Positions 1 through 64,000 of a stretch of DNA of 64,000 nucleotides are shown here, piece after piece (position 1 is the stretch's first letter; every line of letters starts with the position of its first letter). Location: assembly GCA_030650425.1 (NCBI GenBank), contig JAUSED010000005.1, positions 78,932 to 142,931 of the forward strand. The letters are read 5' to 3'. The translations under genes were made by a program, and so were the position numbers. The notes beneath the pieces are model-generated. The model saw only the letters and a list, made by a program, of their open reading frames with translations, ran no database searches and was not told where the DNA came from. Source of the stretch: Candidatus Omnitrophota bacterium (lineage in GTDB: Bacteria; Omnitrophota; Gorgyraeia; Gygaellales; Profunditerraquicolaceae).

Positions 1-2
1 AG

Positions 3-290
3 GTAAAGGATGATGGCAAAGGGATTAACAAGGAGAAGATTATTAAGCGCGCGGAAGAGTTGGGATTCATCAAAAAAGGCCAAAGGCTTAGCGAGCAGCA
101 AATCCTTAACTTAATATTTCTGCCTGAGGTAAGCGAAGCAAAAGACAGCCGGGAAGGAACGGGAATAGGCTTGGCTACTATTAAGAAGAGCATTGAGGCT
201 GTATGCGGCCAGATAAACGTAAAGAGTAAGACAGGGCAAGGAACCCAATTTAGCTTTAGCCTGCCTTGCGGAGTAGAGCCAGATAAGCTG
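3..290 (+). other. C-terminal part of a histidine-kinase-type ATPase (HATPase_c/GHKL) domain
   Basis: The translation ...DDGKGI...EGTGIGLATIKKSIEAVCGQINVKSKTGQGTQFSFSLP matches the G1/G2 boxes and the C-terminal sheet of sensor kinase ATPase domains. Confidence 0.55.
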
Positions 291-3200
291 AAGTCCGGCC
301 TGATAAAATCATTAAAACATAAGCCGTTTGTTATCGAGGTAATCGGAGAAAGAGGGTCTTTTTATAAAGAGGCGGCTCTTTTCTTGACGTGCCTTTTGGG
401 AGCGCGGCCTTTTAACACAGGCTGGCATGCGCGCGCGGCAGTATCTTTATTGTTGAAAGCTATTATGGAAGGCGCGAAGGTAGACAAGAATGATACAAAA
501 GCTGTAGCCGAACTTATGGAAAAATTATTAGAATTAATAGACCGCCTCAGGGAGCCGGTAGTAATCGGCGGCATTGTTACAACCGCTAAGAATGGGAATG
601 CGGTATTGGCTTATCGCGATGAAATTAAATTAGTTACTGACGCCTTAGGCCTCCAGCTTCATAGATTGGTTAATAGCCTGGAAGTGAGCGCGGTAATTGA
701 TGAATTCATAAACAGCGTGGTTAATGGTACTATTGTTTCAGGCCGATACTCAGGCATAATTTTATATACCTCAAAACCGTCTAAACGAAAGGACTCGCTA
801 AAACTCGCGCTCTTGGCTCCTGCGGAAATACGCGCGCAGAGGTTGGGCTGTTCTGTAGAAGATATCAACAAGATAGACAAAAATACAGGTATGGGTGAGG
901 ATTTAAATTATTCCGATGGCATCCTATATATATCAACCGATGATCTTAGCCCGCGTCAGGCCTATCGCAAGGCGCTCGCTATTGTAAGAAAAGAGTTAGT
1001 TAAAGAGTCTTCGCCGCAATCTTCCACCAAACCTCTTTCATCCAGCCCTGCCAGTTCCCCGGTAGAATACGAAAGTAAGCCAGTGGTTTCAGGCGATATT
1101 TCCAGATTGCGCGGTTATTGGTTTATGGAAGCGCCGCGGGAGTATCGAAGGAACGCCCTTCTTTTCGCGGAGAATCACGATGAGCGTCCCGCGCTTGATG
1201 CCTTTAAGAGTATGGAAAAGGCAGAGGCCGCCGCTGTTATTATTCTATCAACAGAGGCGCATATGCTTATCCCGCTTGCCCAAATATACGGGATAAAAAT
1301 GCCTGTTGGCGCGCGCACGGAAATGATGAAATCCCCGGACGCGGGCATTTATCGTTTTAACTATCCACAGCGCCAAGAGGCTGACTTAAAAATAATGTCT
1401 TTCTTTGAACAGGTGCTTCCTATTTTTAGCCAGTCGGTTTTTAGTAAGGGCGATTTATACAGCGCTAAATTAGCTTATCCGGAGGTACATTCTTTAAGAG
1501 GGCTATTTCCGGTGGTGCGCCATTTGCAAGGAGCAGGCGACACAATAGCGGTGATTAATTATTCAGATGGCCGAGAGAAAGTCAGGATAGATTTAGCCAA
1601 AATTTTTGGTTATTATCCCAATCAGGGATTGGCAATTTTAACGCGTCAGCCCAAACTGCGCTATACCAAGAATGTCACTCTTGAATTTAAAGAACCGCGG
1701 ATAGAATTCTCTTTCGGCCCTTACGGCTATGCGATTTTAGGGTTTAGCTCCAGCTCGCCGTTGGAAGAGGAATTCGTATCTCCTACTTCTATGGAGCTTA
1801 ATCCTCACAACTCTTTCTACGGGCAAAAAACGATGATTGATGGCGTGCAGATAGATAAAGTTGTAGCAGCGGGCTTGAATAATTATATACAGGAAAAAGC
1901 ATTAAATACCGCTGACAAAGATAGATTGACTTTTTCTATTGATGGTGAGGCCTTGACGTATGAAATGGTTAAGCTCAAAGAGAGGGTTTTAGCCATAGAC
2001 ACAAGATTAAGCAGTTTGAACATAAAAGAAGCCTTAGCTGATTTATTAATCACAGGCTTAGAGGACGTAGCAGACTTTAATATAGAACAGCTGCCTTTTT
2101 GCTTACATTTTACACTACTTGAGAAATCCCGTTATCTTTTTGAATCTTTACCCGCGCATAATTTCGCAGGTATTAATAGGGGGATACTCGCGTTCACTAA
2201 CCCTCACGCCAGAGATGTTCTTTTGAGGCTGGGATTATGGCATATCTTGCATATTAAGGCAACAACCAAAGGCAGATTGCATGACGGCATTATGAGGCTT
2301 AGGGATGTCGGTGTTGCTAAGAGGTTGATCAAGGAAAGCCGGCTGGGAAGTATCAAAAGATTTATGGCCGCGGTTGAACGAGATGGAGTATTATCGGAGA
2401 ATGCGTTCTTGTTGAATATTCTAAAGGCTTTTTCGACGGAAGAGAAGAGCCCGCAGGATAAAGTGGCTGGTATAAGAGAAAGTATGCGTTGTGATCTCTT
2501 AAATGAACGTCTAAACGCGTTACAAGAAGCAGCTGATAATAATTTAGCAGTTTATCTTGTAGATGATTTATTAGTTTTGCTCCGCGAGAAAGAAGAGCCG
2601 GCCAGGTATAATTTACGCACGCAAGAGGGTAAAGATTGGTATCACGTTAAAATGAATGCTATTTGGCTGTTAGGTAAATTAGAAATATTTCAGGTTGGAA
2701 TAGAAAAAGCTAGGGAGGTCTTGGCCCTTATGCTTGCATTTGGCCTAAGGAGCCCCGCGCCCTGCGTTCATGTCTCAGCTATACTTTCTATTGAATCACT
2801 GGAAAAGAAGGCAAAGGCTTGGCTTAAGCAGGAAGAGGAGAAAGATACATTACTTCCGGGGGCATTACCCGAAGGTGGAGCGGTATCGAGCCCTGTTGAG
2901 GAGGAAGAGATTTTCTTAAGGGAAATTCTGGAAGAGTCTTGTCAAATGGGCTATACGCAGCGGGAGCGCGAGATTTTACAGAGCGCGGCAGAATTTATTT
3001 CTTCAGAATATCAAGGTAAAAGTTTTAAATCTGGGGAGACGTATTTCCATCATGCCTTGGCCGCGGCCAAGACGCTTTTAGGCTGGAGAGCCGATATAAA
3101 AATCGCCGTGGCGGCGTTTCTGCATAAATTAGACCCTGAATCAAGGAAAAGGCAGGAAGGCCGGCTGAAAATTAAGCATTTAGAAAGAGAAGAGGTTGAT

Positions 3201-6200
3201 CAAATTATCGGTATGGTTGAGCGTTTAGAAAACATTGAACAGCGCTGGCCGTATTTGGGCGGGACCATCGTTTACTTGAAAGGCAATAGAAGCGTGCGCC
3301 GTTACCAGAATGCCGTTATGCAATTATGCCGGGATTATGAAACGCTTCTTTTGGTTTACGCGGATAAATTACAAAGCCTGCCCAAGGCCGCGACCTTTAA
3401 GGAAAAAGAGTACCGTTTCCAGGAAATAGTGGATATTTATATGATGCTGCCAGCCCGCTATAACGATTATAGCATGTTTGAAAAACTTAGAAACAAGGCC
3501 TTTGCGATATATGTGCCAGAGGCGGTTTTAGCTATTGAAGGGGATGCCCAAAATAAAGGAATACGCCAAAAGACTTGGGGGCTTTCTTTCCAAGAAATGG
3601 AGCAAAAGCTGAGAGAACTTTCCGGAGAGATCGCTATTTTATTAGAGGCAGGCAACATTCAGGCGGAAATTAAATCGCGCGTAAAGAGCGCATACGGCAT
3701 GTTTGAAAAAATATCCAGCGGAAGAAGGGTAGAATATAATAATTTTGAGGCATTAAAAGATATTTTGGGAACACATATTATATCCGCAAGCGTGGATGTT
3801 ATTTATAATCCCATCATGGTTTGGCTGCGCAAGAAAGGATATAGTTTTAGCGTTGATCAAAAATCAAAATTCAAAAAAGGGTACGAAGCCATTCATATTG
3901 ATGTGGAAATAAACGGTATTGAGCAGGCGAAGGCCCCTCTGCCCTATGAAATCGTTATCTTTAGCCCGGATGATTATAAAAAATATATTTCCGGTAATAG
4001 AAAAGAAAAGTATCTGCCTTTAACTATCCCGCATTACGCTTGGAAATTCGCTGGCTTAGGCGAAAGAGGAGACGAGCAAATTATTGACGCGGATCAATTG
4101 GAATTAAATAGCTTGCCCGCTGAGAATTATCAACAATTGCTTCATTCGTTAAAAAAACTCATTTTTGTTAATTATTTAGAAAAAACACAACGCGGGCTTG
4201 AGGCGCGCTTTATAGAGCTTCCTTACCAAGCCTATCCGGCGGATCTGGCGGCGCATGAGGAGGTGAATAGGTTAGATTCTCAATACAATGGCTTTGTAAC
4301 AATCGCGCTTGAGAAGAGAGGAGAAGAAACCGTTAAAGAAATTTCTCGTCCCCAACCTTTGCAAGAAATCGCTCTTTTAGCAACAGGTATGATTGTCATG
4401 TTGAATCCTCCAGGGGAGGGTTTAGGCAAAGACGTGCTTGGGGTTCTTGAGACTAAAGTGAGCCAACCTCGCACAGTAATGCTTCTGAAGAGGTTGAGAA
4501 ATATGAAAAGTGCAGATTATTGGATTAGGGCGGGAAAGGCGTTAGTGAGCCATAATATAAAAGGCAGAGTTGATAAAGCATATTATGAAAACTTACGTCA
4601 GTTCGCGAGGAGCAAAGGATTTCTGGATATTGCTGAGCTTTTTGAGGCCTTTGGCCGCGGGATCGTTGAAGTTCCATTAGGCAAAAAAGGCGGCTCTTCA
4701 AGCCCCCTGGATTCATCCATTGACCTTGAATTCTTTAAGCATAAATTGCTTCATAGCGAAGGAAGCGTTTCCTTTAAGGGCCTAAATATTTACAGCGAAG
4801 AAGAAATCCGTTATTTTTGGAAGAAGCAAAAGAAATATGGCGGAGTTTTCCAGCAGTTGTCTTTCGCCGCCGATCAGCTAAGCAAGAAAGATAAGATTAA
4901 GGTTCTTTGCGCTGAGGGGGTTTCGCATTTTAAAGACGGCCCTAAATTTTTTACAGCCAGCCGCCTGGCTATTCTTCTGCGCGAGAAAGGCGTTCCTGCG
5001 GAGGCTTTTGACATTTATGTTGTGGATACGGATATGAGCGCGTTGGAACAAGCTGCTTACGGATTTTATGATGCCAGATGGTTCATTGCGCCTAAAGGTG
5101 AAGCGCAAGAGCAGGGTATATTTAAAAAATATTTTGTTGAGTCTAAAAAACCACAGGGGTATCAACTTAAAGAATCTCTACGCTCCCGCATTCATCCGGT
5201 ATATACGCCTTCCCTGATTGAGCTTGAGGAAATTAAAGAAATAGGCCAATTTGATTTGATTACATATTTTTTTAAGGAGTATGTTTTGGAAACAAATCCA
5301 AATGCTCACGGCCAGATCGTAACCAATATTGTAGCCGGACATTTGATCGCGTGCTTAAAGGAAGGCGGTTTTCTCTTAACAACAGCGAATAAATGGTTTG
5401 AAGAATCAAACCTGATGAAACGCCTATCCGTGACTGCGGTTTCCCGTATCCATCGTTCTAATGTGGGCACTTTTAGAACTAAGGTTCTCGCCTATAAGAA
5501 ATTATTCGCAAGCTATAATGATGAATTTTCTAATAAAAAACTCATTCAGCAGTCTAACCAGCTTCGCCATTTAGAAAAAGTTATGGGCCAAAATATCAGC
5601 GTTAAAAGATTCAGGGACGCGTATGAGCTTGCGCGTCAAATCCATCGGGGCAAGAAAAGAGATAACGGAGAACCGTATTTAATGCATCCTATAGCCGTCG
5701 TTGATATTTTTATTGATGTTTTAAAAAGATACCCTCAATATTGGAAGCAATTAGGCTTGGATAGGATTTCTCTGGATGATTCTTATGCCGCTTTGATTGA
5801 CCATGATGTGTTTGAGGAGTATGACTATGATCATGGCCCGTTGAAGAGAAAACAATTAGAGAGCCTGATTAAAATCGAATTAGGGGATGCGGCTTTTGAT
5901 TTTATCATCATATTGACAAATGATAAGGCAAGCGAAGAAGAATATCTTTTGCGCATTATTAGTGATACCCGTTTAATCCTTTCTCTTATGAAGATGGCTG
6001 ATAAACTGCATAGTTTAAAGACTCCCCGTTATTCCCGCGCTGCTGAGAGGCAGAAAGAGAGCCTTTTACAGGCTATTGATTTTATCCAGAAATCTCGGCT
6101 GCCCAAAGAGGTTCCGGGGATTGTCAAATATTTTATTGATGAAATTTGCCGTTTATATTTACCTGAAATTGTAAAAAGCCGCGAAGAGGGGACGCTTAAA

Positions 6201-9200
6201 GGAGGCTTGCCGCAACAATCTTCCCAGCTTGATCCGGAAAAATTTTTTAGCTCACCGGTGGGTCCCGAGGCCGACTGGCGGCGGGCCAATTTCTTACCCG
6301 AGACCTCACTGCTCTTTACTATCTTTTCACCTCAGGAGCAAAAGATGGCTCTTAAAAGATACAGAATCTTAACTCGGAATATGGCAGGGATTATCCCGGA
6401 GCATAACACGCCAGAAGCAGAAGAAACCATCAAGGCAATTTATCTCTACGGAGGGTATCTGTACCATGGTATCCCGACAGACATGGATATTGCGTTTATC
6501 AAATCGGCGAAGATTTCGGTTGAGAAGGACGCAGGGATTTCTATGCTTGCCCAGCGCCTCGCTGACACGGTAAGGTTCCGCGGAAAGGGGTCAGGTTCTG
6601 TTGAAGCGGAGAGGCGGTTGGGTATGACAGTGAATACCCGCCTTTATCTAACGGCAGCGGAATTATGGAATAGCGGCTATCAACTCAGGATGCCGTCTGG
6701 TCGGGAAATCTTTAATTTTGTCAGTCAATTGGTCTGGCCGACAGGGGGGAAGGGAAGTTATCTCGCGCAGGCGATCCTGGCTTTGAACCTATTGGATAAT
6801 ACGGTCTTGACCCGGCTAGGGCTGACTATGGCCGATGTCAGGTTAGTTTACTATGCCAGGGCCTTTTATCTTACTCAGAACCCGCCAATCGATATCCAAC
6901 AGGTTATGGATATCAATAAAAATGTTTGGTCACTGGTTAAAAAGATGAAATGCCAGTTTGCCAGTTCAGTCGTAAATAGAGGGGGTAGAAAGGATGCCTA
7001 TGGTTGTTTAATGCGAACTTTAGTTTCTCAACAACATAAACCTGGCTCCAGTTCACCGGTGGAGGTTTCATCTTCAATCGAAAGCTATGCCGTTGTGACG
7101 GATACTGAAAATAATTCTATAGTTTTTCTTCCCATAGTAAACGGCCCATATATTAGAAACTATCTTGGCACAAAAATAATTAGGGGATTGATTAAAAGTT
7201 TAGACCAATGGATAGGTTTTAAGATAGGCGGCAGGGAAGTACCCACTAATGAAGAAGAGGTTCTGCGTTGCCAGAAGATTTTAACACGATTCGTAATGCG
7301 TCGGTCAATGGGGGAAATTCCCATCGTGTCATTGCGAGCGAACGAAGTGAGCGAAGCAATCTCGACGAGATTGCTTCGTCGCTGCGCTCCTCGCAATGAC
7401 AAATTCCCTGGATCGCCCCCGTTCACTGACGCATTACCACGATTCATCTCCGAGGAAGGGGGAGAGGCAGTTGATTTGTCGACTAAGGGATTTGAAGTAC
7501 ATCTAGTCTTATCTTCGCAAGAAACTTCGAAAAAACCTAAACATCTATCCATAGAGGCATTTTTGGCAGTTAACCAGGAAGGCTATGTTGTGCTTGAGAT
7601 AGCCCCTTGGAATAAAGCAGGCCGTTATTTAGGCTTGGCCCATCAATTAAGGGTTTTCTTTTTTCAAAACATTTTATTGTGGAAATATGACCTTGGGCTT
7701 AAGGCTGTTTATAATATGATATTTACTGTGAGTTATAAGACTATTAACGGGTTAAAAAGAAGCGTATTTTTACCAAAAGACCTGCCAGACTTTATAGCTT
7801 ACGATCTTCCTCCTGTAAATATAGCGGTGATAGAGTCCTACCTTCTATCGTATCTTGTCAAGGAAACAGAGAGGGTGGCAGAGTTAGTGGTGAGAGACGA
7901 TTTAACGAAGAATAAAAAACGTTCTGGCTCGCCTATCGCGGCCTCATCGGTTGAGTCATCCGTTAACGGAACAGAGGAAACGGCAAGCGCGGAACTAAGA
8001 TCTATACTTCATAGCCTCAAGAATAAGTTTCTTTCGCTTGTATATTTTTCTGGCCTTTTGTTGCGTAAGGCTGGCCCCTTAAGAATCGAAGAGGATATAC
8101 CATTATTGAGACTGTTGCGAAATGTCATTTTTCGTCATCCTGAGCGAAGCGAAGGATCTCGTTATCGACGAGATTCTTCGGCCTTCGGCCTCAGAATGAC
8201 GCAAAGTCGGGCATTTCGCAACAGTCCCTTATTGCAAGCAAACAGCCCAATTTCATCCCCAATGGAGTTTCATATCGAATGGGCAGGGGCGCTTGACCAG
8301 AATCCGAAAGGGATTATCAGCGCGGCGGGCGAAAGATTTAAAATCTATTTTAATCTCGTATTTAGCGAATATTTCACCGCAGAAGAAGTACTGGCATTTT
8401 TTCCCGACCGGCTCAAAATAGAGATGAAGCCAAATTTTTACTACAAAGGAATAATCCTAGTGGATAAAATTCAGGTAGTAAATATTTATTCACCTGCCGG
8501 GGAATGGGCAAGGACTAACGACAGAGAGCAGCCAATCTATCCGGAGACCAAAAGCAAGGCCTTTAGGTTAGAGGTGCCATTTTATACCCATGATTCTTTA
8601 ATATTTGATAACGATATACACTGGGAAAAAAGGGAACTTTTGCTTTTTTCTCTGCTGATTAAATTTAAGCATCAGGGAGAAGAGAAGGTTATTGAACTTG
8701 AAGGGTATGGAAAAAGCGGGGCCGGCATAGTTGGCCTCCATTTACCTGCTGTAGGTTATTTTAGCGAAAGACTTAAGCAAAGGCTAGAGAATCTATACAG
8801 CGATTATTTAGGAGGCATTGAAAAAGATAACGCGATAACTCTCTTAGTGTATTATACGGAGGTATTAAAGATAGAATATGCTAAAGAATTACTGCTAAGG
8901 ATTGCCAAGGATAGCAACCATTTAATCAGAAAGGATTTGGCTGTAAGCTTAAGGCAGCTGTTAGCGCATGATATTCACGCAGAGATTTTAAATGAATTAA
9001 TCAATGACGCCGACAGAGAAGTCAGGGAAGAGGCGCTAGTTACCTATTGTGTATATGCTTTGCGCGGTAAATTTTCTAGTGATTTACAAGATCTAAATAA
9101 CTTACCAATGCGTATCTTTTTTTATGCGAAGAGCCTTTTTGTAAAAGAGGGAGAGAGAAAAGAATTAGTAACGATATTAAAACAACCAACAGATACCGTA

Positions 9201-12200
9201 AGCTTTCTTGCTGGTTTTTCCGGAGAAGACTTGCGCGGAGGAATTTACAGTAAGGAGCAAGCAGAAGGCTATATTCGTTTATTTAGAGAAGCGGTTGTTT
9301 CTGAAGTAAAGGGATTTTTAAGCACAATAGAAGCAAGAGTAAGAAGGGTAAGCCTTGATGGAAGCAAGGTTGAAGAGGATAAGAAAACAATTATCAGCCT
9401 GATATCGGAAATGAGACGGGAATTAGAAAGGCGGCAGGCTGGCAGCCCGATTTTCGTAGTTCGAGGCCTATCTTTGCGGCAGTATAACCCCGGTTTCAGA
9501 TTGCTGTATTTATCTGGGCATATTTCCAGTTCGCCGATAACCTCCAGAAGCAACAACATAGCAGGAGCGCCTTTTTCTAAGTCATTTTTACAATGGCTAA
9601 GTGACTCAGGTATAGGATTAAGGAGTCCTCCGTCCAAGCTGCTTGCGGCTTTTGTCTTCCTTGCATATCTAGCCGCATCTATTTTCTCGCCAATAGTAAG
9701 CAGAGCAGATTCAGTTCAAACGCCCTCAGGTGGAAAGGCGCCTCAGGAAATTCCGCAGGAAAAACCAAAGCAAGAAGGACAGGCGTCCTTGAAAGCTCCG
9801 GCAAAGGCCGCTAATGATTTAGCGCAAGTAAAATTAAGCGAGGCAATAACTGCTCTCAAGAATAAAAAGAGGCCAGAGGCCGAAGGATTCCTTAATTCTG
9901 CGAAAGAATATTTGTTCGAGGTTAAAGCCGGTAAAATTGTGGCTAAAATTGAAGATCATAAAACTTTGGTAGAATTTGCGGAGCTCTCAGAGCGCCTTCG
10001 CAGGTTCGATGATGCTATTTTGGCTTATAACGCGGCCGCGGGAGTTGTTGAAAAAAAGGATCCGGATTTAGCAGAATATTACAGGTCAATAGCTTCGTCT
10101 CTCGAACCGTTTAAAAAAGGAGAAACGTCCCGTCAGCCGCCTGCGCCTCTATCTCCTGAAGCTTCTAAGAAAGCGGTAACGTTAAGCCCGGAGGAGCAGG
10201 AAAAGCTAAAAAAGACCACCAGGGCCGCATTAGATAAAATCGAAAGATCTTTAGGGACACCTAAAGGTATCCCGATAACGGATGAGCAAAGAAAGGCGGC
10301 GAAGAAGAGTCTTGATGAGGCAAAGGAAAAGTTAGATAAATCACGGATAACTGACTTTGATCTTTATGCTGAAATCGGCAGAATATATAATTTATTAGAC
10401 TTCTATAAAGAGGCAGGAGAAGCAAACGCGAAAGCGCGGGAATCCGTCGCATCAGACGCAGAGAAAGGATTTATTAAAGACCAGATTCAGAAGAACGAGA
10501 TGGACGAGATGAACGCGCCAATAAAGCGCCCCGGCAGCTCGCCGTTAGGCAGTTCCAGCTCAAAAACCTCAAGCCCTATGGAAGATTATGGAAGATTTTT
10601 GGCTTTGGCGGAAGAAATTAGCAAAGTGATTAAAGCTGCACAGGCCGCCATCTTTGATAAGAATAGAGAACAAGGAGTTTTTGAGCTTTATGCGCAAATA
10701 GAGCACGCCGCGAACTTATTTGAAAGTTTTAAACGAATCTTTCATTCTTTTAGAATCACACCTGAGCTTAAAGAGCATTATACGGAGATAATAGTTGCTT
10801 TAGCAATGAATTTCCCGTCGCGAATTGAGCCAGAGTCAAATCTTATCCGAGGAATGGATACAGGCCTTACCGCAGCTGCCGAAAAAGAATTGAGGGCTAT
10901 TTTATCATATAAAGAGGCTAAGCAGGTACTATGGCAAAAACTGCAGCCGTATATTATAGGTTTAGATGAAATTCCTGAGCCTAAACTCAGCTTAGGCCTG
11001 CCCATGGTGATTAAATCGTTTCATAACCTTGATGAAATAAGATATCTCCAGGAAATGGCTGGTAATTTCGAGCTTCAATTCTGTGTGGTTTCGCCTAAAA
11101 GGACGCCTTATCCTTTACTTATTTTTTCAAAAGAGCTTGGGGGTTGGGCTGAAATAAGGTTTGTGCCTTTTGCCTCTGCGGTGGCCCATACCCAAGCTTA
11201 CTTGATTCCTTTGGAAGCAAGTCAAGAAGACGAAAGAAAGGCAGGATTAGTCAACAGAGTTTATCGAATTCCTTTCCTTGTTTTAGGTTTTGGTTCCGGA
11301 AAAGATACTCATTTGGAAATCTCCTGGTTTACAAAAAATGCGCCTTGGTTTCATTACGAGCGGGAAAATCAGGAAGAAATAGTCCGGTTTTTACGCAAGG
11401 TTAATTTCCTGGAGACATCTTCTCCCCTTATTGATAATACCGGTGAGGAATGGACAGATAGAGAACTGGAAATCTGGCGATTGTGGGCAAAAGGCGTAGA
11501 TCGGGAAGCTATAGGCAAGGCATTAAATGAAGGTGAACGTTTTATAAAAAGGGTCATTTCAAAGATTATAACAAAATTTAATATTTCAAAAAGAGGTCAA
11601 ATAGCGCACTTTATCTCTATTAAGGAGGCAAAAAAGTACGGCATAGATTTAGGTATTAGCTTAAAGGAGGCCTTAGATCAGGATTATCTTGCGGCAATTA
11701 AGCTTTATCTGAAAAATGAGCCTCCAATGGATATTGACAAAAAATTCAACAAAAAAGATTCGTGGTTTTTAAAGGCGGTCTTTCCTGTTATGCTTATTTT
11801 AACCAATATGGATATGGAACCTTTAGATGATAAATTCTCTGATAGTTTCCGCCAACGGATTACGGATGTTTTAATTGAGCAAGGAATTTTGGAAAAAGGA
11901 TTTACGATTAAGCCTAAGGAAGTTTTGAGTGAACGGGAGAAAAAGATTTTGTGGTTGTTTATAGCCGGTTACAATCCAAAAGCCATTGCTTTGACGCTTT
12001 CTCTACCCGAAGGCATCCTTCTTTCAGACATCCTCTTTGCTATGAAGCAAAAACTAAGGGTGCCTATAGATCAGCCTTATTATGCTTTGCCTAATCCCGG
12101 AGTTTTAGCCTTAGTTAAGAAAGCCATAGAGTTGAATGAATTACCGCAGTATATAAATTTAGATGATTTAACTTCCAGAGTTAAGCGAAATTCCTTGGCT

Positions 12201-15200
12201 CCAAGTGAGTTAAAATTGCTGCAGAAAATTTTGGAAGGTAAAAAAATGAAACAAATACCGCCAAGCGAGTTAGGTTTAAATTCTAGAAATGGAACAGAAG
12301 AAGCCCGCTACTATTTAAAGAATAAAATGGGGCTAAAAGGCTTAAGGCTCAGTAGTTTGGAGATGCGCTGGGAAGCTATGCGTCAGGGGTATTTCTTGAG
12401 GACAGAGTGGTTGGTTTTAACCAAAGAAGGCAGGATCCTTCATCAACCTTGGCCATTAGAGGACACCTTAGTCCTGGTTGTAAAAGCGAGAACCAGATCC
12501 GGGAAACCCGCAGGTTTTTATGTTTTTTATCCAGATGCCTCTCTAAGTCAAAGAAAAAATTTATTCATTAATATCAAACCCTATTCTCGCCAATTTTCCG
12601 AAGAATTTAAAGAGTCTCTTAAGGGAGCCGCGCAATATGTTAAGTCTCAAAGGGGTTCCCTGAAGAAAAGCAAGAATATGAAAACCAAGGCCTATAATCA
12701 GTCTCATGTCTACTTAGCCGGCTATTTTTATCCCAAATACCTGAAAGAAGGGTTTTTTGCTATAGAAGCCTTTAGCCTGACGTTTAAAGAAATTAATTAT
12801 TTTGGCCCGGTAAAAGCCTCTTACCTGAGATTTATTTTAGAGAATTTAGGCTATGACTGTGCCTTCTTAAATGTTATTTTTGAAACCAAAGAATATTATC
12901 AAAAGATAAATTTGGATATTCCGGAATTTTTTAGAGATGGCGAAGCAGCGGGTTTTAAAGGGCTAAAGGCTTTCGAATATTGTTTAGAAGCGATAAAGGA
13001 ACGCGATCGGAAAAGAGAGGTTAACCCGTATATAATTGAAGGGCTTCTTTCACACAGCGGTTTTCGAGTTGGGTATTACGGGACATTATTTACAATTTAT
13101 AAATTTTGGAATAAGCACGGAGTAGATGTTATTGAAGAGTATCAATATGATGCTTATGATCCTTCTGAATTCAAACGCCTCCTTCGCCTCCTGCCGTTTG
13201 AGCTCCCTTCATTAAAACAGCGACAGGATAGAGCTTATTATCTTGAACGTATATTGAAAGAGGCTGGCAGCATTGAGGATGTCATCTATTTGCGGGTTGC
13301 CAATGGAGTAAACGGCGATGAAGAATTTGGAGTTATAGATATACCTCATGAAGCCTCTCAGGAAAAAGCAGTATTTTTAAACGAGATAGCTGAAAAATTA
13401 GGCTCTAAAGCTCACATATTATTGCAAGCAAGGGATTTATTTGGTAGCGAAGAACTTTCTCCCGAAGAAGAAAGAGAGCGTGATTCCTTGATTGAACAGA
13501 TTCAACAATTAGCGGGTATTGATAAGAAAGAGACGAGTGAAAATGATACAAATGGCGCAATTACAAGAAAGACAGATGAGCAAATTGGGATGAAAACATC
13601 AGTATGGACTGAAATTTCCAGCTCGCCGGTGGAAGAGGAAGATGCAAGGCAGCGCGCGGTTCAAGTTACAAAGAGCCTTATTAATGACTTAAACAAAGAT
13701 ATCCTAGAAAAAAATAAAGTCACGAGAGAATCTGTTAGAGTGCAATTTGCCGATAAAACAAAAGACGAGAAAATCGAGCTCAATTTCGGTACAAAATTGT
13801 TAAATTTTGTTTCATTAATGGAGATAGTGAATATTTCCCCAGCTATCAAGGCAAAGGCTTTGATCAATATAGCTAGTAAAGACAGGAAATTCATGTTGAT
13901 TTTTTATGCTCATCTGAGGGTTTATTTCTATGATAGTTATGAAGAGAAATGGTCTTCGGTTGAATTAAACGCGAACAGGCAAAAATTTGGCCCCGAAGCG
14001 CTGTTGAAGGATGAGGCGGTAAAAAGTTTTATAAATAATGTCCTTAGAGAGCGTTTTGCTCAATTAAAGAACTTCAGAAAAATTATTAAAACATATCCTC
14101 TTCAGGATTATAGCTTAAACGGAGGCATAAAGATCAGCCTTGATAATACGATCTTTGACCTTCCCAATAGCAAAGAGACAGGGCTTGGCAGAATTGTGAG
14201 AGAGAAAATAGGGATAGTCAGGGATAAAGGGGCGCGGGGGACGATATTTACCGCCTTGGTTGAAAAGGATTCGTTTGAAAAATCCGTTCCGCGCTATCTT
14301 TTATTTTTGTCCCTTGTCGACACAGTTGAGCTTTATAACCAAGGCGGGCTTATTACTGTATACCCCAAAGACGGAAAGTATTACGGCTATAGCGATGACA
14401 TCTACATCAATACCTTTCTTTTTTATATTGTTTCTAAACAAGAGCCGGCATGGAAGCGTGTAGTTCTGAAAAGAGGGTCGAACAAAATAGTTATCGGAAG
14501 CGATGCTGATGGCGGTTTCATAACACCGCCTAATTCCAATATGCGCTTAGATTCATTGGAATTCCATAAATACGGCCCAACGTATGTGGATGTTAAGAAG
14601 CTGATGGATAGTAAAGGCAATTTTATCGCAGGATTTGCCGGCGTCGGTAAAGGCCAATATTTGGTTAACGGCATAGGATGGCCTTTGAAAGATAAGAAAT
14701 CTCCTGTAATTATTTTTGAGGGCAAATTTTACCTTACTACTGTGGTTAGATGGTTATTGCAAAAGTATGGAGAAATTCCGGTTGCAGAGCCCTTGGAAAA
14801 AGCCATTAAAGCGATACCGTTAAGGATGCTCCAGACTAAAAATACCTTCTATAGATTAGAAAAGACGGCAGCTAAACGTACGGTTTATGATATGGAAACA
14901 GATCGATGGTTGAAGAAAGATGTCTGGAAGGTTTTTCCATATGATCAAGAAGACGAAGGCTTGGGGACATATACACTTAATGAAATTGTTAGTATTCTCG
15001 TAGAGAATATAAGCAAGTCTAATCCCAAGCATAATCATCTCTTAGATTTACGTCCAGCTATTCTAAGATACCTTCCTTGTGTCAAGGATCAAAAACGGCT
15101 CGAAGCAATCAAAGCTAATCTTAAGTTAGGCATTGGTGAAGTAAAGCAAGAATTAACTGAAGATGAGCTCATGCGAAAATGGATAGGAACCGCTATCCGT

Positions 15201-18200
15201 CGTTTAACCGAAGAAAGAGAAATAACCCCGGTTTCTTCTTTTAAATTACATGCCTTATTGGGGATTGAATATCGAGTGGCTACAAAAGCTGCCCGGCGTG
15301 AAATAGAATACTTAGAAGAGATCGGTTATCTCATTAGAAAGAAGGAAGGGAGCAATGAGTATGAGCTAAATAACACCCATTTAATTTTAATTGTAAAATC
15401 GTCGGTCAATTCATCGCCGTTAGCCGAAGGAGTGTCCCTTTGGGGAGCGTCCCCAATTAGAGTGATGGCCGCGGGCATTGCCCTTATCACCTATCTCCAC
15501 CTTGTATTATTTACTCCTGTTTTTGCCGCGGAGCAAGCTTTAAAAGCTCAGCCTCTAACGATTGCTAACCCGGTAGTCTCGCTCCAAAAAGCTATAACGG
15601 AGAAAACAATACAGCAAACAGGACTCGATCAATTAAAAGTAAAGAAGGCCGCTGATGAGATAAATAAGTATATTGAGGAGCATATTAGGAAGCATAAAAA
15701 AATAGATGAGAAAGAAATTAGCTGGATATTAGGAAAGATGGGAGTTAGTTTCGCGATTATTGATAAGATTATTGCTAATAAGGAGATAAAAGAGATTAAA
15801 ATTCTTCCCAAGTCTCCGGGGGAAGAGATAATAACCATAAAAGTGCCCCCTGTTTTGCTTCCCCAACAAACGTATATCGAGCCTGCCAAGCAAACGCCTC
15901 GTGAAGCAAAGGTAAAAAAACCAACGCCGAAACCAGCAGTTTCTATTAAGGGGGAAGCCGCCATAGCTACCATTCCGCCCGGCACAAAACTTTCGTTGGA
16001 TGACAAGAAAATCACGATTAACCACCTCGTAACTTTGACCAGAGGGCCCGCCGGTATAATAATTACCATAGAAATTCCTCAGTGGGATAAAAATAAGCCT
16101 AGCCGCAGTAAGCTACTGAGTACTTTCAGCGGCGCGATGTTTACCTTATTGCCATTTTTAGGTATCGAGACGAGCCAGACGAATATCGATACTTTTGTGA
16201 AGGTGGTAGCAAGCTGGAACGGAAAAGATAATCCTAATAAACTAAGCCCAAGAGAAAAAATTTCCTATCCTATCGGAGAAGAAAGGGCGGCTGATTTACT
16301 TAAGGCCTTAAAGCCTGCCGCGCAAAGAGAAAAAATAATTGAACCTCCGGTTAAACAGGAAGAACCTAAAGAACCTTCGCAGGAGCAGCCTGCGTTAGAA
16401 AAAGAAGAGCAGATACTGCCGGCTGATGAGGTTAAGCAGCTTTTGGATGGGTTGACAAACGACAAGAACAGGGAAAACAAAGAGAAGATTAAAGAGCTGG
16501 TTACAAAAGTGGAGCGGCTTAGCAAAGAAAGCAGGTTTGCGGATGTTCCCCCCGAACTCGTGCAGAACCTTTGGATTGTGGTTGGTAATTATTATCAAAA
16601 CATAGGAGACGCAGAGAACGCTATTCGTGCTTATAAGGAAGCTGTTGAAGTTGGTAAGAAATTAGCCAAGCCATCTACCGGTCCCTATTCTCTTTTGGCA
16701 CAGCTCTATAAATCCCAAGGCCAGAGCTACCTTAAAGAGGAGCTGGAAGCCCTAATTTCATATATTGAACTGGCGAAGAGGCAAGGCATAGCAACGCCTA
16801 CCGAGGAAAAAAGGCGTAAGGAAATAGAAGATCTGCTGCACGGACAAAAAGTTCAGGCTGACGCAGAGCAAATTATGCAATTGCTGACAGGGGCTTCTCA
16901 GGATGTTGAAAGAAGAGATAAGCCGGCTGCTTTGGATAAAGTTAATCAGGCCATAGGAATTATAAAAACAAACAATATGGTTTTCCCCGGCGCATGGCAG
17001 CTTGCCGGGGAGATTTATTATAAGTTAGGCGATCTTAATCAAGCCCGGGATGCTTTCGCAATCTCCGGAGAAACGCCCGAGGCAAAATATGGTTTGTTTT
17101 TGATCGGGTTCAAGCAAGGCAAATTAGACGAGGCCCTGCCTACTTTGGGAGCCGCGATTGAAATGGCTTCAGGAGATAATAAAGACGCCTATCAAAAAGC
17201 ATTGTATGCTGCCGCGGAAGAATTAGAGAAAAGCGGTAAGCCTGAGGCGAAAAAATATTTCGAACAGATTATTACTTTGGATTCCGGAAGAGCGGGAGAT
17301 GCGCAGGTTAGATTAGGGGATATTTATTATCAACAAGGAGATTTTAAGCAGGCCGCTAAGTTTTATGCGGATGCCTTAAAGAGCGATTCTAGCGATGCCC
17401 GAAACACAGCCAAGAGCCAGCTTGCGCGGATTAGCTATAGGAATTTTATGAGGAGTACTCTTCCTATGCTTTTTGTTGGTTTGGTTTTATTCATTATCGC
17501 AGGAATCTCTGCGGGTAGAAAATTCAAAAATAAATTCAAACAAACATTAGAAAAAAGAGGGATACCTGTTAGCCAAGAGGACTTGGAAGATGAAAAATTC
17601 CAGTTAGAGCAAATAATAGCCAAGCCTGAAGCCCAATGGGTCCGTAAAGCCCTGTTTCCTTGGGGAATGATCACCAGCATAAAAAATTCTTTGAGGAGAG
17701 AGAGGATTAGGGAATTAAATAAATATAGATTTGCGCGTGACGCCGGTTGCGGGGAAGAGGAGGTAAAGAGATTCGAGAGATTGATGGTTGTTTACCGGGT
17801 TACAGGAGAAAAAGGATGGGCAAAGATAATCCCCTATCGCGTTATAGGCTTTATAGGAGGCCTGTCTTATGCCGGAAAAGTGATCTTGCCTCCCGGAAAT
17901 CAGCCAGCCGCGAAAATAGTTCAACTTTATCTTGAGATTGAAGGAGTAGGGATAATATGCAGGCCCGCGACCGACTTTTATGTCGATGAGGCTAAGGCAA
18001 TTGAAGAACTTAAAAGAAGGCAAAACGCATCCGCGATTAAGCCTAGTTTCAGCTCGCCGGTGATACCGCCAGATCGAGGGACACAATGCTTAATTCCGGA
18101 GGAATCCTCTTCTCCAGCTATATTGCCGCCTCTAGCTCCGCAAGAGCCTCTTGTTTATAGCTTTCAAGGCAGAATAGCGTCAAAGACAGAAGCAAATAGG

Positions 18201-21200
18201 GCTACGATAATTCGTGATATGACGATCAATGGTGTTTTCGGATTTAAGCTGATTATAGAGGAATATCAACGCGCCAAAAAATATGATCTGCATATCAATG
18301 ATTCCGACAGTTACCCTATTGGCTGGGTAGAATGGGAGTTTAGAGATGAAGTGCCTTATATTATTTTCATCAAGAGAAGGTTTAGCTATAAAGGTAAAGG
18401 ATTATCAGAATTGTTGATGAGGATAACGTTAAAACATATAGAAAAAATTTATGGCCAAAGAGTAGAAGATACAATAGTTGATTCATTTGTTATTTTTTCT
18501 GAATCTAGCATTGCGCGTATAACCGGATTATTACAGCGCCTATGGTTTAGGGCAGCCAAGGAAGATAAAGAAGCGATAAAGTTCCTGAAGTATCTAAAAG
18601 GCCTCCCAGACCCTTTCAGAGTATCTTCAAGTTCTCCTCTGCCCGGAATTCCCGTAACTTCTTCTCCCACAATTTATTCCGAAGATAATCTAAATAATCT
18701 AAGGACACAATCCTTAATTTCAAGTTTTGGAATTAAGTATTGTGTCCCTGGAATTCCTGGAATTCGGGACAATTTAGAAGACAGAATAATCATATATGAT
18801 GTTAACGGAAGAACAAAGATTATGAAAAAAGATATTAGGGCTAGCATAGTTGACATAGATCAGTTGCACCTTACTTCGTCTCAGAATAGATTGAGCGGAG
18901 GCAGATTTGTTGGTTGCACAGCTTGCCTTTTCTGGGATAACAATGCAGGTATCCATGGGTTTCTACATTTATTTCCTGTTCTTACGGCTGCCGAAGATTC
19001 GATCAAAGGCATTATTCCCGCAATAATCAATAATTTTAAGTTTTGGGGAGGGGAAATAAATGATATTGGTTCAGCGCTTATTCTCGCGCAATGTTCACAA
19101 AAAAATATTGCCCAAGTTTTGTTAGAGCAATTAGGAAGAAATACGAAAGTGGTTTTCGAAAATTTAACTGCCGATCCATTCGCAATAAGAAAACAGGAAT
19201 ATATTAATCGTATTAGCATCGAAAGAAATTTATTCTCTATAGACTTGCCTAAAATTCCTAAGCCTTTAATCTTTTCTATGGTTGACAATAAAAATCAATT
19301 CGTTAGTTCGCCTGTTGCTTATATGCCCATATCATCCCGAGGCGCGAGAAGGCACGCGAGATTTTGGCTGTTAATTAGTGTCGCGGAAATGGCGGGATTG
19401 ATGGTTGTGGGTATTTTAAGCCTGAGGGCCATCGGCACAATCGCCTTAATTACTTTGAGCGTATCAGCTATGCTCTATCTTCAGGCAGGTATTTTAAAGA
19501 AATGGGAAGAAATCATTCTGTCTAATCCTATAAGGGCCGGGCCCTTGAAAAAAGTTGCTTATTTCTACCGCTGGTTAGATCGCGTTGAAATTAATCCTGT
19601 CATTCTTGACCAGCAAAAAGGGCTGAAGTTATACTTTTTGTTCCTTCCTCATGAAGTATTCCATAAACTGAATTTAAAGGTCATTAAAACCTTCCGATCA
19701 ATCTTTCCGAGTTACGGGAAGAAGCTATCCGACTCTAAAACTATAGACGCCTTAGATGAATTTGGCGCTTATTTATTAGGCGCCTTTATTCCCGTGATGA
19801 TTTTAACCTTGCCGTTTACCACCTGTATTATCCATGAATCGTATATAAGAAGGGCAGCGCGCACAAATCGTATGCTTGAGGCGCTAAGGGCATTTGACAG
19901 AAAATACGAACAATTGGGCATAGAAGAACTTAATGAGGAAGAGTTTGGAGAATTAGAGCGGGGTATCATTGAAGAGGTTTTAGATGCAAATGTTGATATG
20001 TATTTATGGAATGAGAATGAACCGGTAAATAGCCAGAAAGGCATTGATCTAGACGAAGAGGCGTGGCTGCGCGGTAGTATAGAGCAATATTTTAGCGTCA
20101 ATGATCCTGCCGCAAGGCAGACGATCTTAAATCTTCTTTTAGCAGAAGAGTCAGAATATGAAAGGAAAGGCGGGTTAGGCTGGCGTTGGTTATTTAAATA
20201 TGATTCTTTAGGGAAGCCGGTAGGATTGCTGGGCCTGCATATATTCGATAGAAATAAGCTTCCTCAAGGGGTTATTGCCGGCAGCCTGATTCAGGAAGAG
20301 TCACTATATGGAAAGGGTTATGTAAACGAGATATTGTTCTGGATAACGGATAAGGGAGACAACGGCTTAAGTATATTTAAGATTACAAATTGGCTTAAAA
20401 ATAAGGAAAAGAGGCATCCCAACTACATTATGGATGGGGATACTAATTATTTACTCTTCGCGTTGTCTGAAATTATGCACCGCATAGATGACAAACGGCG
20501 TATTCTTAGGGAGAAGAGCGAATTAAGAGAAGCGGGGATAAAAGATTTGTTAACCGGCGCTTATAACAGAAGGTATTTAGATGAAAGTTTACCCAAGTGG
20601 ATAAGCGAAGCAGAAAAATTTAAGTATTTTTTCAGCCTGTTAATGCTGGACATAGATTTTTTTAAGGGCGTTAATGATACCTACGGCCATCCCGCGGGGG
20701 ATGCCATCTTAAAAGGCATAAGCGAGGAAATTCAACGCACTATGCGAACGGATATATTCAGGCCTTCTGATGTTTCGTTCCGTTACGGAGGGGAGGAGTT
20801 TTGTGTTATTGCAACATCTAATCTTGAAGGGGCAAAGAAGCTGGCTGAAAATATAAGAAAAAATGTAGAAGGGCTTTCTTTTGTGCTGCCGGGAGTTAAA
20901 AAGCCTGTCAAAGTTACGGTAAGCATTGGGGTAACTGAATATAGGCCGGGTGATGATACCCTGGGCGCTTTGATAAAAAGGGCAGACCAGGCCCTATATA
21001 AAGCAAAAGAAAATGGCAGAAACAGGGTAGAGGCCTTCGCGGCCTCTTTAGTTAGTTCGCCTATTGAAGGCTCGCGCGCGGATTTTTATCGCCCTAAGGC
21101 GGACAATCATTTGCCTTCTATCCCCAAGGAGAGGGAAGAGGCAATTAGGGGAGAGTTAAAGGGAAATCAGCCGATAACTAATATTCAAAGGCAATTTGTT

Positions 21201-24200
21201 ATTGATGTATTGAATGAGGCTCAAGGTTTAGCGAGAGAAGACGTAGAAATTGTACGTTCATTGCGGGGAATAGCTTCTATAGAAATACGCGCAGGGCCTA
21301 TGCCTAACCTTTACGGAGCTATTTATGATAATATCTTATATTTAGACACACTATTTTTCCAATCCCGCCAACGAATAGATTTTCTTCTTACCTTAATTTA
21401 TCTAGCCGGAGCCAGGCTTGGCAGAAAACGCAGGCATAATGAAGCATTTGCCAAGAAATACGCGGCAAATATTCCCAATAATAACCAAACTATAGTTAGC
21501 AGGCCGGAGTTATTCTTAAAACCCGAAGAAGTAATCGTATATTTTAAGCGCGAAGGAGAGAACATTGATAAAATCCAAAAGAACTCTATCTGGCTGCAGT
21601 TACCGGATGAATTTAAGGATTTTACAGTATTGACCCCGGCTCAAGCCCTAACTGAAGGGCTTATTATATTAACGAATAATCCGCACCTAAAGGAGCGCCT
21701 GCAAAATAATATAATATCGCAGCCAGAACGCTATAGAGTGTCAATAGAAGGAAAAGTCAGCGAGGAGGATTTACGTTCTATGTTATCAGGCCGGTATGTA
21801 AAAGCGGCAAGAGGAGAGAATAGCGGAGCTAATAATACTGTGCATATGTGGAAGGTAAAGCCGGATAGCCTAGAGGTAAAAGAACGAAATAAGGATAACA
21901 CAATTTTGGAGATTTATTTTTCCAGAAGAGGGGAACGGGAGATTTTGGTATTATTCAAGAATTTCGGTTATTCAGTGAAAAACATAACCCGGACACAAAT
22001 AGGCCTAATTAGCCCGCAGGATTTGAAACCCGGCAGTTATCGCAGGCTAAAATGGAATGAAATACCGGCCATAGCCGGGCTTTATTTCAAAGATACTTTG
22101 TATGAGCGAAACTTAGCGGTAAAAGAGCAAAAATATGCCCTTGAAGAAACGCAGGATTATGAGGTTATCGACTTCTTATTGAATGATAAAAATGTGATAA
22201 GTGATGTTTTCCAGAATATTTTTATGAGGTTTGATTTGGCCGCCGATAACGGAGAGAGAGAAGATCTTTATTACATCAGGGAGGGGGGGTTTAAAAGAGT
22301 TTACAAAATAGTCTTAAGGTCGAAAAATAACATAGAAAGATTCGCGTTTTTCGTTAAGGTTGTTAAGGCTGATGTTGAAATGACCGATTCTGGTTATCGT
22401 TATGACGCGGAGTATGCTAAAAGGCTTGTTGAGACCGCGCGCTTAGCGCGGCCATTAGCGCGGCAGAAGGAGCTTGATTCCTATCCTCCCGTAGGCGGTT
22501 ATTATTGCGTAAAGGGTAAAAACGGAGAAACAAGGATTATTTTTACAGAGGGCATTATCCCCGCGGCAAACGCGCATTTAACCCCGGATAAGAGAAACCA
22601 GATACTGATCAGGACGTATCTTTTATACTATTATATTTTTGGGAAACAAATATTTTTTGCGGATTCTAAACCGGAGAATGTTATTATCCATCATAAATCC
22701 CAGATAGGATATAGAGGCACGCTTATCGATATGGATAATATTATCTTTAGCGAAATATCCCCAGCCCATCTTGTCCATAACCTGCTTTTATACGGTTTCA
22801 AAGCAAGCGACATTATAGAAGCCTTGATTAAATTCTTGGGCAATCAAGAAGCCCACGATTTCTTAAGGTCAATTATGTTTTTAGCCGCGCAGCCGCACAG
22901 CCAGATTATGATTCCTATAGTAGAAGCGTTTAAAGGTTATAGAGATAGAGGGATATTCCAAAAGGAGGTCAGCGGAAGTTTTAAGATTAAGCAGCCTATA
23001 AAAATAGCTATCAATGATAAAGAAGTGTTAGTACCGGAACGGACAACCCTTCTTGAGATTTTAAATGATTGCTACGTGGATATTAATACGATGGATGTTG
23101 AATTAAATGGAAATCTGCTATCGCTGGGCCCCGGGGCCTTATTGACAAGCGAAAAAAGGTCAAAATATAAAAATACTATTCTAATGAGTAACGACAAAAT
23201 AAAATTCTACAGGGAATCAAGAGTTCACAAGGCTATGCCTAATGAGGTTCCTAAATTTTACACCCCTGCTTTAAAAATAAAATTAAAGCTGCTTAAGGAA
23301 ATGGGGTTTGATGGGCAATTAAAGGCCATGTCAAAAGAATTAATTAAGTTTAATTCCGCGGTTATAGATAAGGCCGTTGTAACGCCGGAGGTTAAGTCTT
23401 TTAGGCTCGTCAGCGGTTCATTATTAAATAACTTTATGAGGTATCTCAAAAAACACAGAAACCATCCTTTTGAAGGCTTTAAGCCGGATATAATGCTGAA
23501 GAGGTTTGACGATATAGATTTTGAAAGGCCGCAAGAAAGAGACAAAATGAGGCCGGTGCTTCAAAAATTACTGGCAGGCTTAAAGGATTCAAATAATACA
23601 TTTGATAGGATTTTTAAAATGTCAGCCGAGGAAGCGCGCGGCAGCAGCCCGGCCATCCAGGGCTCAAAACAACAGGTTAAGATTAAGAAGACAAAAGAAT
23701 TTGAGGAAATTTTGAAAGGAATTGTTTCAAGCCCGATTGCTAAAGAAGAGTATTTAGCTGTAGTGGTTGAGAGGGGATTTTTTGTGCCGGAAGGAATAGA
23801 AATGATAGAAAAAAGCCTTGATAAAGGCATATTGCACCCCGGAACGAAGGTGAGTCCGCAAGATTTCGCTGAATTTATGGAAAATTTTCATCTTAATTCA
23901 GGATTAACCGCGGGCTTGAATAAAATCTCTCGGCTAGCCTATTGGCCAATAAGCGAGAGTAAAAAGATATTTTATTTACCCAAAGAGTTATGGATGCGGA
24001 TTGATGGGGAAGGCCTGAAGAAGGACTTTAATCTTATAGACGACAGCTCGGCTTTAGATTTTGTAGCAAAGGCAATGGAGCTTAGCCGCCTAGCCCCGCG
24101 GATAAAAAATGAAAGCTATAAATTCATTTATGAAGAAGGCGATAGAGATAAGGCGCTTATCTTTGCAGCTAACAATGATAAGGTTATGTCAATAGAATTA

Positions 24201-27200
24201 TGGGATAGAAAAGAGGCCGCCATATATGAGCTGGCTATAATTTTTGGTTTAGGCCTTCAAGAAACAAAAGAACATCTGGAAGAGCGGTTTACTCTTGCAA
24301 AGGCTAAAGGTATTAAGCTTGGGGACCTGCCTTTATATGTCCGGCCGGGAAATACTGAATTATTTAAGATTGATAGTAAAAAAGAGGTGGAGGCATTAAG
24401 AGAATTTTATCCGTTGATAGAAATCAGCCCGTTTATCAAGAGAGTGGAGAAATTGTTGGAAGAAAATAAACCTGATCCCCTTATCCGCGGCTCTTCTCCG
24501 GTAAATGAAGGTTTTGGCGCGGTAGTGGCAGGGTTAAGCCGGAATTATTTATTTCCCTTCAACTCGCCTTTGGAGTTTTCCGGCCGCGCCCCTTATTTTA
24601 TTTTGCCGATTACGAAAGCGCTTTCTGTCGCCTCGCCGGTTAAGGGGCATAAGAGTAATTTTGATTTTTATGTAGCGCAGATAGAAAAAATATTGGGGGT
24701 GTCCTTAGATAGATTAACGCAAAAGCAGATAGGCGCAGGCCAGTTAGCCGAATCCTTAAGAAAAAAGTATCGGGCAGTTAACGAAATAAACGAAATAGCT
24801 AATCTTTTGAACGATTTTGGCGCAATTTGTTTAGATCAGGGAAGATATTCTCTTGCCAGAATTCTGTTTGAAGTAGGATTATTTTTAGAAAAGAGGCCGA
24901 AAGAGAGGATGGAATTGTTAGGGATGTTGGCTGCTGTAGATACCGACCAATCTCAAAAGGAAGCCGATGCTCAAAAAAAAGCAGTTTATTTACAAAGAGC
25001 AAAGCAGCGGTTGGAAGAAATATGCGAAACTCTTAATCCTCATCATCCGGAGATACATTTCCAATTAGGATATGTTTCCTATTTACTTGGTGAGTTTAAT
25101 TTAGCGTTCGCTTATTTTCAAACAGCCAAACGCCTTGGCCACCCGCTAGCCGGGTTTAATTTAGTCTCGATCTGCAAAGAACTTGGTGATTTTGACAACG
25201 CCCTTAAGGAGTTTCAAGAAATGATGCAAGCGGGCCTGGTTGATGGGGTTGTTTGTTCTGCTATGCTTGAAGACATAAAGGAACCCGGCGAGTTTAATAG
25301 ATTGCTCAAGGCAGTCTTAAGACAGAATAGCCAAACTGTGCTGTTTGATTTTACCATTGAATTTATCAAAATGGATTTTGATAGGGATAAGGCAAGGGCT
25401 ATCGCCAAGGAGTTTAGCTTAGAGAATGGTATTCAGAGCGCGGCGATCAAATTCCTTATTTTGGAAAGAATACTTGCTTTAAAGGATGTGGAGCTAAAAG
25501 GAAAAATGCTGGAGCAGTGGGAAACGGCGCAGATCCCGGAACGTAAGCCATTCATTGAGGCTTTAAAGGCCTCCTGCAGTGAAGAAAAAATAAATGCTAT
25601 TGCCAAAGCCTCAAGGAAGAAAAAAGATAAGGTTAGCATAAGAGCATTAAAAGAGCCCTGTTTTGCCCTGCTTGCGCTTGTCGCGGTAGGCGTTACGGAT
25701 GAGAAGATAAAGGAATTTGCCGGCTTTTTACTGAAATTCCTCAATGATCCGGTTGTTTCGTCAAACGCGCGCCTGGCGCTTATGCCTTTTACGCAAGCTA
25801 TCTTTGAAGAGGCCGCAGTGATTCTAGAAGAGCATAAAATGCAGGAGCAGGAAGAATCTGAGAAGCGTGACGCAAGAGAAAAGATAAAAGCTTTGTTGGA
25901 TCGGCATATGGCTCTGTATGATATTGTTTACGCGCCTAAGCGCGCGGGTAAAATTGATATAGAACAAGCGGACGAATTAATCTCTCTTACTGAAGAGATT
26001 CTCGCGCTTAATATTCGAGCAGAGTACCTTGATAATGGCGAAAAAGACGCGTTAAATGAGCAGGTGAGCGATATTCTAGAGGCCAAAAAGGCATTGGCAG
26101 AAACAGCGAGCCTTCAAAAAAATAAGGCGTTGGATTACGCCAGGCGTAATAGCCAAGCTTATGAAAAAGCTTATCAGGCCTTTATTGATGCCGGGATCAA
26201 GCCTGATGGTTGGTTTAAGCTAGTTTTGGTTGTGGAAAGGGAAGGTTTTGTTTTTACCTATTATTCCCTTAAGAGCGGAAAGTCTGTAAGAGTGGAGAAT
26301 GTTATAGTCATTTTCGAGGGGCGCGGTAAAGATGAATGCCGGGAGAGTCAAGAGCCTTTTGGCCGTAAGAATATTTACGATATTATTATCTTACAGGAAG
26401 ATAACGGAAAAAGCATATTTGGAGCAGAGATTAAAGAAGGTAAAATCAGTAATGAATTAGTTGGGGGAAATAATATCTATAGAACTTTAACCGAAGGCGC
26501 TGTTTATGCCGATCCCTCAGGAGTCAGGCACCTTATCTATATAGAGGAAGAGTCATCCAAAGCTTACATTTTAGTTGTTGGAAAATTTTCCGATCTCTTA
26601 AGGGTTTATGAAACAGAGAGCGAATATATACCCGCTTACCTTTTGCTACACGAAAGGGGGTTAAATAGAAAAGGCTGGGCGATGAATTTAATGAAAAAAC
26701 TCGTTGATATATTTCAGGGAGAAGGAAGCCTTAAAGTTAACCCGGGATGGCAGCGCGCAAAGCAGGCGCAGGGGATCGTTAAGGGTATGGTAGGTTCAAG
26801 ACAAATAGAAAGAAGGCTTTATTTTGAAGATAACGGCAAAGGAGCGATGTTCCATCTCCTTGATGTAAAAGGCGGGGATGTGGTAGGGATAAATAAATTT
26901 GGATATTTGATTAGTTTTAAGCCAGTGCGGTACTTGGAAAACGCGGAAGATGTTAGCGAATATGAATTATTAGAAAAAAAAGAGATAACCAATGAATGGC
27001 TTAAGGATAAAATTGAGGAGATTAAAGGAGGCGATTCCTTTAATGGCCGAAGCGCCTCGCCGGTTAACCGAACTAAAATCGAGGCCAAGATTCTAGAATG
27101 GTTTGATGGATTGATCAAGGGATTAAAAAGCCGCGGAGATATTCTGCCAGAAGAAAACTTAATTTTCCCCCAAGGTCATTTAGGTCGATGGGTTAAATTA

Positions 27201-30200
27201 TTAGAGTTTGGTTTCTTTGATAATCTTAATACGCTAACAAGAGAAAACATAGCCGGTATTGAGCACAGAATAATAAGAGAACGCGAATTGTATCAGAAAG
27301 TCATAGCGTTGACAGATATACAAAAATACTGTCTTAATCAAGCACAGGATAAGTTTACTTTATTCTTAAAACTGTATAAGAATTTAGTCCCATTTTCGCA
27401 TTGGCCAAAAACGGTGTTTGAGCTAGTAGATAAATATCCAACGATAGGTTTTTTTTATCTTTTATGTTCGGTTAGGGATATAAAAAATGATGTCGATATT
27501 GAAAATGTGGTAAGAATAATAATACATGAGTACGTACATTACTATTCGTTTTATTCGCCAATCATGCAATCTGAGTCATTTGCTGAGGTGTTCGCTGAAA
27601 CGATAGTCGAGATGATTTATCCGGATGCACCCACTCCGAACTATTATGAGGAGGCTAGACCATTGGGGAAGATGTTGTTTGAGATTGTAGGAAAAGAGGC
27701 TTTTCTTGAGGCTAATTTTAGAACCGGCTTATCGGGGCTTATACCTTATTTGGGGCCCAAGGTGGTTAGGATATATGAATTTCTGGAATTGGCCTTAGTT
27801 TGGTCTGGGCTAAACCCTGAGCTTGATTCTGAATTTGTGAGCTTTGTTGATTTCTCAAACTTGCTTAAGCACAGAAATAATGAACAGTTGTTAGACAAGA
27901 TTTGGACGATTTTGATGAGTAAAATGGAGCATATTAATAAATCTCTTCCGATAGGGCGTTTAGAGCGTTTTGATATTATACGAAGATTATTCGAAGTTAT
28001 GCGTTGGGAGTTGGCGGTGTTCAAACCTTCGGGCTCACCGTTAGCGCAGGCTAATCATGATATTCTGACTCTGGTTGTTGGTATCGGCACTGTCAACAAT
28101 ACAAGAGCCGGTTCGGGATTCCTTCCGGTTAATCCCAGCCCTGTATTGAAAAAAATAGAAACGGCCACTCATTCTTCCAGCCCGTTAGATAAAAAGAAAA
28201 AGGAGAGTTTGGATAAGCCGATACGGATAAGGGCATGGAATCCTGATATGGAAAATGTTTTGATAGATTGGATTAAGCGTAATCTGGCGATAGATTCCGC
28301 TCCTTCTGAAGAGGATGTAGGGGTGTTAGCTGCCAAGCTTAATTATAAAAAAAGCGCAGCGGAGCTCAAGGAAAGGCTGGATAAACTGGCTTTTATAAGG
28401 GACAGATATTTAGATTTTACCAATGAAAAATTAAGCGAAAAATTAGGCTGGAATCTAACCGCGGTTAAGAGGCGTTTGCGATGGTTTAAGTATGAGAGAT
28501 GGGCTCCGGAAAAGGAAAGAGAATTATGGGATTTGTTCAAGAGGGGTATAAACGACGCAGGCATTGCCGGCTTAGTAGTTTCTTTCGCCAAACCAAAGGA
28601 AAGATTATTAGAAATGCTAACCCTCTTTAGGGCAATTGACGCAATATATTTTTATCTGGGGCTGAATGCTTTATTGTCTTATCTAAAGATTACCCAATCC
28701 AGCCAGCGCAGGGCTATCCGCAGGTTAATCTCTGAATTAAAATTACACCAATGGACTTTAGAAGAGGAGGCAGAGCTTTTTAGAAGAAACAATGAAGACT
28801 TGTTAGCCTTAGCGGTTGATTTAGGCAAATCCCCATCCTCAATATCAGAGAAACTAAAGGAGCTTAATTTTATTAAGAAATACTACAAGGTATTATTATT
28901 TAAGGATTTAGGCATATTTTTGTGTTATCAGATAGGCGATTCATTAAAAGAGCGGGCTATCGCATGGAAGACGAGTTTTCTGGGTTTAACCGGAGGTGGT
29001 TACAAGTTAAAAAATGACCCCTTAAGAGAGAATGCAAGACGCATTGTGTCTTTATATAAAACCGGAATGCGCCATTTAGTAAAAGGTGAATTCCAGGAAG
29101 CAATAGATAAATGGAGCGAGGCGCTTAGTATCGATGAAGGCATTCCCTATTTGCATAAAAAAATAGACGCAGCCAAGCGCGCGCGCGATGACAGCCTTTA
29201 CCGGGACTTGCTTTTAGGCGAATGTATTAAGAGGGGATACGGAGAATCTATAGAGGCGATTATAAGGTTTAATATGGGGTTGATTAAAAAAATAATAGCG
29301 AGTTACAAAGTTACTAATGCCGCAAGAAAAAATTTGGAAGACGCCGCTATATTTGGCGCCAAGATAGCCGCTTTGAAATACCATCCAGAGCGAGGGGTAA
29401 AGTTTATGACCTTTGCCTGGAATGTGATTAAACATGAAATTAATAAAATATTGATGGAGGATTTCAAGGAAGGAGGAAGAATCGCAATTGAGAAAAAAGA
29501 TTATAAAAAATTATCAGAACTAAAGAAATGGATTAACGGGATAGGCAGATATCCTTCGCTGGAAGAAATAGTTAAGAAACTGAGCGTTTCCAAGGCAACC
29601 GCGGAATTATTTATTTCACTGCTGCGACATAATAACAATCATGTAATGTTAGACGAGAATATTGATGACAGCGATACCAGTTTCCATAATTTTATACCAA
29701 CCAAAGGTACAAACGGCCATGAAATAGGCCCTGAAGAAAAAACAGTTAATTCCGCATCCTTTGCTAAAGTATTAAATGCTCTGGATAACTTAGAGGGGGT
29801 TAACAGCAAGTATAAGGATTTATTTAGGGAGGTTGTTTGCCTTGAGTCGAAGGATACCGCGGATCAGTTCGGTTTTTCAATTGTCGCAAAACAGCGTGGG
29901 ATAAAAAGGCAGACTGTTACTAAGGCGTATTATTTAGTATTGGCAACACTACGTATTAAATTTAATACAGCGACGCATAAGCTTTATTATAGGACAATAG
30001 AGCAAGTCGCGCGAAAAATTCCGCAGAACGCGGTTTATGACGATTTTATTAAAGGGATTGCAGCAGAATTAGGCATTGAAACCCCGCTTGTCAGGCAGGA
30101 GATTGAATTGTTAAGGATAAAATCCGTGGTGCTTAGTTTTTGCGCGCAATCTTCATCCGCCTCGCCAATAAACGCGGATCTCTATGTTAAGGCAAGGCAG

Positions 30201-33200
30201 CGCGTTGAAGACACAAGAAACAGAGGCGGCGGTATAAAAGTAGTGTTTCTATGCAACGGAAACAGATGGCGCAGCGCGGCGATGTACCTTTGGACGGCGC
30301 ATTTAGCGGTAGAAAAATGGATTGCTGATTCTGCCGGGATTTATGCCTGGAGCGCAAAAAAGAACATTGCTTTGTTAGAAAAGGGATTAAGAGATCGATT
30401 TAGAGGCTTAGATGGGCGGCAAGTGAAGTTAATAAGGGCAATAGCCGCAAATGATGAGAGTTGGCTCACGAAAAAAGGATGGTTTAAGAGGGGGTTAAAA
30501 AGAAAAGAAATATATAAATTTTATCACCAGTCTGATTTAGAAGCTTGGAAAGAAAAAATTAACCAGAGCTGTCTGATTGATAAGCAAGAGTATCAAGAAG
30601 CTCTCCAAAAACTAAAGATTATACTCAAGGTTCTTGATGAATACCTGACATACGAGATTCAAGTAGAAGAAAACAGCGAGCTTAAAACTATCGCGCGGAA
30701 ATCCGAAATAAGAGCGGGTATTGTTAATGGATTTTCGTCAAAGGTGGGTACAGCAAGCTTAGTTTATGAAGCTACCCTTGTTGTTGTCTCCGACCGCAAG
30801 GTCAGGGATTTTATCCTAAAGTTTTTCCTCCAAGCCAAGGATAGGGTATTTTTATTTAGCGATTTAGTTCCTAAGAAGCATAAAGATTATGCCTCTAAGC
30901 TTTTTTCTGCTGACGGCGCGGATGTTTTAGACCCGGATAAGAAAGAGATTACAGGGGAATTGATGTTTCAATTGATAGGGGATTGTGTTGAAAAGAGTAT
31001 TATGCCTTTAATTACTCCTTCCGCCTCCAGCCCGATTTTTGATGAGCGCGGCTTCGAAGAGTTTTTGGGCCAGTTGAGAGAGCTCGTTAGTTTAGCTGAG
31101 CAAATCCTTCGGCTGCCATACCGGGACCAGGCAGAAGAGCTTCTTTACGCGCGAAGGGATGAAACATTTAAGCTTTTCGACCCTTCAAAAATTATACAGA
31201 TTCCGGATATTTTGCGTAAAACCAACCTTAACTTAAAAGAAGATTATTTGGATTCGCTGATTAAAATTATTATGGCCTTTCCATCGAACATTGATCCTTT
31301 TTGGAGGGATCAGGCCGCGGAAATCCAGAGGAAGTTAGTTGCCTCAAAACAACAAGACTCCGCATTGAGATTAAAAATAGAGGTTATCAATAACCTATTG
31401 AATGATTACGAGAAAGGCCTGGTTTTTGTAGCTGAGAAGGAGTTTTACAGAATGCTTTTAGGGCAAGGCAGGTTGTATCTTTGGAACAAACTGCTCTCTT
31501 ATGCGGCGCCATTAGGCCAATTGTCAAAAAGAAAATTGGAATTGGGATTATTAATGGCGACTAAACCATTTTTAAATCTTAGAGAAGTCCGAAATATACA
31601 GGAATTGGCAGGAGATTTTGAACTGCAATTCACAGTAATTTTTCCCAAAGGCGCGCGCCATCCTCTTGTCGTCTTCTCCAGAGAATTAATGGAGAGGGCC
31701 GAACAAAGGTTCGTTCCTTTCGCGTTTTCCGTAGGCCATACTCACGGATTAGCGGCGAGCCTTGAAGTAGGCCAAATAGACAAAGAGGCAGCTAGGATTA
31801 TTCAATCCTACGGGGTTTCTTATTTCATTTTAGCTTTTGGGCTCAGGCATATTGAGCTCGCGTGGTTTGAACCGAAGACTATGCAATTCGCCTATGAGCG
31901 TGAGGAGCAAAATAAGATTAGCCGCATCCTTGGCGTATATGGTTTATTAGCCAAGATTAGGCGTACTTCCTCACCCATACACACTCAACCGGCCCTCCTG
32001 AAGCAAACCAGGAGAGCGATGGATTTAACTCAAGAAGAATTAGCCGAAAGACTGGAGAGCTATTCGGAATACGATATTTTCAATTTTGAGCGGGGCGCTG
32101 ACTCAATCCCCATAGGTTTATTTACTAATATTAAAGAAGCAATGGGTTTATTATTGCAAGAACTTAGAGAATCCCTAGGCTATACACCCGCAAAGCTGGC
32201 TAAGGTTATAGGCTATACAGAGGTAGATATTCTGCATTGGGAGAATGCTGAGGCGTGGATCCCTAGCGGCGTATTGAGGGATATCAGAAAACGCGTAATG
32301 CCGGAGCGCCTGAGGCAAATAAGGGAAAAAATGGGGTTGTCGCAAAAAGAATTAGTTAACAGATTAGGATTTTTAAATCTGAGCGCTATTACTTTCTACG
32401 AGATCGGCACGGTAAAAATGCCCTTAGATTTCTTGAATAGGATTAATCAAGAAATGGTTATTTTCTTAAGTGATCTGCAAGAGCTAAGGAAAGATTTAGA
32501 TTATACCAAGGAATCATTAGGCCGAAAAGTTGGTTATAGCCGAACTTCTGTCGCGAAATGGGAAAAAGGCCTGCAAAATGTGCCCAGGGGTTTATTCGCG
32601 AATCTACAAAAAGAGGCCGCCCTATTATTGAAAGCGCTCAGAGAATTTTTGGGGTATAGGGCTGAAAAATTAGCTCGAGAATTAGGAAAGGGTTATACCG
32701 AAGAAGGTATTTTACGTTGGGAGGAAGGTAAGGAGTGGATACCCCGCGGCGTGTTAAAAGAAATTAGGGAGCGATTAATACCTTTACGCTTGAGGCAAAT
32801 AAGGAAAGAGGTGATGAATTTGTTGCAAAAAGAATTTGGGGAGAAAGTGGGGTATTCACAAAATATTAGTATCTACCTTCGAGAGAAAGGCAAAAAAAAG
32901 ATATCCCTACACTTATTAAATAAAACCACGGCATTATTTCCTAACCGTTTGGCCGAATTGCTTAAAGCCATCAACGAGGAGTTAGGATTAAATATTACAG
33001 ACTTGATTAGTTTGCTTCGATTGGAGTTTTCAGAGAATGATTTTAAAGAAATGCTTGTTGGCCTAAGGCAGGTACCCGAGTGGTTAATGGTTTCATTGAA
33101 TGACAAAAAAAATATCCGTCAACTTAAAAAATGGCGAACCTATCAAGAACAAGGTATCCCATTGGCGGCAAGGCCTGAAAGAATTGTGATCATCCCGGGG

Positions 33201-36200
33201 AAAAGCAAACATTCCAGCTTGGAGTGGCCGATCAAGGATAATTATGTTGAACTACCCGAAGAAATCTTAATAAATTATTCAGAAGATAGACTATCAGATC
33301 AGGATGTGTTTCCAGCAGAGGAAGAGCAATTTAGAAATTACCTGAAAGATATAGAAAATGAGATGACAAGAAAGGTCCTGTATTTGGCTTTAAATCACGA
33401 AGATATGGACAATATTATTAGATTAACGGGTTTGACGCAAGAAGAAATTGATAGGCACCTAATAGAAGGTGGAGAAAAGATCCAAAAGATAAGCGGTTTA
33501 AAGAGTTATATGGGCTATTTACAAGGAAAGAAGGCCGCGAGGGTTTCATCGCCGGTGACTTGCAGCTCTAGTTTAAACGAGGATCAGGCTAAAGAAAAAA
33601 TAACTTGGCAAGTCAGCCCTCTGCCGGCTTCGCAGTGGCCCTTAGAGCTGTTTTTGTCGCAATTAAAGACGGCCAGTAAAATATTAGGGACAAACTCGAG
33701 CACGGCATTTTTGCGGAAATATCGCAAAATACGCAGGGCCTTCCTGTTTCTCAGAGAAAAAGGGTTTCTCTCTGATTGGAATAGCGCTGTAAAGGCTACG
33801 GGAGGCCAACCAGCTTTTAGATGGACGAAAGAAATTTTTCTTAAACAACTAAAGAACGCCATAAAAGAGTCAGGCACGAGCGCAAGCTGGGTAATCAAAG
33901 ATAAATATCGTAAAATTTACAGGGCGTATTTACTCTACGGAATAGAATGGGGATTTCTAAATTGGGCTTCCGCGGTGAAGGCTTGTGGCGCAAAGCCACA
34001 TTTAAGAATAATTAAGACAAGGAAGATTTTTCTTTATAGGTTAAGACAGGTATTCGCGGATTTGGGCACAACTTCTAGTAGAGAGATTAAAAAAAGATAT
34101 CCTCAGCTTTTTATATCTTTTATCTTCTGTCAGGAAGAATGGGGCTATCTAGATTGGTCGAGCGCCGTGCGAAAAACTGGAAACCAGCCTATCTCCGGAG
34201 ATGAAATCAGATTGAACGTACATCTTCAGTTTTTAAAATCTAAATACCGAATTTATACGCTCCTTAAAGAAAATAAGAAAACCGATGCTAAAGAATTACT
34301 CAAAGGCCTGCTTGAAAATGGCGAAAGGGGCGTTATCACCCTGCATAAACTTATCCGGCCTCAATTTAAAGGCGGTTTGCCGCATATCTACCCGGAAATC
34401 AGAAAATATATTTGGAATTTGATCTTGGATTATTCCTTTACTCAAAAAGGGCGGATAAAGCTTGTCAGAAGGGATAAGCTGCCCGCTAGAGTCAGACACA
34501 GTTTTATTCAAGGTTTAGGGCATTGTTTGATTCAAGGGCGCCTGCCTTCCGGGGGTGAATTAATTCTGGGAGGGCGTTGGGGGGTTTTTGGAGAATATGG
34601 AGATTCTGAATATCTAGTAGAGATGAATAACGGTATACCGGTAAGGGTATTCTTCCTTAAAGACTACTCGGCATTTGAATTTTTTCCATATATTGACAAT
34701 ATAACGGGAGAGGTTATAGGTGTCCATTGGGGGGTTACAGAAAGGCAGAAACTCTCCGGCCTTAAAGACGTAACCACCTATGGTTATTTAGGCTCAAATG
34801 GTAATCTCTCTATCGGAGGAACGCGGCCGGGAGTTGATGGCCTTCTTCCTTCTGGAAAATATAAAGGCCTGCCTTGGGCGAGGTCATCCAATCATCCTGA
34901 TGAAAAGGTTAAGATTGTGATTAAAGACGGCCTTGTCCGCGAGTACTCCTCTTTGGAGTCTGAGCTTAAGGTGAGGCTTTCGCGTATTTATCATAAGCCA
35001 AGCGCAAAATACACTACGTCTTTCCAAAGAACCCTGAGTAAAGAAGAAACTAAGTTATTGGATGAGAGTTACGAAGTTTGCGATTATCGCTTGAATAAGA
35101 ATAGCGTGCTTAGCTTTTTAAGTTGTAAAATTAGTTTTAGCCTGCTTAAAGAGGCCAAGAACGCCTTGGTAAAATTAGAAGTAAGAAATGGCGGAATAGC
35201 GTTTGTAACATTTGTGGCGGATGAAAAGGGGAAGCCAATCTTAGATATCCACGACCAGGCCTTAAAAATAGACGTAAGAGAGAATATCGTCTATCAACTG
35301 CTTAAAAACTCAAAATCTCTCCGCCAAGAGAGATTAAAGAAAACACAAGGCCTTTTCGCGCAAGCAGAGCAATTATTGAATGATGGCCAATACGCAGAGG
35401 CAATAAAACTATTTAAGCAAGTCGTAAACATTGCTTCCAAAAGAAAGTTTAAGATTCAGGAAGAAAAAGATCTGGCGCGAAGGGCTTCTGAATATGCCGC
35501 GCTAGGCAAGCAGTATAGAACGGCCCTGGATGTATCTGGTTTGGCAGGGTTAGAATCCTTAGAGCCGCTTTGCCAGCGCGCTGTGGATTTATTTGAGCAA
35601 AGAAATTATGGCAAGGCTAAAGGCGTATGGAAAAAGGTGCTTAGTAGATTACGGGGCGCGCCTATCTTAGCTGACCAGAAAGATGCTTTAAGGGCGGCAG
35701 AAATCGCGATCCGCGGTTGTTTAGAAACTATAAATATTAAAATTGCCAAAGCATATTTTATTTCGGGTAAAGAGCATTATCTACGAGGGAATTACAGGAG
35801 GGCCATAAACTACTTTAGGAAGGTTTTGGATGTTCCTGTAGTCTTTAAGCATACGGCTGTGAAAGCCCAAGATTATATCAACCGTTGTAAGGATGCCGCG
35901 CTGGCAAGAAAATCCGAACTTTCTTCCCTTAATCTCTCTGGCCATTTCGATGAAAGTTCCCGCTTAGGTTCGCAGATTTTAAATAGCCTTTTTGAAAAAA
36001 TTCGGGCAGGTAAAGATGCTTACGATATAAAAACAATCAAGGAGGCGCGCAGAGCGGAGAAAGAAATCGTGGATACTCATCTCTGGCTGGTTAAGTTAGC
36101 GGCTATCCGGTATTTAAGAAATATTCAAGGGGTTAAAGAACCGGAGGTTAATCCGTATCTGGGCGATCTTATGCCTAAAGGGGTTTCAAAATTGCTCGAT

Positions 36201-39200
36201 ATTATCAGGATCTATGCTTATAAAGACAGGCAGTTTTCTGAAGATGAAATAATAGATGAGCTTGTGGCATTTTTCACGAAAGCGCTTTATGAAGACTCTA
36301 CGGTTTATAGAAAAATCACTTATGTGGAAGCCGCGCGCGATGATTCGGATGAGGCCGGCGATCTATCAGAAATAACAAGAAGTATGGCCGCGGTTGATCA
36401 TAATGCCCCTGATAAGATACTTGAAGACTTGGAAGCGCTGCCGTTAGACGAGGAGGACGCTTTGATCCAGCATAACCTATTGAGCCCTTACATAGATGCC
36501 ATAAAAGATTCTGCAGTAAGGCAGGTTGTCACTTTGGCTTTTCAGGGTTTAAGTATGGAATTTATTACGCGGCGAACCGAACTGAACGAGAAAGAGATCA
36601 ATCAGTATTTAAAACAAGGCGGCCAAGAGATCCAGAGCTTAGCCGGTTTAAAAGATTACGCGGCAGCGGCGAAGCGCAGTGCCTCGCCGGTTTCGGCGAA
36701 TAGGTCCATAGCCTCAAGCCCGGCTAATTCTCCTTCGACAATAGAAAAGATAACTAAAGAGATTGCCAACGCGCTTCAGCTAAGCGGTATTAAATCTCAA
36801 CTAGTTACTCTAGAAGGGCTATTTAATTATTTTAAAGAAGATTATCCCCAATTATTAGAGCCCGGCCGATCAAAAGAAGAGAAGTTCTGGTTATTGTGTT
36901 TGGGTTTTTTTAAGCTTGAAAATATCTTTATGCTGGAATGCGATTTAGGAGGGAAAATTCTTGAACTAAAAAATGAAATCCTGCTTAAGATGAAGAGCCT
37001 GGAAGAATCATTGCTCTCTAGCTATAGGGCCTTTGAGGTGGTTGAGTATTTTAAGCTGGGCTATGAAAATTATCCTTTTGATCTTAAGCGGTTAGAACAC
37101 GAGTCAGGAAAAGAATTCTTTGAGCTTCCTCAGAAACCAGAGAAAAGGGTTTTTGCGGGCGGGTGGGAAAGGCGGTATGCGCAGAAACTTTCTTGTATTT
37201 TCGCCAAGGAGCTACAAAGGGAATGGGAAAGGTTATCGCTTAAGAGAGATTACACCTTAGCGCCTCTTTATACACTCAGCGTAAATGAATTTATAGGAGA
37301 TACTAGGCAGTTTATACATCCTGCGAATTTTATTTACTACGATATGTCATTGTTAGATCCAAATAAAGGGATTACTGAAGCAAGGATTAAACAGGATATG
37401 ATCCTTAGTATTGCCTCTATGGATATTTATTTAGAATGGATAAGCCGGCATTGGGATTCCGACTTAATTAAACAAAAAGGATATACTTGGGAGAAAAATA
37501 GGATAAGCCTGAAATTCATAGAAAAAAACCAATCGCCTAACCTTTCTTTGTTTGGTAGAGCCCTTCCCCCTGTTAAGCTGAGGCCGTCTTACCGTATATT
37601 AAAAAATTTGACTGATGCAGAAGCGCTGGAGATTATATGTGGTACTCGGAGCGATGTTGGTTCTCCTCTAATTAGCCGGGAGCCAATGCGTACAGTTATT
37701 CCTGAAATACAATCTGTCGCTTCGCCGGTTTCAACGCTGGCCAAGGCTATTGGCAGTATTATATTTAATCTTTATTTAATATTTACTGCGCCTATTTATT
37801 CCACTCATCAATTAGTTTATGCGCGGATGCCTTCACAAGGTATTTTAAATATAGTTACAAGGCCAGTGGTTAGACGGTTTGAAGTTTTAAAACATCCGGA
37901 ATATAATGATTCCTTTTTGAATGCCGAAGACTGGCTTAAAGAAGGCAATAAGGATTTTGCGGTGCGGTTTTATTTACTCGGATTCCTTCAAAAGGCGGAA
38001 GTTATGGATTTACCTAATTTCTTAGAAGGCGCAGTAACCCTGGCTCAAGTTGAGGAGTTTATGGCTGGATACTTAGAATCCGTGTTGGAAGGCCTTGAGA
38101 ACTGCGTCGATCCGGTTAACATAGCCCCAATACAGGACTGGATCATTGAGCTTAAGATAGAGGCTTTGAATACTTCCAAGCGGCTATTGTCAAAAGAAGA
38201 TAAAACAAGGATTAGGATAGAATTCATTAAAAGATTGCATCAGCTTGAAGAAGGGCTAAACATAAAATCTCGTCCGCCACCGAAGGATAGAGACACTAAC
38301 CGCGCCCCCGGCATCTTCCCAAATATTGACTGTAGTTCATCCAGCCCTACTTCTTTCTTGCATCAGAATGATGCTAAGGATATCTATTTTAAAATTTGTA
38401 CCAATAATGATGTATTAGCTTATCGGGAACAGATTATCAGCCTTGCAAAGCCGGAGTTCAGTTCTACATATTGGGCTGAATTTATCGAAGACAGCTTTGA
38501 AAGCAAATCAGCGTTGTTTATCCTTATGTTTTCTAAAGAAGAGCTGATAGGTTTGGTTTTAACGCGTGACGGGCAAGATAGCGAGGAGGCATTCATTACG
38601 GCGTTTGTATTAGGCAGCCTCATCAGGCACAATGGTTATGGAATAAAAATATTCAGGACAGCCATCAAAGCGCTTAAAGACAGGAAATATACCTCTCTTT
38701 TTTTGATAACTGAGGAAGAGGAATGTATGAGAGGCCTGCTTGAAAGATTAAGGGCGTCGGCTGATATTATTAATTTAGAAGGCGGCAGGCCGGTTAGCGA
38801 TTACCAGTCATTCGCCAAGTGGTTTAGAGCCTATTTTCCTGGCAGCCCATTACCTAATGGCCCCGCCGCCTCGCCGGTTTTGGGAAAAATAGAGCCGTCC
38901 CCTATTTCGTCTTTGGCGATAGGGATCCTTAAAGAAGCCAAGGAACGGCTTAAGGAGTTTTTGGTGTTAAAAGTAGTTGTGGTTGGCATAATAGCAGCTG
39001 GAGTTATATTGGTAGCTATAGCTTATCTTTTTTCATTTATATATCGATTTTTCTATTTCTTTCTCAGAGATGCTCCAAGGCCGAATCTTGTTGAGCAGGC
39101 TAAGTCAAGAAGAAACAGCAAGAGACAAGATAAAGGAAAATTTTCAAGCTCTCTGGGAGCCATCGGAGCCTTTAGGGAACTTTTTAGCATAGATAATGAA

Positions 39201-42200
39201 GAGGTGCCTCTTGAGAAGATCCCAAGATTGATGAATAAGAAATGGGTAGATGAGATTGAAAAAGGCAACAGAATTATTGATGTGAAGACGAGGACTCTTG
39301 TTGTCCTAACAGTGCCATTTAATGAAATAGCCGACTTAAATATAGAGTTGAGTACTTTAGAGGTTGAAAGCTGCACAATGATTAGTTTCAGGGGTAGAGA
39401 TAGAGAAGGGAATATGGTTTTGGGGTTAGGCCATATTTTTGAGCCTGCGCGTAAACTGCAAGATTTTTCAGTTTTTGTTGTCCGGGCCCTATTGTCTATT
39501 CTCAAGGCTAGAGGCGTACATGAATTAGGCATGCTTATCCGTTATGACCCAATTTTCACCCAGCTCCCTAAAGAAATCATCAAAGGATGCAAGCATTTAT
39601 TCAAGAGGCCGGCTATAATTTTATCGAGAGAGAACAACTTAGTGGAAGATGTTATCGTTACTCCAAGAGGGGTAACGCGGGCCTTATACCAATATATAGT
39701 ATATGAAAGTGCCGGCCGTGGTTTTATTAGTCGAGAAAAAGTTGTAACTTTGTTTTACAATTGGGGTACCTTTAACACTGCCGCTTCGCCTATGCATACC
39801 CCGGATGAGGATAATAAACGAATATTTATTGAAGTAAATAACTTATTTAAGCAGGGCCGATTTAGAGAGGCCGTGGGCAAGTTGAGAGAGTTATTAAGTT
39901 ATCCTCTCGTTAATTTGGACAGGGCAAAGGCTTTGCATATGCTGGGAAGTGCCTTTATAGGATTGAAAAAGCCTTACACTGAAACAATGTTCTGTTTGGA
40001 TTCAGCCTTGCGCTTACTTAAAATTGATAACGTCCAGACACAAGAGTATTTGGATTTAGAGCTAGACATTAGTTTGGGGTTGGGACTTACGTATAATAAA
40101 TTAGGGCTTCCGGATAAAGCGCTTGGATGTTTCGAGAAGATAATAGAAGGATGTAACGACAAAGACATGCTTGATGCCGCGCGTCAAAGTATGCTGGAAG
40201 CTTATTTGATTAAGAAAGATTTTCCTGTTTTCTTTGATAAATTAGGCGATTATTTAAGCAGTAATTCAAATATAGATATAAGAGATATGACCTCCGTCTA
40301 TATCCTTGTGAATAGCTACCACCGTTATTTGGATGAGCATATCGATGAGGCAGGGATCCGGGGGGTTATTTTACTGGCAGAATTTTATTTCAGGCGCGCG
40401 GAAGAGTTATTAACCAAAGAAAAGATAAAGAACCATTCAGAATTTGACCTTTATCAGGCAGGAAGGGTTACCGCTGGTTTTGCTTTTATTTTCCTGCATC
40501 TTTACGCAAACAGCGATGTTCTGCGGGATAGGCACATCGCGTATTATTATAGCGGCAGATGCCTGCTGCATATAGCATGGTTTAAGGAATATTATTTAGC
40601 CAATGTGAATATAATTTTTTCCGCAGAAGGCCTAGAGTTAAATTTGGAGAATATGAAAGAAGTTTTGTCATTGGCAAGCGATTATCTGCTGGATGCCATA
40701 TTGATTGCGGAAAACGATGCTAAAGGCTCCGACGTAAGCTTTGTGAAAAAGGTAAAGGCTACCTTTTACGCGATATCTAATAAATTGAACTCTTTCGGGA
40801 TTTCATCTAGCCCCTTAGATGACGATAATCATAAATTTGAAATATTGCCTATGTTTTTATTAGTATCGCAAGGCGGTTCCGCCGCCTCGCTGGTTTCGGA
40901 AGAAGGGGGAGTATTTATTTCTTATCCTTCATCGGTTGAAGAGAAAAATCAATCCGTTAGTTCATCCATCACTGCGGCAGAGATAGCTGGCATATTCCTT
41001 GAAAGAAGCTGGCTTTCTATTTTTCCAGCAGCTCTTTTCTGGGCAGGTTATTATTTGTTTAAACTTCGCAAGAACATTGAATCTCAAAAAACAAGTTTTA
41101 ATTATTTATCCGTAAATAGCCAAAAGCTCTTCGATTTCAGGAGATTAATCCCTCAAGATAAAAAGGAGGTAATTATCTTGGCATCAATAGCCCTGATAGG
41201 GCTTACCACTATTGTTTTTCCAAGCCTATGCAGGGAGATTATACAGCTTGGCCAAGTAGTTAATCATCATCATATCTGGAAACTTCTTAATTATATTGTT
41301 GGAACGACAGCTGTAATGCGGGCTATTATGGTAGGAAGCAGAACGTTTTTATTTTCCGGAATATATTTCTTTTCAATGATAATATTTTCAGCTTTATGCT
41401 CGGTCTTTATCTTAAATAATATAACCTTATACGCTTATGAGTGCATTTTTGGCAACTTTAAGGCCTTTTTAGTCTTTATGGGAGCATTTTTCATAAGCGA
41501 TATTGTTGCTATGTTCAATAGGTTGATTTATAAAAAGGAGACAATAGGAAAGAAGAATGGTAAGCATTCATTAGGCGATAAAATTAACAGTAACGAAGCA
41601 AGTCCTACTAAGGAAATAAATTCCGGGACCGGCGCAGCTCATAATGTTAAGATAGCTCCGTCTTCTACCCGAACCAAGGCCAGCCAAGAGTTCCTATTGA
41701 GATATCTCCAAGAAACGAAAGAAAAGATAAACCGAAAGGGCCAAGATTCTAGTTCGCCTTTAGAAAATAAAGTTAATTCAGTAAATAAAATGGATGGCTC
41801 TATTTTGCCAAAAGACAACCCCGCCGCCTCGCCGCTGGCGGAAGAAATTGCGGATTGTAAAGTTACGATGGCCGGCTCATCCAGCCCTATTGACAATCCT
41901 GAAGCCTGTAACATTAATGCCGCTGAGATTATGCATAGCTCTATCCTTATGTTTTTAATTGAAAACCCTTATAAAGAGGTTAATCGGGTAAAGTTAAGCA
42001 GAAAATTTAAGAAAGAACTGAATTGTTCATTCAATGGGGTAATTGAGGCTTTGGAAAGAGAGAGCCTGATAACTGTAAATGGATTTAAGATTAGCATGGA
42101 TTTAGAAAATATAAGGCAGTTTATTCTTTATATCCTCTCCTACTACCAACAGCCTCAAAGTAAGGTTCAGTTGATGGAATTAAGCAGGATAGGTGAGAAA

Positions 42201-45200
42201 GAACTGGATAGATGTTTAAAGGAATTGCGAAGCGAAGAAGAAATCTTCTATCATCACCCAGAAGGCTATATTCCGGCAAAGATTGACAGGCTTTTGGCTA
42301 TGTATATAAGCGATAAAGATATGATTGGCGCGTTGGAAAGGAAAATAGTATTTTTGAAGAATAATGGTTATAAACTCAATGTTTTTGCGCACGCGGCTCT
42401 TTACCTTTATTATTTAGAAACCGGAAGATATTCTAAAGCAAATATACAAGCTAAGATAGTTGGCAATCCAAAAATCATTTCTGCGCTGTTTGTTGATATG
42501 GCAGACATTTTTTATCACGCGAAGAAATACCGGCAACAAAAGGAATGCCTGGAAGAGGCATTTAGATTGTGGCTTTTAGAGAAAAGGTTAATAGAAGAAC
42601 AAGATTATTCTTCGGTTGGTTTGCGCATGATAAAAGCAGAGCGGCTTTCCATGGAGCATAAAAAGCGTATATTATTTTTCTTGGAGGAATTAGCAGTTGT
42701 AAGCGGGCAATTGTTAAATGATAAAACAGCCTATGATTTATACTCTCCTTTAATCAGGCATTTTGAGTCCAGCAGTCCGTTGGGAGAAAATGACGAAAAA
42801 AAGTCCGGCAATAATTTAGCCAAAAACGGTCTCTCCGCCTCGCCACTGGCGCCACAGGAGCGCCTTGCCATCCTTTTCAATGCTAATACAGGGCTTAAAA
42901 ATATTCTGGAGATTTATTTCCGCCTTACAATTAATATCGATTTAGAGGCAATGGGAAAGATGATATATAACTTTATAGTTATTGACTATGAGCCTAAAAA
43001 TGAAGAGTTCGATAAGATTGATGCTTTAAGCGATGAAGAGAAGATAGAGTTGCTTAAGGAAAGACTAGTAGATAAAAATACTATGCGGGGGATAATCTAC
43101 GAAAATGAATCCATTCCAATCTTAGAGCAAATGCTATTTATTGATGAGCCTAGTAATGTAGCATTCCGCGCAACGCGGCATATATGCGATAAATTTATTG
43201 CAGAATTTATAGAATACCAAGAATTTGAAGATTTCGCTAAAGAGGTTTTAGATAAAATGCCAGATTTTCGCAAGGAGAGAGTCTTTGAATGGGGAGTTGT
43301 TTATCTATTGCTTTGGGCTGCGAAAATAATATATGAAAGACAGCATCTTCCGCAAAAAAACTCCTCTTCCGCTCAAGGCGCCGCTTCGCCGGTGGAAAGC
43401 ATAGCTACGTTAGAGAGGATTCTTAACGAAGGGTTTAAGGGCCCGGCAGCTCAGTTAGAGGCCTTTGGCCCGCAAAGCGATGATTTTGGATTTTTCCACG
43501 AACAAGGCAGGGCCGCGATATTATTAAGCTTGCTTAAAGCTGCCTTTCCCCGGATGAAACAAGATTTAAATTATATCATTACAAGCAAATGCAATTTGCA
43601 GTGCGCTCCTTGCATCGCGCAGTTGATTATGCAGAAAAACTCCAATGAGGATTTTTCTGAAGAGGTATTTAAAAAGAATATCTTAGAATTAAAAGGTTTT
43701 GAGAATATTTGGTTTGTAGGAGGGGAGCCATCTTTGTATGGCAAAAAGCCAGATGAAAAGGTTAGCGAACGCTTTATCAGGCTGGTAAATTTTGCCGCGA
43801 GCTTAGTCAAGAATGTTTTTATTGATACCAATGGCACTTTTATTATTGGGCTTAGCGATGAAGAATTAGAAGTATTATTTTTACGCTTTAGGAGAAATGT
43901 AACCTTTGTGCTGTCTGTGGATGAGTTTCATGAAGAGCAAATAAGGAGAAGATATGGGGTAGAGTTGAAGGAGATGATTGATAGGTTTAAGTCGTTTAAA
44001 GACAAAGGAATCATTAGCCTAGAATATAATATCAGGCTTGCCGGGAAAGAATTTAGGCATATAGAACAAGGGAAAATTTTGAGGCATTTTGGATTAGAAG
44101 AAGAATACAGGAATTCGAGAGAAGGCCTTTTTATTAACCAGCTGCAGGCGCAGGGAGGCGCTTTCACAACGTCTGATGTAAAAGCTATCCCAATTAAACT
44201 TGCTAATTTCATAAGGCACCAAGAAGAGCCAGAAGCCTTATTTTTGTTTATAGCTCTTGACGGCAGGTTAGTTGTCAGCGACCACGCAACATTTATCCCG
44301 TTCGATATAGAAGAGTCAGCTTTAGGCAATGTCTTTGAAAAAGAGCTTTCAGCTGTACTGTTTGAATACATTCGGCAATTATTGCGTTATAGGCCTAAAG
44401 AATATGAGCAAGGCCTGAAGTTGCTTAAGGCAATATGGGAATACCCTGAAGGAGAAAAAGAAATTAAGCAGTTTCGCCGGAAATTCTATGAACTTTCGCG
44501 GATTATTGTAGGATCCGTTTATGAAAAAATAAACGCAAGGCCTAAAAAAAGCTTGGCAGAAAAAATGATTGAGGTAGTAAAAAAATCCCGCGGGACAACG
44601 ATATGGTCTGTTAATGAGAAGGAGCAGATAAAGGAATTTATTGAAAAATATGATGAATCTCTTATTTTGGAGTCTATTCCTTCTTTGGCAAGGGAATTCC
44701 TGGATTTTATGCTTACTTATCAAAAAATTCCAGTATCCCAACCTTTACTGCTGATTAAGGCTAACGGATTATTGGGCTTTGGTTATGGGGTTTCGCGTGT
44801 CAATGATGTTAAGTATTTATTATTTGAGCGTTTAGACCGAGTGATTAAGACTTCGTTAAACTGGCTTCACGATACATTCCCCTATAAAAGATGGGATGAC
44901 CTAATCTGGTTATTTTATTATTATGCGTATTCATATCTTAAGAATACTGATTCTAACGAGGCATGGATTAAGTACTTGCGTCTCTGTTTGGGGGAAGAAT
45001 TAAAGGAGTTGCAAGATAAATGCTACAAGGGCGATACTGATTTTGATGTATTGGTAAGGCAGATTTTGTCCCCTGACAGCGTTATTAAATGTATCCACAG
45101 GCTGGATTTAAGAGATACAAATAATCCCCGCGGGGTTCTTATAGAAGAGTTTAAGGGAAAATATAAAGATGCGGGGATCGAAAAGTTACTGGGCATTTGT

Positions 45201-48200
45201 ATACAAATTATTCGCGGAGATCCTAATTGGAATCAGGTAGGTTATGCCGCAGAGAATGTTATCCTTTTACTTGAAAGCCCGTATGTTTTAGGACGTTTGT
45301 TTAAGGAGGCAGACTACTCTTCTTTAAGGGATGTTTTGTTTAAAATGAATATCCGTAAAGTAGCAGACAGGGCATTTGAGATATTAAGAGAATATAGAGA
45401 GCCTCCTGATTATCGTGATAATATAGCATTTATAATCCAACAAATTGGCGGCAAAAGAGCCGCGCGCAAATTAGCGAATATTTTTAATGAACGGGATATG
45501 TCTTGGCAGGTGAAAATATTGGATATGGTAGGGACAATGGTAAATATTTCAGAAGCAAAAGACAAGAGAGATGAAAGCAAAATAGCTTTGCAATTATTCA
45601 AAAAGGCCGTAAGAAATTTTAACCCCGAAATAGTAAATGAGGCGGTTTGCGGTTTAAGGAATTTAGTCAGCGAACGTCCTCTTCCTGCTAAAGATGTAAG
45701 AGACGCGGTTAAACTGCTTACAAATCTTAGAGAAGATATATTTAAGTTTTGGGATAAGGATACGCTAAAAAATGAACCTGTTAGTCTTGCCTTGCTGTTT
45801 ATTGAGAAGATGGTTGCCCTTGTTAAAGATATAGGGAGAGAGGCAACGATCAAGCGGTTAGAAGAATTAGAATTCAACAGGTTTGTTTTAGAGGATATCC
45901 AGAAACTTTTAGAAACCCACAAGGATGAAGATATTGTAGTTTATCTGCCTGATGGGCGCGATTTTATCTGGGAAAGGGAAACATTAGTTACAAAGGATGG
46001 AGAATTATTGCAGTCCTTTCGCGCCTCCTCGCCGCTGAGCAATGTTAATCAACCCGCAAATGGCGTGAATAATACCGAGGAGTTTTTGGCAAAATATAAA
46101 TATGCGGACGTTTTTGAAGGCCGGCGTATTCGGTTTAGGGCTAAATTTCTGCAGAGGCATGTAGTGCCGGACAGTATTTCGCTTCACATTGGTAATGTAA
46201 CAGTCGCCTCGCCGATTTCGGGAGAAATAGAAAGATTTAAAGAAATCCCTTTATCCAGGCTCTCTGATAAATCAGAGATTAGGGTATTAGTTATCCCGGA
46301 TATACATTGTCAATATGCTAAATTTGAGGACTTGCTCGAAGAGGCAGGTTTTATTGATCCGGATAAGAATTGGATCGCGGGTAATAGGCAATTAATTCAG
46401 ATTGGCGATGTGATCAGCCGCGGCCCGGAAGAAGGGGCCAGAAAATCTTGGGAGCTGTTGGATAAATTACAAGAAGAGGCGCCCCAACGCAGCGGAAGGG
46501 TTACAAGATTATTGGGCAGCCATGAATTATTGCATCTTCTTAGGGTAGGAATCGTTATAAGGAAAGACCCTGTGTGGATAAAAAAGATTAAAGGCGGTAT
46601 CGAGGAGAACAAAATTTGCGCTGCCTGCCGGGTTAACGGAAAGATAGTTGTTCATGCCGGAGTTGTTCCCGAATTATCATTGGGTAAGAAGGTTAATGAA
46701 TTAGAGGAGGAATTTAATAGTTTGTTATTGGAAGCGCTCAAACGCGATTCGTTTAAACATCCTATTTTCGGAATGGGAGAATATTCTTTTGGTTTTCAGC
46801 CGTATCCGGGTATATTTCAGGCGGATTTTGATTTAACGCTAAAATTCCATGCCGATAAAGTTATTCCGCAAATAGTGGGGCATAGCCCGGATTTAAAGAA
46901 TAAATCTATTCGAAGGGAAGGCGACATAATCAATATAGATGTCGCAATGTATAGAGGCGGAAAAGACGCGTTGGCTATTTTGTCTCTCGATTCGTCTTAT
47001 ATATCCTCTTCCGCGGTAACATTTATGCCTTATCCTATACCGTCTAATACCTCTATAGGCAGGCTGGAATTATTTGAGGATTGCCTTATTAAAGGTTGCC
47101 TTTCAGGTAAATCCTCCGAAATAATGAAGTTTATTGACTTGGGGATAGGAATGATGATCAATAAAGAAGGTATCCCTTCGCCAGCTACGACTTTAGAGTT
47201 AGCCGAGAGAATGCCTGAAGCTAAGGTCTATGGCATAGATAAAATAATACCAAAGATAGCCATTAAAACGGATAACTATTGGGCAATCTTCGATCAAAAA
47301 GGAAGGCTAAGGGTGATGGAGAAAGATGAAGAAGAATATAGCGGGGGTTATAACTTAATAGATATATCAAACCCGGATGAAGAGGTTATAAGCGAAATTC
47401 AAGGAATATACAATAAAGCAAGGCGGATAAATCCAAGTAATACGCCTAAACGCCTTAAGATATCCTTTAACGAGGTTATATACCGTCCGTTTGAACTCTT
47501 AGATAAAAACTCAAAGATTATATTCAAAGAGGCAGAATTTAACGAGCTTGAAAACATTTTTGCGGGAGTTAAATTTGATACTGGCAGGATATTTAATGTA
47601 AATCCGCATTATCCAGCGGATGAAGCTATGGAAAACCTGTTAAACATAACTAAGATTTTGAGAGAAAACAGTTGGCTTGTTGAGGGAAGTGTTTTTAGCG
47701 GCGCTTTCCTGAATTTTGCCGTTTATGATCTTAAAAAAGGTTATTTGGGCTTAAAGAGTATGTGCATATCTGAAAAATATCTTAATTTATCCAAAGAGCC
47801 ATCTTTTAATTCTACCCTGCCATCAGCCTTAAAGTTAGAACAGGCGCGGCCATTCCTTAATAACCTTACAGAAATTTACCAACAGGCTCCCCGTCGGCAA
47901 TTGATAATAGAGGAATTTAAAAGAAGGGGTTATTCGATGGTCAGGCCCTGCGGGCTTAGGGAAAATATTATTAAGTTTGATTTTGACCACGAATTTAAAA
48001 TAGGCGCCGCCTCGCCCATAACTGCCGCAGGGATAATTAACCTATTCCTTTCCTCATCTCCGGTTTCTGAATTGAGGCAGTATCTTGAAAATAATAAGAA
48101 TCCAATGGTAGGGAAATTTTTGAGTTGGATAGATAATCGGGGAGAATCACAAATTAATACAATATGGGAGAGCCAGCGCCGATTAGCTGAAGAAATAGGG

Positions 48201-51200
48201 ATATCAGAAATGACTATTTCTAATTACCTGCGCAGGATTCAGGCATTATTGCAGTTAGAAAAAAAGCCGCTCATTAAGATAGAACTAAAAATAAAGAGAA
48301 GGACAATAGCGGATCAGATAGAGGAATGGGCTTTAAATAGGGAGCCCAGCCAAAAACTCAAAGAATGGGGAATAAAAGAATTAGCTGCCTTGTTTGGAAA
48401 AACTCCCCACAGCATAAGGCAGGCGCTTCCCGCGATTAATAAAAGATTAACTGAACGAAACGAAGAGGAAGTAAGAGCAAATAAAAAAGAAGAGTCAGCT
48501 GAAGGCTATAAAAAAATAGCCCCAGCAGATGGCTTAGAGTTGTTTATACGAGAGGTTTTTAGGAAGATGGGTAAAGATGAGCAGCGGGTCTTTAATTACG
48601 ACTTTGAGGGTGGTAATGATATATTTAAGGGAACAGGATTAACCCTGAAGCGAGTTGAGTCATTAATAAGAAGCAGTGTTGTCAAGATTTGTAATGCGTT
48701 TGGAACGCAAGACGAAAAGGCAGCTTATGAAAGATATCTGGATTTCAAGAAGCAATTGAATGCAAGCCACAATAAAGAAAGCTTAATAGAAGAATTTAGG
48801 GTTGGTGAGAGCGTTGAGAAAGAGGCAGAGGAAAGAGATGTAGATGATTCTGAAGCATATTCTCAGGTTCAAGATAATTCCATTGATGTAGAGAACCAAG
48901 AGGCCGCCAAGCATATAAAACGCCCATCCTCCTCGCCGATTCATAACAGTGAGCAAAACCCAGAGGAAGGCTTAAGGCGGATCTCTGGAAAGGCAGAGTT
49001 TACAGAAAAGATAAAACCATATCTTGAGGTGGGGGCAATGTATATTTTGTTTATAGCGGCTTGGATAGTTTTTGGCATTATAGGAAAAGTGCTGGATATT
49101 ATTAAGCCGTTTCTATCTAAGTTAATAGGATTCTTACAGCAAAAAACTTCAAGCAGAAGGAAAGATTCTAAGATACATAAACATATGGGAAAAGGGGATA
49201 TTTCTAAGTTAGGGAAAGAAAATGGTGCCGCTTCGCCGCTGACGCGAAATATAGAAAGAGCCAACGCAATATTTAACAGAGTTCTTGAGGCAGCCAGTAG
49301 GAATTCAAAAAGAAAGTATGCTATTAAGCTCTTCATTAAAGAAATAGACGCATACGGTAGGGCTTCTTTAAGCGGCAATTATATTACAATAAATCCAAAC
49401 CAGTTAGGTAATCCAGATTTTGAATTAGCTAAATTAATGGGCCATGAGATTACCCATATAACCTTGGGGCATATTTGGATTGTACGCATTGGATTCAGGG
49501 TCACAACCGCATTATTTTCAATCCTGTTTGCCGCAATGATAAGCGGGATTATTACTGAATTTGACGCGCTTCTTATTGCCGTGGTATTTTTAGGTACGGT
49601 GTTGATGTGTTACTTGGTTACTCAAAGCGAAGCCGATAAGAAAGGTAAGCAATATGCGATATTAGCCGGATTTGGAAATGATACAAAACCTTCGGCTTCT
49701 AAAAAAGCCAGTCATTCCGGCTCGCCGGTAGAAATCATTAGATATGATGAAGTCGATAAGAATGGGGTATTATTTAACCGTTTTCGGTTAATCTATGGAA
49801 CTAATAACCAGCCGCAAAAGCGAATTGTAGAGGTAAGGCAAAAAGGTTTTGAGCCGGTATCTATGTTGAATTATACCTCGCGTAAGATTCACGATACATT
49901 CCCATATGCAGCTGAAGGGCTCTCTCAAGAATTTAGCTGGCATGGCGAAAAAATGCTGGGTGATATGCCGCATACTACCACTCAAAGCGCGCTGTTAGCT
50001 TTAGAGAGGATTAATATTACAGGGAAAACCGTGATTGACGCTGGAACCGGTGATGGAGTATTAGCTATTATGATGGCAAAGCAAAAAAGTGAAGTTAAAG
50101 CTGCGGATTTTCCTTGGATGTTAGAGTTAGCCAAGGAGAACGCAAGATTAAATGGCGTCTATGATTCTATAGAATTTATCGCAGCTACTTTTCAAGATTT
50201 TGGACGAAATTACACAGGGCCGGTAGATATTTTGGTAACTAACATTGGGCGCATGGGAAGTTATCAGAGATACGAGTCTCTATCTAATTTATTCAAGCGA
50301 GCGCAAATTATTATTTTGGCCGGCAGTGAAATGAGGCCTTATGCTCCGTATGCGGATGTTAATCATCCATTTCATCCCTACGACGGGTATCCCTTCTTTA
50401 AAGGAGATAAGTTTATTCCTCTACTCAAAGTAATAGTCAGAACAAAATATTCAAGCGCTGAATGGGCGGCATTGGTTCTTGCCGCCGCCTCGCCGGTCAG
50501 TCAGTTAAATCAGAAAGGCTTAAATTGGAAAGAATTTTTAGGCAGGGTAAAAGAAGCGCGGGTGATTTTGGTAAAAAATGATCTTCATTCTCCCTCAGGC
50601 GAAGCTCCTTGGATATTATCACCAACTGAGCAAGATAAAAAGGTATTCGCAGGAAATTACAACAAAGTTACAGAATTATTAAGGAACCTTCGTATCCTCG
50701 AAGCCCTTGAATTAGATACACCGGATCCGCACAACGATGTATTAGATGATGAAGGGTTTTTAAAGCTGATTGGGGCATTTATGGCTGGCGCCTCTAGCCC
50801 ATTGCGAAACAAACCCGCCGCCTCGGCCGCAGGTATTCCTAATAAAATAATAACCAGAAAGAGATTCGAAGATTGCCTAAGAATAAAGAATTGGGTTAAT
50901 CTTAAAGGCGGGTATAAGAAAGTTTGGTATCCGGGTTCCGGTTCTGATGTGGCGTTGGCCCTGTATGCTACTAATGGAGATGAATTTACCCTTACAAATT
51001 ATACACTCTTTGGAGAAGCGGATGATTTTAGCAACTTTGAGGGTTGGGAGAGGGAATATCATTATCATTTAAGATGCACCCACAGTTGGCTTAGCGTTAA
51101 TTACTATAGATGGAATAGTATAAGCGCGCAGATTTTCTCTGAATTAGAAGCGATAGGGGTAAATTTTGATGATGTATTAAAGACAAGGATTAATCCTGCG

Positions 51201-54200
51201 AGATTTAGACTGGAATTTGATTGGCAGCATCCTTCTGAGAAGATAGCCAAAACAAGGATTATTGACTATATAACTCCGGGCTGCGACTTTTATACTCCGG
51301 AAAACAAGGCAGATATCATAATTATCAAGGCGTTAGATCAATTTCACATTAACCCGCAGGACATGCTTTCTTTCTTAAATCAAAATGGATTTATAGTTAG
51401 CGATATTTATCTGGAGATCCTAGGAATCAGGCCCGTTGCCTTGAAGCTCAGCCATAAATTTGGATACGCCCATAACTTGCCATTCGGAGAATTAGTTGGA
51501 TTAACTACGGGTACGGATGTATTTTTATACAGGAAAATTTCCGCAGCCACTATTTTTAATGGCCCCTCGCGGATAAGTTCACCTATTAATCGCCAAGGGC
51601 AGGCCCCTCAAGATGAAGGCCTTAATAAACAGATTGAGGCGTTAATCAAGATAGTAGGGACAGGGGACGTCAGGGCATCTATTAAGTTATTCGAGATAGC
51701 AGAAGCAGGAAATTTAGGCCGTGGCTTTGTTACTGAGATTTTTGCCCTTCTGAAAGACGAACGTAGGTCTGCGCGAACCGATGCCGCGGTAGTGCTGCAG
51801 GTTGCAGCCTGCAAAGACATTGAAACAATGCTTGAACTTATTGAGCGGACAATAAATGACGAATCGTTAGCGGATGAACGCTACGATACGCATGGCCGTA
51901 TGACTTGGCCTCAGCGCCTTACCGTAAACATCATTAATGAAAGAAAAGGCCAATACATTTTGGAATCTTTAGAATCATTAAGAGGTAATTCTTTACAAAA
52001 GGATATGGTTATAGATTTTATCTTGGATTATGGCAAGTATATAAACGGCTTCTTTAACTTTGCGATCTTGCTCCTCGATAATAAATTATTAAATGATAAA
52101 CAAATCAACAAGATTATCTATGATGTATTTGGCGCGCCTGTTTCACTAAGTAGAATTCGTAAGGCAGCCATTTTTAGTCAACCTCAAGAAATTCTTCCGA
52201 AAGAATTAGGCCTAAAGATACAGACAGATTCTAAAGTAATTATCCTGTCCGGATGCAATTATCCGTTACTAAGGACAGAGGCTCTGATAGAGGATTTAAG
52301 ACACACATACCACTTCGACAGCCGGGTTTCATTTACGGAATGGCCCGTAGAGGAAACGCCCTTTGGCTACGCATTGGATGCCTATAACTTTTTGAAAGAG
52401 CGCTCTCAAGAAATACCTTCGCTTGGAAAGATGCTGAGAGCGATGGAAAGTCGCTCAGGAGAGATTATCGAGGCTTATAAAGAGGAGCTTTATAAGCCAT
52501 ATCCGAATTGGTATTATCTATTAAAAGAGCTCAATGAGATTATGCATCAGGTCCCTTATGACGCAAAATTACTTTTAGGCATCCTTGATTCTTATGCGAG
52601 AGAGATTTTCCATGAAGCTAATTGGATTAAAACATCGCAAGAGAGCATTCCCGGCACCTATATTATATCTTTATATGGAGGGTTATCTGCGCATGACACA
52701 CCTTGGATTTGCGCGGGAGAGGATTTATCAAGCCTTTTAGGCCGGATATTAAAGGAAAATCAGATTGATTGGCGCGCGGAAGAAGACAAGAGCTTAGCAG
52801 GCCTTAGAAACTATGCATACATTGTATTGCCGCTTTCATTAGTAGGCAGCGGTAACGAGGATTTACTGAAGGCCATAATCGGCATATACTTTTTACCAGA
52901 GATCGGTTCTCTTCGCAAGCCAATGCATTCGCTAAACTTAGAGTATGTGATTTCCCACACTGATTCCTCCAGAAGATTTAGCATCGATTTAAAGAAAATC
53001 ATAGATTCTTTACTAAGTACCTTTCCCAAGAACCTTTCTTCGCCGATTACTCTTGCCTGCGGTAAACCGTTGCAGCTAAATCCCGCCGCCTCGCCGCTGG
53101 CTGATAAAAAAAATCAAGATGAATTCAGGATGTTTGAATTTATGGATTTGTTAAGCCAGGATTTAAATCAACATTCCGCTGAGTTAGAGAAAAATAGCCC
53201 TAAGGTTGCGGTGTTTTGTTCTGCCAGGATTAATTCCGGAAAATATTGGGAACTGGCAAAGGCCTTAGGGGCTTCGCTAGAATCTTCCGGTTATACTATA
53301 ATTACCGGAGCTGGCCCGGGTTTGATGGAGGCGGTTGGCGAGGGCGCAGGCCAAACTATTGGGCTGAATATTAATATGCCGAATAAACAAATTCCTAATT
53401 TTTACGTAAAGGAGTGTTTAGAATTTCACAATTTCTCAATAAGAAAGGCTATATTTATCAAATACGCTGATGCCTTTGTAATCATTCCCGGAGGATTAGG
53501 AACTTTAGATGAGCTTCTTGAGGCCTTAACCTTAAAAGACAGGGGATATATCGATGCCCCAATCATTTTATTAGATAAAGGATTTTATTCAGGTTTATTT
53601 GAATTTCTAGAGGGAGTCGAACAGGCTGGTTTTTTGAGAAAGCCCCTTAAAGAATTATGCGTCCTTGTTGATTCTGTAGATGAAGTTTTGCGATATCTTA
53701 AACTAAATAAGGCGCCTCTCAAGCAGGGGAAAAATAATATAGATATTAAACAGGTTTTGGATAATCTCAAGGAGTCATTGGCCGAACTGCAAGGCATAGA
53801 ATCAGCGGTTGGTATTCTGGGCTCGCATTCGTTTGGGAAAGACTCTTCCTCTTATAGGCAGGCATATAATTTAGCCAGGGGTTTTTCCAGAGGTGGCAGA
53901 AAAATACTTTATAGGGGCTGTCAGGGGATTACCGAAGCAGTTGACAAGGCCATTGAAGCAGAAAAAGGCGTGGGTATATCTTTTTGGGTCCCGGATTATG
54001 AAAAAATTCAGCCGGTTATAGGTAAACGATTGGTTTCTCTGCACAGGTTCGCGCAGAAGATTCTTTTGATAACGCATAGCAGGCTTGGGCTTATTTTCTT
54101 TGCCGGAGGAATTGGCACGCTCGATATATTATCCGATGCTTTATGTTTGATTCAAAATAAAAAGATACAGGCAATGCCTATTGTATTAGTGAATAGAGAG

Positions 54201-57200
54201 TTTTGGCAGCCTTTGGTTAGCTGGCTGGAAACTATTTTGAAATCAGGGGCAATATCCAAGGAGGATATTGAATTAGTTAATCTTGTTAGTACAAATGAAG
54301 AGATAATGAAGATTATCGCCGCATCTTCGGTTTTAGGCGAGCAAGCGCGGGATTCGAGCGAATATCGTTTAAGTTCGCCTGTGAACGAATCCTGCGTAGG
54401 CCAACCCTTAGACAGACCCTCTCAAATTAGTAATGTAGACACTTTACACAACTCATCGCCTGTCAAGCAATTAGGAAAGAAAATGCTTCTGCGGTTAGAT
54501 ACCGATAAAAAGTATTCGAGCTCTCCGGCAATAATAGAAGAGATAGCCGCGGCAATTACAGATTCGCTCAAGCTGACTGATTACTCTGGTTCGCCGTTGT
54601 TCTCCTATACTTTCTGTTTCCCTGCCACAATACGTGGCGGAAGCTCGTCTATGTCCGTTTCACCTGTAACTTATGTAGCCTTGGTGGTTTTATATTCATC
54701 TACCTCGTTTTTGATAACAGAAGGAGCAGGATTATTAGTAAACCAGCTTTTTCTAATTCCGCAAATTATTTGCGCTCCGCCAATAGTAAAATATGCAACT
54801 AAGCCCGTTTCCTCGCCGGTAGGGGCTGTTGGCTTCAGCTCGCCGGTGGAAAAAACAGTTGGAGCGACGGTGGTGACGCGAGGCGCCGCCTCGCCGCTTG
54901 GTGAATGGTCAAGTGATAATCTTAGGCAGCAACTTAAGCAGATTGAAGGGAATGTTTTGAATTTGCTGAAGAAATATTCTTTGCCAGAGTTTACGGATAT
55001 TGTTTTACATCCTGTCGCGTATCGTTCTTTAATCACGTGGTTAAACGCAGTCATCAAAAGCCGTGAAGATATACAAGATTTCAAAAAAATGCTGCAGAGA
55101 ATGGAAAAAGACTTTCTGGGGAGTATTTCCGGATTTGTTGCTATAATTTCTCCTGAAGAAAGAAAATCTTTAGTAGAATCTTTAGAATCCTTTAAGCGGA
55201 AGGCAAACGATAAGTTAAATGGTTTTATTACTGAAGCAAGAGAGCTGTATGGAAGGTTTTTGAAGTTGACGCAGCGGGATTTAGAAAATCGTTTTCCGGG
55301 AGAAACTACTCTTATTCTCTTACGGATAATGAGGACAGAGCCTATTAACCGTGAGTGGAATAGGGTTAGGGAAAATGAACATTTCACTTTAGATCCGTAT
55401 CATGGCTATACAAAATTAGACTGGAGAGTGATTATTGTTGCGCAAGTGCCTTTCGGGAGAATCAAAACAACCCCATGGGTATTGGAATCAAGTAAGACTG
55501 AAGAAGAATTTATTGTTTCCGGAGGCCTTCTAAACGTTGTCCAAACCTTTGATAAAAAAGATAAATGGATTAAGTGGAGAGAAGCAAACAAGGATTATTT
55601 TTATGCCAAGCTAAACTCGGCTTCTTCGCCAATCCTAGAAAATAATCAAAGTCTTCTCGTAGCTGGACGAAGTCCTATCAAATTTATTGGCTTAAGCTTG
55701 CCTGTGGAGGGAAAGCTTAAAGAGGTTTTCCTCTATGATAAGCTAGAAGAGAAACTGGTGCCGGTAGAGGCCAAAATCCTTGATACTCAGGACCCTGAAT
55801 TCAACGGTTTTCAGGATGCTGTAAGGGAGTGGTTAGCCTATTCTAGGGATGGTTATGCTATTGATAAAGCTAAAGACCCTCTAACCGGAGAAATTATTAC
55901 TATTCCTCATATCCGTCCTCTTGCCAGCCAAATTATCCAGAATGGAATCACTACTAAAGAGCACTTTATCGTTTTTAAGACAGCCGAGCAGGGAATTATT
56001 GCCTTTGTTCGCCTAAAGTTAAGGCCGCGCAGTATCCTTGGTGCCGGGTTTATTGTTTCTCCGGTTATCCGGCAAGTTAAACGTTACGATACGGAAACTC
56101 TCTTAATGGCCGTGATTCAGTCAATCATCGAATTTAGCCTTCAACAATTGGGCAGGGTAAGGGTGTGGGCGGATCCAGCTAACCGAAAGATGCTGGATTA
56201 TATTTTGCTATTTGGGCCGATAAGAAGACAAGGAAAATTCCTGGTAACGGACGAGGCCGCGCGAAGAATTCTGTGGTACATCCGTAAAAAGATGGCAGAT
56301 TATACCGCAACTTTAGCTGAGCCGGAAGAGAAAAAGTTGGATGGTTCTATTTCCGGCGCCTCCTCGCCGCTGGATTTAACGGTTGGCTTAAGTATTATCA
56401 TCTCCTATGCCTTATTAGTTCCGGTATTTGATTTATACCTGCGTAGGACTATTCAGCGTAAGACCATAGAAGAATTTAAGAAATTCCCATATCCTGTTTG
56501 GATTATGACATTCGCTTTTCTATTATTAGCATGGAAATTCCCGCCGTTGCACAATATTATTTTTTACCTCACCGCATTTTGTCCCGGCATTTTCCTTTCT
56601 TTGATAACGACACTTTCTTTGGCGACTATTTTTAGCCACCGAAAGACCAAGAAAATCATTATACCTTATTATTTATTGCGGGAAGAAGTGAATTATATGT
56701 GGAGACTATATGTCGTTAATATGAAGATTATTGAAGCCGTTGATATCTTTTTCTCAGCTGTGGCAGTCGCCTTCTTTAGTTATTATACCCATGCAACAGC
56801 TTATTTCATACTAGTAATGCTTCTAAAAAGAGCCGGAGTTCTATATCTAGCCCGAGGGCTCACTAAGGAATTTTCTTTAGAGCTTGAAGAGAGATACGAT
56901 GGGGGCAGGGACTTTATAAAAAAGTTTATCACAACAGAGCAGTTATTAGGAACAGATATTGCGCTTAGAGCAAAGGGGGAGCATAAGATAAGCTATAATT
57001 GCCCGCGGCCAATAGCTTTTGCGTTTAGTTATAAAGGATTAGTTCTGTATTTAGAGGAACCGTATCTTGCTTATTATTTATACCCTTGGTTTATGCCTGT
57101 AGTCAGAGTGATTCAAGAGATCTCCGGCTGGAGAAAGGCAAGAGACCGCGCGAAAGATTCTCTTCCGCAAAGCGAAGCAGCTTGCGGCGGATTAATTCCG

Positions 57201-60200
57201 CAGCGTATTGAGTATAGAGATGGGGCCGCCTTGCCGCCGGGATCGCATATCGTCGTCTACGAGGAGAATGGGAATGTAGACGTTGTATATAGCCCATTGT
57301 TTAACAAAGGGTTACAAAACAAATCTTTAGGATATCAAGATGGCCCCGCCGCCGGCACTGAGCCTAATCGAAGCGCCTCGCCGGTTTCAGGAGAGACAGA
57401 ATTATCTTCGGCTTCCGCATGCCTTAGCCCCGCTAAATCCCGCGATAGCCCTAAGGGGAATAAATTCTTAACCTTAACTTCTGCTTTTCTTATTTTTCTT
57501 ACCTCCTTCCATCTTTACCTTAGTCCTTTGCGGGCCTATGCTAACCTTAAGGTTAATCTAAGCGTAATCACGCCCCAAGCGTCACAAGAGCGCCAAGAAA
57601 CCGAAGAGCTTTATAATCAGGCAAGCAGGCATCTAAAGAATCAAAAATACCAAGAAGCGCTGGATCTGTATATAAAGTTAATTAAGCTAGCGCCCAATTA
57701 TATAGATGCCTACATTGACAGGGCCTATCTTTATATCCACCTTGCTCAAGAAGCAAAACAAACAGGTAAAGATACAAAAGGCCTTAGGAAGAACAGAGAC
57801 AATGCAATGTTGGATTTAAAGAAGGCTGAGGCGCTTACTTTAAAGGCCATAAAAGAGAAATACTTTACTAAAGAAGAAGGCAATTTGGTATTTGCCTCAA
57901 TCTATAATCACTACGGATTATTTTATTATCACCTTGAAGGTGATTACAAGAAAGCAGTTAGTTATTTTGAGCAGGCCATAGGCTTAGAGCCGGATAACCC
58001 GATAAATCATAATGATTTAGGGGGAGCCTATTTTAAGTTAGGTAAATACGGCCTTGCCGAAGAGGCATATACTAAGGCAATTGATAAAGCAAAAGCCGCC
58101 AAAGACAATTACGCGGGTTCCCGCATTTACGCAAACCGCGCATTCTTAAGGTTTAAACTCGATAGATATAAGGCGGCAAAGCAAGACATACAGGAAGCCA
58201 CTAGTTTAAATCCCAATTTAAAGAATGATAATAATATCCAAAATTTATTAAAGGAGATTGAATTGAAACTTCAAGAGCGAGAAGGGGTTATTGATTTGTC
58301 TTATCTAAAACTCAATAACTCCAATATCCTTCAGCAGGCTTCCTCGCCGGTTTCGGAGAATAGAAGGGGACAGTTCTATCGTAACTGTTCATCGGCTATG
58401 GAGATAGACAGAGACGGTCTGGAGGATTCTAAGGAAGCGCTTATCGCGCCTTTGCAACATCCCTTAGGCAGGCATTTATATATAGGTACTGATGAGGAGC
58501 GAGACTTATCTAAATGCAGGCAATTGTTATTTGCAGCTTGTCTTGAACTTAGGATATGGAAGAAGCGATATTATTTTGAGCAAGTTGAAAACAGGATATG
58601 CAAGGATCCTTCGTTTCGGACAAAAATAGGCCTTATTGTCTTATTGCGCGATATCCTGCTTAATTATGACGCTTCTAACGTAACGGTTGCTTTTGTAGAC
58701 AGGCTTGAGGGTATTCCGGAAGAACTGATATCGTTCCTTTTAGATGACGAGATCTTATCAGCTTATTTGAATTATCAAGATGAACTTCGAAAATATAAAT
58801 ACATGGATGATAGGGCTATCGAAACTGGCTTTTTCCCATTTTATTATCTATGGTCAGCGTATAAACGCGGGGAAATGCGTGATGCCAAAGAACTCAAAGA
58901 GAGAGTTGTTAGCATCCTTAAGGGTTTTGGCTATGATAAAGCATTCTTCAAGCTCCTAAATGACTTAGCGCATAAGAAAAAGGCGGATTTTAGCCTTGAT
59001 AGCGGCGCAGACGAATTGCGGGTTTTCTTTAGGGCCTTATCCCGTAAAGATATCGTTGAGATTTTTAGACAGACCTTATCAACTCAGATTCTGCCTTCTG
59101 TTAAAAGGCATAGAGCTTCATCTGTAATACAAGGTACCGCCTCGCCGCTGAAGGAAATTGGATCAGAAACCCAAAGAGAAGCAGCCAGGGGAATGATGGT
59201 CATTGAATTGCCCGTGGATGCCGACTTGGGCGAGATCATAAATCACAAAATTGTATATGTTAAGAATGACGGGAATATTAGCACGATTAATGAAGGAAAT
59301 ACAATTAAACTACTACATCCTGATGGGCTAGAATGGAATCTTAGCTGCAAGGTAAGGGATTATCTAAGAGCTACATTTAGCTTAGATTACTCTCTCCTAG
59401 GATTAAAACCTCATCCCTCAACACTTGGAGCGATATGGGCAATGGAAAGGTATCCTACCAATAATCAGCAAGTCCTTGACGCGGGTTGCGGTGAAGGGGT
59501 TTTCACGATTTTGGCGGCTAATTTAGGAGCGAGTAAGGTTATAGGCGTTGATTTAAAAGATTTCATTATTGGACTCGCAAGAAGAAATGCTGAATTAAAT
59601 CGCTTAACTCATATTATTGAATATCACAAACAGGATTTCACAAAACCGTTACAACTATCTGTAAATAACATCAAGTTTGACAAGATCATAACTAATATAC
59701 CCTGTGGTTATACTTATATGGTTCCATCTTTATTGAGGCTTTATCCGGAAGTCAAAACCTTTATTTGGGCAGGTGATTACGTTCATCAAGAAGGCCGCGA
59801 GTATATCGTGGAGGGATCAGAAGAATATATTAGGGAGATTCAGGCATTAGGATTTCGATTCGTAGAAAAATTGATTATTCCTCAAAGAGGTTTGTTTTAT
59901 CCAGAAATTATTATTTGGAAGTGGGTGACATATATCTTAAAGCGGGAAATTAACGAAGCAGGCGCCGCCTCGCCGCTGGGGAAAAATGATCAAAATATCC
60001 TTATCCCTGAAATTATTTCTGAAGCTATTGCAGAAGAAGTTCAAAGAATGCCGGCTTGGGAACTTTTATCTGTTTTAGATCTCAAAAAGGCCAAGCTACT
60101 TTTTACTAAAAGCGGTCCTAGAGAGCTTACTGTCCACAAGATTAAAGTGCCAAAGCTTGTAAATAAGTATAAAGCGCCAGAGGGTTTAAGTATTCTGCCG

Positions 60201-63200
60201 TATGAACTTTTTGATACGACAGAATTTGAACTTTTATACAATAAAAAAGGATACCTTATCGCGATTTATCCGGTTCTCCCAAACGGATTCCTGATTAAAT
60301 CTGGCGAACGACTCCCTCACTATTTTGATTTTAGTGAATATTATTTTAAAATTCCGGAATTCGGTGATCCGAAAATGATTGAAAAATGGGATGCCTTCGT
60401 AAAGGATGTCGGCAGAGATCGGGAAGCAATACAGGCTTATGAGGATTTAATCGGGATAAAGGGTAAGCTTGAAAGGCGCCCGCGTTGGGTACCTTACATC
60501 TACGCAAATCTTGATTATCGGGATAATTTTCCATTTGCTCGGGCTTTTTACATTGAGATGTTTAGCCGTTTGATTAAAAAAGATGAAATCTCGAATAAAA
60601 TCTCTAGAGACATAATCCGGTCTATTCTTCCTGTTTTTCCGACTGTTTACCATCCGGGATCCCATTTATTGGATGATTGGAAATACATTTTAGCTGTTAC
60701 CAGGCGTCTTGATATCCAAAAAGACCATGATATTTTGGTTGTTGGCCCGGGGAATGGCCTTGACACTTGGTTTGTTTCTCGGCAAACAAGGCGGAAAATT
60801 TATGTTGCGGGAATTAATCCTTTGGAAGTTGCCAATACCAGGGCTGTCGCAAAAATTGCCGGGTTTAAGATAGAAGCCAGGATTTACGACAACATTATTT
60901 CTAAAGACGGCGTGACTGTCTTTAATAAGAGATTTGATCGGATTATCTGGAATATGCCCACATATTATCCGGTTGCCCCTAGAATCCGGGAAAGCCTTGA
61001 AGAATGGGAAGATAATGATTACGACGGTATGATCTTAAGGCGTTTTGCCGGAGGCCTTCCATTACTTCTTAAACCAAATGGAATTGCTTTGGTTTGGAAT
61101 TCCGCTGCCGGAAAACTTTTAGATGAGGTTGAAGAAATCTTAAAAGCAAGAGGAGCGCTAGATGTGGCAGTCGAAAAATACCCGGGTATGACGTATTTAG
61201 CCAATATCGAAATGGGCACGGAAACCATTCCTACCGCGCTTTACTTTATCCGCAAGGGAAAAAATCCGGATGCAGCAAGCGCCTATTGTGTCAGTTCGCC
61301 GCTGAAAGAAATAGTTGGAGCGACGGTGGTGACGCGAGGCGCCGCCTCGCCGGTTTCGGGGGGAATATTCCTAACTATATTATGGCCTAAAGACGGTAAT
61401 ATCTTTAATGCGCTCAAAATCTCTGTCATTAGTAGCGATATTCCTAATCTTGCGGATTCTCATAAGAGCAAGATTGAGGGCATCGTTTGTCAACAAGCCG
61501 GATTGCTTAATGATCAATTGGGCAGTATCAAAGACACTTTCATTCAGCGGCCATATCTTGATGTTCAGTTTAGGGATACTATTTATGGCTATATGACACT
61601 TACTGAGTTCTTTGGTTATTTGCGGATGGGATTTAAGGTAGGAGACAGCTTTATGGGAGGATATATTGTAGATTTCTATGGTTTCGGCAATCATAAGACG
61701 ATGCAGAAGCTCAGCGACTACAATAACAGAAGTATAAGCAATTATTTCTTTTTGCTCGCAGCGCTGAAGAAAATTGGTGGCGTTATCATTGATGCCCAGA
61801 AAGTGGTATATAAATATATTGGAGTCAACGAAGATTTTTTTACCGGATTTGACTTTGGCGAGCATCTAATTATTCAAAGGGCTAAAGTTAGGGGATTCAG
61901 CAAGTATCTTAGCAATGCCGCGTTTAATATGTATGATAGCGCGAGTAACTTCAGTGGTGGTTTTAGGCAACTCAAACCTTATTTCTATCCTCTGATGTTC
62001 GGCAAGGGGAACCTTGGAGAGCGGGCGAATGACCCCTCGTTCATAAATTCCCAGTATAGTCTTAGTCATATTTTTTCTCCTTCTAAAAAAGTATACCACG
62101 CTCTTAACGGGGTTGTCAAGAATATTAGTCTTGCCGCCTCGCCGATAAGGATCTCTCCATTTCTCAGTGACATATTTAGAATGTTTCATATGTTTGAGGT
62201 AAATGAATCTATTTTAAGCGAAGACGGGAAAGAGGCGCAGCAGTGGGTTAAGAAAATCATTGGCACAATGCAGAGGCCCCCTGTCGGCCTTATTACAAAT
62301 AATAATGCAGAAAAGCTCATAGCGCTTATGCCTAATCCACGGAAAATATCTCTCGGTGGTTGGTTTGATCTTAGCAGCCTCAATTTTGGAAGCGATGATG
62401 AATTTGGCTTTGGTTGTTTAAGGCCTTGCCCGCATTGTTCAGAAGGGAATACAAGAGCGCGGGTAACAAATCGCACGCTGCCGCCTGCAATAAAGCTTAT
62501 TGAAGAGATGCGCAAGGAAGGCCAGCAAGATACGTTAAGAGGCCTGAAAACTTATCCCGGAAGGTTTCTGATCCAAGGGTGGAATAACACCGACCTTTTC
62601 TATTGGTGTGATCCTTTCTTTAGAGTCTATTTAGACGGCCTTATTGAATTTATCGCGCGTCATTACAAAGATAGAAAATTCCGCCTGCGGATAGCCACAA
62701 TCGGCCCAAACATAGATGACTGGCGCGCATTTATCGTAGCAAAGAGTATTGACAATCTGGTGCTTCAATATCCTGAGTTAAGAAATAATATATTTAGTCT
62801 ATCCTTGCATTTGGCCTTATTTAGCACCAGAGGGTTTGATTATAATACTATCTCTGCTTTGTATGAGCGCAAGATAAATCCACAGCGGCTGGCTAAGGTT
62901 ATAGATAACTATGTGGCCCGCTACGCAGCTATTATTGGCGTTCTCAAGAATACGCTAAGAACGGTCAAAGTATTTCTGTCAAATGAAAGCAGTGAATTTG
63001 ACTCTCTTACGCTTACTGTATTAGATAGGGTCTTAGAGAGGGTCAATATCAGTGGTGGCTTAAAACAGAAGATTATTGATGGAGTAGCTGCAAGAGAACT
63101 AAACAGTGATGTAATGACCCCGTACGGCTTTACTGTAAAAAGCGCTAACATTACGCCATCCGGCCACCGGGGGTTTGATTTTGTAATTGGGTTATTCAAG

Positions 63201-63998
63201 CTTGCAGGCAGATGGAAAGAAGCTGAACGTTACAAGAGGGCTCAAGCAGTAATGAACTTCGCTCCATACCGCAGTAATTATGTCCCAGAAGATGGGTACC
63301 CTCAAACCATAATTTTACCGGGAGAAAGAATTATTGTTCAAAACGAGAAAAGAGAAATGTTTAAATTACCTCTGCAACAACTCGATCCTGATGCTGAATT
63401 TCTTGCCCGCTACGGACTACCTGACAAAAAATCTATAACTAAATATTTATCTTCAAGCCCATTGGCCGAAGTCGCCGCCTCGCCGGTGATAAACAGGCAA
63501 TCCATAACTTATGAAGAATTTGCCGATGATAAACTAGTCAGATTATTACAAAGCGCATCAGAAGAAGAAGTATGGGAGGGCATAATTCAATCCTTAGAAA
63601 AGCCAAGTCTCACTAAGAAAGAGGTGTCGGTAATTTTTGAGAATATTGTAAAGATATGTTATATGGAATATGGATATTACAGGTTCTCCGGTTTTTACTC
63701 TAAGGAGAAATTCCGCGAATTTTTTAAGAGGCTATTAGCATTTAAAGAGGAAATAACCGAAAGGATATTTGTAAATGAAGAAATTAAAATTCTATTCAGG
63801 AAAAGAATTGAAATTCTGAACAAAGTTTTAGATCTATCTGCGGCCGTTCCTTATGAGGTAATTCACTACCAAAGAGAGGATAGGATCATTCCTAAAGACA
63901 CCGATGGTTATTCTTTACCTTTAGCATTTTTAAGAATAATAGCTTTGACTATTTACGATACGTTGAAGGTTAATTTGACAAATAAGGTGGTTGCTATG
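3..63998 (+). CDS. Giant uninterrupted ORF, partial at both ends (21,332 codons in window), encoding a multi-module signalling/regulatory mega-protein
   Basis: The frame with codon starts divisible by 3 has no stop codon in the window. The ORF track lists ATG-to-stop ORFs in the other five frames but none in this one, as expected if it is never closed. Recognisable protein motifs occur in this frame from the first to the last kb, and the terminal 2 nt are left over as expected. The true gene is therefore longer than 64 kb. Confidence 0.85.
3030..3500 (+). other. Degenerate HD-like domain (RelA-type, HD dyad replaced by HK)
   Basis: ETYFHHALAAAKTL...AAFLHKL aligns to EPYIxHPLxVA...ALLHDV of RSH hydrolase domains but lacks the Asp of the HD dyad. 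It lies immediately upstream of the synthetase domain. Confidence 0.3.
3675..4060 (+). other. RelA/SpoT-type (p)ppGpp synthetase (nucleotidyltransferase) domain
   Basis: SRVKSAYGMFEKI...FEALKDILGTHIIS...KGYEAIHIDVEI...PYEIVIFS matches RPKHIYSIYRKM...FDVRAVRIV...GYQSIHTVV...VEVQIRT of RelA/SpoT synthetase domains. Confidence 0.55.
5607..6030 (+). other. HD domain of the SpoT/Mesh1 (p)ppGpp-hydrolase type with an intact HD dyad
   Basis: YELARQIHRGKKRDNGEPYLMHPIAVV...ALIDHDVFEE...LMKMADKLHSLKT matches AHxGQxRxSGEPYIxHPLxVA...LLHDVVED...KLADRLHNMRT. Confidence 0.65.
7311..7410 (+). mobile_element. MITE/REP-like nested palindromic element inserted in frame (copy 1)
   Basis: A perfect 11-bp inverted repeat gtcattgcgag (7329-7339) / ctcgcaatgac (7390-7400) encloses a perfect 27-nt palindrome, cgaagcaatctcg a cgagattgcttcg (7352-7378). 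The encoded peptide is R/C-rich (PIVSLRANEVSEAISTRLLRRCAPRND), unlike the flanking protein. A related copy lies 0.8 kb downstream. Confidence 0.55.
8114..8222 (+). mobile_element. MITE/REP-like nested palindromic element inserted in frame (copy 2, about 70% similar to copy 1)
   Basis: Outer perfect 11-bp terminal inverted repeat gttgcgaaatg (8114-8124) / catttcgcaac (8212-8222). Inner repeats cgtcatcctgag (8133-8144) / ctcagaatgacg (8190-8201) and cgaaggatctcg (8150-8161) / cgagattcttcg (8169-8180). Same architecture as copy 1: GTCAT..GAGCGAAGCGAAG.AATCTCG...CGAGATT.TTCG...CTCAGAATGAC. The encoded peptide is FRHPERSEGSRYRRDSSAFGLRMTQ. Confidence 0.55.
10970..11340 (+). other. Domain of unknown function, copy A of an internally duplicated module
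   Basis: PKLSLGLPMVIKSFHNLDEIRYLQEMAGNFELQFCVVSPKRTPYPLLIFSKEL...RFVPFA is clearly homologous to 31540-31870 (LELGLLMATKPFLNLREVRNIQELAGDFELQFTVIFPKGARHPLVVFSREL...RFVPFA). Both copies are followed by HTH domains. Confidence 0.5.
11440..11620 (+). other. LuxR/GerE-type HTH DNA-binding domain
   Basis: TDRELEIWRLWAKGVDREAIGKALNEGERFIKRVISKIITKFNISKRGQIAHF matches the LuxR C-terminal pattern LTxRExEVLxLxAxGxSNKEIAxxL.ISxxTVKxHxxNIxxKLxVxNRxxA. Confidence 0.5.
11925..12060 (+). other. Second LuxR-type HTH
   Basis: LSEREKKILWLFIAGYNPKAIALTLSLPEGILLSDILFAMKQKL. Confidence 0.4.
16560..17440 (+). other. TPR repeat tract followed by a TM helix (17455-17520)
   Basis: Repeated motifs such as W..LG..YY..GD...A...Y..A and A.Y.LG.I.F.QGK.DEA; then LPMLFVGLVLFIIAGISAG. 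Confidence 0.5.
18703..18747 (+). repeat. 17-bp near-perfect inverted repeat (hairpin) within coding sequence
   Basis: ggacacaatccttaatt (18703-18719) is complementary to aattaagtattgtgtcc (18731-18747) with one mismatch. It is followed by the tandem cctggaattc ctggaattc. Confidence 0.5.
18785..19150 (+). other. CheD-like (chemoreceptor glutamine deamidase family) domain
   Basis: GGRFVGCTACLFWDNNAGIHGFLHLFP resembles the CheD signature LGSCVAVCLYD...GGMNHFMLP. Confidence 0.3.
20100..20400 (+). other. Possible GNAT acetyltransferase fold
   Basis: IQEESLYGKGYVNEILFWI resembles the acetyl-CoA-binding motif A (Q/RxxGxG/A). Similar weak GNAT-like segments occur at 18200-18500 and 38390-38770 (RHNGYGIKIFRTAIKAL). 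Confidence 0.25.
20545..21040 (+). other. GGDEF diguanylate cyclase domain (GGEEF active-site motif)
   Basis: DLLTGAYNRRYLDE...[26 protein letters not shown]...FRYGGEEFCVI...VTVSIGV...ADQALYKAKENGRNRV contains all the GGDEF hallmarks. Confidence 0.8.
22290..22830 (+). other. Protein-kinase-like fold (atypical)
   Basis: FADSKPENVIIHH resembles the catalytic loop HRDLKPENILL, and the downstream IDMDN sits in the DFG position as in atypical or aminoglycoside-type kinases. Confidence 0.3.
24780..25240 (+). other. TPR repeat tract
   Basis: LNDFGAICLDQGRYSLARILFEVGL...HFQLGYVSYLLGEFNLAFAYFQTAKRLG...LGDFDNALKEFQEMMQAG. Confidence 0.5.
27500..27620 (+). other. HExxH zinc-metallopeptidase-like motif (HEYVH at 27526-27540)
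   Basis: VVRIIIHEYVHYYSFYSP...AEVFAETIVEMIY. This is a minimal gluzincin/ImmA-like signature, weak on its own. Confidence 0.25.
29220..29960 (+). other. Sigma-70 family module (region 2 and region 4-like)
   Basis: GLIKKIIASYKVT...LEDAAIFGAKIAALKYHPERGVKFMTFAWNVIKHEI matches region 2 (LVxSIAKRY...[37 protein letters not shown]). The C-terminal segment ...DQFGFSIVAKQRGIKRQTVTKAYYLVLATLR resembles region 4. Confidence 0.55.
30229..30480 (+). other. Low-molecular-weight phosphotyrosine phosphatase/ArsC-like domain (CxGNxxRS P-loop)
   Basis: GGIKVVFLCNGNRWRSAAMYLW matches the LMW-PTP P-loop V(L/C)FVCxGNxCRS. Confidence 0.4.
31540..31870 (+). other. Domain of unknown function, copy B of the duplicated module (see 10970-11340)
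   Basis: See copy A. It is followed immediately by the XRE HTH array. Confidence 0.5.
31995..33105 (+). repeat. Tandem array of about seven XRE/Cro-C1-type HTH units (about 160 nt each), two of them near-duplicate
   Basis: Units such as LRQIREKMGLSQKELVNRLGFLNLSAITFYEIGTVKMPLDFLNRI. LLQELRESLGYTPAKLAKVIGYTEVDILHWENAEAWIPSGVLRDIRKRVMPERLRQIREKM (32150-32340) is paralogous to LLKALREFLGYRAEKLARELGKGYTEEGILRWEEGKEWIPRGVLKEIRERLIPLRLRQIRKEV (32640-32810). Confidence 0.6.
33645..34200 (+). repeat. Three tandem repeats (about 60 aa / 185 nt each) of an uncharacterised W...GFL.W..AVKA.G..P motif
   Basis: WPLELFLSQLKTASKILGTNSSTAFLRKYRKIRRAFLFLREKGFLSDWNSAVKATGGQPAFR / WTKEIFLKQLKNAIKESGTSASWVIKDKYRKIYRAYLLYGIEWGFLNWASAVKACGAKPHLR / IIKTRKIFLYRLRQVFADLGTTSSREIKKRYPQLFISFIFCQEEWGYLDWSSAVRKTGNQPIS. 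Confidence 0.6.
35330..35900 (+). other. TPR repeat tract
   Basis: AEQLLNDGQYAEAIKLFKQVV...AKAYFISGKEHYLRGNYRRAINYFRKVLDV. Confidence 0.45.
36040..36700 (+). other. Second sigma-70-like module (region 2-like plus region 4-like HTH) ending at a junction motif
   Basis: HLWLVKLAAIRYL resembles LRLVVSIAKRYL, and FQGLSMEFITRRTELNEKEINQYLKQGGQEIQSL is an r4-like HTH. It is paralogous to 33370-33560 (LALNHEDMDNIIRLTGLTQEEIDRHLIEGGEKIQKISGL). Both end in xSSPV / SASPV. Confidence 0.35.
38865..38876 (+). repeat. Junction motif GCCGCCTCGCCG, exact copy, in phase (AASP)
   Basis: Exact 12-mer. Context PAASPVLGK. Confidence 0.9.
40960..41530 (+). other. Cluster of about 5-6 predicted transmembrane helices
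   Basis: Long hydrophobic runs such as WLSIFPAALFWAGYYLF, VIILASIALIGLTTIVF, IVGTTAVMRAIMVGSRTFLFSGIYFFSMIIFSALCSVFIL and FLVFMGAFFISDIVAMF. Further TM clusters lie at about 15440-15540, 19350-19500, 19770-19850, 38960-39070, 49020-49130, 49490-49620, 54640-54790, 56370-56860 and 57460-57540. Confidence 0.5.
41823..41834 (+). repeat. Junction motif GCCGCCTCGCCG, exact copy, in phase
   Basis: Context PAASPLAEE. Confidence 0.9.
43565..44400 (+). other. Radical SAM core domain (CX3CX2C plus GGEP)
   Basis: IITSKCNLQCAPCIAQ gives CNLQCAPC = CX3CX2C, and FVGGEPSLYG is the SAM-binding GGE motif downstream. Confidence 0.5.
46283..46980 (+). other. Calcineurin-like (PPP-family) metallophosphoesterase fold, partly degenerate metal ligands
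   Basis: VLVIPDIHCQY...IQIGDVISRGPE...RLLGSHELL...VVHAGV follows the DxH(x)nGDxxDRG(x)nGNHE pattern, with D to S in GDxxD and N to S in GNHE. Confidence 0.45.
48150..48440 (+). other. Two helix-turn-helix motifs
   Basis: WESQRRLAEEIGISEMTISNYLRRI and LKEWGIKELAALFGKTPHSIRQALPAINKRL. Confidence 0.4.
49310..49660 (+). other. M48/HtpX-like membrane zinc metallopeptidase module (HEITH at 49444-49458) with flanking TM helices
   Basis: GNYITINPNQLGNPDFELAKLMGHEITHITLGH resembles the M48 core (...ITvttGLL..L..dELegVlaHElgHi). Hydrophobic helices lie both upstream (49020-49130) and downstream (49490-49620). Confidence 0.45.
49990..50300 (+). other. Class I SAM-dependent methyltransferase fold
   Basis: GKTVIDAGTGDGVLAIMMAK (motif I, VLDxGxGxG), ...VDILVTNIG. 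Confidence 0.45.
50484..50495 (+). repeat. Junction motif GCCGCCTCGCCG, exact copy, in phase
   Basis: Context AAASPVSQ. Confidence 0.9.
53085..53096 (+). repeat. Junction motif GCCGCCTCGCCG, exact copy, in phase
   Basis: Context PAASPLAD. Confidence 0.9.
53205..53650 (+). other. LOG-family (lysine-decarboxylase-like / nucleotide phosphoribohydrolase) domain
   Basis: VAVFCSAR...YTIITGAGPGLMEAVGEGA...KADAFVIIPGGLGTLDELLEALTL...PIILLD matches the LOG signatures GGGxGLMGA and PGGxGTxEEL. Confidence 0.65.
53800..54290 (+). other. Second LOG/DprA-like Rossmann domain, more diverged
   Basis: AVGILGSHSF...ILYRGCQGITEAVDKA...LIFFAGGIGTLDILSDALCL...PIVLVN. Confidence 0.35.
54857..54896 (+). repeat. 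40-nt perfect direct repeat, copy 1 (contains a junction motif; encodes VGATVVTRGAASP)
   Basis: agttggagcgacggtggtgacgcgaggcgccgcctcgccg is identical to 61313-61352 and in the same codon phase. The flanks match for about 8 more nt with 2 mismatches. Confidence 0.9.
56370..56860 (+). other. Cluster of about 6 predicted transmembrane helices
   Basis: LSIIISYALLVPVF, VWIMTFAFLLLAW, IIFYLTAFCPGIFLSLITTLSLATIF, VDIFFSAVAVAFFSYY and AYFILVMLL. Confidence 0.45.
57580..58240 (+). other. TPR repeat tract (about 6 repeats)
   Basis: ELYNQASRHLKNQKYQEALDLYIKLIKLAPNYIDAYIDRAYLY...GLFYYHLEGDYKKAVSYFEQAIGLEPDNPINHNDLGGAYFKLGKYGLAEEAYTKAI...ANRAFLRFKLDRYKAAKQDIQEATSLNPN. Confidence 0.6.
59440..59730 (+). 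other. Class I SAM-dependent methyltransferase fold
   Basis: QVLDAGCGEGVFTILAANLGASKVIGVD (motif I) ...FDKIITNIP (motif IV-like). Confidence 0.45.
59963..59974 (+). repeat. Junction motif GCCGCCTCGCCG, exact copy but out of phase with the ORF (read as APPRR)
   Basis: 59963 is not divisible by 3. The ORF frame reads ...KQAPPRRWGKMIKISF..., whereas the +1 frame would read EAGAASPLGKNDQNIL before hitting TGA at 60008. Confidence 0.8.
60700..61130 (+). other. Class I SAM-dependent methyltransferase fold
   Basis: HDILVVGPGNGLDTWFVSRQTRRKIYVAGINP...FDRIIWNMPTYYP...LKPNGIALVW. Confidence 0.45.
61313..61352 (+). repeat. 40-nt perfect direct repeat, copy 2 (immediately upstream of the antisense toxin cassette)
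   Basis: Identical to 54857-54896. Confidence 0.9.
61380..61865 (-). CDS. vapC: PIN-domain ribonuclease toxin (VapC-like), encoded antisense within the giant ORF and in codon registry with it
   Basis: The 161-aa translation has the PIN hallmarks IFVDSNIFIYHF (N-terminal Asp), TSVIVVAELLHRL (Glu), LLTNDALNLALM (Asp) and C-terminal IATNDRDFERI (Asp). Its start ATG (61863-61865) abuts the TAG stop of the upstream small ORF. It ends at the TAA complementary to the plus-strand TTA at 61380-61382. Confidence 0.75.
   Translation of the reverse strand: MLAKVKSGKKIFVDSNIFIYHFLGINDNATNFLQRCEQKEIIAYTSVIVVAELLHRLMIAETIEIYNISSHKAVSYLKSHPQITKELSKCHIAINSIPKLNIKIWPLNESVFDTAQLIIKQSGLLTNDALNLALMRIRKIRNIATNDRDFERIKDITVFRP
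61866..62069 (-). CDS. vapB: Antitoxin of the DUF104 type that commonly pairs with PIN toxins; start taken at the internal Met preceded by a Shine-Dalgarno
   Basis: MTKTILGIYERGVIRPLSKVPLAEHQRIEIRFELP... matches the MxxxIxAIYENGVLKPLEPLDLPEGTEVRV antitoxin signature. AAGGAG lies 7 nt upstream of this ATG on the minus strand. The track ORF (61866-62189) extends further 5' but without an SD. Confidence 0.7.
   Translation of the reverse strand: MTKTILGIYERGVIRPLSKVPLAEHQRIEIRFELPKTTTEVTRAIIHIKRGIAKILAESPNFSPLNN
62077..62119 (-). promoter_or_regulatory. Sigma-70-type promoter plus Shine-Dalgarno for the antisense TA operon
   Basis: The minus strand reads TTGACA (62119-62114) - 18 nt - TATACT (62095-62090) - tttttag - AAGGAG (62082-62077) - aaaaaat - ATG (62069-62067). 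Confidence 0.6.
62133..62144 (+). repeat. Junction motif GCCGCCTCGCCG, exact copy, in phase (immediately beyond the antisense cassette promoter)
   Basis: Context LAASPIRI. Confidence 0.9.
62400..63200 (+). other. Second CX3CX2C motif (possible radical-SAM-like module)
   Basis: GFGCLRPCPHCSEG gives CLRPCPHC = CX3CX2C at 62415-62438. The domain extent is uncertain. Confidence 0.3.
63474..63485 (+). repeat. Junction motif GCCGCCTCGCCG, exact copy, in phase
   Basis: Context VAASPVIN. Confidence 0.9.
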
Positions 63999-64000
63999 CA

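Follow-up and report, generated by a model that had tools for sequence, protein, structure and literature searches.

A conserved minus-strand promoter of a predicted toxin-antitoxin operon nested antisense in a giant Omnitrophota-type open reading frame

When a near-consensus promoter and ribosome-binding site lie on the strand opposite to a long open reading frame (ORF), do they belong to an expressed operon or to a chance antisense ORF? The question is raised by a stretch of 64,000 nucleotides (hereafter the window), whose preliminary description had proposed that TTGACA-N18-TATACT followed by AAGGAG-N7-ATG drives the antitoxin gene of an embedded toxin-antitoxin (TA) cassette. We consider it likely that this motif is the working promoter and ribosome-binding site of an AF2212/VapC-like operon that is nested codon-for-codon antisense in a giant ORF and that resists deletion. 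The features concerned are collected in Table 1.

Table 1. Coordinates of the predicted TA cassette, its promoter and the surrounding giant ORF within the window
Feature	Position	Strand	Remarks
Giant ORF of ≥21,332 codons that runs off both ends of the window	3..63998	+	Zero stops in frame
Neighbouring giant-protein module between AASP linkers	59964..61340	+	Related to giant-protein fragments of Omnitrophota
Linker 12-mer GCCGCCTCGCCG (encodes Ala-Ala-Ser-Pro in the giant protein), bordering the slot upstream in giant-gene direction	61341..61352	+	Exact direct repeat
Stop-free read-through segment (260 codons) of the giant ORF	61353..62132	+	Reverse complement, in codon register, of the promoter and both TA genes
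Toxin gene, 161 aa, VapC-like PIN-domain nuclease	61380..61865	-	Pfam PF01850
Antitoxin gene, 67 aa, AF2212-like (DUF104/COG2880)	61866..62069	-	Pfam PF01954
Shine-Dalgarno (SD) AAGGAG	62082-62077	-	7-nt gap, then ATG 62069-62067
Extended -10 TGgTATACT	62098-62090	-	Hexamer TATACT 62095-62090, TG 62098-62097
-35 hexamer TTGACA	62119-62114	-	Sequence read and consensus scan
Linker 12-mer GCCGCCTCGCCG, giant-gene downstream side of the slot	62133..62144	+	13 nt away from the -35 as read on the TA strand

Across the promoter and the start region of the antitoxin gene, the minus strand reads cTTGACAaccccgttaagagcgtggTATACTtttttagAAGGAGaaaaaatATGactaag, and the near-consensus arrangement described earlier was borne out exactly. 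It was the top sigma-70 match in a consensus scan of the 58-64 kb region, agreeing at 11/12 hexamer positions and carrying the additional TG, with a -35/-10 spacer of 18 nt that exceeds the optimum by one base. Transcription would start near 62083, which leaves a leader of only ~14 nt. Sites of at least 10/12 occur only 12 times on the minus strand of the whole 64 kb (about one per 5 kb), and the rate expected for a 70-nt interval is ~0.013. One such site alone could be due to chance; it is its position together with its conservation that points beyond chance. With regard to position, the promoter lies 20 nt before the Pfam-supported start of the antitoxin gene, as had been claimed for a TA operon promoter. 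As to conservation, a promoter of 9-11/12 plus an SD occupies the equivalent place in 8/8 cassettes for which upstream DNA was available (the window and seven related ones). All eight share a TA...T hexamer behind a spacer of 16-18 nt and either AGGAG or GAGGTG 6-9 nt ahead of the ATG, and TTGAC is retained in 7/8 of these related cassettes (TGGACA at locus L003), while the distance from the end of the -10 to the antitoxin ATG ranges from 20 to 41 nt and the surrounding bases are otherwise unalignable. At the level of sequence, the minus-strand motif is thus confirmed as a real, conserved promoter of the sigma-70 type with the SD of a predicted TA operon.

Other regulatory elements were sought around the cassette. 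The preliminary description had suggested a search for operator palindromes bound by the antitoxin; however, no conserved inverted repeat was shared by the eight promoters, with only L006 containing a perfect 14-bp palindrome, located in its spacer, so that autoregulation is unsupported. Likewise, no intrinsic terminator was found downstream of the toxin gene. A match to the Rfam family freshwater-2 was rejected, being below threshold (23.6 versus 49.9 bits), driven by a U-run and the SD, and absent at the other loci.

The genes served by this promoter are recognizable by homology. The antitoxin matched its Pfam family with an E-value of 1.3e-8 (35.6 bits; cut-off 21.6) and the PDB entry 2NWT (AF_2212) with 6.6e-5, and its counterparts at L001, L003, L005 and L163 match PF01954 as well. 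Its TAG stop codon directly abuts the ATG of the toxin gene, and the entire unit, from the promoter to the toxin stop, comprises ~740 nt. The toxin scored above the gathering threshold of its Pfam family (E 3.2e-15) and has 44 homologs with identities of up to 75%. Of its acidic residues, D14, E52, D128 and D149 do not vary, and at least 90% of sequences keep D147. Searching the PDB by toxin sequence gave no match, yet a fold search with its AF2 model (pLDDT 94.9) did: the top PDB matches in Foldseek were the VapC toxins 3zvk, 5ecw and 5wzf. The combination of an AF2212-like with a PIN gene is also called on L001, L163 and L164, and COG2880-PIN had been predicted to form a TA pair (Makarova et al. 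2009, PMC2701414). An exact-protein look-up returned no record for the window's toxin or antitoxin, which may simply reflect a collection that lacks the source genome.

Besides homology, the pattern of divergence argues for a coding function. Between cassettes, divergence in the TA frame amounted to 0.25-0.43 at the first, 0.17-0.27 at the second and 0.53-0.63 at the third codon position, a profile that bears the imprint of purifying selection on this frame; both ORFs are intact at ten diverged loci. By composition, no part of the 64-kb window stands out more strongly in antisense coding signal than the cassette, and a test of 30 further minus-strand ORFs (≥77 aa) yielded no Pfam match at E ≤0.01. 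The earlier assertion that this is not a chance antisense ORF is hence supported by the Pfam scores, the intact acidic residues of the PIN domain, the predicted VapC fold and the selection on the TA frame, as well as by the presence of -35, -10 and SD in 8/8 diverged cassettes.

What, then, is the host of this cassette? To call it embedded was correct, but an understatement, as the host is a stop-free ORF spanning the entire window. Since one plus-strand frame lacks stops over all 64,000 bases, the window lies within a single giant ORF, of the type known from Omnitrophota. Pfam domains of the LOG/SLOG, PrmA-type methyltransferase, TPR, M48 peptidase and metallophosphoesterase families occur in the last 6,300 aa of the giant protein alone. 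The slot occupied by the cassette is bounded by two copies of the linker 12-mer, 792 nt (264 codons) apart. We considered this 12-nt flanking direct repeat as a target-site duplication and dropped the idea, the 12-mer being an ordinary linker with nine exact copies in the window. Nor is the codon-aligned antisense frame the most open minus-strand frame of the window, as it contains 1,194 stops versus 802 in another one. For the plus-strand read-through segment itself, no Pfam match was obtained, and its polypeptide gave four short matches among 1.84 billion representatives and none in a 5.8-billion-protein database, in which giant proteins seem to be unrepresented.

Outside single modules, the giant-ORF sequence is unique. 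All 14 homologs of the neighbouring module match only aa 19988-20433 of the giant protein, and the nearest two, P0045 (69% identity) and P0046 (63%), continue into other modules and not into the TA slot. These two protein fragments and the nearest cassette loci (L003 and L005) are labelled Omnitrophica/Omnitrophota, and the labels of L004 and L006 assign them to Planctomycetales MAGs. An allele of this giant gene without the cassette did not come to light, and insertion of the cassette is therefore deduced from the mosaic structure only.

The two coding strands appear to have been reconciled through codon choice. TTA, CTA and TCA, each of which spells a stop codon on the plus strand, occur in neither TA gene: they account for 0/22 leucine and 0/14 serine codons, versus 42% and 14%, respectively, in the giant gene, and the chance of such avoidance is ~1e-6. 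Among embedded-clade toxins with DNA available (window included), antisense stops are absent in 10/10, and at 9/10 of the clade loci the antisense strand stays open over the full length fetched (0.9-64 kb). As controls, we used distant homologs from one metagenome scan (≤46% identity among the matches listed), in which no embedded case occurred among the matches listed. Of the non-embedded, free-living homologs with G+C ≤0.50, 0/89 were stop-free antisense (minimum 1, median 7 stops). Amino-acid identity between cassettes amounted to 53-67% in the TA frame as opposed to 25-39% antisense. Both reading frames are kept by selection, the TA frame by purifying selection and the host frame through freedom from stops in 10/10 cases against 0/89 controls. 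As the sequence shows, the host gene can tolerate the cassette because ribosomes can read through it as a 260-codon spacer, a read-through that would fail if the TA genes contained any of the three codons in question.

The arrangement is not confined to the window. The antisense frame is open across the full 13.7-20.5 kb fetched at L003-L006 and over the entire short contigs L001, L163, L164 and L165, although several of the supporting loci are ~1-kb contigs, on which a giant ORF is extrapolated from the open frame. On L003 and L005, the giant strand carries real enzyme domains. Among 160 toxins, the 14 of the embedded type make up a clade to the exclusion of all others, and have diverged to ~52% identity within it, with saturated synonymous sites, while the flanks of different cassette loci are unrelated. 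Judged by phylogeny and context, the putative TA lineage is a distinct clade that resides inside giant ORFs of several genomes at non-homologous positions, and the cassette appears to be shuffled like any other module of these mosaic genes. In addition, a second TA family (DUF433-DUF5615) shows this kind of nesting in L003 and L004. We lean, by a little, towards the broader proposal that the AF2212/VapC and DUF433-DUF5615 lineages have specialised for antisense life in Omnitrophota giant genes, with promoters of their own and host-stop codons purged, that their persistence shows the giant ORFs to be under continuous selection for end-to-end translatability, even over a stretch whose amino-acid content is immaterial, and that the cassettes may guard the mosaics from deletion.

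How might such a module operate? We read the cassette as a putatively expressed addiction module adapted to the interior of a giant gene. RNA polymerase would initiate near 62083 and run against the direction of the giant gene, and the TAG-ATG junction could couple translation of antitoxin and toxin, the latter being neutralised by the former. If the cassette were lost or silenced, the more stable toxin would be freed and the cell arrested, and as a result of this toxin release the cassette would resist deletion. In superintegrons, TA cassettes have been proposed to protect or stabilise the arrays against deletion (review PMC7167474); by analogy, deletion resistance would probably extend to the repeat-punctuated giant gene around the cassette.

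The foremost competitor of this proposal leaves promoter and TA genes functional and denies the giant gene any benefit: the cassette would be a purely selfish lodger that persists by its own addiction, with the rare stop-free, in-frame antisense insertions alone sparing the host gene. Non-homologous positions with unrelated flanks, the exclusivity of the toxin clade, a neighbouring module whose nearest relatives are without the cassette and the second TA family nested alongside all agree with it, as does the general notion of TA systems as selfish mobile modules (PMC2701414; PMC7167474). It moreover explains the same sequence facts as the stabilisation reading, whose role rests on analogy. However, the long persistence implied by the low toxin identity and the saturated synonymous sites would fit a host benefit, too, and we regard pure selfishness as possible, though at somewhat below an even chance.

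A predominantly regulatory role of the promoter seems unlikely to us. Under such a scenario, antisense transcription would tune or process the giant transcript, via polymerase collision or cleavage of an RNA duplex, with the TA proteins being secondary. The promoter does point head-on into a gene of >64 kb, the lack of a terminator behind the toxin gene means that the antisense RNA may run on, and whether processing of giant transcripts takes place has been raised as a question (West-Roberts et al. 2023, 10.1101/2023.11.21.568195). Against this, there is one such promoter in 64 kb, at a single locus, and an SD, an ATG and two conserved ORFs would be superfluous for a function purely at the RNA level. 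It is very improbable that the motif is fortuitous and the TA ORFs a decaying, unexpressed remnant swallowed by the giant ORF: a lone 11/12 site could arise by chance, with ~12 sites of at least 10/12 on the minus strand per 64 kb, but chance or decay would hardly have left both ORFs intact at ten diverged loci with a codon signature of purifying selection, nor the shared placement of promoter and SD across 8/8 loci despite randomised neighbouring bases and an expected rate of ~0.013. Least credible of all is a plus-strand polypeptide across the cassette as the true functional product (a domain of the giant protein) with the minus-strand TA-like ORFs as a by-product, for although the plus frame is open at every locus and the read-through segments resemble one another in BLASTP (E 1e-18 to 1e-51), such similarity is expected from antisense translation of a conserved gene (25-39% versus 53-67% for the TA frame), variation peaks at the first codon position of the plus frame, the segment is without a Pfam match and the ORFs on the minus strand match two independent Pfam families whose partnership is known.

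The locus offers an exceptionally clear example of two old bacterial genes, both backed by homology, that are fully nested antisense in another gene, with selection measurable on both strands. It also bears on the question of whether giant genes are read as one unit, since a host frame that stays free of stops over 260 codons without amino-acid constraint is hard to explain unless ribosomes must pass. Besides, superintegron TA cassettes suggest by analogy a way for 60-400 kb mosaics with recurring linkers to escape deletion. Finally, it exposes a blind spot of annotation: gene callers that accept the giant CDS may drop nested TA genes, which are called on ~1-kb contigs bearing only a short piece of the open frame.

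With VapBC-type type II TA systems (COG2880-PIN, Makarova et al. 2009), the cassette shares the gene order, with the antitoxin first and the toxin start abutting the antitoxin stop, a sigma-70 promoter and SD of its own, a PIN fold with its acidic residues and a PF01954/2NWT-like antitoxin. Unlike those systems, it is neither intergenic nor part of an island, but lies inside another gene, on the opposite strand and codon-aligned, its codon choice is constrained to keep the host frame open and no operator was found; its toxin, at 161 aa, is also longer than the VapC toxins matched (~130-140 aa). The host, in turn, resembles the multi-enzyme giant genes of Omnitrophota (10.1101/2023.11.21.568195; 2026 preprint 10.64898/2026.06.07.730766) in being a stop-free ORF of >21,000 codons tiled with unrelated enzyme domains. 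Neither of these two papers mentions antisense-nested genes or TA systems in giant ORFs, and the linker punctuation and the TA slot seen here are absent from both.

A further parallel is offered by the TA cassettes of superintegrons, in which a small, self-promoted TA unit likewise sits among unrelated modules of a long, repeat-punctuated array. However, the array described here is one continuous reading frame whose repeats are in-frame linker codons, whereas superintegrons consist of separate cassettes with attC, and the TA unit must here be antisense and free of host-frame stops. The resemblance of the slot to an integron gene cassette is functional only. Closest in geometry are the embedded antisense candidates of E. 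coli (bioRxiv 10.1101/2020.11.18.388249), which also represent protein ORFs wholly inside a gene on the opposite strand. While those candidates are mostly short, young and without homologs, the nested genes of the present cassette stem from two old, widespread families and their arrangement is kept across deeply diverged genomes; they were probably imported rather than overprinted. In a second departure from the E. coli candidates, it is here the host frame, and not the nested one, that is under almost no amino-acid constraint.

Forward-strand frame 3 (codon starts divisible by 3) contains no stop in the 64,000 bases and is open at both ends, so the whole window belongs to one ORF with 21,332 codons or more; every other frame holds hundreds of stops. 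The product of this giant gene carries LOG/SLOG, PrmA-type methyltransferase, TPR, M48 peptidase and metallophosphoesterase domains, in keeping with the "multi-enzyme" class of Omnitrophota giant proteins; the closest protein fragments bear Omnitrophica/Omnitrophota labels. G+C skew is positive across the whole window, and the minus strand carries every standard-code ORF of 120 aa or more, 12 in total. Most long minus-strand ORFs use the frame with coinciding third codon positions (802 stops); the codon-aligned frame contains 1,194 stops and is home to a toxin-antitoxin (TA) pair, the strongest outlier in the window for antisense coding signal.

Within this pair, the TAG of an AF2212-like antitoxin gene directly abuts the ATG of a VapC-like PIN toxin gene. 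COG2880/DUF104 (AF2212) and PIN proteins have been predicted to act together as toxin and antitoxin, the antitoxin being AbrB-like (Makarova et al. 2009, PMC2701414). Besides its Pfam hit, the antitoxin matches 2NWT, the solved structure of AF_2212. For the toxin there are 44 database homologs (identity up to 75%); acidic residues D14, E52, D128 and D149 are invariant, and at least 90% of sequences also keep D147. Its AlphaFold model (pLDDT 94.9) resembles VapC toxins most closely, namely Rickettsia VapC2 (3zvk), Shigella VapC (5ecw) and M. tuberculosis VapC20 (5wzf). Thirty further minus-strand ORFs of the window, each 77 aa or longer, yielded no Pfam match at E <= 0.01. Neither TA protein (61380-62069) had a record in a 153-billion-position gene-call collection; gene callers may systematically overlook genes nested in giant ORFs, or the source genome may be absent from that collection. 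Relatives of both proteins are called on ~1 kb contigs, each holding a short piece of the open frame.

Features of the nested TA genes, their expression signals and the host-gene linkers
Feature	Position	Strand	Basis or remark
-35 TTGACA	62119-62114	-	sequence reading
-10 TATACT	62095-62090	-	18-nt spacer from -35; spacer end TGg, extended -10
SD AAGGAG	62082-62077	-	sequence reading
Antitoxin ATG	62069-62067	-	sequence reading
Antitoxin ORF, 67 codons	62069-61866	-	Pfam AF2212-like PF01954, E 1.3e-8
Toxin ORF, 161 codons	61865-61380	-	Pfam PIN PF01850, E 3.2e-15
Linker sites, 42 from 1050 to 63474	e.g. 38865, 41823, 50484, 53085, 54885, 59964, 61341, 62133, 63474		
DUF433-DUF5615 pair	L004 11426-12017; L003 4257-4848	TA strand	second nested pair

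Ahead of the antitoxin, the minus strand reads cTTGACA-accccgttaagagcgtgg-TATACT-tttttag-AAGGAG-aaaaaat-ATG, and the TTGACA-N18-TATACT promoter and AAGGAG-N7-ATG start of the preliminary description are correct to the base. In a consensus scan of 58-64 kb this promoter was the top-ranked site (11/12 with TG), minus-strand sites of at least 10/12 occurring about once per 5 kb. All eight loci with upstream sequence (the window and the related embedded cassettes L001, L003-L006, L163 and L164) have a 9-11/12 promoter, with TTGAC present in seven, an interval of 20-41 nt between the -10 end and the antitoxin ATG, and an SD-like AGGAG or GAGGTG downstream of the promoter, 6-9 nt ahead of the ATG. 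This equivalent placement supports the earlier claim that the promoter sits where a TA operon promoter belongs; the operator palindrome that was also to be looked for had no shared counterpart among the eight promoters. The cassettes show no nucleotide similarity upstream of the SD or past the toxin stop; since similarity ends at the SD, the promoter hexamers form a footprint amid randomised sequence. Five sites of at least 10/12 were observed in the eight loci, where ~0.013 per 70-nt interval are expected as background, a number that chance does not explain. A match to freshwater-2 RNA (Rfam; 62067-62133, minus) was rejected as sub-threshold (23.6 bits vs a gathering score of 49.9); it is carried solely by the U-run, SD and AUG, has none of the central hairpins and is missing from related loci.

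The nested TA arrangement is not a one-off. A one-genome-per-species scan traced the four nearest toxin genes (L003-L006, 53-59% identity) to Omnitrophota-type MAGs and a single-cell genome, and each of these loci keeps the codon-aligned antisense frame open throughout the fetched 13.7-20.5 kb; the giant strand of L003 and L005 encodes real enzyme domains. This frame is likewise open end to end in the short contigs L001, L163, L164 and L165, whose toxins are closer or similar, and for 843 nt in L002 (ENA ERZ5996431, 957 nt). Zero antisense stops were found in 10/10 embedded-clade toxins, the window's included; among the matches listed, 147 non-embedded control homologs had a median of 4, and none of the 89 with G+C <=0.50 was stop-free (minimum 1, median 7). 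A neighbour-joining tree of 160 toxins placed the 14 embedded-type sequences in an exclusive clade. L002 is the only embedded-clade contig with a closing antisense frame (stops at 844, 916 and 952), and there a G+C-rich PCMT-like gene on the TA-pair strand overlaps the toxin end; the contig could represent a giant-gene edge, a copy that stands alone or, at a coverage of only 1.26, a chimera.

A second, unrelated nested antisense TA pair occurs in each of L003 and L004, ~1 kb or less from the AF2212-PIN cassette. It combines a DUF433 antitoxin (E 4e-20) with a DUF5615 (PIN_10-like) toxin (E 2e-13 and 2e-17). The pair comes with a promoter-like site and an SD of its own, and its order relative to the AF2212-PIN cassette is reversed between the two loci. 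Its toxin does not lie in the codon-aligned frame; even so, the host frame stays open.

An exact 12-nt direct repeat, GCCGCCTCGCCG, borders the cassette on either side (61341-61352 and 62133-62144), its two copies being separated by 792 nt (264 codons). It encodes Ala-Ala-Ser-Pro; nine exact copies in the window rule out a private duplication. It belongs to a linker motif, [AGS][AS]SP[LVIM], that recurs in the giant protein at domain-sized intervals (AASP, 13 observed vs 0.29 expected; SSSP, 18 vs 0.24), with Ser-Pro written TCG-CCG at 26/42 sites despite TCG being the least used Ser codon (12%). A longer linker, VGATVVTRGAASP, has two window copies, ~54885 and 61341 (regions 54820-54900 and 61280-61352), and a similar VGAVVGTRLG precedes the cassette of L003, in a region repeated within that locus (5922-5949 and 6108-6135). 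The longest minus-strand ORF (54671-55387, 238 aa, GTG start) spans a linker and has no Pfam match. Homology to other giant proteins begins and ends at linkers, which are candidate recombination junctions or candidate proteolytic cleavage points: for the 1,332 aa around the cassette, 14/14 matches are confined to giant aa 19988-20433, and in the two closest fragments (69% and 63% identity) other modules follow instead, without a TA slot. Given that homology is linker-bounded and that the window shares no related sequence with the flanks of other embedded cassettes, the TA unit acts like a further module being shuffled within a mosaic gene. In L005 the cassette lies between 117-nt direct duplication copies (9611-9727 and 10514-10630; 91% identical) encoding a hydrophobic helix and KKILRQEGA, and in L006 between more diverged ~140-nt copies (9404-9542 and 10718-10871); both duplications are private host sequence, present twice only in the 20 kb, with spacings (903, 1314 and 1329 nt) that are multiples of three. 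The post-cassette module (62145-63470, plus strand) has no Pfam match at E 0.01, and its CxxxCxxC motif (CLRPCPHC) is of the kind seen in radical-SAM enzymes; a similar CLKMCSHC module lies farther downstream in P0046, an Omnitrophota giant-protein fragment.

TA codons share triplets with giant-gene codons on the opposite strand, and a host-frame stop therefore corresponds to TTA, CTA or TCA in the TA genes. None of these occurs among their 22 Leu and 14 Ser codons (chance ~1e-6 by our own arithmetic); in the giant gene they make up 42% of Leu and 14% of Ser codons. Across six aligned cassettes, divergence is 0.25-0.43, 0.17-0.27 and 0.53-0.63 at TA codon positions 1, 2 and 3, and the cassettes share 53-67% of amino acids in the TA frame versus only 25-39% in the host frame; the TA proteins are thus under ordinary purifying selection. 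The host segment across the cassette has no Pfam match, and its sole constraint is to stay open; orientation and codon dress of the cassette are the only ones that leave the host frame intact. As far as sequence can show, the TA genes are intact, conserved and self-promoted, the host frame is kept open by codon avoidance, and the arrangement recurs in a dedicated clade.

Transcription would start near 62083, with translation of antitoxin and toxin coupled and the PIN nuclease presumably neutralised by the antitoxin. Cassette loss would be penalised by freed toxin, by which the cassette may stabilise itself and, by analogy, probably also the surrounding repeat-rich giant gene. A cassette that is purely a selfish lodger would explain these observations equally well. 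A decaying relic, a functional plus-strand domain and an antisense-regulatory role of the promoter are all contradicted by the selection pattern.

Promoter and TA family are of known kinds. What is new is the nested arrangement, its conservation, and the implied selection for end-to-end translatability of giant ORFs: the Omnitrophota giant-gene papers (West-Roberts et al. 2023; 2026 preprint 10.64898/2026.06.07.730766) mention neither antisense or nested genes nor TA systems inside ORFs, and a literature text search found no nested antisense TA systems. As for a stabilising role of the giant-gene cassette, the likeness we propose is to superintegrons, whose arrays are stabilised by TA cassettes (PMC7167474).
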